From assembly GCA_964614955.1 (NCBI GenBank), contig CAZTNR010000001.1, positions 1 through 60,080 of the forward strand: a stretch of 60,080 nt of DNA, in the 5' to 3' direction. Source of the DNA: an uncultured Oscillospiraceae bacterium (GTDB lineage: Bacteria; Bacillota; Clostridia; Oscillospirales; CAG-382). The notes beneath the pieces are model-generated. The model saw only the letters and a list, made by a program, of their open reading frames with translations, searched no databases and was not told the DNA's origin. The position numbers and the translations under genes are program-made. Positions 1 through 60,080 of this stretch are shown here, piece after piece (the first letter of the stretch is position 1; every line of letters begins with the position of its first letter).

Positions 1-120
1 AAATTTGATCCGCAGTAAACAAAGAAAAGGATTTTTGTGACGAAAAACTGCGTGAAAAAACTGTGGTCAAAAAATTGCAAGTTTCTAAAAGTGGGGAGAA
101 AATACCTGAATAGTAACAAA

Positions 121-161
121 AATGACCTAAAGTGAAGAATAAATCTCTACTTTAGGTCATT
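121..161 (-). terminator. Intrinsic terminator hairpin downstream of the displaced tRNA-Pro 3' fragment (original host tRNA terminator)
   Basis: 13-bp inverted repeat aatgacctaaagt / actttaggtcatt. On the minus strand it runs into a T-rich tract and lies just 3' of the tRNA fragment at 166-188. Confidence 0.6.
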
Positions 162-165
162 TTTG

Positions 166-188
166 TGGTCGAGGTGACAGGACTCGAA
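166..188. repeat. attL core: duplicate of the last 23 nt of tRNA-Pro
   Basis: tggtcgaggtgacaggactcgaa is identical to 50770-50792. Identity stops on both sides. Confidence 0.85.
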
Positions 189-223
189 GCTGTGACTTTT
201 TAAGTTATACAAGGCTTTGAGAA

Positions 224-246
224 GTTTTGACAACTTTTTGACACCC
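224..246. promoter_or_regulatory. Candidate integrase arm-type site (left arm)
   Basis: gttttgacaactttttgacaccc recurs at 50642-50664 with one mismatch, in the same orientation, about 35-105 bp inside each att core. Confidence 0.4.
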
Positions 247-336
247 GACACCCACGTTTTTACATCCAAAATTTAATTATTATTTATTACACTTACATTA
301 TACTACATTTTTAGACATTTGTCAACAGAAAAATAC

Positions 337-371
337 AGAAAAATCAAGAAATTTTGAGAAAAATCAAGAAA
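337..371. repeat. Two direct copies of a 15-mer (agaaaaatcaagaaa) at the 3' end of int; possible arm-type or Xis/IHF-region sites
   Basis: Exact copies at 337-351 and 357-371. Confidence 0.35.
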
Positions 372-1395
372 AGCTGAACGAATTCAGCTTTTTTGCTGTT
401 TCGGTTTTACGCTTATCTCGGATATGGGTATATATCTGTCTTGTCATATTGATATCGGCGTGTCCCATCAGTTCCTGAGCATCCTTTACATCGACTCCCG
501 CTTCGAACAGCATTGTTGCGTATCCGTGTCGGAGCTGATGTGCTGTAACGGACACTCCGTATTTCTTCTTATATGCTTCCCATCTACATTGCAGCTGCTT
601 TTTAGTGAGAGGGCTTCCATCTTCATTACAGAAGAGAAGTCCTTTCCTTTTTGGCAATTTCTCCGCCACTCTATCAAGAAGTATTACGCTTCTGACTGCA
701 TTTTTTGTTTTTGTTACGTTCTCTATAACAGGTTTATTACCGTCGTGAATAAGGTGTTTATCGACATTTATTATCATATTATCGAAATCAAAGTCTTTTT
801 CAAGGTCCAGAGGCAGAGCTTCCGACATACGAAGACCGGTATTCAAGAGAAAATACGGGAGAAAATCAAAGCCTTCACAATTTGAATTTACTATCCGCAG
901 CTCTTCATCAGAGGGAAGTTCCCGAGTTTTCCTCGGCAGGTTTGCAGGTGTATCAACGTGTTCTACGGGATTGAAGTCTGTATATCCGTTTATAATGGCG
1001 TATTTGAAAATCATATTGAGGATGCTTTTATGAGATGCCACTGTCTTTGCGGAATACTTCTGCAGAGCAAGCCAGCCAACAAAGCGTGCCACGTCCTTTG
1101 GGGTGATATTATTTATGTAATCATCCTCGAAATACGAGAGGGTTCTGAGGTATGCGGCACGTGTATTTTTTCGGTAATTAACATCCGATACGGATTCTCT
1201 GTACTGTTCATTCCATTCTTTGGCGACATTTGAAAAGAGGAGTGATTTGCGGGTTCTCTCCTCTATTCCGAGCATTTGTCTATTGAAGTCACGATTTGCT
1301 TCTGCCTGAGTTTTTGCGGTGCTATACAGGTATTTTATTCTGCCGTCGGGCAGGGTTATTTTCTTTTGGTAGCGCCCGTCCGCGCGTTTTTTCAT
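364..1395 (-). CDS. int: Tyrosine recombinase / phage integrase
   Basis: 343 aa. The C-terminal catalytic signature is TGLRMSE ... HQLRHGYATML ... GHADINMTRQIYTH (R, HxxR, Y). The gene is adjacent to attL. Confidence 0.93.
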   Translation of the reverse strand: MKKRADGRYQKKITLPDGRIKYLYSTAKTQAEANRDFNRQMLGIEERTRKSLLFSNVAKEWNEQYRESVSDVNYRKNTRAAYLRTLSYFEDDYINNITPKDVARFVGWLALQKYSAKTVASHKSILNMIFKYAIINGYTDFNPVEHVDTPANLPRKTRELPSDEELRIVNSNCEGFDFLPYFLLNTGLRMSEALPLDLEKDFDFDNMIINVDKHLIHDGNKPVIENVTKTKNAVRSVILLDRVAEKLPKRKGLLFCNEDGSPLTKKQLQCRWEAYKKKYGVSVTAHQLRHGYATMLFEAGVDVKDAQELMGHADINMTRQIYTHIRDKRKTETAKKLNSFSFS

Positions 1396-1447
1396 CGTTT
1401 TCCTCCTTTCTGTATTATTTGTTAACCGCCTTGGGCGGTTATTTTTA

Positions 1448-2062
1448 TCAATCTAAATACCGAAGAAGTTGCATAAGATATTGACCGTTCATCACTTCTG
1501 TTTCGTCTCTTTCAAGCATTCGTTTATTGAAGGTTACAAAACCGTTGCTTTCATAAAATTCAAGAAGACGAGGCTTGTCCTCACATTCCACGTAAACGGT
1601 TTTACCGCTTGATATTCTTTGGATTTCCCTGACTCTATCAAGTGCCAGGTTGAGAAGTTCGTCGCCGGTTATAAGCTTATTATATTCATTTGTGTAATTT
1701 TTACCGAGTTGTGCAATGAGAGGGCTTACTATGTACATTGCCCCTGTATCGGGATTTGCGGCAGCAAATTTATTAAGGCGTTTTCTCAAATTCGAGCTGA
1801 CGCTTTTCTTCGCAATGCGTATTGTTTTAAGACAGAGAGTATAATAGCCCACGAGAACGGGCTTGTCCTTATAAGATGCGAACACCAAGTGTGTATTTGC
1901 AACACCCTGCTCAGCGAAAGTAATGGCTGAATATCTCAAGAAGTTTTCCACATCTTTATTTAGAGGACAAGAAAACTCGGAAACGATACGCTTAACTGTT
2001 TCACGTTCGTTTCCGAGTTCTTTTATCATATCCTGAAGCGAAACCTGCAAGTAACCCATCAT
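1448..2062 (-). CDS. GNAT-fold acetyltransferase-like protein (possible toxin or exclusion factor)
   Basis: 204 aa. The motifs CPLNKDVENFL, PLIAQLGKNY (degenerate Q/RxxGxG/A acetyl-CoA loop) and a LLEFYESNGF tail resemble GNAT proteins. The start overlaps the upstream ORF's stop as ATGA. Confidence 0.5.
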   Translation of the reverse strand: MMGYLQVSLQDMIKELGNERETVKRIVSEFSCPLNKDVENFLRYSAITFAEQGVANTHLVFASYKDKPVLVGYYTLCLKTIRIAKKSVSSNLRKRLNKFAAANPDTGAMYIVSPLIAQLGKNYTNEYNKLITGDELLNLALDRVREIQRISSGKTVYVECEDKPRLLEFYESNGFVTFNKRMLERDETEVMNGQYLMQLLRYLD

Positions 2063-2235
2063 ATTTTTGCACCAAACATCTTCGAGATTTCTTCGCCTTT
2101 GACATCTCTTGATGCCTTTGACATATCTACTGTCTTATGACCTTTATTCTTTGAATTTTCAAGGGCGGATGCTAAGTTGCGGGCGCCGGTTCTGTCTTTG
2201 ATATTGATGTTTTTTGTTATACTCTTTGTTGCCAT
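2059..2235 (-). CDS. Small hypothetical protein translationally coupled to the GNAT-like gene (candidate antitoxin or partner)
   Basis: 58 aa counted from the ATG at 2235, which is preceded by aaaggag. There is a 4-nt ATGA overlap with the downstream gene. Confidence 0.5.
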   Translation of the reverse strand: MATKSITKNINIKDRTGARNLASALENSKNKGHKTVDMSKASRDVKGEEISKMFGAKI

Positions 2236-2418
2236 AACATCACTGCTCCTTTCAGTCAAGTTTATTAACTACAGTTATATTATATGCAACTTTTGCGGAT
2301 TTGTCAACCTTTTGGTGCAACTTTTGTTTTCATTTATTTACATTCGCTTACATTTATTTACATTTATTCGGTTTTGCTTTGCTATAACACAACGGCAATC
2401 CGTTACTGAATTATACCG

Positions 2419-2805
2419 TCATTTGGTTGCACTGTTACGAGTTTCTTTATAATACATGGCATTTTCGCTTAACTTGGAAACACATCTGAGTGTTGATTTG
2501 TTTTCCAACTTAACGCCAAACTTCTTGCAATAAAGAGGTTGTTTTGTTACAAACTCCCAATAATGTTTTCCGTACCTTGAAAACGGATGATAGAATTTCC
2601 AACGGCAATAACTACAATGGATACAAAGTTTTCGTTCCAACCCTGGGTTTTCTTTGAGGAACGCCTGATTTCTTCTTTTGATTTCTATGTTGGGTTTGTG
2701 ATTATCGATAATCGTTTTTATGCATTCAAAAAGAACGCATGATATTGGAATAACTATTATAATAGCATTTATCACTACACCCAACGCTATCTGCCACCAA
2801 GTCAT
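2419..2805 (-). CDS. Membrane protein with a Cys-rich C-terminal region, hypothetical
   Basis: N-terminal TM helix WWQIALGVVINAIIIVIPISCVLF, then CIHCSYC ... C ... C. The start was chosen at the internal ATG (MTWWQ). Confidence 0.55.
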   Translation of the reverse strand: MTWWQIALGVVINAIIIVIPISCVLFECIKTIIDNHKPNIEIKRRNQAFLKENPGLERKLCIHCSYCRWKFYHPFSRYGKHYWEFVTKQPLYCKKFGVKLENKSTLRCVSKLSENAMYYKETRNSATK

Positions 2806-2902
2806 TTGCACAACCCCACCGCGAAAAATATATAGAATTGATTTTGAATTTCTGCCGGACAACACAACGGCAACCTTTAACTATTTGTTTGTGATTAGCG
2901 CG

Positions 2903-3580
2903 CTAAGGATTACAACGGCTACACGGAGAATAAAAGCGTTTCGCAGTTTCTTCATCGACCGGATATGAGTTTTGTGCATAGCCACAAGAGGCCGTGTGGT
3001 ACTTGCTTCCGGTTTTGGTTACATAATAAACTTTTGTGTTATTATCAACATTTTCGACAAAGTCATCAACATTGATATTGTTATTGCTATCTATATGTGA
3101 TGATACCGCAACAGCTTCGTCGGTTGCTTTGCCTTTGTTTTCCGTATTCAACAATCTTATATTGAAAATCAACGATGCCGAAAGTATAACTGACAAAAGG
3201 ACAGTTGACAAAGAAATGTGTTTTTCTTCCATTGCCAGCTGAGCAAACCTGTTGGCTTGGTATTCCTTTTCATCAGAATTTGATGCGTGAAAATCAAAGT
3301 GATTTAGTTCTATGTGTGCAATCTCGTGAAGCAAAAGCTGAAGCTTTTGATACTCTATGCAGGAACGTCGTATAAAAATCAAATTTACATTATCCTTATA
3401 TGTAAAGGCAATGTGTTCATTTGCAATTTTGTCAAGTCCGTAAATGCGGATTTCTTCTGTGTTGTCATCAAAAAGAATAATGGTATATCCCTTTTCCGTA
3501 ATGTAGTTTGCCACATTTTCATAATTGACTTGACCTTTGATATTTCTTTTGAAGCGTTTGACCGCTTGATTTATGTTCAT
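2903..3580 (-). CDS. ImmA/IrrE-family zinc metalloprotease fused to a TM helix and a C-terminal His/Cys module
   Basis: HEIAHIELNH (HExxH) lies in the N-terminal half, followed by TM helix LSTVLLSVILSASLIFNI. The C-terminus is KYHTASCGY...YSPCSRCNP. The gene is directly downstream of the XRE repressor. Confidence 0.75.
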   Translation of the reverse strand: MNINQAVKRFKRNIKGQVNYENVANYITEKGYTIILFDDNTEEIRIYGLDKIANEHIAFTYKDNVNLIFIRRSCIEYQKLQLLLHEIAHIELNHFDFHASNSDEKEYQANRFAQLAMEEKHISLSTVLLSVILSASLIFNIRLLNTENKGKATDEAVAVSSHIDSNNNINVDDFVENVDNNTKVYYVTKTGSKYHTASCGYAQNSYPVDEETAKRFYSPCSRCNP

Positions 3581-3606
3581 GGCTTCCTTTCCGGTTGCCG
3601 TTGCGT

Positions 3607-4419
3607 TTATAAATTATCAGAAGTCTTTGGATTCTTTGCGATTTGAACTTCTGCATCGCCCTTTGCGGCGATTTTGGCGGTTGAGGAAATGTTATGCTTA
3701 ATATATGCCTTCTTCAACGCTTGTTGCTGTTCCGAATCAAGGGCGGCTAGTTTTTCGTATGCAGTTTTGCCGTCAATAATTTTGCCGCTAACGCAGGTGT
3801 CACTGAATTCTATATCCAGTATTTTTGCGATTTCTGCGTTTTCAATTACAAACAATTTCCCGTCGTAAATTGTTTCGTAAGTCTTTCCTACATAAGTAAG
3901 GATTTCATCAACTCTGTCATTCAAAGAGCTGTCGTTGATATCGTGGAACCATTTAACGGAACCATTTACTCCGAGTTGTTCGTCGAGTTTTCCAAAAGCA
4001 TTCTCAGGGTTTTTGATATGAAGTTCCTGCCCCAAAACGATTTTGAAATATTCTTTGAGAATGTCGTTGTATGATGTGAATACGTTAGCCATATTATGTT
4101 CTCCTTCTTCCATTCCTAAAATTTTGTGTACCGCTTCATGCATCTCTGGATGATTGCGGTATGCTGTTACTAATTCTTTTTCTTTTTCTGTAAAGCACTC
4201 GTCAAAAACGAGAGCTTTATTTTTTTCATTTGATTCGCCTTTCAAATACTCAACGCTTACCCCGAAATAGTCAGACATTCTTAGAAGCGTTGCTTTTCGT
4301 GGCATTGAATTTTCATCCCACATTGAATATGTGGAATTTGACAACCCGAGTTTTACGCAAACCGCCGAAGGCGATTCGCCTCTTTCATTACATAATCTTG
4401 TAAATCTTTCTTTGAACAT
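3607..4419 (-). CDS. XRE-family HTH repressor (CI/ImmR-like)
   Basis: N-terminal HTH FKERFTRLCNERGESPSAVCVKLGLSNSTYSMWDENSMP. The ATG at 4419 has a ggaga RBS. An alternative upstream ATG at 4437 lacks an RBS. Confidence 0.85.
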   Translation of the reverse strand: MFKERFTRLCNERGESPSAVCVKLGLSNSTYSMWDENSMPRKATLLRMSDYFGVSVEYLKGESNEKNKALVFDECFTEKEKELVTAYRNHPEMHEAVHKILGMEEGEHNMANVFTSYNDILKEYFKIVLGQELHIKNPENAFGKLDEQLGVNGSVKWFHDINDSSLNDRVDEILTYVGKTYETIYDGKLFVIENAEIAKILDIEFSDTCVSGKIIDGKTAYEKLAALDSEQQQALKKAYIKHNISSTAKIAAKGDAEVQIAKNPKTSDNL

Positions 4420-4497
4420 AATGTCTCCATTCTGCACAACTGAGATAACTTATATTTGTGCAAATCTACAAAACTGGCAAAACTTGCATAAAAAGGC

Positions 4498-4526
4498 TTG
4501 ATTTTCTCAGTTTGCTTAGTTATAAT
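4498..4526 (+). promoter_or_regulatory. Near-consensus sigma-70-type promoter divergent from the repressor gene
   Basis: TTGATT, 17-nt spacer, TATAAT. Confidence 0.6.
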
Positions 4527-4935
4527 GTATTTACAGAGTACGAAATCCGCTACCGCACAAAACAAAAAGCGGGAGTGCGAAATAGACTTAAAAAGGGACT
4601 TGCCGATATATTGAGTTTGGTCGCTTTAATTTTATCACATTTCACTTATTAAGTCAACGATACTTTGTATTTACAGAACAAGAGTGACAAAGCAAGGATG
4701 ATGGTTTTGAACTTCCTAAAAGACAAATGGTTATCCTTATTTAGCTTTGTTACTCTCTGTTACAGCTTTAATGATTCGATTGTTCCAGTTTCGGTGGTGC
4801 GTATGAAGAAACAAAGAAAACACGAGTGCGATTGTGTGTGTGCTTTTTGCAAAAATCCAAAGTGGAAATGCGTTTTCACGACACCCGGGAGCTTTTGGGA
4901 TTTGCTTAGAATAAAATGCCCGAATCTACCGTTAA

Positions 4936-5325
4936 TTATTTCATTAATTGCATTAGCGACTGTAGCAGCCAAGACAATTCTTGCCTATATGCTCCAACAA
5001 GAGCAATTATGGAAATAACTGTAGGTATTATGAACCTGATGTCGTTTTGTTTTTTATGCAATTTATAAACAAACGCTTCGCTTGTTAACCTCAGTGACGA
5101 TACTCTGACGCTTGGTGTTGGCTGATATACTTCTACAGCATTTACGGCGTTTAGTGAATTGATCGCTTGATTAATACGAACTTTATTCATGCGTGGCAAT
5201 CCATTATAGAAATCGTCGTTAATAAGCACAAGACCGTCTTTTGAGTTTTTATATGTACTTATGTAATCAAGAACTTTGTTAATATCACGTTGAGTTACAC
5301 GGATTTTCCCATTAATCTGTTTCAC
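4936..5325 (-). CDS. Hypothetical protein with a C-terminal TM segment
   Basis: 129 aa. An aggagga RBS lies upstream. TM helix FIIPTVISIIALVGAY. Confidence 0.6.
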   Translation of the reverse strand: MKQINGKIRVTQRDINKVLDYISTYKNSKDGLVLINDDFYNGLPRMNKVRINQAINSLNAVNAVEVYQPTPSVRVSSLRLTSEAFVYKLHKKQNDIRFIIPTVISIIALVGAYRQELSWLLQSLMQLMK

Positions 5326-5728
5326 TTTATCCTCCTGACGCTCAGCAAAATTAACAGAAGTTAATTTTTGAGTATGACATATAAGAATTACGTTCCATTA
5401 TTAGTTTACTCCGACTTTTCGGTGTTTCTGAAAACGAAATTCGCCGGTCAGTCGTGGTGATATTATCAGCAAAGCGCGTAGGCTTTTGTGGATTTGCGGT
5501 GTTATATTTTTGGACAATTTATTATACCACGTTTTCACTACAAAGTCAACTGTTTTGCACATCAAAAGGCCTCTATTCTCGGAACTGTCACGGTGAACGC
5601 ACAAGCCGTGAAAAGCCGAGTGCCTTTTGCACCGAAAGGTGATTTTCTCCGGAGAAGCCGGCAATGCAGTAGGTCGGCTTTTTCATCGGGAAATTAAACA
5701 ATTTTACTTGTGAAAGGAAGAAGCGTAT

Positions 5729-6148
5729 ATGAAAATTAAAACTGTTTGCGAAGACTATATCGAATTTGACACGGGTGACAAGATTACATTTGACCATGAA
5801 CCCGATTGTTGTGAAATAAATTTTGCAGATTTTATGAGCATTGACGACCTTGCCATGTGTTGGGAATTTGAAAAACCGCTAAAATTTGAAGCAATCGAGC
5901 GTGCCGGTTTTCGCTTTGGAAATCCCGGAAGAATGGTATTTGTTCCTTGTTACTCTTATCAAAACGGCTATTATACTGAAGAAATCGATATTTATTTCAA
6001 CGGCGAACTTCAAAAGCTCTTTGATGCTGCATGGGTGAACAATATATCACAGCGCGAAAAGAAACATCACGATCCTTCGAAATCACACTATGCACGCATA
6101 AAAAAACAAATAGTTGATAATTATTATGCGGAGCTTTGGGAGGAGTGA
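5729..6148 (+). CDS. Hypothetical early protein
   Basis: 139 aa. RBS aaaggaag upstream. No motif recognised. Confidence 0.65.
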   Translation: MKIKTVCEDYIEFDTGDKITFDHEPDCCEINFADFMSIDDLAMCWEFEKPLKFEAIERAGFRFGNPGRMVFVPCYSYQNGYYTEEIDIYFNGELQKLFDAAWVNNISQREKKHHDPSKSHYARIKKQIVDNYYAELWEE

Positions 6149-6152
6149 GGAT

Positions 6153-6254
6153 ATGATGAGCTTTTTCAGAGAATACGGCTTAATAATTCTTGTATCTGCG
6201 ATAACAACGGTTTTGACAAGAATAGTAATAGCTGTGTTAGAAGCGTTACTATAA
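6153..6254 (+). CDS. 33-aa hydrophobic peptide (below the ORF-track cutoff)
   Basis: ATG at 6153 follows gggaggag. Translation is MMSFFREYGLIILVSAITTVLTRIVIAVLEALL, with one predicted TM helix. Confidence 0.4.
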   Translation: MMSFFREYGLIILVSAITTVLTRIVIAVLEALL

Positions 6255-6278
6255 AAAATCAATTAAAGGAGGTATTAT

Positions 6279-6467
6279 ATGAAAATTATTGCACAGAAAC
6301 GAAAGCGACTCGGTCTTTCTCAGGCAGAGCTCGCAAAGAAGTTAGGCGTAACGCAGGCTGCGGTATCGCTTTGGGAACTCGATTCGGCAAGTCCGAACTC
6401 ATCATTGCTATTAAAGCTGGCAGAAGTGCTCGAGTGTACTGTAGATGAATTGTTGAAGGAGGAATGA
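6279..6467 (+). CDS. XRE-family HTH protein (Cro-like)
   Basis: 62 aa. HTH LGLSQAELAKKLGVTQAAVSLWE. RBS aaggagg. Confidence 0.85.
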   Translation: MKIIAQKRKRLGLSQAELAKKLGVTQAAVSLWELDSASPNSSLLLKLAEVLECTVDELLKEE

Positions 6468-6889
6468 GGGTGAAAGAAATTGTGTCGGATGTATTCGATG
6501 TTGAAAACCTCGCCCGCTGTACTTGCGGTTCACATGATGTCGAACTTTTTCTTAAAAATCCGCTTTGTTCTGAAAAAAGTATAGTAATTGTTTGCTTGGA
6601 GTGCGGGTGTTCAACGCAAGAATATCCTGTCTCCGACAGAGAAATGTTCGAAGGCTCAGAGCGACTTTCAAAAGTGGTACACCATGCGATCGAAGAATGG
6701 AACGAGAAACGGCGTCGGTATGAGTGCGAGCGACGTATGGATGCGGAAAAGATAGCATCTCAACAAACACCTCGTTTATCTATTGACGATGCCGAAAAAA
6801 TGGCAAGAGAATGCGTTGACAGATTTACTCAAATCACACTAAACAAGAAAAGCCATTTTCTTGAAAGAATAGCGAACAAGCAAGAATGA
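6464..6889 (+). CDS. Hypothetical protein with an N-terminal CxxC...CxxC zinc-ribbon-like motif
   Basis: 141 aa. CTCGSH...CLECGCS. ATGA overlap with the Cro-like gene. Confidence 0.6.
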   Translation: MRVKEIVSDVFDVENLARCTCGSHDVELFLKNPLCSEKSIVIVCLECGCSTQEYPVSDREMFEGSERLSKVVHHAIEEWNEKRRRYECERRMDAEKIASQQTPRLSIDDAEKMARECVDRFTQITLNKKSHFLERIANKQE

Positions 6890-6911
6890 TTAGCTGAAAG
6901 GAGGAATAAAA

Positions 6912-7118
6912 ATGGCAAGGGAAAAGGAAAACTACCGAAGTATGCTTTCGTTTCTTATAGACGAAAAGAAGTGTCCGCTTGTTATGACAAAGCTTGAGAC
7001 GGCCAAGGTTCTCGGAGTTTCGAGAGGAAAGCTCGACGATATGATTTTCGACGGCGAAATCAAAATGAACGGCGGAAGAATACCAATCGGCTCAGTGGCA
7101 AACTATTTATGCGGATAG
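6912..7118 (+). CDS. Small HTH DNA-binding protein (excisionase/MerR-like)
   Basis: 68 aa. MTKLETAKVLGVSRGKLDDMIFDGEI resembles excisionase-type HTH proteins. Confidence 0.5.
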   Translation: MAREKENYRSMLSFLIDEKKCPLVMTKLETAKVLGVSRGKLDDMIFDGEIKMNGGRIPIGSVANYLCG

Positions 7119-7240
7119 CGGAGAGCCTCCGCAGGCAATTCACGGGCGGTCTTGGCAACAATCTAATTATAGATGTCGCTCAAAGAACACCGTTTGACCG
7201 CCATAAACGCAAGTGGTCAAACTCATAAAAAACAGGAAGG

Positions 7241-7441
7241 ATGGTTATTATGAAAGAGATTTTGAAAAAGGTTTTATTATTCTTGGCGTTGGCGGCGTTT
7301 GAATACGGAACGATAGTTGGTCTTATATGGCTTACAAGTTTCTTATTCGGCTTTGAGTTTTCACTTTTATATTCTACCTTTGTATGGCTCGCAGTTCAAA
7401 TTATGCATCTTGTGAGCAGATACGGGAGGAACAGGAAATGA
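7241..7441 (+). CDS. Small membrane protein
   Basis: 66 aa with two hydrophobic helices. Confidence 0.55.
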   Translation: MVIMKEILKKVLLFLALAAFEYGTIVGLIWLTSFLFGFEFSLLYSTFVWLAVQIMHLVSRYGRNRK

Positions 7442-7902
7442 AGTGCAGCACAACCAGGATGCGAGGCAAAGAGCTTCGTGACTTCAAGAGAGATTTACAC
7501 AAAGAGATACAAGAACAGATGGACACGGTACTCAAAGACCGTGAAATGATGGCGGGATGCAGGGCACAATGGATGTTACTTGTAGCATTATACAGAGTTT
7601 TCGGCTTCGGCAAAAAAAGGATTCGACGAGTAATGGCTGAGGTAGGCAATATGTTACCAAGTCTTACCCTTGACAGGGACGCCGAGGTTATGGACGAGAT
7701 GTTGATACTCGACCTTGAACGGCTCGGGCTTGACATCAGAGAGACACACGGTGAGTATTTCGAGTGCGCCGAGAGGTTAAAGCAATTCGGAAAGTACATT
7801 GACGGTGAAAAAGACCGCAAGGATGCAGAAGCAAAAGAAAAAGAGCTTCTCGACAAGCTCAAGCGAAAAGAAATGATATTCGGAAAGGATGCATCAATAT
7901 GA
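7438..7902 (+). CDS. Hypothetical early protein
   Basis: The ATG at 7438 overlaps the previous stop (ATGA). 154 aa. Confidence 0.6.
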   Translation: MKCSTTRMRGKELRDFKRDLHKEIQEQMDTVLKDREMMAGCRAQWMLLVALYRVFGFGKKRIRRVMAEVGNMLPSLTLDRDAEVMDEMLILDLERLGLDIRETHGEYFECAERLKQFGKYIDGEKDRKDAEAKEKELLDKLKRKEMIFGKDASI

Positions 7903-8204
7903 CAGCAGAACAGTTTATCAAAAAAATTAAAGAGAAAGCAGACGACAAGGACCTTATGGGTGCACCTGGCGTTCTTGTCGAATTTGCGGACGAGCTTTCA
8001 CGGGACATATCCGATGCTTTGCATAACAAGGTTTGCGAATCCACGGCTCTTGTTGTGGCAAGCGTTTTAGAAGGATATGCAAAGGTTATCAGATACTCGC
8101 ACAAGAGCGATCATGCGAAAATGTCGGAGCTTATTTACAATATGTTTTCACAAAAGCAGTGTGTTTCTATGAAGGTTCCGATGGACTTAAAAGGAGAAGA
8201 ATAA
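7899..8204 (+). CDS. Hypothetical early protein
   Basis: 101 aa. ATGA-type overlap with the upstream gene. Confidence 0.6.
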   Translation: MTAEQFIKKIKEKADDKDLMGAPGVLVEFADELSRDISDALHNKVCESTALVVASVLEGYAKVIRYSHKSDHAKMSELIYNMFSQKQCVSMKVPMDLKGEE

Positions 8205-8584
8205 TGAAGTTTTACGACAAAAAGAAAAGCAGCCGTCCTGCTGGCACAGAAACGACTGCAAAAAAGTGTGAAAACGAGAAGGATTCACACAAGGATTATA
8301 CCACAAGAGTAAAGGAAATGCAAGTGGTTGTTGCAATTTTTGCAATTATTATTTTGGTGGTCATTACGATTTTTACGGCAATTGATGTTTTCGCACAGGA
8401 AAATGTTGAATTCAGACCCGTAGAGCACAAGGTTACATACGGCGACACGCTATGGGATATTGCAAAAGAGTACAAGCCCGACAATATGACAATGGACAGG
8501 TATATGGCGTGGGTATATGAGCACAATGAGGGTGGTTATATTTATCCCGGTGACGTGGTTATTATGGCGGAGGTATCAAGGTGA
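8204..8584 (+). CDS. Membrane-anchored LysM-domain protein
   Basis: TM helix VVVAIFAIIILVVITIFTAI, then LysM-like HKVTYGDTLWDIAKEY...YIYPGDVVIM. Confidence 0.7.
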   Translation: MKFYDKKKSSRPAGTETTAKKCENEKDSHKDYTTRVKEMQVVVAIFAIIILVVITIFTAIDVFAQENVEFRPVEHKVTYGDTLWDIAKEYKPDNMTMDRYMAWVYEHNEGGYIYPGDVVIMAEVSR

Positions 8585-8585
8585 T

Positions 8586-8816
8586 ATGGGTGCCTTAAAG
8601 GAATTTGCACGTCGCTTTTGGTTTGCGAACAGCCGATGGAGCAGGGAAATATGTCCTTGTTGCGGTTACAGGTTTGAGATTGACGATGTGATTATCGGTG
8701 TAACAATCGGAGGCAAAACAGAGTATTTTCACGAAGACTGTCTTGACGAGCTTGACGGCAGGGAAATACTTGAATACTTCAAGGACGAAGTTGAAATCGA
8801 GGAGGTAGAATTTTAA
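8586..8816 (+). CDS. Hypothetical small Cys-containing protein
   Basis: The internal ATG (MGALKEF) lies just after the LysM gene stop. CPCCGY motif. Confidence 0.5.
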   Translation: MGALKEFARRFWFANSRWSREICPCCGYRFEIDDVIIGVTIGGKTEYFHEDCLDELDGREILEYFKDEVEIEEVEF

Positions 8817-9700
8817 TGGCAGGCAACAATCTTACTGCAGTAATAAAAAAACACGAGGAACTGGTATCTGCAAACCAGTTAAAAAAGAGATTTGAAGGAA
8901 TTCTGAAGGAAGAAGCGGGTGCTTATATGGCATCGGTGCTTAACATCATAAAATCAAACGAACAGCTTGCTATGTGCGAAGGAACATCTATATGGAACGC
9001 TTCGCTTTGTGCGGCTGCTATGAAGTTGCCTATCGAGGCGAACTTAGGCTATGCGTACATTATTCCATACAAGACAAAGGACAAGGATGCCGGCGGCAAT
9101 CAGATAAGCGTTGCACAGTTTCAGATGGGATACAAGGGTTACATACAACTGGCACTCAGAACCGGCGAGTACGTTATCATAAACGCAACAGACGTAAGAG
9201 AAGGCGAAATCAGGAAGCGTGACAGGCTTTCGGGCAAGATAACCTTTGACTGGATAGAGGACGAGACCGAAAGAAACACAAGAGAAATAGTAGGGTACGT
9301 ATCATACTTTGAACTTGTGAACGGTTTTTCTTCGACGTTATATATGACGGTTGAACAGCTACGGGAACACGCAAGAATGTACTCGGCGATGTATCAGGCA
9401 GACCTCAAATGGGGAAGCAAAAAGAGCAAGTGGTCAACCGAGGAAGGTTTTCCGCAGATGTGCTTAAAAACGGTGACAAAGCTCAACCTTTCAAAGAACG
9501 GTCCTCTCTCGGTTGAAATGCGTACCGCAATGAGATGCGACAATGCTGTGATAGGTGAAGACGGAAATCCCGAAAACTTCCCCGACAACGCTGTTGACGG
9601 CGAATTTGAAGAAGCAGACCTCAAGACCGAAGCGGACAAGCTGAATGAAGAGCTGAACAAGGAAGGTGCATTTGATGCCAAGGAAGAAAAAGCAAAGTGA
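8816..9700 (+). CDS. recT: RecT-family single-strand annealing recombinase
   Basis: 294 aa. LGYAYIIPY ... QFQMGYKGYIQLALRTGEY is typical of RecT. Confidence 0.85.
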   Translation: MAGNNLTAVIKKHEELVSANQLKKRFEGILKEEAGAYMASVLNIIKSNEQLAMCEGTSIWNASLCAAAMKLPIEANLGYAYIIPYKTKDKDAGGNQISVAQFQMGYKGYIQLALRTGEYVIINATDVREGEIRKRDRLSGKITFDWIEDETERNTREIVGYVSYFELVNGFSSTLYMTVEQLREHARMYSAMYQADLKWGSKKSKWSTEEGFPQMCLKTVTKLNLSKNGPLSVEMRTAMRCDNAVIGEDGNPENFPDNAVDGEFEEADLKTEADKLNEELNKEGAFDAKEEKAK

Positions 9701-10613
9701 TGAATTTGTCCTGACAAGGGACAACTATTATACACCCGAGGCAGATATGGCTTATATGTCGTGTTCGCAGTACGACAGCTGGCTTGAATGCGAAGCTGCG
9801 ACGGTTGCAAAGCTTCAGAGTCGTTACAAAGCAGAACCGACTGAGGCGTTCCTTGTGGGCAACTATGTACACACATATCTTGAAGGTGAAAAGGCACATG
9901 CAGAGTTTCTTGAAGAAAACGCCGACAGCATTTTCAAGTCAAAGATAGACAAAAAGACAGGCGACGTTATCATTACGGGAAAATATGCTCCTTTCGAAAA
10001 GGCTGACAGGATGCTTGAGGCTCTTTACAGACAGCCTGTTATAAGGCGTTACATTGAGGCTGACGGCAAAAACGAAGTGATTATGCACGGCGAAATCTTT
10101 GGTGTGCCGTGGAGAATACGTCTTGACAAGCTGATTCTCAAAGAAAACACGATTATAGACTACAAGACGGTTGCGGATATGCACAAGACAGAGTACAACT
10201 CCAAAACAGGGCAGAGAGAAAGCTTTGTGGAGCTTTACGGATATACGCGAAGAGGCGCTGTATACACAGAGGTATACAAGCAGTTTACAGGCAAAGAGGT
10301 TGACCCGTATTTCCTTCTTCTTTGTGTATCGAAGCAGGACATCCCCGACACGGATGCGTTGATGCTCAATCACAGGGAACGGTACGACTTCGAACTTGAA
10401 GAAGTCAAAAAGCGTCTTGGCAGAATAATCAGAATTAAGAACGGCGAAATCAAGCCTTTAAGATGTGGAAAATGCGAATACTGCCGTTCTACGAAGGTTA
10501 TACGTCGCATTCGTCCGTACTGGGAGTTGACACCGGGATTTGAAGGAGAAAAGGAAGAGGATGAATATTTCTTTACAAAGCTGCCGGCTCAAGCACAAGT
10601 ACAGAGGCAATGA
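9675..10613 (+). CDS. PD-(D/E)XK-family exonuclease, RecT partner (RecE/YqaJ functional analogue)
   Basis: RIRLDKL...IIDYKT (D...D/ExK) and a C-terminal CGKCEYC. The gene overlaps the recT 3' end. Confidence 0.7.
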   Translation: MPRKKKQSDEFVLTRDNYYTPEADMAYMSCSQYDSWLECEAATVAKLQSRYKAEPTEAFLVGNYVHTYLEGEKAHAEFLEENADSIFKSKIDKKTGDVIITGKYAPFEKADRMLEALYRQPVIRRYIEADGKNEVIMHGEIFGVPWRIRLDKLILKENTIIDYKTVADMHKTEYNSKTGQRESFVELYGYTRRGAVYTEVYKQFTGKEVDPYFLLLCVSKQDIPDTDALMLNHRERYDFELEEVKKRLGRIIRIKNGEIKPLRCGKCEYCRSTKVIRRIRPYWELTPGFEGEKEEDEYFFTKLPAQAQVQRQ

Positions 10614-10899
10614 AGACTATTGCACACTTTGCGGCGAAAGTCTCAAGTGGATAAAAAACAAACAGGAGGACTTTTGGGTACCGGTGGATGCAAAGCCTGT
10701 GATGTATGAGCCGGACATTAACGGCAGATACGTCATATACGACAGGTTTCACAGGAAAGTCCCTTTTGCAAAGGTCTTCGGCAAAGGCGGGGCGATTCTC
10801 AAAAAGCCTGTTCAGGGTCACATCCCGCACTATTTTACCTGTCCCGTTCTTATTGAAAGACGGCGTGACTATTACACAGCAAAGGCGGCGAGGCAATGA
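10561..10899 (+). CDS. Hypothetical protein
   Basis: Contains a CTLCG motif. No family recognised. Confidence 0.5.
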   Translation: MNISLQSCRLKHKYRGNEDYCTLCGESLKWIKNKQEDFWVPVDAKPVMYEPDINGRYVIYDRFHRKVPFAKVFGKGGAILKKPVQGHIPHYFTCPVLIERRRDYYTAKAARQ

Positions 10900-11600
10900 T
10901 ACTTGACGGATACATTACAGACATTGCCGACAGGTATATTGTAATCAAAGTACCGGCAGACGTTGCGTACATACTCGACAAGAAGGTCGGTCGGTGCGAC
11001 GTAATACTTCGTGACGGCAGGACAATAACAAGGCTACAGCAGAAAAAGGCATATGCTCTGATGCGTGACATAAGTGTTTGGTCAGGGCATACGCCTGACG
11101 AAATAAAGGAGCTCGCAAAGTACGATTTTCTATCGAAGGTCGGCGGTGATATGTTCAGTCTTTCGGACTGTTCTGTGACGTTGGCAAGGGAATTTATAGA
11201 CTATCTTGTGGAGTTTTGTCTGATACACGACGTGCCGTGTCTTGACAGTCTCCTGGAGCTTTGCGAGGACATAAAGCGGTATTTATATCTTTGTCTTATA
11301 CACAAGCGGTGTTGCATATGCGGTAAGAAAACACAGCTGCATCACGTTGATACGGTTGGTATGGGATACGACAGAAATGAGATTCCGCACATAGGAAAGA
11401 AAGCTGAGGCATTATGCTGGAAGCACCACAGAGAGTGTCACGACATGGGGCAGAAGGACTTTGATGAAAGGTATCATGTATTTGGTATCGAGATTGACGA
11501 GGTTGTGGCGGAGAAGTACAGGCTTAAAAAAGGTAGAACATTTACGCCCTCGGCAAGTTACAGGCAAGTTAAAAATATCATGAACACAGGCAATTTGTGA
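10896..11600 (+). CDS. Cys/His-rich HNH-like nuclease-family protein
   Basis: CCICGKKTQLHHVDTVGMGYDRNE...CWKHHRECH. Confidence 0.55.
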   Translation: MILDGYITDIADRYIVIKVPADVAYILDKKVGRCDVILRDGRTITRLQQKKAYALMRDISVWSGHTPDEIKELAKYDFLSKVGGDMFSLSDCSVTLAREFIDYLVEFCLIHDVPCLDSLLELCEDIKRYLYLCLIHKRCCICGKKTQLHHVDTVGMGYDRNEIPHIGKKAEALCWKHHRECHDMGQKDFDERYHVFGIEIDEVVAEKYRLKKGRTFTPSASYRQVKNIMNTGNL

Positions 11601-11651
11601 CCGATATTTGTGTCGGCGGCAAGTTACGGGCAAGTTAAAGGAAAAAATACG

Positions 11652-11891
11652 ATGCGAAACAAACTATCAGATTTAAACAACATACTTTTCGAAAGCATCG
11701 AGCGTCTTAACGACGACGAGCTTACGGCAGAAGAGCTTGACAAGGAAATCAAAAAAAGCGATGCCATACAGAAGGTTGCAAGAACAATTATAGACAACGC
11801 TTCTCTTGCCCTTCAGGCGCAGAAGCATTTTGATGAATACGGAATAGACAGAAAGGTTGAAATACCTCTTTTAGGTATGACTGACAAATGA
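11652..11891 (+). CDS. Hypothetical protein
   Basis: Start taken at the internal ATG (MRNKLSDL), which has an aaagga RBS. Confidence 0.5.
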   Translation: MRNKLSDLNNILFESIERLNDDELTAEELDKEIKKSDAIQKVARTIIDNASLALQAQKHFDEYGIDRKVEIPLLGMTDK

Positions 11892-11962
11892 CTGAGGAAA
11901 GAAAACGAAGAGCTAAGAGCTACGATCAAGAACCTTCAAGAGAGGATAATTAAGTTTGAACA

Positions 11963-12595
11963 ATGGGGATAGGACACAAATATACAGACGAAGAACGTGC
12001 CTTCATCCGTGAGTTTTATTGCGCCGGGCACACTTATGTCGAAACCGTAGCAGCATACAACGAAAGGTTTGACGAGCATATGACCGTCGGCAGATTGAAG
12101 AGTTATGTTAACAATCACAATCTTTTAAACGGCAGAACCGGAAAATTTGAGAAGGGTCACGTACCTTTCAACAAGGGAAAGCACACACCTTCGGTCGGAA
12201 GAACAATAGAAACGCAATTCAAAGCAGGGCATATGCCGCATAACACAAAGCCTATAGGATATGAAAGGATATCAAAAGACGGGTTTATCGAAGTAAAGGT
12301 CCGTGAAAAACCTGAAAACGGAAGAAGGCGCTTCGAATTTAAGCACCGTCTGATATGGGAACAAGCTCACGGGGAAATCCCGAAGGGATATGTTATAACT
12401 TTTCTTGACGGAAATCCGCAAAACTGTGTGCTTGAAAACCTTGCAATAATATCACGAGCCGAAAATCTACAGCTACTAAGGGCCGGGCTCAGAAAAGAAA
12501 ATCCACGTCTTACGGAAACAGGAATTCTCATAGCAAGGGCATATGTCACGGCAAAGCAAAAGAGCAAAAAGGAGAAACGGAATAGTGGGACTTAA
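11963..12595 (+). CDS. HNH homing-type endonuclease
   Basis: FLDGNPQNCVLENLAIISRAEN is the HNH_3-type motif. Confidence 0.75.
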   Translation: MGIGHKYTDEERAFIREFYCAGHTYVETVAAYNERFDEHMTVGRLKSYVNNHNLLNGRTGKFEKGHVPFNKGKHTPSVGRTIETQFKAGHMPHNTKPIGYERISKDGFIEVKVREKPENGRRRFEFKHRLIWEQAHGEIPKGYVITFLDGNPQNCVLENLAIISRAENLQLLRAGLRKENPRLTETGILIARAYVTAKQKSKKEKRNSGT

Positions 12596-13055
12596 CAAAG
12601 TAATTTTAATGGGGAATTTGACAAAAGACCCCGAGTTAAAGGTAACACCTTCGGGTGTAAGTGTTACAACATTTTCTATAGCGGTAGGTCGCAGATTTGC
12701 AAAGCAGGGCGACGAAGTAACAGCGGACTTTTTCAACGTCGTAGCGTGGCGTAATACGGCTGAATTTGTGGCAAACTTTTTCGGCAAGGGCAAACCTATT
12801 GTGGTTGTCGGAAGTCTTCAGAACCGTTCCTGGACTGACCAGAACGGGCAGAAACATTACATAACCGAGGTTATTGCCGACGAGTGTTATTTCGCAGGCT
12901 CAAAGAATGACGGCGAAGCAGTTGCACCGACAGCGAATGCGGCATCGATACCGAGTGCTGTTACGGGAAATCAAAGCGGCACGGTACAGGGTGCAATAAA
13001 CGAAATGGCAAGCAACTTTGAAGTGCTTGATACGGATGAGGATTTGCCGTTCTGA
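12585..13055 (+). CDS. ssb: Single-stranded DNA-binding protein
   Basis: GTG start after aaaggag. LNKVILMGNLTKDPEL OB-fold N-terminus and acidic tail DEDLPF. Confidence 0.9.
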   Translation: MGLNKVILMGNLTKDPELKVTPSGVSVTTFSIAVGRRFAKQGDEVTADFFNVVAWRNTAEFVANFFGKGKPIVVVGSLQNRSWTDQNGQKHYITEVIADECYFAGSKNDGEAVAPTANAASIPSAVTGNQSGTVQGAINEMASNFEVLDTDEDLPF

Positions 13056-13072
13056 TGAAGAAGGACAAACGT

Positions 13073-13150
13073 AGGGGCGACCTTGGGTCGTCCGAACACC
13101 CTCATCCGTCAGCTACGCTGACACCTTCCCCCTCAAGCGGGGAAGGGTTA
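13073..13150. repeat. Palindromic repeat element, copy A
   Basis: 62 nt (13073-13134) are identical to 14274-14335. It contains three hairpins: ggcgacc/ggtcgtc, gtcagc/gctgac, ccttcccc/ggggaagg. Confidence 0.85.
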
Positions 13151-13165
13151 AAGGGTGCAATCAGA

Positions 13166-13516
13166 ATGGTAATACAGCTTCCCCCGGTGACGAAGAAGAA
13201 CAGTCAGAGAATTGTTTACCGGGGAAGGCACCCGATTATTCTGCCGTCCGAGAAGTATGAACAATATGAGAGTAATGCGGGGTGGTTTATAAAGCCTTTA
13301 GGTATAGACTATCCCGTGAACATAAGGTGTTTATACTACATGGCAACAAAACGCATTGTAGACCTTGTAAACCTACAGGAAGCAACGCTTGATGTACTTG
13401 TGAAGTACGGGGCTATAAAGGACGACAACAGCAGAATTGTTGTCAGTATGGACGGCAGCAGGGTTCTTTACGACAAGGAGAATCCGAGGACGGAAATTTA
13501 CATAGAAAGAGTGTAA
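13166..13516 (+). CDS. rusA: RusA-family Holliday junction resolvase
   Basis: LPPVTKKNSQR ... DLVNLQEATLDVLVKYGAIKDDNSRIV. The start is set at the internal ATG because the upstream part of the ORF is repeat element A. Confidence 0.7.
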   Translation: MVIQLPPVTKKNSQRIVYRGRHPIILPSEKYEQYESNAGWFIKPLGIDYPVNIRCLYYMATKRIVDLVNLQEATLDVLVKYGAIKDDNSRIVVSMDGSRVLYDKENPRTEIYIERV

Positions 13517-13520
13517 AAAA

Positions 13521-14354
13521 ATGGCAAAGCCAAGCAGTTTTATAAAGCTGAACAGAAACATCTTAAACTGGCGATGGTATCAAGATGCGAATGTTTCTCG
13601 TGTGTTTTTGCACATATTATTGAACGCAAATTATGAGGAAAGCGACTATCAGAATGTACATATTGAGCGTGGAGAATGGGCGGTAACTTTAGGTACTTTT
13701 GAAAAAGACTTAAAACTCACAAAGCAACAAGTTCGTACCGCATTAGACAAGCTGGAGTTAACAGGCGAAATAACACGCAAAAAACACAATAAATTTCTTG
13801 TAATTACGGTGGTTTGCTATGACTTGTATCAAGGCACAACAACACAGAAAACAACACACAATCAACACGCAAATAACACGCAAATAACACGCAAACAACA
13901 CCATCAAAAGAAAGAAATAAAGAAAGAAATAAAGAAAGAATATAATAATTCTAACGAATTATTTCCGCAGAGCGATTTTACAAATCTCCCTGCGCTGCCG
14001 CTGATTGACGGCACAGAGTACGCCGTTTCGGCTTCTGAGGTTGAGAATTACAAGGCGTTATATCCTGCGGTGGATGTTGAACAGCAAGTCAGAGCGATGT
14101 GCGGTTGGCTTGATGCTAACCCGAAGAACAGAAAGACAAGAGCAGGCATCAAGCGGTTTATCAACTCTTGGCTATCGAAGGAGCAGAACAGAGCACCGCG
14201 AGCAAGAGACGGCACCGTTCCCGACAGCGGTGAAACGCTTGAGGAATTGATTGAGAAATACAGGACGAGCAGCAGGGGCGACCTTGGGTCGTCCGAACAC
14301 CCTCATCCGTCAGCTACGCTGACACCTTCCCCCTCTGAAGAAGGGAAGGCTTAG
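13521..14354 (+). CDS. Phage replisome organiser / DnaD-like replication initiation protein
   Basis: The N-terminus is winged-helix-like (FIKLNRNILNWRWY...). The C-terminus reads CGWLDANPKNRKTRAGIKRFINSWL. The last ~25 codons read through repeat element B. Confidence 0.65.
   Translation: MAKPSSFIKLNRNILNWRWYQDANVSRVFLHILLNANYEESDYQNVHIERGEWAVTLGTFEKDLKLTKQQVRTALDKLELTGEITRKKHNKFLVITVVCYDLYQGTTTQKTTHNQHANNTQITRKQHHQKKEIKKEIKKEYNNSNELFPQSDFTNLPALPLIDGTEYAVSASEVENYKALYPAVDVEQQVRAMCGWLDANPKNRKTRAGIKRFINSWLSKEQNRAPRARDGTVPDSGETLEELIEKYRTSSRGDLGSSEHPHPSATLTPSPSEEGKA
13864..13945. repeat. Iteron-like direct repeats plus an A-rich tract inside the replication gene (candidate ori)
   Basis: 3 x 11 bp aacacgcaaa(t/c) at 13864-13896, then about 3 x 12 bp agaaagaaataa running into tataataatt. 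Confidence 0.5.
14274..14350. repeat. Palindromic repeat element, copy B
   Basis: See copy A. The terminal hairpin is ccttccc/gggaagg. Confidence 0.85.
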
Positions 14355-14379
14355 AGAACGATGAAACAGAGGTGAAAAT

Positions 14380-14910
14380 ATGATTACAGAGGTTTTTAAC
14401 GGATTTTGGCGAAGGCTTGAAGGCTTTTACGGCAAGAAGGACCAGTACCAGGATTTTCAAAAAAAGGCAGAGTGGGCTTTACGCAATGTGCCCACCGTTG
14501 ATGCCGAGAAGGTATACGACTACATAGTTTTCAACTACGAGTTTTTCCCGAAGCTTCCTGAGTTCAGGAACATTGCCTCAAAGTTTGAGGTTATCAAAGA
14601 AGCTGCGATATCTGACGAAAGGTGTGTATACTGTCTCGGTTCCGGTCTTATCAGATACACGAGAAAGGTCAAGGGGCTCTCTTACGATCCCGAATACTTT
14701 GCGGCGTGTATGTGTTCAAACGGCAGAAGATACAGAGGAAATCTTATAAAGGGCATCGAGGACGTATACGGTGCAAGGACAAGCGACGTTCTCAAGCAGC
14801 TTGAAGAAAGAAATGCACCGAGAAAGAGTGTGTCTGAGCTACAGGCGGATTTTATTCGGGGTATGGAGATTATGGGTATGAGAAGTCAGGGTTTTAAGAA
14901 GCAGGCGTGA
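14380..14910 (+). CDS. Hypothetical protein (Cys-containing)
   Basis: 176 aa. CVYCLGSG ... CMCSNG. Confidence 0.6.
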   Translation: MITEVFNGFWRRLEGFYGKKDQYQDFQKKAEWALRNVPTVDAEKVYDYIVFNYEFFPKLPEFRNIASKFEVIKEAAISDERCVYCLGSGLIRYTRKVKGLSYDPEYFAACMCSNGRRYRGNLIKGIEDVYGARTSDVLKQLEERNAPRKSVSELQADFIRGMEIMGMRSQGFKKQA

Positions 14911-14928
14911 TGTGAAAGGAAAAAGGGA

Positions 14929-15402
14929 ATGACAGATAACGAGATTATAAAGGCTTTGAAGTGTTGCAAAGATTTGAAGTGTTCGGAATGTCCGAAGAAA
15001 GGAAATTTATTCGTGACCGACTGCGATGTAAAGTTGTGTGATGAAGTGCTTGAACTCATCAAACGGCAACAGGCGGAGATTGAGGAGTTAAAGGCTAAAA
15101 ACGAAAAAATATATAAGGCGTGGAGTGAGGATTTACAGGACAAGATTAAATTCATCCACGAGCAAAACGAACAGCTTGACGATTTAAGGCTTGAAAAGTA
15201 CGGCATTAAGGCTATCAACAAGGCTGTACCAACGACAAGGGCCGTTAAAAGGTACATTGAACTCAAAGCATACAAAGAGTTTGCCGAGAGGTTGAAAGAA
15301 AAGAGTGTATTTCTTGAAGACGGTGAACGGTATATCGGGGATGCTGTGAAAGCGAAAGACATCGACAACCTTGTAAAAGAAATGACGGAGGGAAGCAAAT
15401 GA
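14929..15402 (+). CDS. Hypothetical coiled-coil protein with an N-terminal Cys cluster
   Basis: 157 aa. CCKDLKCSECP, followed by heptad-like E/K-rich sequence. Confidence 0.6.
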   Translation: MTDNEIIKALKCCKDLKCSECPKKGNLFVTDCDVKLCDEVLELIKRQQAEIEELKAKNEKIYKAWSEDLQDKIKFIHEQNEQLDDLRLEKYGIKAINKAVPTTRAVKRYIELKAYKEFAERLKEKSVFLEDGERYIGDAVKAKDIDNLVKEMTEGSK

Positions 15403-15529
15403 CGACATCAACGGTAGTATTGATAACATTATTGTGTGTTCTTATAGCAATGAATATATATGAGTTTGTACACCTTTCCATTTGGGAAGCAAAACAACGC
15501 TCGAAACACAAGAACGGAGGTAAAAGACG

Positions 15530-15904
15530 ATGAGTAAGGAAAGATTGGTTGAGCTTATAGACCAGTGTACTATTGACAACGATATGCCGAGTTCGGAACA
15601 GATTGCCGACTACCTTCTTGCAAACGGGGTTATTGTGCCGCCTTGTAAGGTGGGAGATAAGGTTTATCACATACATGGTTTGAGTATAAAAGAAGGCATA
15701 GTAGAAAGTATTCATCAAAACCTTGTTGGTACAGAACAAGGGCGGTGGATTGTTACAGCTTGGTTTGACGATTATTATGCAAATTCACATAAAGCAGGCT
15801 TTGAGTGCGGAACACAGTTGTTTTTGCCGTTTGACTGTTTCGGGAAAGTAGTATTCCTCACAAGAGAAGAAGCAGAAGCGAAGTTGAAGGAGAGTGCGGA
15901 ATAA
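15530..15904 (+). CDS. Hypothetical protein
   Basis: 124 aa. RBS ggaggtaaaag upstream. Confidence 0.6.
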   Translation: MSKERLVELIDQCTIDNDMPSSEQIADYLLANGVIVPPCKVGDKVYHIHGLSIKEGIVESIHQNLVGTEQGRWIVTAWFDDYYANSHKAGFECGTQLFLPFDCFGKVVFLTREEAEAKLKESAE

Positions 15905-16125
15905 TGTCACAGAAAATTGAAGTCGTTTGCAATCGATGCGGTAAAAAAATAATCAATCCCACAGGTTGTTATTGCCCCACTTATGCATTAAAAGATTATT
16001 CGGCAAAAATCACTCTTTGGCCGATTGGAGAGCCAAGAAGCAGTTTTGGACAACGAATTGATTTATGCCCTAAATGTTATCAAGACTTTGTGGATTTTTT
16101 AGAAGGAGGCGAAAAAGTTGATTAA
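15904..16125 (+). CDS. Small zinc-ribbon protein
   Basis: CNRCGK ... CPKC. Confidence 0.6.
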   Translation: MSQKIEVVCNRCGKKIINPTGCYCPTYALKDYSAKITLWPIGEPRSSFGQRIDLCPKCYQDFVDFLEGGEKVD

Positions 16126-16342
16126 ATATTATTATTTCATTCTCAAGTGGCTTTGGAAGAATCGTCATTGGAAGAACACCCGACAGAAACAAAAGGCTTT
16201 ACTAAAGACCTGCGACGAGTATATGAAAGGCGGTAGAATAAACGATGAGGTACAAGAGACGAAGTGTACTCGATGCAAGACCTATACTTGCCGAGGCGAT
16301 AAAAGGCAACATTACAAATGTACGAAAAGCGGTTATGGCTAA
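16118..16342 (+). CDS. Hypothetical basic protein (TTG start); 3' extent uncertain
   Basis: AGGAGG lies 8 nt upstream of the TTG. The ORF overlaps the next ORF by ~100 nt. Confidence 0.35.
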   Translation: MIKYYYFILKWLWKNRHWKNTRQKQKALLKTCDEYMKGGRINDEVQETKCTRCKTYTCRGDKRQHYKCTKSGYG

Positions 16343-16430
16343 CTACATCTCAAAAGAAGCGGAATTCTTACAAAAGGTATCGGAAATGGAGGCAGATAGG
16401 GGAATTGTTCAAGAAACGCAGGGGCATTAA
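16245..16430 (+). CDS. Hypothetical protein; may be the N-terminal part of the downstream regulator-like ORF
   Basis: 61 aa. It overlaps 16318-16686 by 113 nt in the adjacent reading frame. Confidence 0.35.
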   Translation: MRYKRRSVLDARPILAEAIKGNITNVRKAVMANYISKEAEFLQKVSEMEADRGIVQETQGH

Positions 16431-16686
16431 GCTTTCATACAACAAGCAAGGGCTTATATACTTTATTTGCATGAACATAAAAGAATTACCCGCAGAGGTT
16501 CAGGACAAGGTGTTGAATCTCTGCCTTGCTATTGCCGGAGAAGACTATCAGGCTCTTTACGAGGTATTGACCTGCGACTACAGAACGGTTGAAGCTATTG
16601 CAAGGAAGCATTACATAAGCGAGAAGAAGCTATATGGGTACAGGAAAGAGTTTTATGAGAAATTCTCTTGGAATTTCTCAAGTTAG
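16318..16686 (+). CDS. Putative late-gene transcriptional regulator (sigma region-4 / ArpU-RinA-like position and tail)
   Basis: The C-terminal sequence TVEAIARKHYISEKKLYGYRKEFYEKF is HTH-like. This is the last plus-strand gene before the packaging region. Confidence 0.4.
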   Translation: MYEKRLWLTTSQKKRNSYKRYRKWRQIGELFKKRRGIKLSYNKQGLIYFICMNIKELPAEVQDKVLNLCLAIAGEDYQALYEVLTCDYRTVEAIARKHYISEKKLYGYRKEFYEKFSWNFSS

Positions 16687-16757
16687 GAGTTAGGAGTTAG
16701 GAGTTACACCTCATCCGTCACCTGCGGTGACACCTTCCCCTCTGAAGAAGGGAAGGC
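16681..16757. repeat. Palindromic repeat element, copy C, preceded by a 7-bp microsatellite
   Basis: (agttagg) x 3.7 at 16681-16706, then cacctcatccgtca, hairpin gtcacc/ggtgac and hairpin ccttccc/gggaagg. Confidence 0.8.
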
Positions 16758-16786
16758 TAAAAAGAAAACCGCCGAGGGTTCGGCGG
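16757..16786 (-). terminator. Intrinsic terminator of the reverse-oriented cassette
   Basis: Stem ccgccga/tcggcgg (16769-16786). On the minus strand it is followed by ttttcttttt. Confidence 0.75.
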
Positions 16787-16798
16787 CATCAAGGTTAT

Positions 16799-16972
16799 TC
16801 AGAGTCCGTATTGGCAGGCAGAGCAGACTATTACTTTCCACTCTCTGAGCCCGTCCGGTGCACAGTCATCGTGACCGTATTTTATGAGCGTTCCTTCTTC
16901 AACGGGTGCAAAGACGTACAGGTACATAAAGTCGTTTGATTTTGGATCCTTCAGCGACAGCAGATATTTCAT
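16799..16972 (-). CDS. 57-aa hypothetical protein (below the ORF-track cutoff)
   Basis: The ATG at 16972 follows aaggagg. Translation is MKYLLSLKDPKSNDFMYLYVFAPVEEGTLIKYGHDDCAPDGLREWKVIVCSACQYGL. Confidence 0.55.
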   Translation of the reverse strand: MKYLLSLKDPKSNDFMYLYVFAPVEEGTLIKYGHDDCAPDGLREWKVIVCSACQYGL

Positions 16973-17007
16973 TTATATTTTCCTCCTTATGAAAAGACAT
17001 ATTCGAA

Positions 17008-17346
17008 TTATGTGTTAAGTGCTTCCGAGAACTCCCAAAGCCACTCTTCGCTCACATTTCCTGCGAATATTGCCTCGATATCCTCCATGATTCTATCAGT
17101 CTTACAGACTATGAAAAGGTCACGCTTTCTGAGGTTATCAAGTTTTTTCTCGATGACTTCGTAAAGGTTGACCGTGAGACCGTCTTTACCAAAGCCTACA
17201 ACTGTAAGCGCCTTTGCAATATTATTCATTGCCTTATCCCACAAATCGGAATTCTCTTTATAGAAGTAAGTTTCCATGTCATAGTCTTTATCCCAAACGG
17301 TGACTTCCCAGTCTGAAGTGTTCTGCATGTATTCGTAAAGTGTCAT
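17008..17346 (-). CDS. 112-aa acidic hypothetical protein (moron-like cargo)
   Basis: RBS aaaggagaaacc. The sequence is rich in D/E/W. No family recognised. Confidence 0.7.
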   Translation of the reverse strand: MTLYEYMQNTSDWEVTVWDKDYDMETYFYKENSDLWDKAMNNIAKALTVVGFGKDGLTVNLYEVIEKKLDNLRKRDLFIVCKTDRIMEDIEAIFAGNVSEEWLWEFSEALNT

Positions 17347-17364
17347 TTTGGTTTCTCCTTTATA

Positions 17365-17393
17365 TTGACTTTTTTGCCTTACTGTGATACAAT
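17365..17393 (+). promoter_or_regulatory. Strong promoter P1
   Basis: TTGACT, 17-nt spacer, TGaTACAAT (extended -10). Confidence 0.65.
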
Positions 17394-17398
17394 GTAGG

Positions 17399-17481
17399 CG
17401 GTCGGGGTAAGGCTCCCGACTCGCCCGTGTTTTAGGGTGAAGGGTGGCGGACTTTAGAGGGTTGCCACTCTTTTCTTTTTT
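17399..17481 (+). ncRNA. Predicted ~80-nt short transcript 1 (P1 to terminator)
   Basis: Hairpin ggcggtcggg/cccgac(t)cgcc. Terminator stem agggtggc/gccactct is followed by ttttctttttt. No ORF is present. Confidence 0.45.
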
Positions 17482-17504
17482 ATTCGCCCATTATTTATTT
17501 AGTG

Positions 17505-17533
17505 TTGACAAACGCCGATTTTAATGGTAGAAT
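17505..17533 (+). promoter_or_regulatory. Strong promoter P2
   Basis: TTGACA, 17-nt spacer, TGgTAGAAT (extended -10). Confidence 0.65.
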
Positions 17534-17539
17534 AAAGAC

Positions 17540-17621
17540 AAGCAAATGACAGGCTTTACTTGTCTTTATTTGCTGGATGTTTAGCCGTTTAGCGCCCTAC
17601 GCTTGCGGCTGTTCTTTTTTT
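17540..17621 (+). ncRNA. Predicted ~80-nt short transcript 2 (P2 to terminator)
   Basis: Extended hairpin agcaaat-gacag/cttgtc-atttgct. Terminator agccg-agcg/cgct-cggct is followed by gttcttttttt. No ORF is present. Confidence 0.45.
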
Positions 17622-17748
17622 ATTTTGTTTTAGCTTCTCTGATGAGCTGTGCAGCTTCCTTGGCAGTAGCCGCTTTTGCTTCAATGAGTTTTGCAAGGGT
17701 TTCGAGAAACGCATTTAGTTCGGCGTTTGTCATTCCATATTCTTCCAT
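17620..17748 (-). CDS. 42-aa helical peptide (below the ORF-track cutoff)
   Basis: The ATG at 17748 lies 9 nt after aggagg. Translation is MEEYGMTNAELNAFLETLAKLIEAKAATAKEAAQLIREAKTK. Confidence 0.5.
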   Translation of the reverse strand: MEEYGMTNAELNAFLETLAKLIEAKAATAKEAAQLIREAKTK

Positions 17749-17797
17749 TCCTTTCTACCTCCTGTCAGATGTATTTGTGCTTCTTTGGCACAATTTG

Positions 17798-17826
17798 ATT
17801 TTAGCATACTTATGTCAGTATGTCAA
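17798..17826 (-). promoter_or_regulatory. Leftward promoter of the reverse cassette
   Basis: On the minus strand: TTGACA, 17-nt spacer, TAAAAT. Operator copy 1 overlaps it. Confidence 0.6.
17805..17822. promoter_or_regulatory. Operator copy 1 (CATACT-N6-AGTATG)
   Basis: catacttatgtcagtatg. It is a near-identical copy of 17871-17888. Confidence 0.55.
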
Positions 17827-17870
17827 TCGGCATATAAGCTAAAATTGTCGGGCAATATTTGTGCAAGTTG

Positions 17871-17888
17871 CATACTTGTGTCAGTATG
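17871..17888. promoter_or_regulatory. Operator copy 2 (CATACT-N6-AGTATG)
   Basis: catacttgtgtcagtatg overlaps the -35 region of the rightward promoter. Confidence 0.55.
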
Positions 17889-17904
17889 TGGAATATGATA
17901 TAAT
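17876..17904 (+). promoter_or_regulatory. Rightward promoter of the RHH gene
   Basis: TTGTGT, 17-nt spacer, TGaTATAAT (extended -10). Confidence 0.5.
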
Positions 17905-17927
17905 GATATCGAAAGGTTGGTGAACTT

Positions 17928-18125
17928 ATGGCTTATGAGAAAAAGAAGACAGTAACTTCGTGGCAAGTGAAGGACAGGTACAACAAAAAGGCATACGACA
18001 GAATCGGAGTTACGGTTCCAAAAGGAGACAAGGACAAAATTCGTTTATTTGCAGAGGCTAAGGGGTTAAGTGTAAATGCTTTTATAGTTTCCGCTATCAA
18101 AGAGGCTATGGGCGAAAAAGAATAA
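17928..18125 (+). CDS. Ribbon-helix-helix (Arc/CopG-like) DNA-binding protein
   Basis: 65 aa. RIGVTVPKGDKDKIRLFAEAKGLSVNAFIVSAIKEAM follows a beta-strand then two-helix pattern. Confidence 0.65.
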   Translation: MAYEKKKTVTSWQVKDRYNKKAYDRIGVTVPKGDKDKIRLFAEAKGLSVNAFIVSAIKEAMGEKE

Positions 18126-18131
18126 TTTTAT

Positions 18132-18158
18132 GAAGAGGCTGAGTGCCTCTTCTTTTTT
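18132..18158 (+). terminator. Intrinsic terminator
   Basis: gaagaggc/gcctcttc stem followed by tttttt. Confidence 0.8.
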
Positions 18159-18183
18159 ATACAAACGCACACAAACGCACGGT

Positions 18184-18210
18184 AACGCACGCCGTGCGTT
18201 TTTTCTTTTT
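18184..18210 (+). terminator. Second tandem intrinsic terminator
   Basis: aacgcac/gtgcgtt stem followed by ttttcttttt. It is preceded by 3 x (a)aacgcac direct repeats at 18161-18190. Confidence 0.7.
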
Positions 18211-18273
18211 ATCGGGAAAGTTGCCGATAACTGAACGATGAAATGTTCTAAAATACGGGAAAGAAAGGAAGTG

Positions 18274-18675
18274 ATGCCTATGGCAAGAGGAAAACAGACA
18301 AGTCCTGAAGTGATTTACAAGGTTATGGTGTCATGGGCATTGACCGGGAACTATTCGGAAACGGCAAGACTTTTGAAAATGCCCCAAAGAACCGTTGAAA
18401 AAATTGTCAAGGACAACAAGGACAAAGAAGAGTTTGCGAAATTATGCGATGAAAAGAGAAGTGATTTTGCAAAGAGTGCAGACAGGATTATTTTCAAGGC
18501 TCTGCAGCGTTTGGAAAAGGACATTGACGACGAAGAAAAGCAGATACCCGTAAACCACTTGACGACGGTTATAGGCACGTTATTTGACAAGAAGGCATTA
18601 GCTGAAGGCAATGCTACGGAAAATGTAAAGGTTGAAATAAAGCTTCCCGAGGGTGCGGACGAGTATGCAGGATAG
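18274..18675 (+). CDS. terS: Terminase small subunit (HTH-containing)
   Basis: The position is immediately upstream of and overlapping TerL. HTH-like YSETARLLKMPQRTVEKIV. Confidence 0.6.
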   Translation: MPMARGKQTSPEVIYKVMVSWALTGNYSETARLLKMPQRTVEKIVKDNKDKEEFAKLCDEKRSDFAKSADRIIFKALQRLEKDIDDEEKQIPVNHLTTVIGTLFDKKALAEGNATENVKVEIKLPEGADEYAG

Positions 18676-20005
18676 CACGGTTGTCATTGACATTTCAAGT
18701 GCCAACGAAAAGCAGAAGGCATTTTTTCGTTCACGAAAGAGGTTTACAGGATACGGCGGTGCAAGAGGTGGCGGCAAAAGCTGGGCACTTCAAAAGAAGC
18801 TACCGCTTATGGCGTTGAAATTTGCCGGCATCAAAATACTTCTTCTCAGGCGGACATACAAGGACCTTGAACGAAACCACGTCAGGGCATTAAAGCCTGC
18901 ACTCAAGGGTGTTGCGGTATACAACAACCAGCAGAAGTTATTTGCTTTCCCGAACGGTTCGATTATAGAGCTTGGTTACTGTGCATCCGAAAGCGATGTT
19001 GACCAATACCAGGGTCAGGAATACGACGTTATTGCAATAGACGAAGCTACGCAGTTTACAGAGTATCAATTTGAGACCTTAACGGCGTGTCTTCGTGGTG
19101 CAAACGACTTTCCGAAGCGTATGTACATTACCTGCAACCCGGGCGGTGTCGGTCACGAGTGGGTAAAGCGTTTATTCATATCGAGAAAATACCGTCAAGG
19201 TGAAGACGAAGGCGACTACGAATTTATACCGGCAACCGTATTTGACAACACGGTACTTTTGGAAAAGGACAGGGACTATGTCAGAATGCTTGACAATCTC
19301 TCAGACGGTCTTCGTCAGGCTTGGCGTGATGGCAACTGGGATATGCTTGCAGGACAATACTTCTCGGAGTTTGACAGGTGTGTTCACGTTATAGAACCTT
19401 TCGAGATACCCGACAACTGGAAAAGGTACAGGACAATTGACTACGGGCTTGACTGTTTGGCGTGTCTTTGGGTTGCCATTGACGAGAGAGGCGACTACTA
19501 CGTTTACCGTGAGTATGCAGAAAGCGACAAGGTGATTTCCGAAGGTGCATCCGACATCTTACTTTTATCGGAAGGCGAAAAGATTATATACACGACGGCT
19601 CCCGACGACCTCTGGAGTCGCAGTCAGGAAACGGCAAAAAGCAAGGCGGACATATTCAGAGAAAGTGGTCTTTCTCTTTTCAAGGCTTCGAGAAACAGGG
19701 AAGCAGGGTGGCTTGCTATCAAGGAATTACTCCGGGTAAAGGGTGGGCAGTCGAGGCTTAAGATTTTTAAGAACTGTGTCGGTTTGATTGAATGTTTACC
19801 CGCCTTGCAGGTTGATGCAAAAAGACCTACCGACTGTATGACAGAACCCCACGACATTACGCATCTGCCCGATGCTCTCAGATATTTCTGCTTACAGTAT
19901 GTGTCGCCTGCAAAAGAGGTTGACAACAAGCCTCAGATTGAAAAGGATCTTGCAAAGTACAAGGCAAAGGTTATAAGGAATGCAAACAGAAGGAGAAGCT
20001 TTTGA
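18665..20005 (+). CDS. terL: Terminase large subunit
   Basis: Walker A GGARGGGKSW and Walker B-like VIAIDEA, followed by a nuclease domain. The ORF opens at GTG 18653 and the first ATG is at 18665. Confidence 0.9.
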   Translation: MQDSTVVIDISSANEKQKAFFRSRKRFTGYGGARGGGKSWALQKKLPLMALKFAGIKILLLRRTYKDLERNHVRALKPALKGVAVYNNQQKLFAFPNGSIIELGYCASESDVDQYQGQEYDVIAIDEATQFTEYQFETLTACLRGANDFPKRMYITCNPGGVGHEWVKRLFISRKYRQGEDEGDYEFIPATVFDNTVLLEKDRDYVRMLDNLSDGLRQAWRDGNWDMLAGQYFSEFDRCVHVIEPFEIPDNWKRYRTIDYGLDCLACLWVAIDERGDYYVYREYAESDKVISEGASDILLLSEGEKIIYTTAPDDLWSRSQETAKSKADIFRESGLSLFKASRNREAGWLAIKELLRVKGGQSRLKIFKNCVGLIECLPALQVDAKRPTDCMTEPHDITHLPDALRYFCLQYVSPAKEVDNKPQIEKDLAKYKAKVIRNANRRRSF

Positions 20006-20007
20006 GA

Positions 20008-20135
20008 ATTAGGAGTTCGGAATGCGGAATGCGGAATGAATTTCACCTCATCCGTCAGCACCTCATCCGTCAGCACCTCATCCGTCAGCACCTCATCCGT
20101 CAGCTACGCTGACACCTTCCTTTACACAAGGGAGG
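20008..20135. repeat. Palindromic repeat element, copy D, with two microsatellites
   Basis: ttaggagt, then (cggaatg) x3 at 20018-20038, then (cacctcatccgtcag) x4 at 20044-20103, then hairpin gtcagc/gctgac and a degenerate ccttcc/gggagg. Confidence 0.85.
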
Positions 20136-20197
20136 CTTAATAGCAAGAAACGCAACGGTTAAGAACAAAAAACAACACAAAAGGAGTGCAGAAAAGT

Positions 20198-20629
20198 ATG
20201 TATGCAAGAAAGGTTAAGAAGATTTGCAGTGTAAGAGGCTGCAAGAACACAGAGAGTTTTGCCATTGCAAAGACAAGGTCTGAGATTGGCAATGTGATTA
20301 TTTGTGCAAGCTGTCTTGCCGAGGCTCTTTCTTCGGTAGACGAATGCAGAAAGGAATACGACGAGAAGGTTAAGGCGGTAGTATCGTCTGCTCCTGCGGA
20401 GTTATTCTATCATCCCGAAAAGGCAAAGGCGGTTGTCGATGCAGGTGATGATGCGGTTGACGACGTCGAAAACGAAGTTTACGAAGCGGTTGACGATGTG
20501 GAACCTGCCGAGGAAAGCTCAGAGGCAGAAGAACCCTATGCAGAAGGTTTCATTTGTCCCGAATGCGGCAAGGTATTCGCCTCCGAAAAGTCTTTGAAGG
20601 CTCACGTTGCGAGAGCTCACAAGGAGTGA
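20198..20629 (+). CDS. Acidic protein with an N-terminal Cys4 cluster and a C-terminal canonical C2H2 zinc finger
   Basis: FICPECGKVFASEKSLKAHVARAH fits (F/Y)xCx2Cx3Fx5Lx2Hx4H. The N-terminus carries CSVRGC...CASC. Confidence 0.7.
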   Translation: MYARKVKKICSVRGCKNTESFAIAKTRSEIGNVIICASCLAEALSSVDECRKEYDEKVKAVVSSAPAELFYHPEKAKAVVDAGDDAVDDVENEVYEAVDDVEPAEESSEAEEPYAEGFICPECGKVFASEKSLKAHVARAHKE

Positions 20630-20634
20630 TTTAG

Positions 20635-20853
20635 ATGGACTTCAACGACATCTTGTTTTTGGTGTTTGCTTTTGTTTCTGTCTTTATTGCGGTTGAGATT
20701 TTACACTTCATCGAACGCAGAAGTCTTTACCGCTACATAAAAAGCGACAGCGTAAAGGAATACGACAGCAGGAAGAGTCCTCCAAAGCCCCTGCAGTCGG
20801 GTCACAGAAAAAGCCTTGACAAGTGGCACCACAAGGAAGGAGACGGTAAATAA
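20635..20853 (+). CDS. Small membrane protein
   Basis: TM helix ILFLVFAFVSVFIAVEILHFI. Confidence 0.55.
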   Translation: MDFNDILFLVFAFVSVFIAVEILHFIERRSLYRYIKSDSVKEYDSRKSPPKPLQSGHRKSLDKWHHKEGDGK

Positions 20854-22910
20854 TGGCATTTCCCTTTAGATTTTCACCTTCATCCTTTACGGGTGTTATT
20901 GCCGAAAAGGTAGGTTCTTTACTCGGCAAAGGTACGGGCGATGAAAAGGACGACAATCCCCAGCTTGACGTCGACAAAGACGGGCGGCCTCTATACAAGA
21001 GCGACATTATAAACAATCTTTATGAAGACCTTGAAAGGCGGCGTGAAGAACGTCATTCATACGAGCTTCAATGGATTCTCAACTCAAACTTTCTTGTGGG
21101 CAATCAGTTCTGCGACATAAATCCGTCTTCGGGTGATGTAGAGCAGCAGGAAACGCCTTACACTTGGCTTGAAATGAGAGCTTTCAATCTTATTTCACCC
21201 CTTATCGAGACGAGAATTGCGAATCTCAAGAAGCTTTCCTACAGCATGAAGGCAAAGCCCAAGACAAACGAGCTTGACGACTTTGCAAAGGCCGACATAT
21301 CCACGAGCATTCTGAGAAACTTTCAGGAGACAAGTGGTTTCAAGGCTAAGAACGACACGGCTCTTCACTGGAACGAAGTCTGCGGCAGCTGTTTCTATAT
21401 GGTTTGGTGGGACCCGTCAAAGGGCAAGAAGGCCGCCGAGGTTGAAAAGGTCGAAATTGGCGAAGACGGCATCGAGAAAAGAGAAACGCAGGGCATATTC
21501 CAGGGTGACGTTGACTACTGCACCCTTACGGCATACGAGGTTTTCCCCGACAACATAGCTCTTCGCGGCATCGAAGGGCAGAGGTCAATCATAGTTGAGC
21601 AGGTAATGAAGGTGGAAGAAATACGCGACCTATACGGAATTGACGTAAAGGGAAGTGAAATTGTGACATTCGCCTTAACTCCCATTTCCTCCGGCGGCGG
21701 TTACGGTTACGAAAACACGGTAACAAGCTACGGTCACAAGACGGTGAGTGATTCGGAAAAGGTTATCACCTATTTTGAAAGACCGTCAAAGCATCTTCCG
21801 AACGGAAGAATGATAATCGTTGTCGGCAAGGAGCATCTTGTATACTACGGCGACCTTCCTTATTCGAGAATACCTATAGTGCCTATGGTATGCATTGAGG
21901 TTGCGGGTCAGTTCTACGGCAAGAGTCCTATAGAAAGTCTTATACCTTATCAGAAGGAATACAACTCCTGCAAGAACAGGCTACACGAATACACAAAGCG
22001 TGTGTGTCTCGGCAATCTCGCCGTTGAAGAAGGCAGCATCGACGTTGACGAGTACGAAGAAAACGGGCTCGAACCCGGTGCAATACTCCCCTACAAGGCA
22101 GGCTACAACAAGCCGAGTTTTATGGAAAGCGCTTCGCTTCCCTCTGAGATTATGCAGGAAATGTACAATCTTCGTTCCGATATGGAATATGTTGCGGGTG
22201 TTTCTCAGCTTATGGTTATCGGTGCAACGCCTTCCGGTGTTACATCGGGTACGGCTATTGAGAACTTGAGAGAAATAGACAACACACGTCTTTCTCTTAC
22301 AGGCGACCACGTCAGAAACGCCGTAAAGGAGCTGGCCGAACTTATTCTTGAAATCTACAAGAAGTACGCAAAGACGCCGAGAATTCTAAGTTATGCCGGT
22401 TCAAACGACATAGCGAAGGTATTGACGTGGTGCAATCAAGACATCGAGAACACGGACGTTGAGTTTATCACCGAAAACGAGCTTCTCTACAGCGAAGACG
22501 CACAGAAGCAGAAGTTTGTGGAAGCCTATCAGATGGGTCTTTACACCGACGACAACGGCAGGATTACCGAAAGAGTCAAAATCAAGGCTCTTGACAGCAT
22601 GAAGTTATCGAGATACGACGAGCTTTTATCCATAAACCAGCTTCACTTACAGAAAGCACAAAGAGAAAATGCGTTTTTCGTTGAAGGCATACTTCCGTCT
22701 GTTTCGGACACAGACAACCACGTTATTCACATCGAGGAACACGAAAGATTTATACTTCAGATGAATTATGAGCTTATAAAAAAGAAGCAGCCTGCGTTGG
22801 CACAGGCATTTGAGGAGCATTTCAGAGAACACAAGAAGGCAATTACACAGCAAGAATTACAAAAGCAGGCTATGTTACAGCAGGCTATGATGCAGAACGG
22901 ACAGAACTAA
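20853..22910 (+). CDS. Portal protein
   Basis: 685 aa. It is the first large gene after the terminase and is followed by scaffold and capsid genes. The call rests on position and size. Confidence 0.7.
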   Translation: MAFPFRFSPSSFTGVIAEKVGSLLGKGTGDEKDDNPQLDVDKDGRPLYKSDIINNLYEDLERRREERHSYELQWILNSNFLVGNQFCDINPSSGDVEQQETPYTWLEMRAFNLISPLIETRIANLKKLSYSMKAKPKTNELDDFAKADISTSILRNFQETSGFKAKNDTALHWNEVCGSCFYMVWWDPSKGKKAAEVEKVEIGEDGIEKRETQGIFQGDVDYCTLTAYEVFPDNIALRGIEGQRSIIVEQVMKVEEIRDLYGIDVKGSEIVTFALTPISSGGGYGYENTVTSYGHKTVSDSEKVITYFERPSKHLPNGRMIIVVGKEHLVYYGDLPYSRIPIVPMVCIEVAGQFYGKSPIESLIPYQKEYNSCKNRLHEYTKRVCLGNLAVEEGSIDVDEYEENGLEPGAILPYKAGYNKPSFMESASLPSEIMQEMYNLRSDMEYVAGVSQLMVIGATPSGVTSGTAIENLREIDNTRLSLTGDHVRNAVKELAELILEIYKKYAKTPRILSYAGSNDIAKVLTWCNQDIENTDVEFITENELLYSEDAQKQKFVEAYQMGLYTDDNGRITERVKIKALDSMKLSRYDELLSINQLHLQKAQRENAFFVEGILPSVSDTDNHVIHIEEHERFILQMNYELIKKKQPALAQAFEEHFREHKKAITQQELQKQAMLQQAMMQNGQN

Positions 22911-22922
22911 GGAGGTTTTATT

Positions 22923-23861
22923 ATGAACAGTGAAGAAAAGAACTTTGATTCGGCAAGAAGTGAAGTCGAGGCACTTTTTGGCAGTGAGCAGGCAGTCGAC
23001 GACGTTATCCCGGAGGACACGGCAGAGCAGGTACAGGAGGAAACTCCTGCAGAAGAAGTGTCTGTCGAAGAAACGGTATCGGAACAGGCTATGGCTCAGG
23101 CAGAGGAAGCGGTAACTGTTGCAGAACAGGCGGCAGCAATCGCACAGCAGAAGGATGCTGAGGTTCAGCAGCTTTCACAGGAGCTCGAAGCTGAAAGGCA
23201 GAGAAGTGCGGCTCTTCAGAAGCAGAACCAGGAAATGAGTGCCCAGAGAGAAGAAGAAATCATTGAGGAAGCACTTGTGCCTCCCGTTCTTGACATTGCA
23301 TCCCTTGCCTTTGAGTCTCCCGAAGCACAGGCAGAGGCACAGAGAAAGTATGCCGAGGAAATGACGGCATACAATCAGAAAATTATGGAAAAGGAGCTTG
23401 CACCCTTAAAGGAACGTGCAAGAAAGGCAGACGAGCTTGAAGTCATAGAGACCATGAAGGCTCAGGTTGCAGGTGACAAGAGATTTACAGGCTTTTCGGA
23501 TATGATGCCGAGGCTTCAGAACATCATTAAGAACAACAAGGCTCTTGCAAATTCGGATATGTCTATGCAGGACAAGCTTATCCAGGCTTATGCCATTGCC
23601 CGCGGTGTTGATGCTATGGAGGCTCCCGAACCCGAGCCCCCAAAGGAAATGACAGCAGACGAGTTTGTAGACAAGTACAAGCAGAATCCCGATTTCAGAA
23701 AAGCTATCGAGCAGATAAGAATTGCCGAGCTTAACGACAGTCAGCAAGTGCCGCCCCTTGCATCAAGCACAGGTGCAGGGAATGTAGCACGAAATATAAA
23801 AGAAAAACCCGAAACACTCAGCGAAGCATCTGAAAGAACACGTCAGATGTTCCGCTCATAA
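22923..23861 (+). CDS. Scaffolding protein
   Basis: An acidic, A/E/Q-rich coiled-coil protein located between portal and capsid. Confidence 0.65.
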   Translation: MNSEEKNFDSARSEVEALFGSEQAVDDVIPEDTAEQVQEETPAEEVSVEETVSEQAMAQAEEAVTVAEQAAAIAQQKDAEVQQLSQELEAERQRSAALQKQNQEMSAQREEEIIEEALVPPVLDIASLAFESPEAQAEAQRKYAEEMTAYNQKIMEKELAPLKERARKADELEVIETMKAQVAGDKRFTGFSDMMPRLQNIIKNNKALANSDMSMQDKLIQAYAIARGVDAMEAPEPEPPKEMTADEFVDKYKQNPDFRKAIEQIRIAELNDSQQVPPLASSTGAGNVARNIKEKPETLSEASERTRQMFRS

Positions 23862-23882
23862 AAACAAAGGAGATGAAAAAAT

Positions 23883-25085
23883 ATGAGTATTGGTGCTCAG
23901 AACATCAAGAAGGTTGAGCAGGCGTTAAAGTTTAACTATCTGCCCGCCTTTGAAAATCAGATTAACACAAAGGCTTCTCCCTTTTTCGCAAAGATTAAGA
24001 GAGTTTCCTTAAAGAACAACACCATCGTAGCAACTGCTCCCGTTGGTCTTTCCGGCGGCTTCGGTTACAGCTCCGAAGGTATGGCAACACCTGCGGCAGG
24101 TCCTCAGAAGTACGAAGGCTTCAAGCTTTCTGCTGCCGACATGTATGTAAACGTATGCATTTCTCAGAAGGCTGTAAAGCTTGGCGGCAGTTCAGGCTCT
24201 ATGGTTGACATCCTTGACGGCGAAATCAAGGGTGCATATGAGGCTGCAAAGTGGAACGTGGCACGTTCCGTATTTGGCAACGGCACAGGTGTGCTTGTTT
24301 CGTGTCAGTTTGGCAACTTCGCAGATAATAGCACAACAAGCACAGCAACTAATGTTTCCGACATCAAGAATGTTATCGAGGGTCTTATTGTTGACATTTA
24401 TGAATCTGCAACCGGCAACAAGGCTGATACATTAAGAATCAAGAGCGTTGACAGAGTCAATAAGACTGTTACATTCTGGGAGCCCACTAACAGTGTGCTT
24501 GCAAACACAAGCTACTTCCTTACTGTTCAGAACTCTTACAACAACGAAATCACAGGTATCGGTGCTATCTTCGACGACGCTGTTGACGAAATCTACGGCG
24601 TAAAGAAGAGCGAAAACCTCTTTATCAAGCCTGTTGTAAGAGATGCAGGCGGTGACATTTCCGATGCTATCATCAGAGATGCACTCAGAGAAGCAAGTGA
24701 AGTCAAGAACAACGACGTTGATATGCTTCTTTGCGGTTACAAGGCTTACGATGCGTATGCAGAATACCTCAAGGTTAACAACATCAGCGTTGTTGACAAG
24801 GTTATTGCAGGCGGTTTCAAGGCTATCAACTTCAGACTTGACAACAGAGAAATCGACCTTGTTACCGAAAGATTCGTTCCCGACTACGAAATGTGGGGTG
24901 TCAACTCCGACTCCTTCAAGTTCCACTGCACAGACTGGGAATTCGCAGACCTTCAGGGCGGCGGTATTTTCAATCTTATGGAAAATCAGTCGGTTTACCG
25001 TGCACTTCTTGCCAACTACGGCAACCTTATGTGCGACAATCCCGGCGGTTGTGTAAGAATTCACAACATCGGCACAGCTGTTTAA
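23883..25085 (+). CDS. Major capsid protein
   Basis: 400 aa. Strong RBS aaaggag. The position follows the scaffold gene. Confidence 0.7.
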   Translation: MSIGAQNIKKVEQALKFNYLPAFENQINTKASPFFAKIKRVSLKNNTIVATAPVGLSGGFGYSSEGMATPAAGPQKYEGFKLSAADMYVNVCISQKAVKLGGSSGSMVDILDGEIKGAYEAAKWNVARSVFGNGTGVLVSCQFGNFADNSTTSTATNVSDIKNVIEGLIVDIYESATGNKADTLRIKSVDRVNKTVTFWEPTNSVLANTSYFLTVQNSYNNEITGIGAIFDDAVDEIYGVKKSENLFIKPVVRDAGGDISDAIIRDALREASEVKNNDVDMLLCGYKAYDAYAEYLKVNNISVVDKVIAGGFKAINFRLDNREIDLVTERFVPDYEMWGVNSDSFKFHCTDWEFADLQGGGIFNLMENQSVYRALLANYGNLMCDNPGGCVRIHNIGTAV

Positions 25086-25190
25086 GTGATTACATAGCTT
25101 ACCTCACCCTCAAAAGGGGTGGGGTTGGCACTTGCTGAAACACAAATACAGTCCTATTCAAAATATATTTTCAACAAAGGCGGTGTAAAA

Positions 25191-25532
25191 GTGAAATTAC
25201 TAAAGGTTTTTGAAAAGGTAAACCTTGTTTTTCCTCTTGAACAGAGGGATTTTCTCAGTTACTTTGAAGATACTGTGGCTGAGCTTTCTTCAATGTACGG
25301 CGAGAAGTTTATATTTTCAGACGGCAAGTATGATTTTACACCGCCTGAATCTATCAATTCGGAAGTTCCGGTATTGGAATACTATCAAAAGGCAATTACC
25401 GAGAACATTCTTTTTCTTGCAGGTGCAGGAGACGAACACAAAAGCGAATTTATGAGGCAGGCAAAAGACGCCTATCTCAAATACTGGAGCGACAACGCAA
25501 AGGGCAAAAAGTTAAGGAGGAACGGGTGGTAA
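25191..25532 (+). CDS. Head-associated small structural protein (hypothetical)
   Basis: GTG start after aaaggcgg. Assigned by synteny only. Confidence 0.45.
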   Translation: MKLLKVFEKVNLVFPLEQRDFLSYFEDTVAELSSMYGEKFIFSDGKYDFTPPESINSEVPVLEYYQKAITENILFLAGAGDEHKSEFMRQAKDAYLKYWSDNAKGKKLRRNGW

Positions 25533-26128
25533 TGTTTGACAGCGGTATCAAGGTCGCAGACCTTATAGAAGAAATAAAGAACGAAGCTGACATTGCAATT
25601 CCTATTTCCGATGCTTCCTACGTCGGATGGCTTAATGCGTTGGAACAGCTTATTTATTCGGAAATTATAAAGGAACAGGCGAAGGTCTTGGCTGTTCCCG
25701 AGGCACATACGGTAGAGCTTTCAACGATTGACGTTCCCGAAGGTCAGGACGGCATAAGGTTTGAAGACATTTATGCGGTATACAGCGATGGTTTACAGCT
25801 GAAGTTTTCTACCCTTACAAGCGGTGTGATTTTTTCGAAGACATACTACAAATCAGAAAACAATCTTGGTCTTTCCGAGGATGTAAGCGGAGAGATTAAA
25901 GTTATATACACAGTAAGACCGTCAATAAAGACGGTTGACAGCATCGAGGACGGCGTTGTTATGCTCCCGACTGAGTTTATCGACCTTGCAAAGGCGAAGC
26001 TCAGAGGTGAGGCTTACAAGCTGGCAAATGAGGATGTTTTGGCGGCAAAGTGGCTTAACGACTACAACGTCTTACTTGAAACATTCAAGGCGTGGGTTCA
26101 GAGCAAGGCTCCCGCATTTGGCATATAA
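25532..26128 (+). CDS. Structural protein (hypothetical; head completion or adaptor position)
   Basis: TAATG overlap with the previous gene. The ORF also opens at GTG 25526. Confidence 0.5.
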   Translation: MFDSGIKVADLIEEIKNEADIAIPISDASYVGWLNALEQLIYSEIIKEQAKVLAVPEAHTVELSTIDVPEGQDGIRFEDIYAVYSDGLQLKFSTLTSGVIFSKTYYKSENNLGLSEDVSGEIKVIYTVRPSIKTVDSIEDGVVMLPTEFIDLAKAKLRGEAYKLANEDVLAAKWLNDYNVLLETFKAWVQSKAPAFGI

Positions 26129-26140
26129 GGCGGTGGAACT

Positions 26141-27760
26141 ATGGCAAAAAAGGAAGAAGGGCTTACATATCTTCAGATGCCTCTGCCGTCGGCATCCAAA
26201 AAGTCGAAGCTTGTCAAGAAGACGTGGCAGGGTTACAACAGACGGCAGACGGTTGATACGGGTATGCTTTCGGTTGAAAGCAACGTTTCAACGGCCGAGG
26301 CTCCGTATCTTGTGCCGGCAGAAAAGGCACAAACTGTTACGGGGACCACGCACGATGGTTCTATCGGCATAGGTTTATTCGGATTTGCCGACTTTCTTAT
26401 CTACATATACGGGACAAAAGAGGAAGACGACAAGTACACGATATACATTGAAAAGATTACGGTCGAAGACGGTGCTTACAAGATTATAAAAGGCGTTCTC
26501 AAAGAAGGCGCTTCGGAAGATGATTGCAAAGTTCAGAGAAGCGTCGTGCAGTTCAACGTATACAACGTAGTAACTGACCCTGCAGAAGGCATTTATTACA
26601 AGAAGATACTGGTTTTTCCTGACAAGGTTTCGCTTGATTATGAAGTTGAAGAGGTTGAAGAAGCTCCGACGAAAGACGACACAAGGGAACACGTTACATA
26701 TAAGTGCGGCGACAAGTTTTACAGGTTAGAAGAAGACCTTGAAGCGCAAGAAAAGGAAGTCAAGGAATACGAGGAGCTCCCTTGTTTTTACCTTGGCAAC
26801 GCATACCCTGACATCAAGTATGCTACGGTTCATTTGTCAAGGCTTTTCGGTGTTGACGACGGCAGGGTTTACGCAAGCGGTTTCAACGACTATGCAAACT
26901 GGAACCTTGACACCGAAGACGAATACAACGAAGCAAACGCGTGGTGTTCTTCATCCGGTGCAAACGCCAAAGCGGGCGGTGAATTTACGGGCATTACGGC
27001 ATTTCAGGGGCACGTAATATGTTTCAAAAAAGATTTTATGCACGAGCTTTACAACACCAAGAATCCCTTCAGGATACAGGACATTTATGCCGAAGGGTGC
27101 ATAGACAACAGGACGATTCAGGACGTTGATGGTCAGCTTATATTTGTGTCCGAGGACAACGTAAAGGTATACACGGGGTCAAATCCGAGAATTCTCAGTT
27201 ACAATCTCGGCATCAAGGAATACAGAAACCCCGTATCGGGCACAGACGGCAGAAACTACTATCTTTACTGTCAAGACGAGAATGGTGAAGGGCACGTATT
27301 TGTGTATGATACCTTCTGTTCGTCCTGGTCGAGAAGGAATATTGATGTTGACGGCGTTTGCGGTTTCGCAAAATGCAGTCACGGTATGTACTTGTGTTGC
27401 AATGACGGTGAAAGCACAAGTCTTGAAAAGCTTGACACGGGCGTTTATGGCACCTGGGGCTTTGAAACAGACCTTGTTACAAACGAAAGCTGTGACATAA
27501 AGCACATTGAAAAGCTGCAGATGTTCTGTGACATATCCGAGGGTGCGAGGCTTGCCGTGTGCTTCAAATATGACAACGAAGAAGGTCTTCACGAAGTGTG
27601 GAAATGCCTAAGACAGCGAAGCGACATACAGAAAGTTATCCGTGTAAAGCCGAGAATGACGGCGCATCACGGGTTTAAGATGCGCGTAGAAGGCTACGGA
27701 TTTGTGAGAATACGCAGTATGGAGTTACTTGTTCAAGGAGGCGGTGATTTATATGTTTAA
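26141..27760 (+). CDS. Virion structural protein, 539 aa (hypothetical)
   Basis: Assigned by synteny within the structural operon. Confidence 0.55.
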   Translation: MAKKEEGLTYLQMPLPSASKKSKLVKKTWQGYNRRQTVDTGMLSVESNVSTAEAPYLVPAEKAQTVTGTTHDGSIGIGLFGFADFLIYIYGTKEEDDKYTIYIEKITVEDGAYKIIKGVLKEGASEDDCKVQRSVVQFNVYNVVTDPAEGIYYKKILVFPDKVSLDYEVEEVEEAPTKDDTREHVTYKCGDKFYRLEEDLEAQEKEVKEYEELPCFYLGNAYPDIKYATVHLSRLFGVDDGRVYASGFNDYANWNLDTEDEYNEANAWCSSSGANAKAGGEFTGITAFQGHVICFKKDFMHELYNTKNPFRIQDIYAEGCIDNRTIQDVDGQLIFVSEDNVKVYTGSNPRILSYNLGIKEYRNPVSGTDGRNYYLYCQDENGEGHVFVYDTFCSSWSRRNIDVDGVCGFAKCSHGMYLCCNDGESTSLEKLDTGVYGTWGFETDLVTNESCDIKHIEKLQMFCDISEGARLAVCFKYDNEEGLHEVWKCLRQRSDIQKVIRVKPRMTAHHGFKMRVEGYGFVRIRSMELLVQGGGDLYV

Positions 27761-28796
27761 CAAGCCAATCGAGGAAATGGATTTCAAAGAGCTGAGGAGT
27801 GCTGTTCTGCTGATTTACGACGCCTTCGAGAAACATAGGCGGGAGCTTGCCGATCTTCTTGAAAATCTCGGTATGGATAACTTCTCGGGTGTATTCAAGA
27901 AAGAACTGGATGGGATGCTTGCAAGCGTTTCGATTACGGAAGAGGGCATTCAAACTATGGTGTCCAAGGCGAACGAATATACTGACGAAAAGCTAAAGGA
28001 ATACTCGACAACCACTCAGACGGCTGACCGAATCACAAGCGAGGTCGGTGTTTTAAGGGGTGAGGTTGCGAATACATATTCGACAAAAGATCAGACGGCC
28101 TATGAGATTTCGGCAGCTGTCACGAGCGTAAACGAAAACAACGGAGAACGTGATGAAAGAATATCTGAGCTCGAGCAGACTGCCAATAAAATAGAAGCCA
28201 GCGTGGAATCGGCGAAAACGAGCGCATCGATAGCAGAATCCAACAGTAGTCAAGCGTTGCAGACATCGGATATGATACGAACGGTTGTTTCTAAGCAGAC
28301 AGAAATAAGGGATGCAGAAACGGTTACAGACGAAACCGGAATGGTCGATGAAGATAAAATTTACAGAGTTTTCGACGAAAAAATTGGTGATACATTCTAT
28401 TACTATGATTCAAAAAACGAAAAATGGACGCCTTTCTTATGCAACTCAATGTTCTCGGTGTTTGAGCAGACTGCAGAAGGGTTCATACTAAAGGGAAATG
28501 TCTCCATAGACGGCGACCTCATAGGTGGAACGGTTTCAGGCGTGACCGTAACTACCACTACAGACGGTATTGGCGACGAAGTCAGGCTAAACAGTGACAA
28601 CGACAGTCTTGAATTGACTTATGGAAATGACAACGTAATAGGGCGCTGGAGCGTTAAAGACGGCGGTGCGACCAGCCTTGCCGCGATAAACAATGCAATT
28701 CTTTACGCTGAAGGAAAGTGGATTTTTACAGGCGGTGTTGATTTCTTTTATGCTTCGGTCTCGGGTCTTGGTGTAGTGCCTGTGTTCGGAGAATAG
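27753..28796 (+). CDS. Fibre/needle-like structural protein with a coiled-coil region
   Basis: The ATG at 27753 follows aggagg. The central part is T/S/E-rich and helical. Confidence 0.5.
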   Translation: MFNKPIEEMDFKELRSAVLLIYDAFEKHRRELADLLENLGMDNFSGVFKKELDGMLASVSITEEGIQTMVSKANEYTDEKLKEYSTTTQTADRITSEVGVLRGEVANTYSTKDQTAYEISAAVTSVNENNGERDERISELEQTANKIEASVESAKTSASIAESNSSQALQTSDMIRTVVSKQTEIRDAETVTDETGMVDEDKIYRVFDEKIGDTFYYYDSKNEKWTPFLCNSMFSVFEQTAEGFILKGNVSIDGDLIGGTVSGVTVTTTTDGIGDEVRLNSDNDSLELTYGNDNVIGRWSVKDGGATSLAAINNAILYAEGKWIFTGGVDFFYASVSGLGVVPVFGE

Positions 28797-28806
28797 GTGA
28801 CGGTAT

Positions 28807-29997
28807 ATGGCAAAAGTTGAAATTGTAGAATCCGACGTAATTGAACTTAGTTTCAGGTTTCGCATTTATGATATCGAAGAAGAATTTTACGGTGCTCAAA
28901 TATGGTGGAAGGCGGGTCCTGTATTCGAACCTACAATAGACGGATGGTCAGACGAAGCGATGATGACGTTTAACGGTGATGACATCATTCCCGAAGGCGT
29001 GACCGAATGCAAGAGTGATACAATTTTCGGTTACAAATGGACAGAAAATTCGGACGTCACTCCCGATTTCGGAACAAGTCATTTCAAGGTCGGTCTTGTT
29101 TATCACTTCTCTTTTAACTATGTCAAAGAGGGCGAATTCGGAGTTTTCAACTCGCTTGCAGACGTTGTAATCAAGGACAGCGCGAGCTATGACGCCGAAT
29201 TGCCATTGACCATTGTACAGGCGCTTCCCGGAAGTAATTCAGCTTATTTCGAATGCGACTTTGGGGGCTTATTTTCGGGCAATTATATTGATGACTTTGC
29301 ATATTCCACTATCACAATATTCCGTGCGGATGGCGTTGTAATGGCGCCCGAGTTTTATTACGAGGACATTGAGACCGCGCTGACGGTACTGGAAAGAAAC
29401 GGTAGTGTGGTTAAGTGGGAAATGCTTGTGGGGGACACATTCAACACGCCTATTGGATTTTACATTCAAACTCAAACGCACACAAGACCAATCAATGCGG
29501 AAGATGGGTGGGATTCAATATATGCAACCCATTCAAGCAGTTCTTCTGAAACGGTGTATGTCACTTTAGTTGATGAGGATGCACCGGTATGCGAAATATT
29601 GGTGACGTTTAGGGATGCCAATTTCGCTTCCAGCGGAACAAGAGTAACGGGAACAATTAAAAACTGTCCAATAATTTCAGCGTCAGACTGGAATCAGTTT
29701 TGCTCCGACATCAATGCGGTAAGAGCCAAGGCAACCAAAAAGGGTGTAAACTTGCCTGAGTGGTATTTTGAATCCGTAGAGGGAGGCGTTACGGAAATGG
29801 GCGCCCTTCTGTTTAAAAACGTGTTTGATGCGGTTTGCGACACCTGCCCGAGTACGGTTGAAGTGCCCCAATCGAATGTTGATTTCGAAAAAGGCGTAGA
29901 TATAAGCGGCGAAGCGTTATATATTCTTCTTGGTAGGCTCGCAGTTGCTCTACGGGAGAGCAGAGACTGTTATTGGAGTTTTAGCGACAATACATAA
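28807..29997 (+). CDS. Virion structural protein, 396 aa (hypothetical)
   Basis: Assigned by synteny. Confidence 0.5.
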   Translation: MAKVEIVESDVIELSFRFRIYDIEEEFYGAQIWWKAGPVFEPTIDGWSDEAMMTFNGDDIIPEGVTECKSDTIFGYKWTENSDVTPDFGTSHFKVGLVYHFSFNYVKEGEFGVFNSLADVVIKDSASYDAELPLTIVQALPGSNSAYFECDFGGLFSGNYIDDFAYSTITIFRADGVVMAPEFYYEDIETALTVLERNGSVVKWEMLVGDTFNTPIGFYIQTQTHTRPINAEDGWDSIYATHSSSSSETVYVTLVDEDAPVCEILVTFRDANFASSGTRVTGTIKNCPIISASDWNQFCSDINAVRAKATKKGVNLPEWYFESVEGGVTEMGALLFKNVFDAVCDTCPSTVEVPQSNVDFEKGVDISGEALYILLGRLAVALRESRDCYWSFSDNT

Positions 29998-30015
29998 CGA
30001 AAGGACGAACAAACT

Positions 30016-30357
30016 ATGATTTATGGCGAATTTAAGAAAAGTCACGGCGACCATTACGGGTTTAACTACTGTTTTGAAGGTGAGATTCCTTCAGGCGAAG
30101 TGGTAATTCTCAAGGTTCCGCTTGTGACGGCAAACAAAAGAAGCGTCAACGACATCGGGTGGATGGTTGAGTGCGGAGTTGATGAGGATGCGGCTTCCGT
30201 ATTTGTAAGCGGAACTCTCTCTTCGGTTGTTGGCGAAGGCTCGATATGGCAGGAGCTTATCCCGGGCGAAGATGTCAACAAGACACTTTCGGGCATCAAG
30301 ATTACAAACAGTAGTGCAAATCCCTGCCGTGCCGTTGTCAGAGTCATTCTCTGTTAA
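30016..30357 (+). CDS. Hypothetical structural protein
   Basis: 113 aa. Assigned by synteny. Confidence 0.5.
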   Translation: MIYGEFKKSHGDHYGFNYCFEGEIPSGEVVILKVPLVTANKRSVNDIGWMVECGVDEDAASVFVSGTLSSVVGEGSIWQELIPGEDVNKTLSGIKITNSSANPCRAVVRVILC

Positions 30358-30369
30358 GGAGGTATCGGT

Positions 30370-33150
30370 ATGGCAGTAAAAGGCAATACATCAAAAAGGT
30401 ACCCGAACTCGGGGCAGTATGACGAAGGTATTGGCAAGATTGCTGAGAACCACATAAACAACAAAGGAAATCCTCACGGAGTTACAGCTGAGCAGATAGG
30501 TGCGGCTGAAAAGGGGCACGGGCACGAGCTTGCGGGTTACAAAACAATACAGATTTCTCTTATAGGAATAACAACAGGCGGAAGCGGCAGTGAAGTCAAT
30601 TTTATTACTGATACCACAATTACAGAAAGTGCTTTAGGAACATATCAGGTTGACTATCAAGGCGAAGCGAAATTAAAGGTCAATTGCGTTAGCAACAATG
30701 CAGGAATGTTTGAAGTCGGTTTCTATATTGACAATGTGCTTATGACTTCCGATGACAATTATAACTTTGAATGGTCAGGAGTTATTGAGCAAGGCATAAA
30801 AATTGTGCTTTATGACGGCACCGTAACCTTTGAACAGTTTGACGGAGTTGGCTATAAAAGCGGTTTTATGTCTCCCGAAATGCTCGCAATGCTTCTTTCG
30901 GCGGTAAGCAAAGAGGCGCTTGACAAGATTCTTGAGTCCTACTACGACGCCTCTGACATCAAGGCAGGGTATTACGACAGAACCGAAGTAAATGCCCTTA
31001 TTGACGGCGTAAGGGTCATTGTAGACCGGGAGTACAACAAGGACAGCGGAAACGCTCAAAGCGGCAAGGCGGTTGCTCAAGCTATAGCCGAGGAAGTTGC
31101 AAAGATTATAAACTCCTCGCCCGAAGCATTGAACACGCTCTCTGAACTTGCAAAGGCACTCGGCAATGACCCCAACTTCGCAACCACCGTAATGACGGAA
31201 ATCGGCAAAAAGGCGAACTCTGCCGACGTTTATTCAAAGGTTGTAATGGATGGGAAGCTTTCGGGCAAGGTTGATGTTGGTGCTGTATTAACACCTTCGG
31301 AAACAGAGGCGATGTTCCTTAGATACAACAGTCAGGTAAACAAAGAGGTTGACCACAAGATTGCGGTATCAGAGGCGAACATTGACAAGAAAAACGCGGA
31401 CAACCAAACCGTTGTAAGCGGTCTCAAGGATGCGGCAGAAAGTGCGGCAAGTGAGGCAAAAGAAGCAAAGGCAAGTGCGGAAACGGCGGCGACAAACGCA
31501 CAGACGCTTGTTGACCAAGCCAATGCAAGGCTTGACAATGTTTATGACAAGGAAGTTATGGACGAAGCTCTTGGCAAAAAGGCGAACAGCAACGAAGTAT
31601 ATCCCAAAAGTCAAACTTTTTCAAAAGACGAAATCGTCAAGGCTATTGCGGATGCTGTGGCGGGTCTTGTGGATTCCTCTCCCGAAACGCTTGACACACT
31701 AAAAGAGGTTGCCGCAGCTCTCGGCGATGACCCGAACTTTGCTACGACGATAATGACGCTTCTCGATGAAAAGGCGAATTCCAAAGACGTTTACACTACA
31801 GCTCAGACGGATGCGGCTATCTCGGAAGCGATAAAGGGCAAGGCAAGCTCTGCGGACGTTGCGGCGGCTCTTGAAAAGAAGGCGGATGCCGAAAACGTAT
31901 ACTCGAAGGACGAAGCGAGTGAGCTTCTAAGCAAAAAGGCGGACAAGTCTGAGGCTGCAAATGCAATCAAAGGCAATGCGGGCGGTGAGATTGTGGCAAT
32001 AGATGACGTGAGTCCTGTTGAACACAACATTAGTGTCAAGCTTCGCAGTGAGAATCTTTTGCCTGTACCGTATTATGAAACAAGCAAGGAGCTTGGCGGT
32101 GTTACATTCACGGCGCAGGATGACGGTGGAATTCTTCTCAGCGGTACTCCTACTGAATATACGTATTTAAGATTATACAACGGTGCGGCTTTGGAAAAAG
32201 AAAAGCCTATTACCGTTTCTTTGACGGGTGAATTCACAAACGCTGTTTTTGATTTTGTGTTGCTGAATGCAAGCGGCATTGCGATTGCCGCGTTCTCTTC
32301 AACGACCGGAGACGGCAATGTGAGAACAATAAACACAAAGGACTATCCGATGGCAACTAGGTGGACGCTTACAATTAAAAGAGAAAAAAACGACGTCGAA
32401 ACGACGGGTGTTGTTTATCCCAAGATTGAGATTGGTGAGGTTGTGACTCCTTATAAGCCTTGGGTTGATGTATCGGGCGTAAAGGTGACAAGGTGCGGCG
32501 ACAACTTACTTCCTTATCCGTATTATCATACGACAAGAACGTCGAGTGGTGTTACTTTCACAGATAACGGTGACGGTAGCATTACATTAAACGGAACGGC
32601 AGAAGCAAACAACGCAGCAGGTTTTTATTTTATAAGAGGAATACCATTTAATTTTAAAGACGGTGTCACATATTATGCACCTGACTTTTCGGACAAAGGA
32701 CTTTCACTTATTATTCTATATTTTGATGAAAACGGTACGAGTGTATACGGAAGAAATGCTGTTACTTGGAAAAAGGAATATGAATTTCAACTGATTTGGT
32801 TATCCGTTTCGAAAGCGGGAACGACTCTAACAAACGAGGTCATATATCCATATTTAAGTGTAAGAGAAGATGCTAAATACGAAAAGTATGAGGGTGAAGT
32901 TTTTGAAGTTGATGCCGAAACAAACACTGTAGAAATTCCTGCATTATATCCTACGACAACTCTTTTCACAGACATTGACGGTGCTGTGATTGATGCTGAG
33001 TACAACAAGGATTTGAACAGGGCATTCGGCGACATTGATTCGGCTCTTGATGCGGTTCTTGATGCGGTTCTTGCCATTCAGGACAGTCTCATAGGTGATT
33101 ATGTGGCTGAAGAAGCCGCGACCGTTGACGAAGGTGGTGATGTTGTATGA
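30370..33150 (+). CDS. Tail fibre protein
   Basis: Two copies of the phage fibre repeat motif: SSPEALNTLSELAKALGNDPNFATTVM and SSPETLDTLKEVAAALGDDPNFATTIM. Two paralogous distal modules follow. Confidence 0.8.
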   Translation: MAVKGNTSKRYPNSGQYDEGIGKIAENHINNKGNPHGVTAEQIGAAEKGHGHELAGYKTIQISLIGITTGGSGSEVNFITDTTITESALGTYQVDYQGEAKLKVNCVSNNAGMFEVGFYIDNVLMTSDDNYNFEWSGVIEQGIKIVLYDGTVTFEQFDGVGYKSGFMSPEMLAMLLSAVSKEALDKILESYYDASDIKAGYYDRTEVNALIDGVRVIVDREYNKDSGNAQSGKAVAQAIAEEVAKIINSSPEALNTLSELAKALGNDPNFATTVMTEIGKKANSADVYSKVVMDGKLSGKVDVGAVLTPSETEAMFLRYNSQVNKEVDHKIAVSEANIDKKNADNQTVVSGLKDAAESAASEAKEAKASAETAATNAQTLVDQANARLDNVYDKEVMDEALGKKANSNEVYPKSQTFSKDEIVKAIADAVAGLVDSSPETLDTLKEVAAALGDDPNFATTIMTLLDEKANSKDVYTTAQTDAAISEAIKGKASSADVAAALEKKADAENVYSKDEASELLSKKADKSEAANAIKGNAGGEIVAIDDVSPVEHNISVKLRSENLLPVPYYETSKELGGVTFTAQDDGGILLSGTPTEYTYLRLYNGAALEKEKPITVSLTGEFTNAVFDFVLLNASGIAIAAFSSTTGDGNVRTINTKDYPMATRWTLTIKREKNDVETTGVVYPKIEIGEVVTPYKPWVDVSGVKVTRCGDNLLPYPYYHTTRTSSGVTFTDNGDGSITLNGTAEANNAAGFYFIRGIPFNFKDGVTYYAPDFSDKGLSLIILYFDENGTSVYGRNAVTWKKEYEFQLIWLSVSKAGTTLTNEVIYPYLSVREDAKYEKYEGEVFEVDAETNTVEIPALYPTTTLFTDIDGAVIDAEYNKDLNRAFGDIDSALDAVLDAVLAIQDSLIGDYVAEEAATVDEGGDVV

Positions 33151-33848
33151 CTCCGGCCGAGAAGTTAATAAAGATTGCTGAGAATGAGCAAAGGGTTTAC
33201 GATGCAGGGGTTGAAGCAGGTAAGGCTCAGGGTGGTACAGATTGGTTGTATTATGCAAACCGAGTAAACAACACTTTCGGCGGTGTTGAATTTCCTGAAA
33301 ACACGGAATTTATAGGACGTTTCAAGGGTGCGGTAGATTACGGCTATATGTTTAATAATTGCAGTAACCTCAAATCGGTCAAAATGATAACCGAAACACC
33401 CGATACCGTTTTGAGTATGGTAGCCTTTTGCGCTATTGGTTCTAAAACACCGACACTTGAGCTTGTTGACTTATCGGAGTTCAACAAACAATACAGCAAC
33501 ACGTTTAATATGTTTTCTCAGCAAACTAAATTAAAGACTGTATTGGGTGCTATGGATTTAACAAGCTGTACAGATGCTACGAATATGTTCAGAAACAACG
33601 ATTCACTTGAAGATGTAGAGTTTGCCGAGGGCACAATAAGCACAAATCTTGTTTTTTCTGCTTGTATAAATCTTAAAGCACAAAGTCTTAACAGCATTAT
33701 GAGAGGTCATTCAAAGACATCAACAGGGGTTACATTGACGTTGCCTGCTTATGACATCGTTAAGGCAACCTATGATGCGGTTTACGGCGACGGTGCGTGG
33801 GATGCAATTGCGGCTGAGTACAGCAATATAACTTTTATGTACAGTTAA
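33147..33848 (+). CDS. Tail-fibre-associated protein with LRR-like (BspA-type) repeats, hypothetical
   Basis: Recurrent F.NC.NLK / L..V.L segments. Confidence 0.4.
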   Translation: MTPAEKLIKIAENEQRVYDAGVEAGKAQGGTDWLYYANRVNNTFGGVEFPENTEFIGRFKGAVDYGYMFNNCSNLKSVKMITETPDTVLSMVAFCAIGSKTPTLELVDLSEFNKQYSNTFNMFSQQTKLKTVLGAMDLTSCTDATNMFRNNDSLEDVEFAEGTISTNLVFSACINLKAQSLNSIMRGHSKTSTGVTLTLPAYDIVKATYDAVYGDGAWDAIAAEYSNITFMYS

Positions 33849-33858
33849 GGAGGACACT

Positions 33859-34086
33859 ATGAAAATATCAACAAGAACAGTTTTACAGGCTGATGAGGGT
33901 ATGATACTCACTGACGGTGAAAGCTACGGCAGAACGGTAATGCTCGCCGAAGGCAGAAGTGCTGAGGAGTTTCATGAGATTACCGAAGAAGAGTATGACG
34001 AGATTATAAGGGAGCAGGAAGCTTTGCCTGAGGAAGTACCTGACGAAGGTGAAGAAGTTCAGGAGGCAGAGAGCGATGGATCTTGA
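33859..34086 (+). CDS. Small acidic hypothetical protein
   Basis: 75 aa. RBS aaggagg. Confidence 0.55.
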   Translation: MKISTRTVLQADEGMILTDGESYGRTVMLAEGRSAEEFHEITEEEYDEIIREQEALPEEVPDEGEEVQEAESDGS

Positions 34087-34372
34087 ACACGAAAAGAGGC
34101 TAACGGACGTTGAAGGACGTGCAAAGTCCAACGCTCACAGAATTGACGAGCTCGAAAAGAGAGCCGATGACACGGAGAAGCTTGTGACAAGTGTTGCGGT
34201 TATTGCCGAAAAGCAAAGCACTATGGACGGCGACATAAAGGAAATGAAGGGCGACGTCAAGAAGCTTGTGGAAAAGCCCGGCAAACGTTGGGACGGTGCT
34301 GTTGACAAGGTCATATATGCAATTCTTGCCGGAATTGTGGCGTTTCTGCTTGCCAAAGGAGGTATCGGGTGA
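34076..34372 (+). CDS. XhlA-like lysis-associated membrane protein
   Basis: N-terminal coiled coil (RLTDVEGRAKSNAHRIDELEKR) and a C-terminal TM helix VIYAILAGIVAFLLA. Confidence 0.5.
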   Translation: MDLEHEKRLTDVEGRAKSNAHRIDELEKRADDTEKLVTSVAVIAEKQSTMDGDIKEMKGDVKKLVEKPGKRWDGAVDKVIYAILAGIVAFLLAKGGIG

Positions 34373-34776
34373 TGGACAACATCAAATTGATTTTAGCTTT
34401 CATCGGCTTACTTGTTATCGGTATTATTTTTCTTGCCGGAGTCGGTGCGATTTTGCAATACTTCGACGGTGGAAAAGGAAAGTTCGCGAAAAAGCGTGAG
34501 GCGAAGAATTCGGCACCTACCCAAAAGAAAAAGAAATACGTCACATTTACAAAGAGAAAGTTTGACATCATTCTGTACCACGGCATTTTTTGGGTTGACT
34601 TATCCTATGTTCTCGCTTTTATGGACAAGGAACAGATTGCGGAAGCACTTTCGGTGCAGGCGATTACTTCGATTATCGGAGCATTTGCCGCGTATTGCAT
34701 AAAGTCGGCTTTTGAAAAGAAAATCGGAAAGGAGAAGGAAGAATATGAAAGCGTTTCTGAAGAAGCTTACCAGTAG
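34369..34776 (+). CDS. Membrane protein (holin-like or lysis accessory)
   Basis: Contains an N-terminal TM helix and further hydrophobic segments. ATGA overlap with the upstream gene. Confidence 0.45.
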   Translation: MMDNIKLILAFIGLLVIGIIFLAGVGAILQYFDGGKGKFAKKREAKNSAPTQKKKKYVTFTKRKFDIILYHGIFWVDLSYVLAFMDKEQIAEALSVQAITSIIGAFAAYCIKSAFEKKIGKEKEEYESVSEEAYQ

Positions 34777-34981
34777 AAAGTTTATTGTTTCGGTTTCGGG
34801 CATTATCTCGGGTATTGTTCTGATTGCTTCGGGAAATACAACAGAGGGTGTTACGGCTGTTATTGCTTCGGTTGTGGCGTACTTAATCGCCGAGGGCTAC
34901 ATAGATGCAAAGGCGGTTGACGTGCTTGACAATGTTGTTGAGGAAACAAAGGACAAGCTGGAGGGTAACACAGATGATTAG
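34745..34981 (+). CDS. Holin
   Basis: 78 aa. MKAFLKKLTSRKFIV followed by two TM helices and a charged tail. It lies directly upstream of the endolysin. Confidence 0.65.
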   Translation: MKAFLKKLTSRKFIVSVSGIISGIVLIASGNTTEGVTAVIASVVAYLIAEGYIDAKAVDVLDNVVEETKDKLEGNTDD

Positions 34982-35534
34982 TTGTTTTAAGGGTAAATTT
35001 AAAGTTACAAGTCCCAGAGGCTACAGAACCCTTGGCGGTGTTCGTCAGTACCACGGCGGGCTTGATTTAGTGGCTTTGGGCACTGACAAGGGTGTATACG
35101 CCATTGCCGACGGCAAGGTTGATGCGGTACCCTTCGAGGCAAACGGCTTTGGGTACTATGTAAGGCAGCTTCTTCCCGACGGCAGACGTATTTACTACGG
35201 GCATATGGCAAAGGGAAGCATTGTTGTAAAAGCAGGGCAGAGCATCAAGAAGGGCGACAAGCTGGGTATTATGGGTTCAACAGGTGCATCAACGGGTGCG
35301 CACACTCACATTGAGCTAAGAATACCGGGAACGTCGAAGACAAGTCTTGACATATCCGAATTCACAGGTATTCCCAACGCACAGGGTACTTATGAAATGG
35401 ATGAGCTTACAGCCGAGGAGGCAAAGGAAAACATCCGCAAGAAGTGCGGCTTTGAGGCTCAGACGATGGAATATCTTTCAAAATACAAATGGGCTGACGA
35501 TTTATTCCTGAAGCTTTGGAAGGCTATGGAATAA
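34974..35534 (+). CDS. M23-family peptidoglycan endopeptidase (endolysin)
   Basis: YHGGLD (HxxxD) and GAHTHIE (HxH). Confidence 0.8.
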   Translation: MISCFKGKFKVTSPRGYRTLGGVRQYHGGLDLVALGTDKGVYAIADGKVDAVPFEANGFGYYVRQLLPDGRRIYYGHMAKGSIVVKAGQSIKKGDKLGIMGSTGASTGAHTHIELRIPGTSKTSLDISEFTGIPNAQGTYEMDELTAEEAKENIRKKCGFEAQTMEYLSKYKWADDLFLKLWKAME

Positions 35535-35541
35535 AGCACAA

Positions 35542-35585
35542 AACACCTTACATTGTCCGATAACAGACGTGTAAGGTGTTTTATT
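35542..35585 (+). terminator. Strong intrinsic terminator after the lysis cassette
   Basis: 11-bp stem aacaccttaca/tgtaaggtgtt followed by ttttatt. Confidence 0.8.
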
Positions 35586-35618
35586 ATATGAGTATAAAAA
35601 CGAAACGGAGGTTTTATT

Positions 35619-37232
35619 ATGGCAAACAATAAATACGACCTTTACGGCGACATACAAGACCAGTATCAGCTCAAGGTCAATTACGATGATGCAAAAAAGA
35701 AAGGCGATGCAAAGGGCATGGAAGATGCCGCAAAAGCCGCTACGGCCGTAAGACAAAGAATGACCGACAATGGTTATGGTAACCTTGCAAAGCAATTTGA
35801 AGGCTACAACACGGCACAGATGGGAAATTACCTCAAGTATTATCCTACACAGGGCAAAAGCTCATTCAGAGACTATCTGAAGGGGTCTAAGCTTGTTACG
35901 GAATACGGCTACACCCCCGAGCAGATTGATAAAGCTATCGGCTGGAATAATGCGACCAAAGAAATTACGTTCAACGGAATGAATGTTGGTAAGGCAGACA
36001 CAATCGTTGATGGCACTTCGTATTTTGAAAACGGCTTTTTGGACGGCGTGATTGATAACATCATTACTCACGAAAGCCTTACTCCGAAAGTTTCTTCTAC
36101 GTCGAGTGAAAATATACAGAAGCTTCTCGGAATTCAGTTCAACGACAGAAACGAAAACGACGCAAAGCGTGACGAACTATGGTCCGAAGCCAAAGCCAAC
36201 CCTTTCGAAACGGATGTGGGAAAGGCTATTATGGCAGATTACAACCTTAAAGCCATGCAGGGCAGAGACAACGAGGCGGCAAGCGGTGCGGCATCAAACG
36301 GTGGAAACATCGATTCGTTCGCAGCAGCAAACGCGCTTAGGCAACAGGCGTCTCTTACGGCTAAGGGACAACAGCAGGCTATAGCGGCGCAGTCGGCGAG
36401 AATAAACGATTTAAGAGGCGTTCTTGGTGATATTGTGGGTACACAGCAGATTGAAAATCAGGGCACACTTGAAACAATCGATGCACAGGCGAATCTCGAA
36501 CAGAGAGATTTTGAAAACAAGGAAACAGAAAAGCTCAACGACCACGGTATCAATGTTGATATTGCAAATATTACAGGCTATGTTCCCGAAGACTGGTCTA
36601 TGTATTTCAACGACGACGGCACAGTTGCTCCTCAGAGTACTCTTGCGAGGGATGAGGTTGAAGCGGCGAACGCACTTGCAGACAAGCAGCTTGGTTATAA
36701 TCAGGTGTTGGGGCTTGCAGGACTCGAATCCGAAGAAAACATCGCGAAATTCAAGGCAACTTCGAGTGATAGTTCCGACAGCGGTTCGGGCTCGGAAAGC
36801 GGTATGACAGGCTCTCAGGCCACAACTGCACTCAAGAACGGCGAGGTAAACGAAACCGCGATTAAAGCCTACAACGATGCGTATGGCTCAAACTATACCG
36901 TAGACAACCCGCCTGCGATTGCGTACAGCAATTTGGACGACGGACAGAAACCAGACAGCGACGGTTCTGCGTGGGACGCCTGGTATGATGAATTTGAAAA
37001 CGAGAAGGTAAAAGGTTTTCTGACAAGTTACATCAAGCCGTATTACGACAGTTCTACTTTGCCCGACGCAGGAAAACTCAAAGATTTGATTTTGGAAAAA
37101 ACAGCAGATTACGACATCGGTGTCGAGGATGCAAGAAAGATTATGTCGGTATTTGGGCTCGATTCCACATGGCTCGAGGATTACCGAGACCGTTGGGGAT
37201 TTAATTCAAAAAAAGGTATGATTAAAAAGTAA
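35619..37232 (+). CDS. 537-aa hypothetical protein (possible internal virion or ejection protein)
   Basis: RBS acggagg. The central part is a Q/A-rich helical region. No family recognised. Confidence 0.6.
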   Translation: MANNKYDLYGDIQDQYQLKVNYDDAKKKGDAKGMEDAAKAATAVRQRMTDNGYGNLAKQFEGYNTAQMGNYLKYYPTQGKSSFRDYLKGSKLVTEYGYTPEQIDKAIGWNNATKEITFNGMNVGKADTIVDGTSYFENGFLDGVIDNIITHESLTPKVSSTSSENIQKLLGIQFNDRNENDAKRDELWSEAKANPFETDVGKAIMADYNLKAMQGRDNEAASGAASNGGNIDSFAAANALRQQASLTAKGQQQAIAAQSARINDLRGVLGDIVGTQQIENQGTLETIDAQANLEQRDFENKETEKLNDHGINVDIANITGYVPEDWSMYFNDDGTVAPQSTLARDEVEAANALADKQLGYNQVLGLAGLESEENIAKFKATSSDSSDSGSGSESGMTGSQATTALKNGEVNETAIKAYNDAYGSNYTVDNPPAIAYSNLDDGQKPDSDGSAWDAWYDEFENEKVKGFLTSYIKPYYDSSTLPDAGKLKDLILEKTADYDIGVEDARKIMSVFGLDSTWLEDYRDRWGFNSKKGMIKK

Positions 37233-37284
37233 GGTGCTGCTTAAGAAAACGAGCTATTTATAAACAACAGCAAGGAGAAGAAAA

Positions 37285-40200
37285 ATGGCATTTGTAAAAG
37301 CAAACAAAAACAACTCCGAAACAGAGAAAAATGGCGGCTTTGTAAGAACCACTTCTGGTGGTAGCTTTGTTAAGGCCGCAACAAGCGGAACGGCGACGAA
37401 GAACAACGGCAGAGAAAACGGCGAAACCAAGGTCGCTAACGGCAAAACTTATGATGCCGTAAAATCGCAGTATGATGCGGATAAATTCGGCAAAGGCAAT
37501 ATCGACCTTACTGCGCGCCCTATTTATAAAAACGCCGACGGCAAAATTTCTACTGTAAACAGTATGTCTATAAACGAGGATGGAAAAGAGGTTCTTATTC
37601 CTACTATCGTCAATGATAAAAACGGTAATGCGAAAATGCTTACCGAAAGAGAGGCTATAGAACACTACCACAACACCGGTGAATTTCTTGGCAAGTTCGA
37701 CACCGTTGACGAAGCCAATGAATACGCAAACGCTTTACACATTGACCAGGACATATATTATTCCAATTTGTACTATGGAAGTGAAGAAAACCGCGAAAAC
37801 GAGGTTAATGACGTTGGAAACACACGCCAACAGCCTTTAACGGCAGAAGATTACAAGAATTTTTCTGCTTACTTCAAGAAACAACTCGCCGAGTCTCTCC
37901 CTAAAAACAAAGGCGATTTTGACGGAAAGAAAGTACGCGAGCTGACGAAACAGTATGCAGCAGTTCAGGCGGCAATTTACGAAAATAACCTCAAGAACGG
38001 TTTTACAGGTACCACTCCTATCGGCGACAACATTGCAAATTTATACAAGGCGCACGGGTATGATTTTCAGAAGCTGTTTCCCGACCTTTACGATGCCTAT
38101 TCAACAGGCAATGTAGAGGCGTTTGCTTATCAGAACAGCGGCGAGTACAAGGTAAAGGTCGATGACAAGCGCAAAGCCGAAATTGATAAGGTTCTTTTCG
38201 ACCTTGGCAAAACCTTTGACGAACAAATAAAGACAGCCGAGGACGAACTTGCCGTTCTCGAGGAAAAGCAGTACGCAATGGGCGGCAAAACTTTAGCCCA
38301 CAACCCCTTCATAAGACCGACCGCTAACTACTCTGTCGAAGATATCACCAAGTGGAAAAACGAAGGTGTGGACTTCGGCGAAGAGATTGCTTCCAAGAAA
38401 GCAGAGATAGAATCAATCAAGGCATACTATACCTCTGTTTCCGAAGTGTTTAGGGCGAAGAGCCAGCCTGACTTTGAAGAAAAAAGCAAGTATGTTTTAG
38501 GCATAACACAAGACAAAGGAGAAAGCACAAACAGCTATTTGCCAAAAGGCTTCTACGAAAAAGTTGCCAGAGAACACAATAAAGACAAAAAAGACTTAAC
38601 ATTTTCAAACGAAGACGGATCTACATACACAGTTACTGTGGACAAGAACGGTTTAACAGACGATGAATATGGCACCCTGATGTATATTCTTAATACGCAG
38701 GGTGCAGAGGCGGCTGACAAATTCTATGAAGGAATTGCATTCAACAGAAACAGCAACATTGCACAAAGCGTTCACGATACCTTTCAGGAAACGGAAAAAG
38801 GCGGGCTGTTTCAAAAGATAGGTGCCGGCATTGGCGAAACGGCATACGCGCTCGCTTCCGGCGTTGAGGGCTTGATAACAGCCCCCATTAATATGGTTGC
38901 CGATATGACGGGAGTGGGGAGTGGATACTATGCTCCCTCTGTCAGCCAACAGGTAACCGCAAAGAACATCGAAAGCGCTGACGGACTCGGAAGAATTGGT
39001 CTTCAGGCAGTCCAGACTGCGCCTCAGATTGCAGGAGTCGTCGCCGCGGCGAAATTCGGTGGCCCTACTGCAGCCAACGCTTTTCTCGCTTATACGGCTT
39101 TCCCAAGTTCGTATGTGGACGCAAGAAACAGAGGTGCGAGTGAAGCGCAGGCGTTAAATAAGGCAGGACTTGACACGGCTCTCGAACTTGCTACAGAAAA
39201 GTTCCTCGGCAACACAATCGAGGGTTCAGGCACAACGTTCACCGGTTTAGTCGGTTCTGCTGTTAAAAAGACCGGCATTGGTGCGAAAGTGTTTGACTTT
39301 TTCAGCGACGTTGCTTCAAAGTATCCCAACATAGGCACGAGCTTGAGACTCGTGGGTAAGAGTAGCGGTAGCGGTATTTCGGAAATGGCGGAAGAATACA
39401 CGGCGTCGTTCTTTGCGCCTTACGTTGAGAATATCGTTTACGGCACAACAAAGAAGGCGGAGCTGTGGAACGAGGAAGAGAAAGAATCGTCTGCCGTTGG
39501 TTTTATCACGGGTTTAATCCTCGGAGAGGCGAGAAATGTCAATTTGTACAGCTATATCGCAAACGGAGACTATGGAGCGAGGATAGCCGAAATCTATTCT
39601 CTCTCTGATAAAGCTGTTACAGCCGACTATCTTAAAAACATAGATGTATCAACCCTTACCGAAATCGCAAGATATGAAAACGAAGGTTTCGATTCTCTTA
39701 CAGAGCAGGAACAGTCGGAAATGGTTGCAAGGGTTAGAAGCAGAATTGAAAGCGGAATTACTCCCGAGGAAGCACGAGCAGAACTTCTTGAAGAAGAAAC
39801 ACTTCGTGCCGCAATCTTCGGAATGGAAGACCTCGCAAAGCAAGGATACGCTTACGAAGAAGCTTCGAATAAACTTCGCAAGCAGGGCGTAGATGTTAAC
39901 AAGTACTCGGAATTTGCGAAGCAGGCATACGAGATAGGCGAGCAGAAAAAGCCTTTAATGCCCGAAATTCCTCCGGTTGCCGTTGAAATGGCAAGAGAAG
40001 GAAAGTCGTCAAGTGAAATTGCTGATACGCTTGTCAGTGCCGGCAAGGAAAGCAGCGTCGAGCGTGCAATTCGTGCAGCGAACGCGGCAAAGAACAAAGT
40101 GTTCTCGGAAACACTTATGCCCGAAATGACTGTAGTACAGAGACAGAAAGCGATGCAAGACCGTATCATTGCAGAAAATAAAGCAGAAGAAGAGTACTTT

Positions 40201-43200
40201 GCTGAGAAGTACAACAACACGATGTCTGAAGCAAAAGAAACTCTTGGAAATGGGTTTAATTACGCTTTTATTTCAGATGCCGTTAACAAGATATCAAGCA
40301 ATCTCCTCAAAAGCTTTGCAGAAGAAAACGGCACGCACATTTCGGCGGGACGGGTAAAAAACATCGTACTTGAAGCAATCGTAGCTCGCGGCGAAGTAAG
40401 CAAAGAAAACATTACAAAGCAGCTTGCCGACGCTTTTGCTATGAGTATGCCTGTTGCTTCGAAGACGTATCAGACTTTGGTATCGCCGGGAACTTCGGCA
40501 ACAGAGGCTCTTACAAATTATGCTCTAAGAGGTGAGATTTCTAACACCGTTGCTGACAAGGCTTCGCTTGAGGAGGCAGGAAAGCGTTTTAAGGCTATTT
40601 CGGATTCTGCGGCAACTCAGGTAGCGAATGCGAGAAAGCACTTATATGGCACATCTGCACTTGAAACAGTCACTGTACCTGCGGTCACAAACACAGAGTA
40701 CATAACCGCTGAAATGACAGATGCCGAAAGGTACGAGATTCTCAAGGACAAAAAAATAACATTAGCTAAAGCTAATGCCGAGTTATACAACAAATACTAC
40801 GAGCAGATGCCGCAGCTTCTTGAAGACAAGCTGAAAACAAAAGATGCCAAAAAGCTTATCAAAAAGATAGCAACCGATTTTGGAGTTTTTACCGAATACG
40901 AAAATAAAGATTTTGATATAAAGTTCGAGTTTGGCAGGAACAATCTTGATGAAAGCATAGGCAAGCAGAAAGGAAACTACGATTTATATGCGCAAATGCT
41001 TTCGTGCTTCTCTGATGTAATATCAAATGCTGTCGGAATAGAAGTTCACAATCGAAACAACGACGGCTATAAGGTTGACATGACTTTGAAAAACGTTTAT
41101 GTATTATGCAGCGCTTTTGAGAACGACACCGACATTGTGCCTGTAAAGCTATCCGTCAAGGAGTTTGTTGACAAAGAAAACAGGTTATACGTTGCTGTTG
41201 CGCTTGAAAGCATAAAAAAAGACAGGGTCGTAAGCATGGGTGTTCAGGATAACCTGACTCACGTCCGTACCTCGCCTGCCATTATCAGTATACGCGATAT
41301 TTTCAGAAATGTCAACCCTTTGGATGTAGATTTTCTTAAATACATTCCCGACGATTTTTTGAACGAAGAACAAATTGCGGCAAAAAACGGTGTCAATTCA
41401 GACTTGAAAAAGGCACCCGAAAGTGATACAATGATATCAGAGGTTGAAAATACTTCTTCAGAGACCGAAAACAAGGAAGATATCAGGACCCGATTCAACG
41501 AGTTAACAAACAAGCTCTCAAAAAAATACGGCGAAGGTGCCGTAAAGGAAGTTCTTATATTTTCCGCCGACGTTGCCGACGGTGCAGCTTCTGATGTGAG
41601 TGATATCGCAGGCAAAAGAATAAGCGGTAAAAAGCTGCTTCCTTCTTGCATTGAAGCAATGGCTGCCGACAACGACGCTGATGCTGCAGCTGCTATATCC
41701 GAAAGCTTTTCCGATATTTTCGTTTCTGCAAACATATCTGTGGAAATGGTACGCGGTGTTATTGACGAAGCAAGTGAAAGAATAGTTTCCAAGAGAGCTG
41801 AGCTTGAAGAAAAGAACGGCGTTCCTTCGGTCGGCGAAGGAAACGTTGAAGCAGAAACGGCAGAAAAAGCAGCAGAAAGTGTGCAGAACGTGTCTGAAAA
41901 TTCGTCGGACTCTGAGTTCGACGAATGGAAACCAGAAGCAAAGACAGATAAACGCACAAAGTTCGGTGAGAAAGCAAAGCCTGAGGATACTGTTTCCACG
42001 GTGTTTGATTTTGGTGATGGCATTGACGCGGATGCATTGGCTGTGTTTGAAAAGGATAAACATTCACAAAAGGAGATAAATAACGATGTCAATACGACAA
42101 AAAATAAAGAACAGAACAGAAATTTTGTCGAAAGCGAAGAAATCGGAAAAGATAATAATACTGGTGAGAGATTTGGCGTTTTACAAGCCTCAGAAACAGG
42201 CATTGAACTTCGCGATAGAAACACTGGATCTTTGGATACAGAAGCCGACAGAAGAACAGCTGACATCTCAGGAAACAGAGATGCTGAAGTCGGAGATATC
42301 AAGGATACAAAAAATGAAACCGGAAGACTTTTACGAAGAACTGAAGACCGTTCTTTAGAAGAAATCTGCGAATCAGAAAACTTCGTTAATCTTTCGCGGT
42401 TTATCGGAGATGAAATTTCCTCTGCCCAGTCAAAAGCGTTTATAGATGCTTACATAAACGGCGAACATGGTGAAAGCGAATTTGATTTGATGCAGCTTGT
42501 TGCATACGATGTCGTTTCCGATGAAAACAACAACTTGCGAGAAATCTTTTCGGACAACGTTGACGAGTATTTTCTTTATGATTCGCTTGATTCTACTCAG
42601 GACATAACCGGCAAGGCGGTGCCTGATGATGTACGTGAACGATTTAAGAACACGGTTGTAAAGAGCTCTAAAGGCAGTTTAATTCCCGTTTATCACGGAA
42701 CCGACAAATACTATCCGAATCTGAAACGAGGAGAAACAGGTATTCACTTTGGCAGCTATGCTCAAGCGGCAAACAGGGCAAAAGACAAAGGGTTTGATAC
42801 GCCATATTTTGTCAAAGCGTACTTAAATATCACGAATCCTGTAATAATAGAAGATGACTTTTTCAACTGGAACGCACCCCAACTTGCTCACGCTTTGAGC
42901 CGCACCGGTGTAATTACGGCAGACGAAGCTGTGAAATATTTTGAATCAGCGAAACTCGAAAGCATTGAAAAAGCTAACGAGGACATAGTACAAAAGTTAA
43001 AAGAACTTGGGTATGACGGCATAATCTATCAAAACGCTGTTGAGGCTGTAAACGGAAAGTCATACATAGTGTTTGATGAAAGTCAAATTTTCAGGCTCGA
43101 CGGCGACGATAACTCTACGAACAAGGAGAACACAGAAAATGGCAGAGAGCAGACAGGAATACCGGGTACAGAAAGCGAAGGACATACCGGAGGAAATGTA

Positions 43201-46200
43201 TCAGCTCTAAAAACAGACCCAAGACAAGGAACTGAAAATTCCGAACTTCTCTCTTCAAAAAACGGCATTGTTACCTTAAAGAAGCCAAAGGGGTACGAAA
43301 GTGCGTTTAAAAAATCCGAGCGAATAATCGTAGGGAAGGAACATATAACCAACGGCTTTGTAGGAATCCGCAAGTCTTTGGTCGATACAGAAAAAGTTAA
43401 GACCTACGCAAACAAGAAGTGGTCGAACGTTTCAGAAAATAACGAGTTTGACTTGACAAAGCATTTTACCGAGGGTGCAAACTTAATGATTACGGGAGAC
43501 CCGAAAGTAATAGAAGTACCCAGGGTAGCTCGTGCGTATTCGTTCAAAATTGACGGCGGTTATTATATTTATAATCAACAATTTGTCGACGCCTTTGCCA
43601 AAGACGGAAATACGTTCTGGGTGAATCCCGAAAAGCCGAACAGTGCAATGGGTATAAAGAACGCTGACGGTGAAAGCATTGGTCTTATAATGCCCATACG
43701 TTCGTCATCAAAGAATGATGCTTCTCTTGCCGAACAAACCGCCAAGAGACACAACGAAGCAAAATACGCAAGTGAGGTTCTTGAAGAAAAGAGACAAGAA
43801 AAGGCTTCAAAGAAGGAAACTGCAGAGTTTTCTTATTCGTTGGATGATTCGGAAAGCGATTTGACGCAACGACACTTTTCGCCATCAGAGAAGGTAGTGC
43901 AGGCTTTTGCCGATTCGATTGACAAGTGGCTTTCCGGCAATATGAAGTCAAACGAATACTTTGAACTCGGCGAACCCCCCACGGTTCTCAAAGAACTTGG
44001 TGCAAAGGACTTGCCCGTGATAATGTCTCAGGATGTTATTGTTAAAATAACAGGTGAAAAGCACAGCATAAGTCTTGATGAAATTAAGAGACTACCCGAA
44101 GCGATACACGACCCGATTATGGTATTCAGCTCGGCAACCGTTCCGAATGCTTTTGTGCTTATAACCGAGCTTACAGACAAAAGCGGTAACGATGTTGTTG
44201 TAGCGTTGCATCTCAATAAAAAGCAAGACAGACTTTCTGTAAATCGAATCGCAAGCGTTTACGGCAAGGGCAATGTTGCAAATTTCGTCGAAGCTCAGTC
44301 GGAACTTGGAAATCTGCGATATGTTGACAAAGAAAAAAGTCAGCAATGGTCTACGAGCAGAGGGCTCCAATTGCCCAAGCTGGTTCAGTCCATTACTGAC
44401 AATGACAGTATACTACAAAAAGAGGATATTGTCAATAGTATTTTATTCGAGAACGGCGAAAAAGATTCAGGAAATATTCAGAAGAATGTTGCCGAAACAG
44501 ACAATGAGTATCTTGAGGCTGTCGAAAGCGGTGACGTGGAAAAGGCTCAGAGGATGGTTGATGAAGCGGCGAGAACGGCGGGATACAATTCTCCTTTGCT
44601 TTATCACGGAACAAGTGCTTTTGGCTTTACCGAGTTTGATTTATCGAAGGCGGACGACGGCAGAACTATCTTTTTGACAAGCAGTGAGGAGATTGCTTCT
44701 ACTTATTCGGGCGTAGACGGAAAAAGAAAAGTTTCTGATATATACACTGAAAAAGTTGAAAACATGTCCGTTCCTGAGCTTGCTAATGCCCTTAACGAAG
44801 TTACAGAAAAATACGGAGCATCTGAGGATGGTGACAAGAACCGCTATTCATATTATGACTATGGGAAAGTAAATCGTCTTATAAGCCAAGTTAACACCGG
44901 GCTTGAGGAATTGAGACCGACGATTGACGGCAAAATAAGCGAATATGCCGAAAGAATGTCCGAGGATTTCAACGACAAAGATGCGAAGGTTCACAAACAG
45001 CTTGTCGAACTCAAGGAAAAGCTTGACAAGTGGGAATACGACAAATTATCTACTCCCATTTACATGTTACTGCACCACACCGATGTTTTCTCGGGCAGTG
45101 CAAATGTGAAGAAGGTCGCCGAACTCGAAAAGAACATACGCATTATGAACAGAGTGAGGTCGAGCAAAAGCCTCGACGAAGGTGTAATTGTAAGCGAATC
45201 ATTAGGCGGATATTACACAAATACTTTGAGCAGAGATGTGGCAATCAGGCAACTACGTTCACTTATCAGCAAAGGTAACTATTCATTATATGCAAAGTTA
45301 GTTAAGCCATTAACAATCGATGCACACGGAGAATTATGGAACTCAATATACGGTTGGTCCGACGACATGGTTCCCAAAGCCGACAGCGTAGAGGTTACAA
45401 AAGAAGGCAACGAATACCGTTTGAAGGACAAGGAAACAGGAAAGTTTGTTGAGGATGCCGTAATTGATGTGAACGATGTTACTTCATCAATGACCGACGA
45501 GGAACGCAAGACTTTTATTCTTAACAAGATTCGTGACATGTGGTCCATAAGAACCGAAAACATCAAATCAACAAGAGGAATTGCAAAATATGCAAAAGAA
45601 CATGGATATGGAAGCGTTATCATCAAGAATCTTGTTGACAACGGCGGAAACAACAGCCGCGTTGATATGGACACAAAGGCGGACATTTACATTCTGTTTG
45701 ACTCGAACAACGCAAAATCCGCCGACCCCGTTACCTACGACGATGACGGAAATGTTATTCCTTTGTCAGAGAGGTTTAATCCCGAGAAGAATGATATAAG
45801 GTACTCAATAGAAGGACAGACTTCTATTTATGAAAACGAAAGCGAGGCAGAACATGAAAGAAACAGTATATACGATGGAAGCGAACGACGGAACGCTGGT
45901 GAGAGTTCCGGCAAGCAGGATGAACGCTTGGTTGAAGGAACAGGAGAAACAAGCGAAGTCTCGGCAGAAGAAAGACGAAGATACTCAGAAGCCTTAACGG
46001 ATGAGCAGATCGAGAAAAAAACATTTAAAGATTCATCGGGACGAGCCGTAAAGGCTGACTTAATCAAAAAATCGGCTTGGAACGACGATATGCGCAGTCT
46101 TGCGGAAGCTTATGCGAATAAGGGTATTGAGGTTGCTTTTACAAAAGGCAGCATCAAACTCGGTTTTGCGTTTGGCAGAACGGCGAGAGCTATGCATATG

Positions 46201-49200
46201 AATGGACGCTTGGTAATTTCATACGATAACGCGCTTTACTCTCCACAGACACTTGCAAAACACGAATATGTTCACGAGGTGTTTGATAGCACAGAGGTGC
46301 GTAAAGCCGTTGAAAACATACGCAGTACGATGTCAGACTCAGAATATCAGTCAGCCATAATGGCATACAAAGCCAAGTACAGAGGAATTACAAGCAACGA
46401 AGCCGATTTACAGCAAGAGCTTTATTGCGACATTCTTGCAGGCATTTATGAAAATTATGCCGTATTTCAAGATGTCATTAACTCTTTTTGGACAAACGAT
46501 CTCGGCGGTGTTGACAGATTTAAGGTTTCAGAATATGATAATACAATGGACGCAGGGGGCAAAACGATTGTTTCCGCGAGCAAGGAGGCTAACGGCAATG
46601 GGCAATCAGAAGGAACCAATTTATTACTTGAAAGGTCCGGATGGAGAGGTTCATCGAGTTCCGAAGAGCAAAAAGAAAATCTTTTTGGAAGAAGCGGAAC
46701 GAATCATGAAAGAATGTTTGAGGAAAGAAAAAGAACAGCCAAAGAAATAAAAAGCAAAAGCGGATATGTTCACAAGGTAGCAGAAGATACGCACTTATAT
46801 TTGATAAAAGAATCTTCTTTCAACGAAGAAATGTCTGATATTGTAAAGTTCGTTAACGACTACGGGCATACATGCAACATTCTTTTGATTGATGCATATG
46901 ACGACGAAGGCGATCATGGTCCGGCGTTTATTGGGTATGACGACGAAATATATGTGTCATATACTAACCAATACTCACCATGGAAACTCGCAAGGCACGA
47001 AATCGTCCATACGGTTTACAACACGAAAGAGTTCGAACCGTTTAAACGGGGCATAAGAAATCGCTTTACCGAAGAGATGTTCGGCATGGCGCTGGCTGAA
47101 CCGAGATATGCGCTTGCTTTGAAGACATATTTAAAAGACGAGGATGCGCTATTTCAAGAAATTGTGTGTGACATCTTTGCCGGTGCTGCACCAGAGAATC
47201 TTTCTGAAGGTTTTGACGATTTGATTAGGCTTTTCTGGAATAGCAATGTTGGAAAAACCAAACGCAATACCAAATGGTTTAACGAACTTCTAAATGACGA
47301 AAACTTCAGGTTCTCCCTCGACGACGACGGCAACTACGACTTCGGCGACATATGGCGTGAGCTTGTTGATGAATACGGTGCGATACCAACGGGTGAAAAG
47401 CCTGCAAGGGATATAGATGTGCCGAAAAAGATTGATGAAAGGCGAGTTGTCAGTCGTTTTGCGAGGACTATGATGGAAGCGGGTGTTACTTCTGACCACG
47501 TTATGTCTGAGTTCGAGGAGAGAATTCTTGACGGTACTATGACGCACCTCGTGATAACAAATGAAGCCGCGAGAAGCTCTGCTCAGAAACAGATTGAATA
47601 TGAGGGCTTTAAAGGTGCGCTCACAAAGTGGAATAATCTCGTAGACGAGGACGTCGTAGGTAAGAAGCAGCTTGTGTTTGGTATGGAGCTATATAATCAG
47701 TGCATAACAAACGGCGATGTTGCAAGCGCTATGAAGATAGCTGCAGACCTTACGGCTATGGCAACCAGCGCCGGTCAAACGCTTCAGGCTTGCAGAGTGT
47801 TAAAGCTTATGTCTCCCGACGGTCAACTTTACTATCTTGAAAAGTCTGTTGACAAGATGAACAAAGAGTTCAGGAAGAAGATAGGCAAAAAATTCAAAGA
47901 CATAGAGCTTGACGAGAATCTTATGAAAGAGTTTTTGCAGGCTCGGGACGAAGAAGCGAAAAACGAGGCATATGACAAGATTTGCCAGAGTATCGCAGAC
48001 CAAATTCCGTCCACGTTCCGCGACAAGTGGGATTCTTGGAGATATCTTGCGATGCTTGGCAATCCGAGGACTCATATCAAGAACTTTGTCGGCAACGCCG
48101 TATTTGTTCCTGCGATTCGTATTAAAAATATGGTCGGCGCTATTGGCGAAAGAGCTTTTAGAGTAAACAAGGAAGAACGCACAAGGTCCTTCTACAAAAC
48201 CGGGGAATCAAAGGATTTTGCGAAAGCGGATTTCGAGAAAATGAAGAAAACGCTTCAGGGTGAAAACTCGAAGTATGCAACAACAAGCGACATCGAATCG
48301 CGGCGCACAATTTTCAAGAGCAAACTCCTTGAAACTCTCAGAAGAAAGAATTTCGATTTCCTTGAAGCTGAAGATATGGCATTTCTCAAGTTGCACTACG
48401 TTGATGCTCTTGCAAGGGTAATAACGGCAAGAGGAATAGATGTTAATAACGTTGACCCCGAAACACTTGACAAGATTCGACTGTTTGCGGTACGTCAGGC
48501 ACAGGAAGCAACGTACAGAGACGCAAATGCTCTCGCAGAGGAGCTTAACCGAATTGAGCGAGCAATGAAAACGAGCGACAAGAAGGCGGTCAGAGCCGCA
48601 AGCGTCTTGGTTGAAGGCGTGATGCCGTTTAAGAAGACACCGCTCAACATTGCAAAACAAGGCATTCTTTATTCTCCTGTGAGCATTTTAACGGGCATTT
48701 CCAAGACCGTTAAAGTAGTTAAGCGAAATGGTGATGTATCTGTCACAGAAGCGATTGACGATCTTGCAAAAGGTCTTACAGGTACAGGTCTTATGCTTCT
48801 CGGATATTTTCTCGCAAGGCACGATCTTCTTTCGGGTCCGGACGATGAAGACGAAAAGAAGAGCCGCTTTGACGAAATGGTCGGCGAACAATCTTATTCT
48901 TTCAACGTTGGCGGCCATTCATACACAATTGACTGGATGACACCTTCGAGTATGCCGTTGTTTGTTGGTTGCGAGCTATTTAACTTGACAAAGGACAAGT
49001 TTACATTCTCTGACATAACAGCTGCGTTATCTTCGATGACAGACCCGGTGTTCGAACTTTCTGTTCTATCAGGCATAAGCAACCTATTCAACGGTGTTAT
49101 GTACGGCGAAGGAAGTGCTGCATTTAATGCTGTATGGGATATGACGACAAGCTACTTTACCCAAGCGTTACCCACAATCGGCGGTCAGGTGTCAAGACTT

Positions 49201-49731
49201 CTCGATGACAACAAGCGGGAGTACTATTATACAGACAAAAACAGTCAGCTTCCGTCGAGTTTGCAACGGCTTATCGGTCAGGTTTCAAGCAAGATACCGT
49301 TTGTTAGTTATCTTTTTGAACCTTCTATTGACGATTGGGGCAGAGAAGAAAGCTACGGCGGCATCGTAGAAAGAACGCTTGAAAATGTGGTTTCGCCCGG
49401 GTACTATTCGAAAGAGGCATATACGAGAGTTGACGACGAACTTGCGAAATTGTACAGAAAGACAGGCGACAATTCTGTGTTCCCGACTAAGGTTCAGAAG
49501 TATTATGTTTCGGATGGTGTTTATTACCATATGAACGCTGAGGATTATACTGAGGTGAAGAAACGTAGGGGCAAGCTGAGTTTCAAGCTCGTGAAGGAAC
49601 TTATTGGCAGTTCGAATTACAAAGCAATGAGCGACGAAGAAAAAATAAAAGCTATTTCTAAATGTTATCGCGAAGCAGGGGAGACTGTAAAAGGTGAAAT
49701 GCTTGAAAAAATAAAACGTCACAGCAAATAA
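37285..49731 (+). CDS. Giant 4148-aa polyvalent protein (ART-like x2, zincin HExxH x2, hydrophobic/TM modules)
   Basis: An uninterrupted 12,447-nt ORF with RBS aaggagaag. Motifs are detailed in the findings. Confidence 0.9.
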   Translation: MAFVKANKNNSETEKNGGFVRTTSGGSFVKAATSGTATKNNGRENGETKVANGKTYDAVKSQYDADKFGKGNIDLTARPIYKNADGKISTVNSMSINEDGKEVLIPTIVNDKNGNAKMLTEREAIEHYHNTGEFLGKFDTVDEANEYANALHIDQDIYYSNLYYGSEENRENEVNDVGNTRQQPLTAEDYKNFSAYFKKQLAESLPKNKGDFDGKKVRELTKQYAAVQAAIYENNLKNGFTGTTPIGDNIANLYKAHGYDFQKLFPDLYDAYSTGNVEAFAYQNSGEYKVKVDDKRKAEIDKVLFDLGKTFDEQIKTAEDELAVLEEKQYAMGGKTLAHNPFIRPTANYSVEDITKWKNEGVDFGEEIASKKAEIESIKAYYTSVSEVFRAKSQPDFEEKSKYVLGITQDKGESTNSYLPKGFYEKVAREHNKDKKDLTFSNEDGSTYTVTVDKNGLTDDEYGTLMYILNTQGAEAADKFYEGIAFNRNSNIAQSVHDTFQETEKGGLFQKIGAGIGETAYALASGVEGLITAPINMVADMTGVGSGYYAPSVSQQVTAKNIESADGLGRIGLQAVQTAPQIAGVVAAAKFGGPTAANAFLAYTAFPSSYVDARNRGASEAQALNKAGLDTALELATEKFLGNTIEGSGTTFTGLVGSAVKKTGIGAKVFDFFSDVASKYPNIGTSLRLVGKSSGSGISEMAEEYTASFFAPYVENIVYGTTKKAELWNEEEKESSAVGFITGLILGEARNVNLYSYIANGDYGARIAEIYSLSDKAVTADYLKNIDVSTLTEIARYENEGFDSLTEQEQSEMVARVRSRIESGITPEEARAELLEEETLRAAIFGMEDLAKQGYAYEEASNKLRKQGVDVNKYSEFAKQAYEIGEQKKPLMPEIPPVAVEMAREGKSSSEIADTLVSAGKESSVERAIRAANAAKNKVFSETLMPEMTVVQRQKAMQDRIIAENKAEEEYFAEKYNNTMSEAKETLGNGFNYAFISDAVNKISSNLLKSFAEENGTHISAGRVKNIVLEAIVARGEVSKENITKQLADAFAMSMPVASKTYQTLVSPGTSATEALTNYALRGEISNTVADKASLEEAGKRFKAISDSAATQVANARKHLYGTSALETVTVPAVTNTEYITAEMTDAERYEILKDKKITLAKANAELYNKYYEQMPQLLEDKLKTKDAKKLIKKIATDFGVFTEYENKDFDIKFEFGRNNLDESIGKQKGNYDLYAQMLSCFSDVISNAVGIEVHNRNNDGYKVDMTLKNVYVLCSAFENDTDIVPVKLSVKEFVDKENRLYVAVALESIKKDRVVSMGVQDNLTHVRTSPAIISIRDIFRNVNPLDVDFLKYIPDDFLNEEQIAAKNGVNSDLKKAPESDTMISEVENTSSETENKEDIRTRFNELTNKLSKKYGEGAVKEVLIFSADVADGAASDVSDIAGKRISGKKLLPSCIEAMAADNDADAAAAISESFSDIFVSANISVEMVRGVIDEASERIVSKRAELEEKNGVPSVGEGNVEAETAEKAAESVQNVSENSSDSEFDEWKPEAKTDKRTKFGEKAKPEDTVSTVFDFGDGIDADALAVFEKDKHSQKEINNDVNTTKNKEQNRNFVESEEIGKDNNTGERFGVLQASETGIELRDRNTGSLDTEADRRTADISGNRDAEVGDIKDTKNETGRLLRRTEDRSLEEICESENFVNLSRFIGDEISSAQSKAFIDAYINGEHGESEFDLMQLVAYDVVSDENNNLREIFSDNVDEYFLYDSLDSTQDITGKAVPDDVRERFKNTVVKSSKGSLIPVYHGTDKYYPNLKRGETGIHFGSYAQAANRAKDKGFDTPYFVKAYLNITNPVIIEDDFFNWNAPQLAHALSRTGVITADEAVKYFESAKLESIEKANEDIVQKLKELGYDGIIYQNAVEAVNGKSYIVFDESQIFRLDGDDNSTNKENTENGREQTGIPGTESEGHTGGNVSALKTDPRQGTENSELLSSKNGIVTLKKPKGYESAFKKSERIIVGKEHITNGFVGIRKSLVDTEKVKTYANKKWSNVSENNEFDLTKHFTEGANLMITGDPKVIEVPRVARAYSFKIDGGYYIYNQQFVDAFAKDGNTFWVNPEKPNSAMGIKNADGESIGLIMPIRSSSKNDASLAEQTAKRHNEAKYASEVLEEKRQEKASKKETAEFSYSLDDSESDLTQRHFSPSEKVVQAFADSIDKWLSGNMKSNEYFELGEPPTVLKELGAKDLPVIMSQDVIVKITGEKHSISLDEIKRLPEAIHDPIMVFSSATVPNAFVLITELTDKSGNDVVVALHLNKKQDRLSVNRIASVYGKGNVANFVEAQSELGNLRYVDKEKSQQWSTSRGLQLPKLVQSITDNDSILQKEDIVNSILFENGEKDSGNIQKNVAETDNEYLEAVESGDVEKAQRMVDEAARTAGYNSPLLYHGTSAFGFTEFDLSKADDGRTIFLTSSEEIASTYSGVDGKRKVSDIYTEKVENMSVPELANALNEVTEKYGASEDGDKNRYSYYDYGKVNRLISQVNTGLEELRPTIDGKISEYAERMSEDFNDKDAKVHKQLVELKEKLDKWEYDKLSTPIYMLLHHTDVFSGSANVKKVAELEKNIRIMNRVRSSKSLDEGVIVSESLGGYYTNTLSRDVAIRQLRSLISKGNYSLYAKLVKPLTIDAHGELWNSIYGWSDDMVPKADSVEVTKEGNEYRLKDKETGKFVEDAVIDVNDVTSSMTDEERKTFILNKIRDMWSIRTENIKSTRGIAKYAKEHGYGSVIIKNLVDNGGNNSRVDMDTKADIYILFDSNNAKSADPVTYDDDGNVIPLSERFNPEKNDIRYSIEGQTSIYENESEAEHERNSIYDGSERRNAGESSGKQDERLVEGTGETSEVSAEERRRYSEALTDEQIEKKTFKDSSGRAVKADLIKKSAWNDDMRSLAEAYANKGIEVAFTKGSIKLGFAFGRTARAMHMNGRLVISYDNALYSPQTLAKHEYVHEVFDSTEVRKAVENIRSTMSDSEYQSAIMAYKAKYRGITSNEADLQQELYCDILAGIYENYAVFQDVINSFWTNDLGGVDRFKVSEYDNTMDAGGKTIVSASKEANGNGQSEGTNLLLERSGWRGSSSSEEQKENLFGRSGTNHERMFEERKRTAKEIKSKSGYVHKVAEDTHLYLIKESSFNEEMSDIVKFVNDYGHTCNILLIDAYDDEGDHGPAFIGYDDEIYVSYTNQYSPWKLARHEIVHTVYNTKEFEPFKRGIRNRFTEEMFGMALAEPRYALALKTYLKDEDALFQEIVCDIFAGAAPENLSEGFDDLIRLFWNSNVGKTKRNTKWFNELLNDENFRFSLDDDGNYDFGDIWRELVDEYGAIPTGEKPARDIDVPKKIDERRVVSRFARTMMEAGVTSDHVMSEFEERILDGTMTHLVITNEAARSSAQKQIEYEGFKGALTKWNNLVDEDVVGKKQLVFGMELYNQCITNGDVASAMKIAADLTAMATSAGQTLQACRVLKLMSPDGQLYYLEKSVDKMNKEFRKKIGKKFKDIELDENLMKEFLQARDEEAKNEAYDKICQSIADQIPSTFRDKWDSWRYLAMLGNPRTHIKNFVGNAVFVPAIRIKNMVGAIGERAFRVNKEERTRSFYKTGESKDFAKADFEKMKKTLQGENSKYATTSDIESRRTIFKSKLLETLRRKNFDFLEAEDMAFLKLHYVDALARVITARGIDVNNVDPETLDKIRLFAVRQAQEATYRDANALAEELNRIERAMKTSDKKAVRAASVLVEGVMPFKKTPLNIAKQGILYSPVSILTGISKTVKVVKRNGDVSVTEAIDDLAKGLTGTGLMLLGYFLARHDLLSGPDDEDEKKSRFDEMVGEQSYSFNVGGHSYTIDWMTPSSMPLFVGCELFNLTKDKFTFSDITAALSSMTDPVFELSVLSGISNLFNGVMYGEGSAAFNAVWDMTTSYFTQALPTIGGQVSRLLDDNKREYYYTDKNSQLPSSLQRLIGQVSSKIPFVSYLFEPSIDDWGREESYGGIVERTLENVVSPGYYSKEAYTRVDDELAKLYRKTGDNSVFPTKVQKYYVSDGVYYHMNAEDYTEVKKRRGKLSFKLVKELIGSSNYKAMSDEEKIKAISKCYREAGETVKGEMLEKIKRHSK

Positions 49732-49737
49732 AATTAA

Positions 49738-49767
49738 ATCCGCATCAGAAATGGTGCGGATCTTTTT
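49738..49767 (+). terminator. Intrinsic terminator after the giant gene
   Basis: atccgca/tgcggat stem followed by cttttt. Confidence 0.75.
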
Positions 49768-49852
49768 CTGCGGTTTGGCACGAAACGGATATCGTGTTTA
49801 TCTTATGTCGATTTGAGTATAATTCTGTCAAACAATTAGAGGGGCGACAGAA

Positions 49853-50131
49853 ATGAGAGGAAAATTTAGAGAGCGATTGCAGGAAATGCACATCAAGTAT
49901 ATGAGCGAATACTTTAAAAGAATCAGAAAAGAGAAGGGGTTGACACAAGAGAAAATGGCGGAACTTCTTCGCATTGACACGCGTTCATATCAAATGTATG
50001 AAAACGGCAGCGGGTTATGTGGGTTTTCAACCTTTGTAATCTTGCTTTTCGAAATTTGTCCGGACAAAGGGAAACTATTAAAAGACTTGTACGATATCAT
50101 AATCGAGGTTTGGACCAATGAAGCGGCGTGA
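49853..50131 (+). CDS. XRE-like HTH protein, paralogue of 50325-50591
   Basis: YFKRIRKEKGLTQEKMAELLRIDTRSYQMYENG. Confidence 0.7.
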   Translation: MRGKFRERLQEMHIKYMSEYFKRIRKEKGLTQEKMAELLRIDTRSYQMYENGSGLCGFSTFVILLFEICPDKGKLLKDLYDIIIEVWTNEAA

Positions 50132-50336
50132 TGAGAGCGTAGAAGAAAGGCTCTCATACAGAGAGCCTCGAAAAATTGAAGAGATACATATTATGAAGAA
50201 CGGCGACGAATATGCTATTTGTCCGAGATGCAAGAATTTCTTTGATATAGAATATCAGCCGTTTTGCAGCGGGTGCGGTCAAGCCATAGATTGGGGGCAT
50301 CCCAAAGAGGCTAAGAAAGTCAAATTATTTTCCTAA
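50118..50336 (+). CDS. Small zinc-ribbon protein
   Basis: CPRCKN ... CSGCGQ. Confidence 0.55.
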   Translation: MKRRDESVEERLSYREPRKIEEIHIMKNGDEYAICPRCKNFFDIEYQPFCSGCGQAIDWGHPKEAKKVKLFS

Positions 50337-50591
50337 ATCATTTTTGTTTTTTGATATTATATACATCAGATCTTCGATAACATCGAATTTTCTGTCGCCA
50401 AGCTCCCACAGCATAAGCAGGAAAGATAAAAGACTGAAAGAACTTTTTCCGTGTTCAAGGTATTGATATGCGCGAACGTCCATACATAGCTGTTCGGACA
50501 TTTCGTCTTGTGTGATTTGCTTTTCTTTGCGTATTTCTTTGGGGTAATCTTTCAGGTATTGTTTGACGAGATTGCAGAGCTTTTTGCGCAT
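50325..50591 (-). CDS. XRE-like HTH protein, paralogue of 49853-50131
   Basis: YPKEIRKEKQITQDEMSEQLCMDVRAYQYLEHG. Confidence 0.7.
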   Translation of the reverse strand: MRKKLCNLVKQYLKDYPKEIRKEKQITQDEMSEQLCMDVRAYQYLEHGKSSFSLLSFLLMLWELGDRKFDVIEDLMYIISKNKNDLGK

Positions 50592-50641
50592 TTTTACATC
50601 CTTTCTTAGTGAATGTAAAAACTCAAATCAATTCGTTCGGC

Positions 50642-50664
50642 GTTTTGACATCTTTTTGACACCC
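50642..50664. promoter_or_regulatory. Candidate integrase arm-type site (right arm)
   Basis: gttttgacatctttttgacaccc matches 224-246 at 22 of 23 positions. Confidence 0.4.
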
Positions 50665-50709
50665 TGATAAATGCAAAATTTGAACATTTCTGAACAAATT
50701 CGAACACCT

Positions 50710-50762
50710 GAAAATAAAAGAAACCCACGTAAATACGTACGTTTGACGTATTTGCGTGGGTT
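50710..50762 (-). terminator. Phage-borne intrinsic terminator now serving the reconstituted tRNA-Pro
   Basis: 16-bp stem aacccacgtaaatacg/cgtatttgcgtgggtt. On the minus strand it is followed by tcttttatttt, and it starts 8 nt after the tRNA CCA end. Confidence 0.7.
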
Positions 50763-50769
50763 CTCGAAA

Positions 50770-50792
50770 TGGTCGAGGTGACAGGACTCGAA
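50770..50792. repeat. attR core (3' 23 nt of tRNA-Pro)
   Basis: Identical to 166-188. Confidence 0.85.
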
Positions 50793-50845
50793 CCTGCGGC
50801 CCCATGGTCCCAAACCACGTACGCTACCAACTGCGCTACACCTCG
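50770..50845 (-). tRNA. tRNA-Pro: tRNA-Pro (anticodon UGG), 76 nt with encoded CCA
   Basis: Hand-folded cloverleaf: acceptor CGAGGTG/CACCTCG, D arm GCGC-AGTTGGTA-GCGT, anticodon arm CGTGG-TTTGGGA-CCATG, T arm GCAGG-TTCGAGT-CCTGT, discriminator A, then CCA. Confidence 0.9.
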
Positions 50846-50886
50846 ATATTTACTTACCGGACTGCCAACATCCTGACAGCTTAAAT

Positions 50887-50915
50887 ATTCTATCATAATA
50901 AAAACTGTTTGTCAA
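50887..50915 (-). promoter_or_regulatory. Promoter of tRNA-Pro
   Basis: On the minus strand: TTGACA, 17-nt spacer, TAGAAT, about 35 nt upstream of the mature 5' end. Confidence 0.6.
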
Positions 50916-51015
50916 GAAAAAAGTGCCTATAGGTTTTCAAATTTGTCTTTACAAAATTGCTGTCAAATGATAAACTGTTAACGTCAGAAGTCGATAAATT
51001 AAAGGTGGGTATGAT

Positions 51016-52233
51016 ATGGATGATGTGAGAGAAATCCTCGGAATAAAAATAGAATCTCCTTGTTGGGACAAGGCATACAGCCTTGCTGTCAAAGAACCTC
51101 AGGCGCCGTATTGGCTGACAACGGAATACATCGAAAAACTGCATAAAAAGTATAATGTTCTGCGAGCGAATTATGATGTATTAATATCAGCAGTGCCCTG
51201 TGTTGCAGAGAATCCACATCTTTGCCTTCTTGCAAAAACACTGTATCATATTATCGGCGAAAAGACAAAATCAAAGGAAGCATTCACACGTTTTGAACTG
51301 CCTAAAGCACCGGAAGGTGTGGAAACCACACTCGGCTATGACTTTGTCGGTATATTTCCGATACTTGCTCATATTGAACCGAGCTGGCGTGAGCTTGAAA
51401 ACAGGGGAGTGGATGCGGCTATTATTTCGGATAGCCTTGTAACGCCCGATAATCTTGTGACCTATTCCTATGAACGCCTTGGTAAATACTGCCTTGGCGA
51501 TGCGGAGTTTATGTTTTACGATGCCTCACTCTATGTCAATTATCTGAAAATCGGAAGACTCCGTTTTGAGATGTATCCCGACTCAAAGCTTCACGTAAGA
51601 GCATTTATAAATGATAAAAATGACGTTTGTATACTCCTAGACGGTGCAGATATTCATAAAAGCGGACATTTGCTGGGCACATACGGCTGTACCAATAAAG
51701 ACGACTCTTTCTGTGCAGAAATCGAAGAATCAAATGACTGTTATGAAGGCTATGCCGTTGATAAAAACACGGGTCTTTGCCAGGGCTTTAAAACTAATCT
51801 AAAAAAGACTGACTGGATCCCCGTACTTTCAAAAGGCGATAACGTGATGAAGGTGCATATACCTTACGGTGGACGACTGGATAAAGCCGAGGTTGAAAGT
51901 TCATATGCAAGAGCAAGAGAAGTCTTCGCCAAGTGCTACCCGGAAATAAAGTTTAAAAACTTTGTCGTCACCTGCTGGATGCTGTCACCCGGGCTTCGTG
52001 ACATTCTGAGCCCCGAATCCAACATTGTTTCGTTCCAAAACAAATATAATATATATCCCGTAAAAAGCACTGCACTTGATGCTTTGATGTACGTCTATAA
52101 TTTCAAAGGTAAGTCGCCGGATGAGCTCGACTTTGAAAATCTTCCTGAGGATAATACTCTAAGACTGGGAGTAAAACAAAAGTGCCTTAACGGAAAATTC
52201 ATACACGAATTCGGCGGATTTTTCCCGTGGTAA
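51016..52233 (+). CDS. Hypothetical host protein, 405 aa (possibly acyltransferase-like)
   Basis: A long ORF with a plausible promoter (TTTACA, 17-nt spacer, TAAACT). The family is only vaguely recalled. Confidence 0.5.
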   Translation: MDDVREILGIKIESPCWDKAYSLAVKEPQAPYWLTTEYIEKLHKKYNVLRANYDVLISAVPCVAENPHLCLLAKTLYHIIGEKTKSKEAFTRFELPKAPEGVETTLGYDFVGIFPILAHIEPSWRELENRGVDAAIISDSLVTPDNLVTYSYERLGKYCLGDAEFMFYDASLYVNYLKIGRLRFEMYPDSKLHVRAFINDKNDVCILLDGADIHKSGHLLGTYGCTNKDDSFCAEIEESNDCYEGYAVDKNTGLCQGFKTNLKKTDWIPVLSKGDNVMKVHIPYGGRLDKAEVESSYARAREVFAKCYPEIKFKNFVVTCWMLSPGLRDILSPESNIVSFQNKYNIYPVKSTALDALMYVYNFKGKSPDELDFENLPEDNTLRLGVKQKCLNGKFIHEFGGFFPW

Positions 52234-52284
52234 GTAATAACACCCGACAACAAGCTGTTGCCGGGTGATTTTCGTATCAGACTG

Positions 52285-53823
52285 TTAACAAAAATAAATC
52301 TCATACCAGAGTAAAAATGTATATAACACATATACCTTTCTCCAGTTGTCGGAATTTCCGCCTATGTATTCGTCGAAAATTGCTTTGATTTCGTCTACGT
52401 TGAAGAATTTCTCTGCAATGGGACTGTCAAATAGACGGCGGACATCACTATTGTATTTTTCATCAGCCATCCACATTCTTATGGGAACGACAAAGCCCAG
52501 CTTTTTGCGGTATGCAATTTCCTCGGGAAGCACGTTCAAAGCGGCTTTTCTGAGTGCAAGCTTGTTGTGCTCATCCTCGGAATTTACCTTGTACTTTGAC
52601 GGCATACGTGAAGCTATGTCGAAAATCCGAAGATCCGTAAGAGGCATACGTACCTCAAGCCCTGCCGCCTTTGACATCTTGTCAACATTGAGGTAAATGT
52701 CGCCTTCAAGCCATACCTGAATGTCAATATCGCTCATTTTGGAAAGAGGATCAAGACCTTCATTTTCTTCGTAGAGAGGCTTTACAAGGTCAATGGGAAG
52801 AAAATCGGGATTGTAGTTTTTGAGAATTTTTTGCTTTTCTTCCTCCTTCATTATGTTTGTGTTTCCGACATAGAAGGTCTTTAAGTTGTCACCGTAACGC
52901 TCGGCGTTTCTGTACATATTGTAACCGCCGAAGAATTCATCGGCACCCTCACCGCTGTAGCAAAGCTTTGTATTCTTTGCAGTAGCCTTGCAGCCGAGAG
53001 CAAATGCAACGGCAGAAGCGTCCCCCAAGGGCTGTTCCATATTCTCCATTACATACCTTACGGCACCGAAATAGTCTTCGGGCTCGACAAGACATCTGTT
53101 GAACTTCCTACCTAAAAGCTCAGCTGTTTTAACGGCGATTCTTGATTCGTCAAGACGCTCGTCGTTGTATCCCACACTGTTGCACTCCTTTGCATCTGAC
53201 ATCGCCAGAACATACGATGAATCAACACCGCCCGAAAGAAAACTTTCTACATATTCGTCCTCATCCTTGACTTCTTTCATGACAAGCTTTACAGTTTCGT
53301 GAAGTTCACTTGCCCATTCTTCGAGAGTCTTTGAGTTGTCGGGTTTAAAGGTCGGCTTCCAATAACGTACAATCTCTTTTTCGCCTCTGCACCATGTCAT
53401 ATAACGACCGGGCATAAGTTTCATAACACCTTCAAAGAAGGTTTCCTCACCTGTGGTGTAGGTCATGGTAAGATAGATTCCGAGCATCTTTTCGTTAAGG
53501 ACTTTTACAAAACCGTCTTTACTCATAATGTCTCTTATCTGACTGCCGAAAAGTAGTTTTCCGTCGGCTGTTTCGTAGTAGTACATGGGAACTGTACCGA
53601 ACTGGTCGCGGAAAAGAATGTATGTGTCCTTTTCCGAATCGTAAAGTACAAAGGCAAACATTCCGTAGATGTGACTCGGCAGGGAATAACCCCACTTTTC
53701 ATAGCTTTTGATAATGATTTCGTTTTCTCTTTCTTTGCGTGAAAGACCACTCTGTATACAAAGTTCACTGCAAAGAGCCTTGTGATTCCTTATGTGACCG
53801 CTGTATGTTTTTATTTCTACCAT
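52285..53823 (-). CDS. asnB: Asparagine synthetase B-like protein lacking the N-terminal Cys nucleophile segment
   Basis: SFLSGGVDSSYV PP-loop and GMFAFVLYD...FRDQFGTVPMYYY Ntn-domain remnants. The ORF starts at MVEIKTY with no MCG. Confidence 0.75.
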   Translation of the reverse strand: MVEIKTYSGHIRNHKALCSELCIQSGLSRKERENEIIIKSYEKWGYSLPSHIYGMFAFVLYDSEKDTYILFRDQFGTVPMYYYETADGKLLFGSQIRDIMSKDGFVKVLNEKMLGIYLTMTYTTGEETFFEGVMKLMPGRYMTWCRGEKEIVRYWKPTFKPDNSKTLEEWASELHETVKLVMKEVKDEDEYVESFLSGGVDSSYVLAMSDAKECNSVGYNDERLDESRIAVKTAELLGRKFNRCLVEPEDYFGAVRYVMENMEQPLGDASAVAFALGCKATAKNTKLCYSGEGADEFFGGYNMYRNAERYGDNLKTFYVGNTNIMKEEEKQKILKNYNPDFLPIDLVKPLYEENEGLDPLSKMSDIDIQVWLEGDIYLNVDKMSKAAGLEVRMPLTDLRIFDIASRMPSKYKVNSEDEHNKLALRKAALNVLPEEIAYRKKLGFVVPIRMWMADEKYNSDVRRLFDSPIAEKFFNVDEIKAIFDEYIGGNSDNWRKVYVLYTFLLWYEIYFC

Positions 53824-53895
53824 TGTTATTCACCCTTTTTGTGTAGAATAAATTCCAAGAGCATTATATCATATAATAATGAGTTTGTCAAAAGA

Positions 53896-53918
53896 AAAGA
53901 CCGCTAAATGCGGTCTTT
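53896..53918 (-). terminator. Intrinsic terminator after the GH38 gene
   Basis: aaagaccgc/gcggtcttt stem. On the minus strand it is followed by tcttttg. Confidence 0.7.
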
Positions 53919-53927
53919 TTCTGTAAA

Positions 53928-56426
53928 TTATTTGTCGAGCAAACCTTCAAGTAAATCTGTTTCGCAAAGTCCCTTGTCTGTGGCTCTTAAAGTCTTGATT
54001 TCGTACATACCGAAATCAACCTTCATACTCTTGCCCATGAAAGTTACTTCACAGCTCTGCTTGTCGCCTGTGGGATTGAAGAGTCTTATAATGTATCCTT
54101 CACCGACTTCAGCCGCCTTGAATGTTGTGCATTCAATAATGTCATTGCCTGAAACCGAGAGGGGAGATACCGGCTTTTCACCGACGCCTGTGGGGTAGAA
54201 GGAGTAAACCATAGGCTGCATATTGAAGTGCCTTGCACTTCTTCCCGCACCGTCAAGGATTTCCTTTTCGGAGCCAATGTCAAACTTGAAGGAGAAGTCA
54301 CGCTCACCCTGTTCGATGTAGGGTGTGTATCTGTCCTGAGGCATAACCTTTCTGTCGCCGTCGGCAGTTCTTATGGGGTGTGCACAGTAGGATGCACTTC
54401 TGAGAAGCGTTATGTTGAGCACGCCTTCATTTTGATCAAAGCTTGAGCCGTAAACGCCGTTGTTAATAGCTAAAAGTCCCTTGCCGTCACCTGTCAAAGC
54501 GATGTATTTCTGTGATACGTTTTCGAGTAAATCCTCTTTGAGCTTTTCTCTGCCGTAAGCCTGTTCGCCGATGTTGACCTTGGCAAATGAGGAAGGAATT
54601 GCCATCTTTATCATCTTCTGCTTTTCTACCCATACTACTCTTACGTCAACCTTCAAGCCGTCCTTCTTTGAAAGGTAGTACTTTACAACAGCCCTTGAAC
54701 CTTCGTAGCAGAACACTGCTTCAATTACAGTTCTTACATCACCGCTTTCGATTACGTGAACAGCAGGTATAGGGTTGTCAATACAGCAGAATTCTTTTGT
54801 TTCTTCGGGAGTTGCAAGACGGAAGGAGCCGATTTTGTTCTTGAAGGAGTAGACCATCATACCCCAGGGGTCGTGGTCATCCTGATATACGTCAAGACTG
54901 AATGCACCGTTTTTTACGTAGTTTTCGCCGTTCTTTGCATACGTGTCAACAAGACCTGTGGATTTGTTGATTTCTATATGTAATTCGCCGTTGTCAAACA
55001 CAAAATGAGTAGCATTTTCATCGCAAACAGCTTTGGGCTTTGCGGGAATTGTGTCAAATGCACAGTCAAAACGGTTGAGACTCATAGGTTCAAGTGTCGC
55101 ATTGAAAACAACTCTTTTTCTCCATTCAAGGGGAATGGTGCTGTTTTCCTTTTCACACTGAGAGGGAACAATGTTTCCGTTCTTGTCGAGCAATCTCGGC
55201 TGTAAGAATTCAACATTCCAGTTCTGATCCCACAGCATAAATTCGCAGCACATATCTGTATTTATGGGGTACGGATAAGGATTGTATGCAAAGAAGGGAA
55301 TCTTGTCGCTGTCTGCATTTTTCTGACCGGAAGCCAGCGCAAAGAAAGCGCGAGCCTTGATTCTTGAGAGAATCTCTAAAGCGTGGTCGAGCATTCTGAG
55401 TGCCATTTCTTCAACCGGCTGAATGGAGGAGCCGGGAATGGAGTCGTGGAACTGAACCGTGAGAATGTCGTAGAGTGCTTCGGCAAATTCACCTGTGGGA
55501 TACTTCATAAGACCGTTGAGTGATGCTTGCGAAGCCATAATTTCAGCAAGGTTGAATATGTTTTCAGCCTGTCTGTATCTCTGCTTGATACGAACCTGGC
55601 TTGTGTAGCAGCCTACTGCCCAGGGAACAAGACTTGTGTCAACCACGGGAAGCCTGTCACGGTGTTCCTTGTTTACAAGTGCTATGTAATCGTCAGCTGT
55701 GGAGTGGATAAGCTCCACGCCTTTGTCAGCAACCTCAGCAGAAAGTGCCTCAATGTCGTCTAAATCCTTTTTGGAGGGCCCGCCGCCGTGATTTCCGATG
55801 CCCCAAAGACAAAGGAAGAAATCGTCCTCCCTGCATCTGTCAATGTAGCCGCGGATTTTAACAGCCGCCTGACCTTTGGGTGAGTTGTAGCCGCCGAGAA
55901 TTCTGACTGCAGTCACTTCAGAGCCGTCGTAACCCTGCCAGATAAATTCGTCGGAATCAAGATGCATATGCTCTTCGCTGGGACGCATAAACAGATAACC
56001 CTCGTAGCCGGTTTTTTTCATAATCTGAACTAAACCTCTTGTGTGACCGAAAGGGTCAAAGTTTATGGCAACTGTGGGAACCTTGCCGAACTTTTCGAGG
56101 AAGTATTTTCTGCCTTCCATAATCTGTCTTACGAAAAATTCTCCTGAGGGAAGATTGCAGTCGGGCTGTAAATGCCAGCCGCCCATAATGTTCCATTTTC
56201 CCTCTTTTACAAGTCTTTGGATACGTTCAAATAAGGGCATATCATATTCTTCAATCCATCTGTATAACAGTGCTTCGTTGTGACAGAATACAAATTTGTC
56301 GTATTCTTCGCAGAAGTCTGCCGCAATTCTGAATGTGGAGAGTGCTTCTGCAGCACCTTCCTCCCATTCCCACTGCCAGACGGGGTCGAGATGAGCATTA
56401 CATATTAAATGAAGCTTTTTAGCCAT
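53928..56426 (-). CDS. Glycoside hydrolase family 38 alpha-mannosidase
   Basis: 832 aa. N-terminal LICNAHLDPVWQWEWEEG and WGIGNHGGGP. Confidence 0.85.
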   Translation of the reverse strand: MAKKLHLICNAHLDPVWQWEWEEGAAEALSTFRIAADFCEEYDKFVFCHNEALLYRWIEEYDMPLFERIQRLVKEGKWNIMGGWHLQPDCNLPSGEFFVRQIMEGRKYFLEKFGKVPTVAINFDPFGHTRGLVQIMKKTGYEGYLFMRPSEEHMHLDSDEFIWQGYDGSEVTAVRILGGYNSPKGQAAVKIRGYIDRCREDDFFLCLWGIGNHGGGPSKKDLDDIEALSAEVADKGVELIHSTADDYIALVNKEHRDRLPVVDTSLVPWAVGCYTSQVRIKQRYRQAENIFNLAEIMASQASLNGLMKYPTGEFAEALYDILTVQFHDSIPGSSIQPVEEMALRMLDHALEILSRIKARAFFALASGQKNADSDKIPFFAYNPYPYPINTDMCCEFMLWDQNWNVEFLQPRLLDKNGNIVPSQCEKENSTIPLEWRKRVVFNATLEPMSLNRFDCAFDTIPAKPKAVCDENATHFVFDNGELHIEINKSTGLVDTYAKNGENYVKNGAFSLDVYQDDHDPWGMMVYSFKNKIGSFRLATPEETKEFCCIDNPIPAVHVIESGDVRTVIEAVFCYEGSRAVVKYYLSKKDGLKVDVRVVWVEKQKMIKMAIPSSFAKVNIGEQAYGREKLKEDLLENVSQKYIALTGDGKGLLAINNGVYGSSFDQNEGVLNITLLRSASYCAHPIRTADGDRKVMPQDRYTPYIEQGERDFSFKFDIGSEKEILDGAGRSARHFNMQPMVYSFYPTGVGEKPVSPLSVSGNDIIECTTFKAAEVGEGYIIRLFNPTGDKQSCEVTFMGKSMKVDFGMYEIKTLRATDKGLCETDLLEGLLDK

Positions 56427-56528
56427 TGTTTTGCCTCCTCGGAGATTTTTGTTTGCACGTAAATTTTATCATATTTGGAAACAAGTGTCAAGTAAAAAAC
56501 ACGGCGTTTGCCGTGTTTGTCAAGAAGA

Positions 56529-56729
56529 CTATATATGATACTCGTAGAATAAATCGTTGGGAGTACATTCCAAAATGTCGCAAAGTGACTTGAGATTTTC
56601 GAATTTGATGGATTTTGTTTCGTTGTTAACCAATCTGTTGAAATTCTGATAACTAAGACCGAGCTGAATGTATAGCCAGTATTTTGTTTTCTCTTTTTCT
56701 TTAAGAATGTCAAGTATGCGTAATTTCAT
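56529..56729 (-). CDS. XRE-family HTH transcriptional regulator
   Basis: MKLRILDILKEKEKTKYWLYIQLGLSYQNFNRLVNNET. RBS gaggagg. Confidence 0.75.
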   Translation of the reverse strand: MKLRILDILKEKEKTKYWLYIQLGLSYQNFNRLVNNETKSIKFENLKSLCDILECTPNDLFYEYHI

Positions 56730-56855
56730 GTTTGCCTCCTCAATTACATAATGTGTACATATCATATGTACGCATACATTTTATATGAAATTTTCACTTG
56801 ACAAATAGACGTATACATTATATAATGTATACATAAGATAAAAGGAGATGGTTTT

Positions 56856-58952
56856 ATGAAGAAGAAATTTGGATTTTTAATTGTAATGCTGTTTGTGGCA
56901 TTGTTTTTGACAGTTTGTGTGGGGGCGAAAGTAGTTAATGTTTCGGACAACAAGTCAACCGTAACAGCACCGACCATTGAGTTTGGAGACAGAATTTCAA
57001 TTGGAGATACTTTGAATGGTAGCAGATATTATAAATTTTCAATTGAGAGTAACGGTATTTTAACTGTTAATGCAACAAAAAAATGTGAACAAGGTGAAGA
57101 ACATGGATCATTGGGCAACATTTACTGTTATGTTATTGATGATTTAGAAAACACACTTGGCAAAATTATATTATACCATGGTAAGGCATATCACAATATT
57201 GTTTATGATGTTGAGCTGTCACCCGGTATATACTATTTACGTTTTTATCATAGTGGTAATACTGTATCATGTGCACGAATACAGGCAGAGCTTTCCTTCG
57301 AATGTTCCCACCTCGACGTTGAAGAAAACATTGTACGCGAAGCAACCTGCAGCAAAGAGGGGTACATAGAGGAAATCTGTGTCGAATGCAAAGAAGTAGC
57401 AGACGAATACGAAACCGACAAACTCGATCACACACCCGATGCTGAATGGACAATAATCAAGGAAACATCCTGTAAAGAAGCCGGTGAAAGAGTAAAATAC
57501 TGTACAGTATGTAAAGAAGAAGCTGAAAGCGAAGAAATAAAAAAACTTCCGCACGAATGGGGCGACTGGACAATAATAAAAGAGACAAGCTGTGCCAAGG
57601 ATGGCGAAAAAGCAAGAACCTGTAAGGCGTGCGGAGATGTTGACAAAGAAACCATTGACAGCCTTGAACATACATGGAGTAAGTGGGAAGTGCTTTCCGA
57701 GGCTTCTTGTGAACAAGAAGGTCTGAGAACTCATACCTGTTCTGTTTGCAGTAAAGAAGAAAGAGAAGCAATAGAAAAAGAAGACCACCGTTTTGAAAGC
57801 TGGAAGACAACAAAGGACGCATCAGAATCAAGTACGGGTAAAAAAGAAAGAACCTGTAAAGATTGTGATTATACCGAGGAAGAAACAATTCCAAAGCTTG
57901 TTTGCGGCAATGAATATGAATGGGTGACAACCACAAAGGCAACCTGCACGTCAAACGGAACAAAAACGAAAGTGTGCGACTATTGCGGAAAAACACTCTC
58001 TACTCAGACAATCTATTCCGAAGGTCATGAATGGGGAAGCTGGAAAGTCACAAAAATACCCACCGAGACAAGTAATGGATTACAGAAAAGAGAATGCGAA
58101 ATCTGCGGTAAAACCGAGGAAAAGACGGTTACTCTTACTCACGGCGACTACGGCGAATGGAAAGTGACAAAAGAAGCTACCTGTAAAGAGTCGGGTAAAA
58201 AAGAATTTGTTTGCTACTGCTGTAATAAAACAACCAAAACACAAACCATTTCAAAGATAGAGCACAGCTACGGGGAGTGGGTAGATGAAAAGACTGCCGC
58301 ACCCGATAAAGATGGCTTGCAGACATCAACGTGTAAATACTGCGACGATAAGAAATCAAAGGTCGTGGAATATGACTTTGAAGGGTTAAAGAAAGAAAAA
58401 AGAAAAGCACATAGCTTTTTGGATGTAAAACCAAATTCTTGGTATAATGATGTAGTCGGTAACTGCTATCACTACGGACTTATGGTGGGAAATTCGGCAA
58501 CAACATTTAACCCGGGTGGAGAAATTACAAGAGCCGAGGTTATAACAAGCGCTGTTCGTATATATTGCCTGAATAATCCCGAAGCCGCGAAGCCGGTGAC
58601 AAATACATCGCCTTGGTATAAGGGCTATGTAGATTATGCCATTGAAATGGGTATAATTAAATTCGATGATCTTTCTGATTATACTGTCCCTGCAACAAGA
58701 GCCGAAATGGCGTATATCTTTGCCAATGCGGTGGGAGAAAAGAATCTCGAAAAGATAAATGATGTAACATCAATTCCCGATGTTAAGACGGAAGATAAAT
58801 ATGCAAAAGAAATCTTTTCACTATATAATGCAGGCGTTCTTACCGGTAGCGATGATAAGGGAACATTCAACCCCGATAAAAATATCGTGAGAAGTGAGTC
58901 CGCTGCAATTATCGCGAGAATATCAAGAATCAGCGACAGAGTTAAAAAGTAA
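56856..58952 (+). CDS. Secreted cell-surface protein: N-terminal domain, ~9 Cys-rich repeats, C-terminal SLH domains
   Basis: Signal peptide MKKKFGFLIVMLFVALFLTVCVGA. The repeat unit is H.W..W.....SC...G.....C..C. SLH-like sequence FLDVKPNSWYNDVV ... FNPGGEITRAEV ... FNPDKNIVRSESAAIIARI. Confidence 0.8.
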   Translation: MKKKFGFLIVMLFVALFLTVCVGAKVVNVSDNKSTVTAPTIEFGDRISIGDTLNGSRYYKFSIESNGILTVNATKKCEQGEEHGSLGNIYCYVIDDLENTLGKIILYHGKAYHNIVYDVELSPGIYYLRFYHSGNTVSCARIQAELSFECSHLDVEENIVREATCSKEGYIEEICVECKEVADEYETDKLDHTPDAEWTIIKETSCKEAGERVKYCTVCKEEAESEEIKKLPHEWGDWTIIKETSCAKDGEKARTCKACGDVDKETIDSLEHTWSKWEVLSEASCEQEGLRTHTCSVCSKEEREAIEKEDHRFESWKTTKDASESSTGKKERTCKDCDYTEEETIPKLVCGNEYEWVTTTKATCTSNGTKTKVCDYCGKTLSTQTIYSEGHEWGSWKVTKIPTETSNGLQKRECEICGKTEEKTVTLTHGDYGEWKVTKEATCKESGKKEFVCYCCNKTTKTQTISKIEHSYGEWVDEKTAAPDKDGLQTSTCKYCDDKKSKVVEYDFEGLKKEKRKAHSFLDVKPNSWYNDVVGNCYHYGLMVGNSATTFNPGGEITRAEVITSAVRIYCLNNPEAAKPVTNTSPWYKGYVDYAIEMGIIKFDDLSDYTVPATRAEMAYIFANAVGEKNLEKINDVTSIPDVKTEDKYAKEIFSLYNAGVLTGSDDKGTFNPDKNIVRSESAAIIARISRISDRVKK

Positions 58953-58962
58953 ATAGAAACAA

Positions 58963-58993
58963 AATTCCCCGATGTCGTTGACATCGGGGAATT
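58963..58993. terminator. Hairpin between convergent genes (bidirectional terminator candidate)
   Basis: 13-bp stem aattccccgatgt/acatcggggaatt. Confidence 0.65.
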
Positions 58994-59015
58994 GTCATAT
59001 TCTATTGTAAATCAA

Positions 59016-60080
59016 TTATGCACGAAGATTAGCTTCAAGAGTAGCAAGCTCGTCGAGAAGTTCCTTCGGCATTGTATCGCCGATCTTAGCATAGAATGCC
59101 TTGATGGAATCGAGGTCTTCAATCCAGCTAGCCTTGTCAACGCTAAGGAGTTCCTTCATTACTTCGGGAGCAATGTCAAGACCTTCAACGTCGATGTCTT
59201 CGGGCTTGGGAAGGTAACCGATTTCACATTCAACAGCGTCAACCTTGCCTTCGCATCTTGCAAGGATCCAGAGGAGAACTCTGAGGTTGTCACCGAAGCC
59301 GGGCCAGATGAATTCGCCTTCAGCGTTTGTTCTGAACCAGTTAACGTGGAAAATCTTGGGAGCGTTTTCTGCCTTTAAGCCCATAGAGAGCCAGTGAGCG
59401 AAGTATTCACCCATATTGTATCCGCAGAAGGGAAGCATAGCCATGGGGTCACGACGAACAACGCCGAGAGCACCTGCAGCTGCAGCAGTTGTTTCGGAAG
59501 CCATAATTGAGCCAACGAATGTACCGTGCTGCCAGTTTCTGGACTGGTAAACGAGGGGTGCAGTTTTTGCACGTCTGCCGCCGAAGATGATAGCAGAGAG
59601 GGGTACACCTGTTGTGGAGTTGAATTCAGAAGAAATGCAAGGACAGTTCTGAGCAAGAGCAGTAAATCTTGAGTTGGGGTGAGCACCGCTTGTTTCAAGC
59701 TTTCTTGTCTTGTCGTATGTCTTGTAATCCCACTTGTTGCCTCTCCAGTCAATAGCGTTAACGGGAGGATTGTTGTCGAGACCTTCCCACCAAACTGTGT
59801 TGTCGTCAAGATTGTGAACAACGTTTGTGAAGATTGTGTCTCTCATTGTTGTATGAAGAGCATTGGGGTTTGACTTTTCGTTGGTACCGGGAGCAACGCC
59901 GAAGAAACCGTTTTCAGGGTTAACAGCGTAGAGTCTGCCGTCCTTGCCGACTCTGATCCAAGCAATATCGTCACCTACGCACCATACCTTGTAGCCCTTC
60001 TTCTGGAGGAATTCCGGAGGAATGAGCATGGCAAGGTTTGTCTTACCGCAAGCAGAGGGGAATGCAGCTGCAACGTACTT
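59016..60080 (-). CDS. pck: Phosphoenolpyruvate carboxykinase (GTP), C-terminal part; the 5' end lies beyond the window
   Basis: FPSACGKTNLAML kinase-1a loop at the window edge, and WCVGDDIAWI, FFGVAPGTN. Confidence 0.9.
   Translation of the reverse strand, partial: KYVAAAFPSACGKTNLAMLIPPEFLQKKGYKVWCVGDDIAWIRVGKDGRLYAVNPENGFFGVAPGTNEKSNPNALHTTMRDTIFTNVVHNLDDNTVWWEGLDNNPPVNAIDWRGNKWDYKTYDKTRKLETSGAHPNSRFTALAQNCPCISSEFNSTTGVPLSAIIFGGRRAKTAPLVYQSRNWQHGTFVGSIMASETTAAAAGALGVVRRDPMAMLPFCGYNMGEYFAHWLSMGLKAENAPKIFHVNWFRTNAEGEFIWPGFGDNLRVLLWILARCEGKVDAVECEIGYLPKPEDIDVEGLDIAPEVMKELLSVDKASWIEDLDSIKAFYAKIGDTMPKELLDELATLEANLRA

Follow-up and report, generated by a model that had tools for sequence, protein, structure and literature searches.

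A single gene occupies 24.6% of a 50.6-kb prophage in the analyzed window, the whole stretch of 60,080 nt from an uncultured Oscillospiraceae bacterium. The question raised by this locus is what a temperate phage makes of a 4148-aa product encoded behind its lysis genes. The reading considered most probable, at about 75%, is that of a phage-type polyvalent protein on an internal-virion (ejection) chassis, whose cargo is delivered at infection.

The prophage is podovirus-like and integrated at tRNA-Pro(TGG) (50770–50845, minus strand), with a 23-bp direct repeat, TGGTCGAGGTGACAGGACTCGAA, marking both limits: attL at 166–188 and the second copy, attR, at 50770–50792, at the 3' end of the tRNA gene. 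The integrase gene lies near attL (364–1395, minus strand). Besides TerL, MCP and a P22/SU10-like portal, the late region encodes a tail fibre (30370–33150, plus strand) and an ORF that resembles internal virion proteins. An M23 peptidase (34905–35534, plus strand) fills the endolysin slot, which in relatives holds NlpC/P60 or Amidase_3, and stands immediately 5' of the two-ORF unit that contains the giant gene. TerL, portal, MCP, fibre and lysin are all located upstream of the giant ORF and on the same strand. No tape measure was found in this late region, as the initial annotation had suspected. A megablast search of 20 kb against phages returned no match.

Behind the lysin gene lies a stable hairpin (35540–35582, plus strand; dG −20.5 kcal/mol, z −5.8), initially read as a strong terminator closing the lysis cassette. 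Its stability is upheld but its U-tail is interrupted (UUUUAUUAU), and the element is best described as terminator-like or attenuator-like. The position of such a hairpin between the lysis genes and the unit implies that the unit could be regulated apart from the late operon. The first ORF (35619–37232, plus strand; 537 aa, hydrophilic, Q/A-rich) is preceded by a GGAGG ribosome-binding site (35607–35611, 7 nt before ATG). The giant ORF (37285–49731, plus strand; 4148 aa, 462.9 kDa, pI 5.05) is the last late gene; its AAGGAG site lies at 37272–37277, again 7 nt before ATG, and it is closed by an intrinsic terminator (49738–49761, plus strand; 10-bp stem, dG −15.5, z −4.3) followed by the T-rich tail CTTTTTCT. 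The earlier description of an uninterrupted frame with a good ribosome-binding site, its own terminator and a preceding 537-aa ORF holds in every detail. The slot upstream of the giant gene is conserved by position, with homologues of the 537-aa ORF itself limited to the closest relatives (L001, L090, L094 and L096). Its membership in the main upstream-partner family was rejected on comparison, and it matches no PADLOC defence model.

This arrangement would also suit a moron: the two genes might specify a prophage-expressed, cell-associated toxin, superinfection-exclusion or abortive-infection factor instead of virion cargo. The att-proximal placement between a terminator-like hairpin and the unit's own terminator is typical of morons, and a weak promoter-like site (35560–35587) overlaps the post-lysin hairpin. 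The gene order in relatives speaks against this: lysin, partner ORF and giant gene follow one another with gaps of a few nucleotides (median 12 nt between partner and giant gene), which points to late co-transcription. The giant protein also lacks a signal peptide and a secretion domain and matches none of the PADLOC defence models, all of which counts against a moron. The position as last late gene is the family norm.

A different concern is that the long frame might be an artefact or pseudogene, produced by misassembly or by fusion of neighbouring genes. L001, the closest of the long relatives, shows the gene as a pair of overlapping ORFs that differ in frame, but this break coincides with a 100-N scaffold gap, and a genuine gene split was rejected. 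The family is present on at least 479 IMG/VR contigs; of 80 loci fetched, 72 carry complete uninterrupted ORFs, and 52 further complete ORFs in bacterial genomes bring the total to 124 (695–4218 aa). Interruption of the ORF in independent assemblies, named initially as a refuting observation, is not seen in these 124 viral and bacterial sequences. The representative library is likewise rich in relatives of 3–4.3 kaa, and the ribosome-binding site and terminator of the giant ORF are in place. The frame is considered real, since a 12.4-kb open frame is beyond chance and the 124 complete relatives are also uninterrupted; an artefact is thus extremely improbable. Nor is the size, singled out at first as exceptional, unusual for the family: there are relatives of 4218 and 4308 aa, and the one in Massiliimalia timonensis Marseille-P3753 measures at least 4144 aa. 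The exact 4148-aa protein is absent from the assembly index.

Domain searches recover several distinct families in the product, in agreement with the mosaic of unrelated modules first proposed: a ~95-aa domain, a Gly-rich module, LPD3, two ART-PolyVal domains, MuF_C, two HExxH...E domains and a C-terminal module of ~800 aa. Approximately 2000 residues (1–62, 161–460, 781–1130, 1409–1780) have neither relatives nor an assignable function. NCBIfam gives no match for the giant protein, and its sole PHROGs match, phrog_616, covers the MuF_C region. Pfam searches reveal no SLT or lysozyme domain anywhere in the protein and no N-terminal MuF domain (Phage_Mu_F), MuF_C alone being present.

The chassis is recognized primarily in the C-terminal all-alpha module (residues 3340–4148; 47302–49728, plus strand), which bears the WRYLAMLGNPRTH and PFKKTPxNI...YSP motifs. 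In HHalign comparisons its profile aligns over ~700 columns with nine core proteins encoded at the gp16 position of T7-like cyanopodoviruses (99.0%, E 4.3e-18 in local mode; 99.8%, E 3.6e-27 in global mode), the reversed-sequence control giving E 0.7. A Foldseek search against BFVD retrieves the same cyanopodovirus proteins (E 1e-10 to 1e-12), along with numerous phage proteins labelled PolyVal (E as low as 4e-56). Profile and model comparisons thus establish homology between the last ~800 aa and the internal core protein at the gp16 position (Syn5 gp45, P-SSP7 gp16), a relationship that is new here. In Syn5, the virion core is formed by gp43, gp44 and gp45 (PMC5850374). Homology to virion core proteins is a further argument against a moron.

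A link between the C-terminal module and T7 gp16 is unsupported by profiles: HHalign gives E 0.25 against T7 gp16 alone and E 0.34 against a six-member T7-like alignment, with the reversed control no worse, and the T7 gp16 chain is not among the Foldseek PDB matches of the module. A remote link may exist, given that Hardies 2016 needed joined HMM sets. Against the PDB, the profile sequence search gave no match for the module and Foldseek of its model no significant one, and tblastn against 50,697 GenBank phage records yielded no match at E 1e-5. None of the Pfam models covers the ~800-aa module; its identification as LPD38 was rejected, LPD38 being absent from the giant protein and unrelated to the module.

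At the opposite end of the protein, a mobile ~95-aa alpha/beta domain (residues 63–165; 37471–37779, plus strand) is defined by the motif GNIDL...RP...DGSISTV...GKEVLIPT...LGKF and is modelled by AF2 with pLDDT values of 88–97. It is also found in the gp16-position (third) DNA-transfer protein of a P22-like Aeromonas phage and in SPN1S_0017, a large minor structural protein of the epsilon15-like phage SPN1S. The conserved N-terminal module noted earlier is therefore shared with DNA-transfer and minor structural proteins of podoviruses and, together with the C-terminal homology, bears out the proposed fusion of effector domains with ejection-type modules. It is followed by a Gly/Ala-rich, moderately hydrophobic helical module (residues 461–780; 38665–39624, plus strand), which belongs to the family core, is present in 57 of the 80 viral relatives and is modelled by AF2 with low confidence. 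The membrane segments once assigned to the protein are not supported: in the Gly-rich and C-terminal modules, Kyte–Doolittle 19-residue maxima do not exceed 1.2, and transmembrane helices were rejected on hydropathy. The Gly-rich hydrophobic segments survive as a real, helical module with no canonical transmembrane helix, and the C-terminal module survives likewise. The next recognizable part (residues 1131–1408; 40675–41508, plus strand) contains LPD3 at 1186–1302, scored by Pfam just below threshold (24–26 bits, precisely 24.4–25.6, vs a cut-off of 27); this region recurs in several relatives. PDB sequence searches with the N-terminal domain, the Gly-rich module and residues 1990–2195 gave no match, and Foldseek of the N-terminal model against the PDB gave nothing significant.

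The N-terminal domain also occurs in proteins of 800–1350 aa that bear an SLT, CHAP, amidase or lysozyme domain, lysozyme-bearing virion proteins among them, and this association with peptidoglycan hydrolases would be compatible with an ejection protein of purely structural function. The chassis would then form the conduit, while the enzyme-like domains would assist envelope penetration or be decaying, with the zincins acting as wall endopeptidases, the N-terminal domain as a wall-binding unit, and no effector reaching the cytoplasm. Lytic domains in T7 gp16 and other internal virion proteins point in the same direction.

The zincin-like part comprises two tandem domains, as initially annotated: domain 1 (residues 2925–3100; 46057–46584, plus strand) with HEYVH at 2993, a module of the family core, and domain 2 (residues 3165–3335; 46777–47289, plus strand) with HEIVH at 3238. 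The two are paralogues (27% identity, E 1e-14), and the H, E, H and Y residues plus a downstream E are invariant in both copies and in all relatives. Neither is matched by the Pfam zincins, MPTase-PolyVal included, at E up to 1, and no known peptidase family was matched. A PDB sequence search with the pair and its profile, and a word-indexed homology search of the region, gave no match either. On sequence grounds, the HExxH...E domains, with their putative ligands, are an unannotated family. The place of this domain in the family core, and not among the variable cargo, favours the structural alternative, as does the wall-degrading role proposed by the phi24B authors for the metallopeptidase of their protein.

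The central domains are of a different kind. The first ART-PolyVal (residues 1781–1945; 42625–43119, plus strand; match 1796–1941) scores 48 bits, the cut-off being 31.2 (E 3e-12), and carries His1804 in YHGT and Asp1931 in IVFD. The second (residues 2425–2850; 44557–45834, plus strand) is split by a ~300-aa insert; at 28 bits it remains below the Pfam cut-off, but relatives of it exist and it keeps the YHGT and FD motifs, with His2441 and Asp2806. Its two halves also co-occur in L001, L063 and L079. The reading of at least two ART-like domains is accordingly sustained, and the catalytic H and D of the H-Y-D clade are intact in both, which counts against decaying or merely structural domains. 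Between the two ARTs lie a conserved domain common only to relative L001 (residues 1990–2195; 43252–43869, plus strand) and MuF_C (residues 2196–2400; 43870–44484, plus strand), the latter with a Pfam match at 2254–2354 of 104.7 bits against a cut-off of 27.6 (E 3e-30). MuF_C is treated as a PBECR RNase by Iyer 2017 (PMC5512222), so the possible RNase-toxin-like domain of the initial annotation becomes a predicted RNase.

The distribution of these domains across the family separates core from cargo. The C-terminal module defines a family of 19,532 clusters (50% identity) from phages of gut Clostridia, in which it is the C-terminal part of proteins typically of 1.8–4.3 kaa that carry shuffled polyvalent cargo. 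The conserved core consists of this module as universal anchor, the Gly-rich helical module and the HExxH...E domain. Between them, core/cargo mapping places ART-PolyVal, MuF_C/PBECR RNase, LPD3, DdrB-ParB, PBECR5, methylase-helicase and Zeta toxin domains, which are inserted, duplicated and reordered among relatives; the domain shuffling for which homologues were to be surveyed is evident as variable cargo on a conserved core. Such rapid shuffling on a stable chassis is more in line with an arms race than with a structural function, and the ART-PolyVal, PBECR RNase, DdrB-ParB and methylase-helicase cargo has cytoplasmic substrates; a purely structural ejection protein is consequently judged unlikely. 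ART, RNase and Zeta-toxin domains are known from toxins too, which would again fit a moron, as would one homologue, P0049, a chromosomal gene that lacks phage neighbours within 10 kb. MuF_C, ART-PolyVal and LPD domains, on the other hand, typify proteins that enter the cell along with the DNA (PMC5512222), and the analogous phi24B protein is found in virions; a moron is regarded as quite unlikely.

The polyvalent reading can be compared directly with the published definition: at least two distinct conflict or effector domains in one polypeptide, usually of more than 2000 aa (Iyer 2017, PMC5512222). Here several such domains reside in 4148 aa, MuF_C and ART-PolyVal score above curated thresholds, and the gene is a late prophage gene, in support of the polyvalent interpretation first put forward. 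The resemblance extends to the domain repertoire in one huge polypeptide (H-Y-D ART-PolyVal, MuF-C/PBECR, LPD3, a putative metallopeptidase), to the portal/terminase prophage setting and to extensive shuffling among orthologues. In contrast to the described polyvalent proteins, the anchor is the C-terminal module and not MuF-N, a portal fusion, DarA/DarB or N4 RNAP; half of the giant protein matches no described LPD, and its HExxH domains fit no Pfam model, including MPTase-PolyVal.

With Syn5 gp45, P-SSP7 gp16 and S-CBP3 SYPG_00039, the giant protein shares the ~700-column profile homology including the signature motifs, the all-alpha prediction, the C-terminal location of the module and a podovirus context. 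Those proteins measure 870–1415 aa, lack polyvalent cargo and belong to lytic phages of Gram-negative cyanobacteria, whereas in the present case the module forms the end of a 4148-aa protein from a temperate phage with a Clostridia host. The cyanophage gene lies between the tail tube and fibre genes, directly upstream of the fibre, while the giant gene is located downstream of fibre and lysin, outside the tail/core block. In concept, the giant protein also matches the IVP-D proteins (N4 gp50 vRNAP, H66 gp60; PMC4819975), whose homologues host cytoplasm-destined domains, N4 vRNAP included; epsilon15 gp17 is also an IVP-D homologue (Hardies 2016, PMC4819975). These too are large helical internal virion proteins with a conserved C-terminal part (N4 gp50 has ~3500 aa). 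Unlike them, the giant protein has no detectable T7 gp16 similarity, lytic transglycosylase or RNA polymerase, and it carries several effectors in a row where they carry one enzyme.

For the Stx phage phi24B, gp47 (2811 aa) is a polyvalent protein that mass spectrometry has detected in virions, and a function in ejection has been proposed for it (bioRxiv 10.64898/2026.04.10.717836). It is likewise the giant polyvalent protein of a temperate podovirus, encoded by the last gene at the far prophage end behind a ~420-aa ORF, and its MuF_C is 39% identical to that of the giant protein. The placement behind the lysin at the prophage end, initially thought remarkable, is consequently both a family norm and paralleled elsewhere. 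The two proteins are otherwise unrelated: gp47, from a phage of a Gram-negative host, contains LPD5, LPD1 and LPD38 but lacks ART and the C-terminal module, and of its LPD5-LPD1-MuF_C-LPD38 architecture only MuF_C is held in common. P22 gp7, gp20 and gp16 and T4 Alt, an injected ART, likewise travel in the phage head and enter the cell with the DNA; they differ in being separate, small, single-function proteins, with Alt in the R-S-E ART clade. The concept as such is already known from Iyer 2017, Hardies 2016, N4 vRNAP and phi24B gp47.

Taking the polyvalent ejection protein as the preferred reading, we infer packaging, ejection and self-cleavage of the giant protein, its entry alongside the DNA and a counter-defence function. 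The protein would be made late, with a few copies packaged inside the capsid of the short-tailed virion, and would be expelled through portal and tail ahead of or together with the DNA. The chassis may help to build or extend a conduit across the wall and membrane of the monoderm Clostridia host. Once the cargo is in the cytoplasm, the two ARTs could ADP-ribosylate host proteins and the MuF_C RNase could cut host RNA, so that defence would be blunted, or the cell taken over, ahead of all phage gene expression. Cleavage of the polyprotein into functional pieces would be the most likely task of the twin zincin-like domains, in keeping with the self-processing role attributed to metallopeptidases of polyvalent proteins (PMC5512222); alternatively, they may cleave wall or host proteins.

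These findings connect polyvalent proteins with the cargo-bearing internal core/ejection proteins of podoviruses, two concepts hitherto considered apart from each other. As one unannotated ~800-aa module anchors ~19,500 clusters, this would be among the commonest ways in which phages of gut Clostridia package pre-made effectors. Annotation pipelines now call these 2–4-kaa proteins hypothetical; the C-terminal module, the ~95-aa N-terminal domain and the HExxH...E domain each merit a family model of their own, and the variable cargo slots constitute a natural catalogue of candidate anti-defence enzymes. Some carriers belong to species in culture (Massiliimalia timonensis, Dielma fastidiosa including strain JC13, Yeguia hominis, Pseudoflavonifractor and Anaerofilum hominis), which makes the packing and threading of a 463-kDa protein through the portal, its self-cleavage and the host targets of the ARTs testable. 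More tentatively, and with the odds against it, the Gly-rich module, a minimal gluzincin and the Syn5-gp45-like C-terminal module might constitute a general plug-and-play protein-injection platform of short-tailed phages that infect monoderm gut Clostridia, in which one polypeptide of up to 4300 residues builds its path through wall and membrane and, by means of its novel zincin domains, cuts itself into phage-specific effectors. If so, the family would be the phage counterpart of polymorphic toxin systems, and the ejection-protein paradigm, so far drawn from phages of Gram-negative hosts, would extend to Gram-positive ones.

The window holds a complete prophage of 50.6 kb, bounded by a 23-bp direct repeat (TGGTCGAGGTGACAGGACTCGAA) at 166-188 and 50770-50792, the second copy forming the 3' terminus of a tRNA-Pro gene. 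The integrase gene (364-1395, minus strand) is of the tyrosine type, and the host genes to the right specify an asparagine synthase, a GH38 mannosidase, an SLH-domain protein and PEPCK. The plus-strand phage genes include a large terminase, a P22/SU10-type portal, a major capsid protein, an internal-virion-protein-like ORF and a 926-aa tail fibre. Because genes for a tape measure (which already seemed to be lacking in the initial annotation), sheath and tail tube are absent from the prophage, a short-tailed virion is likely on gene content. A 539-aa ORF at 26141-27760 has a match to PHROG 511, a family of internal virion proteins (E 5e-13), and the phage may therefore encode further ejection-protein candidates besides the giant protein.

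The M23 peptidase gene (34905-35534, plus strand) occupies the lysin position and is followed on its 3' side by a hairpin at 35540-35582, previously read as a strong terminator; it is stable (dG -20.5 kcal/mol, z -5.8), but its U-tail is interrupted. Next come the 537-aa ORF (35619-37232, plus strand, GGAGG ribosome-binding site) and the giant ORF (37285-49731, plus strand), which has an AAGGAG site 7 nt before its start, occupies 24.6% of the 50.6-kb element and is closed by a clean plus-strand terminator at 49738-49761. The 537-aa ORF and the uninterrupted giant frame with its own signals had thus been described correctly. The encoded protein has 4148 residues (462.9 kDa, pI 5.05). Between this terminator and attR, the prophage ends in a small cassette (49853-50591) of accessory or regulatory type, with an HTH_19/HTH_3 protein (49853-50131), a short frame with paired CxxC motifs that was read by eye from near 50193 (approximate coordinates, outside the ORF calls) and a minus-strand ORF of 88 aa (50325-50591).

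A Pfam search of the giant protein matched three families: MuF_C at residues 2254-2354 (E 3e-30), ART-PolyVal at 1796-1941 (48 bits, cut-off 31.2) and LPD3 at 1186-1302, slightly under the cut-off. A second ART-PolyVal copy is interrupted by an insert of ~300 residues; its halves (~2430-2500 and ~2790-2845) are found together in three relatives, and with it the proposal of at least two ART-like domains holds. ART-PolyVal belongs to the H-Y-D clade (Iyer 2017, PMC5512222), and both copies keep the strand-1 His of YHGT (H1804, H2441) and the strand-5 Asp (D1931, D2806). MuF-C is treated as a PBECR domain, predicted to be a BECR-fold RNase (Iyer 2017, PMC5512222), and is probably what gave rise to the earlier impression of an "RNase-toxin-like" domain. 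The two HExxH segments, HEYVH (2993) and HEIVH (3238), are genuine tandem paralogues (27% identity, E 1e-14). Two His, one Glu, one Tyr and a further Glu ~50 residues downstream are invariant in the alignment with relatives, a pattern that by sequence is that of a small gluzincin; neither Pfam nor PDB yielded a relative of these domains. The module at residues 461-780 is Gly/Ala-rich, moderately hydrophobic and helical, with low AlphaFold confidence. Hydropathy lends no support to a canonical transmembrane helix anywhere in the protein, and the membrane segments ascribed to it are accordingly dropped. For ~2000 residues (1-62, 161-460, 781-1130, 1409-1780) relatives were not detected.

The conserved N-terminal module seen initially corresponds to a highly conserved domain of ~95 aa at residues 63-160 (pLDDT 88-97; residues 63-165 are encoded by 37471-37779, plus strand), with the motif GNIDL..RP..N.DGSISTVRS.S...GKEVLIPTV...LS..EAI..Y..TG..LGKF.T...A..YAE.LH. 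It has no Pfam or PDB match, and its relatives lie in phage virion proteins. By tblastn it matches the third "DNA transfer protein" (gp16 position) of a P22-like Aeromonas phage, a minor structural protein (937 aa) of SPN1S, an epsilon15-like phage, and an "IVP-C-like" Klebsiella phage protein; epsilon15 gp17 is listed as an IVP-D homologue (Hardies 2016, PMC4819975). In metagenomic proteins of 800-1350 aa the domain varies in position, occurs once in tandem (protein P0087) and accompanies SLT, CHAP, Amidase_2, tail lysozyme, GH108 or VanY domains; its spread takes in phages of both Proteobacteria and Firmicutes. This company of structural and DNA-transfer proteins and peptidoglycan hydrolases therefore identifies it, at the level of sequence, as a mobile element of proteins that lie inside the virion or penetrate the wall, and a family of virion-internal proteins not described before seems to be in view.

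The key part of the protein is the C-terminal module (residues 3340-4148). Used as a query, it retrieved 74 metagenomic proteins (27-66% identity), whose upstream parts vary between LPD3, ART-PolyVal, MuF_C, Zeta toxin, PBECR3 and DUF3990. Its AlphaFold model, built from a 29-sequence alignment, is largely helical (pLDDT 79). Foldseek found no match in the PDB; in BFVD the model matches pieces of many giant proteins of uncultured phages (E down to 4e-56), labelled PolyVal ART, LPD3, MuF-C or nuclease, and more remotely podovirus proteins (Synechococcus, Prochlorococcus and Pelagibacter phages) named "internal virion proteins", at E 1e-10 to 1e-12. Nine cyanophage proteins, including P-SSP7 gp16 and Syn5 gp45, were taken for comparison. 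Eight of the nine are annotated as internal core or internal virion proteins in the fetched records, the S-CBP3 protein being hypothetical in HQ633062 and an internal core protein in KC310803, and in seven of eight fetched neighbourhoods the next gene is an annotated tail fibre or lies in tail-fibre position. Profile-profile alignment over ~700 columns gave 99.0% probability locally (E 4.3e-18) and 99.8% globally (E 3.6e-27), pairing WRYLAMLGNPRTHIRN with RYNS.LS..AT.VKA..GN and PFKKTPxNI..YSP with F.F.RTG.N....Y.P; with the target alignment reversed, the match was lost (E 0.7). Since the profile includes Syn5 gp45, and gp43/44/45 form the internal core of Syn5 (PMC5850374), the module is by sequence homologous to a protein that experiment has recognised as belonging to an internal core. 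Neither the C-terminal profile nor the cyanophage profile showed a link to T7 gp16. The cyanopodovirus proteins (L168-L176) show no detectable profile similarity to the T7-like gp16 set (L177-L182; HHalign E 0.5), and the P-SSP7 record gives the gp16 name "by synteny and size"; such groups have been bridged only with joined HMM sets (Hardies 2016, PMC4819975). The module is not covered by Pfam, PHROGs or NCBIfam, and tblastn does not find it in 50,697 GenBank phage records. Parts of it may correspond to an LPD of Iyer 2017 for which Pfam has no entry.

An exhaustive profile search with this module returned 19,532 representative clusters at E ≤1e-3 and 7,484 at E ≤1e-30, and most of the best matches measure 1.8-4.3 kaa and carry the module C-terminally (longest 4308 aa). 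It occurs on at least 479 IMG/VR contigs; 80 loci fetched from these contain 72 complete ORFs of 1101-4218 aa (median ~2450), species-representative genomes contain 52 complete ORFs of 695-3472 aa, and cultured Massiliimalia timonensis carries one of at least 4144 aa. The size that had seemed exceptional is therefore ordinary within the family. A word-indexed database returned no protein longer than ~1475 aa, though longer relatives exist. The possibility that the giant ORF is an assembly artefact is excluded: the sole apparent break among relatives, that of the close relative L001, falls on a scaffold gap of 100 N (L001 9857-9956), so interruption in independent assemblies, foreseen as a refutation, does not count against the ORF and a true split of that gene is rejected. 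The same gap made the gene caller split or drop the L001 orthologue, and metagenome annotation probably often breaks up or overlooks giant genes of this kind.

Iterated HMM searches over the 80 viral loci placed the C-terminal module in all 80, the Gly-rich module in 57, the HExxH domain in 44-48, ART-PolyVal in 16 and MuF_C in 14, the N-terminal domain and LPD3 region being only sporadic. Module order varies: MuF_C precedes ART in locus L137, the zincin precedes an ART fragment in L094, and the zincin, near residue 700-900 in most relatives, is duplicated immediately before the C-terminal module in the window's protein. The 13 largest relatives carry ART-PolyVal (7), DdrB-ParB (4), PBECR5 (3), MuF_C, and a DarB-like methylase with an SNF2 helicase. 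The survey of homologues thus reveals domain shuffling, and by sequence the family combines a stable chassis with exchangeable cargo. A purely structural role for the giant protein is disfavoured by this turnover and by the direction of the cargo towards the cytoplasm.

The placement behind the lysis genes is likewise unexceptional, as relatives share the order lysin, partner ORF, giant gene, lysogeny module or integrase. The lysin slot itself is exchanged (M23 in the window, 34905-35534; NlpC/P60 in L001, 1-140; Amidase_3 in the relative L002, 8191-8790). A partner ORF is present in 110 of 117 loci (212-1463 aa, mostly ~250-530 aa), and lies a median of 12 nt ahead of the giant gene. Partner ORFs form at least two families without detectable relationship, 101 of 115 upstream ORFs (loci L008-L167 plus the window) falling in one; the 537-aa ORF belongs to a separate five-member group common to the closest relatives. 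In Stx phage phi24B, as here, a giant gene (2807 aa) is last in the prophage, after a 421-aa ORF, and its product was found in virions by mass spectrometry and proposed to be an ejection protein (bioRxiv 10.64898/2026.04.10.717836). MuF_C (39% identity) is, however, the only shared domain; the phi24B LPD38 is unrelated to the C-terminal module, and their equivalence is rejected. At L003 8245-13804 (ENA scaffold MERR22-1_SAMEA4766018-S001_METAG-scaffold_322), a 526-aa ORF and a 1267-aa protein with the module are chromosomal, flanked by MMPL/SecDF-like and SbcCD-like genes of a bacterium, and the surrounding 10 kb contain no phage genes; this copy may be an orphan remnant or domesticated. One chromosomal orphan, together with the hairpin and terminator flanking the unit, suggests a factor that the lysogen expresses, acting as a moron or in exclusion, but the homology to core proteins, the tight late-operon spacing in relatives and the lack of secretion signals and defence-model matches disfavour this explanation.

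Collectively, the anchor homologous to internal core proteins, the polyvalent domains with intact catalytic residues, the late-gene position and the chassis-and-cargo pattern support the initial interpretation as a polyvalent protein with effector domains fused to an ejection-type module; the feature is real and was correctly read. The giant protein would be a late product of which each capsid takes up a few copies. At five copies the load would amount to ~2.3 MDa, similar to that of the P22 ejection proteins, which is estimated at ~2.5 MDa from 12 copies of gp7, 12 of gp16 and 30 of gp20. The portal would be the exit route and the chassis would help to form the conduit, and the ARTs and RNase would act in the cytoplasm ahead of phage gene expression. 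The zincins may process the polyprotein, as argued for MPTase domains (Iyer 2017, PMC5512222), or alternatively attack the wall or host proteins. Refolding is described for ejection proteins (2022 review), and the poorly modelled helical Gly-rich module is weakly suggestive of such behaviour.

The kind of protein is already known: polyvalent proteins have been described (Iyer 2017, PMC5512222), IVP-D homologues host cytoplasm-destined domains, with N4 vRNAP as a C-terminally anchored case (Hardies 2016, PMC4819975), and phi24B gp47 is a further example; neither size nor gene position stands out within the family. The features that appear to be new are the specific anchor, a Syn5-gp45-type module, the scale of the family and two further family modules without annotation (the HExxH...E domain and the Gly-rich one). 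[quoted passage not shown] The hosts also appear to be new, as the family occurs in phages of gut Clostridia (Oscillospiraceae, Acutalibacteraceae, Ructibacterium, Pseudoflavonifractor, Yeguia, Anaerofilum, Dielma, Erysipelotrichaceae).
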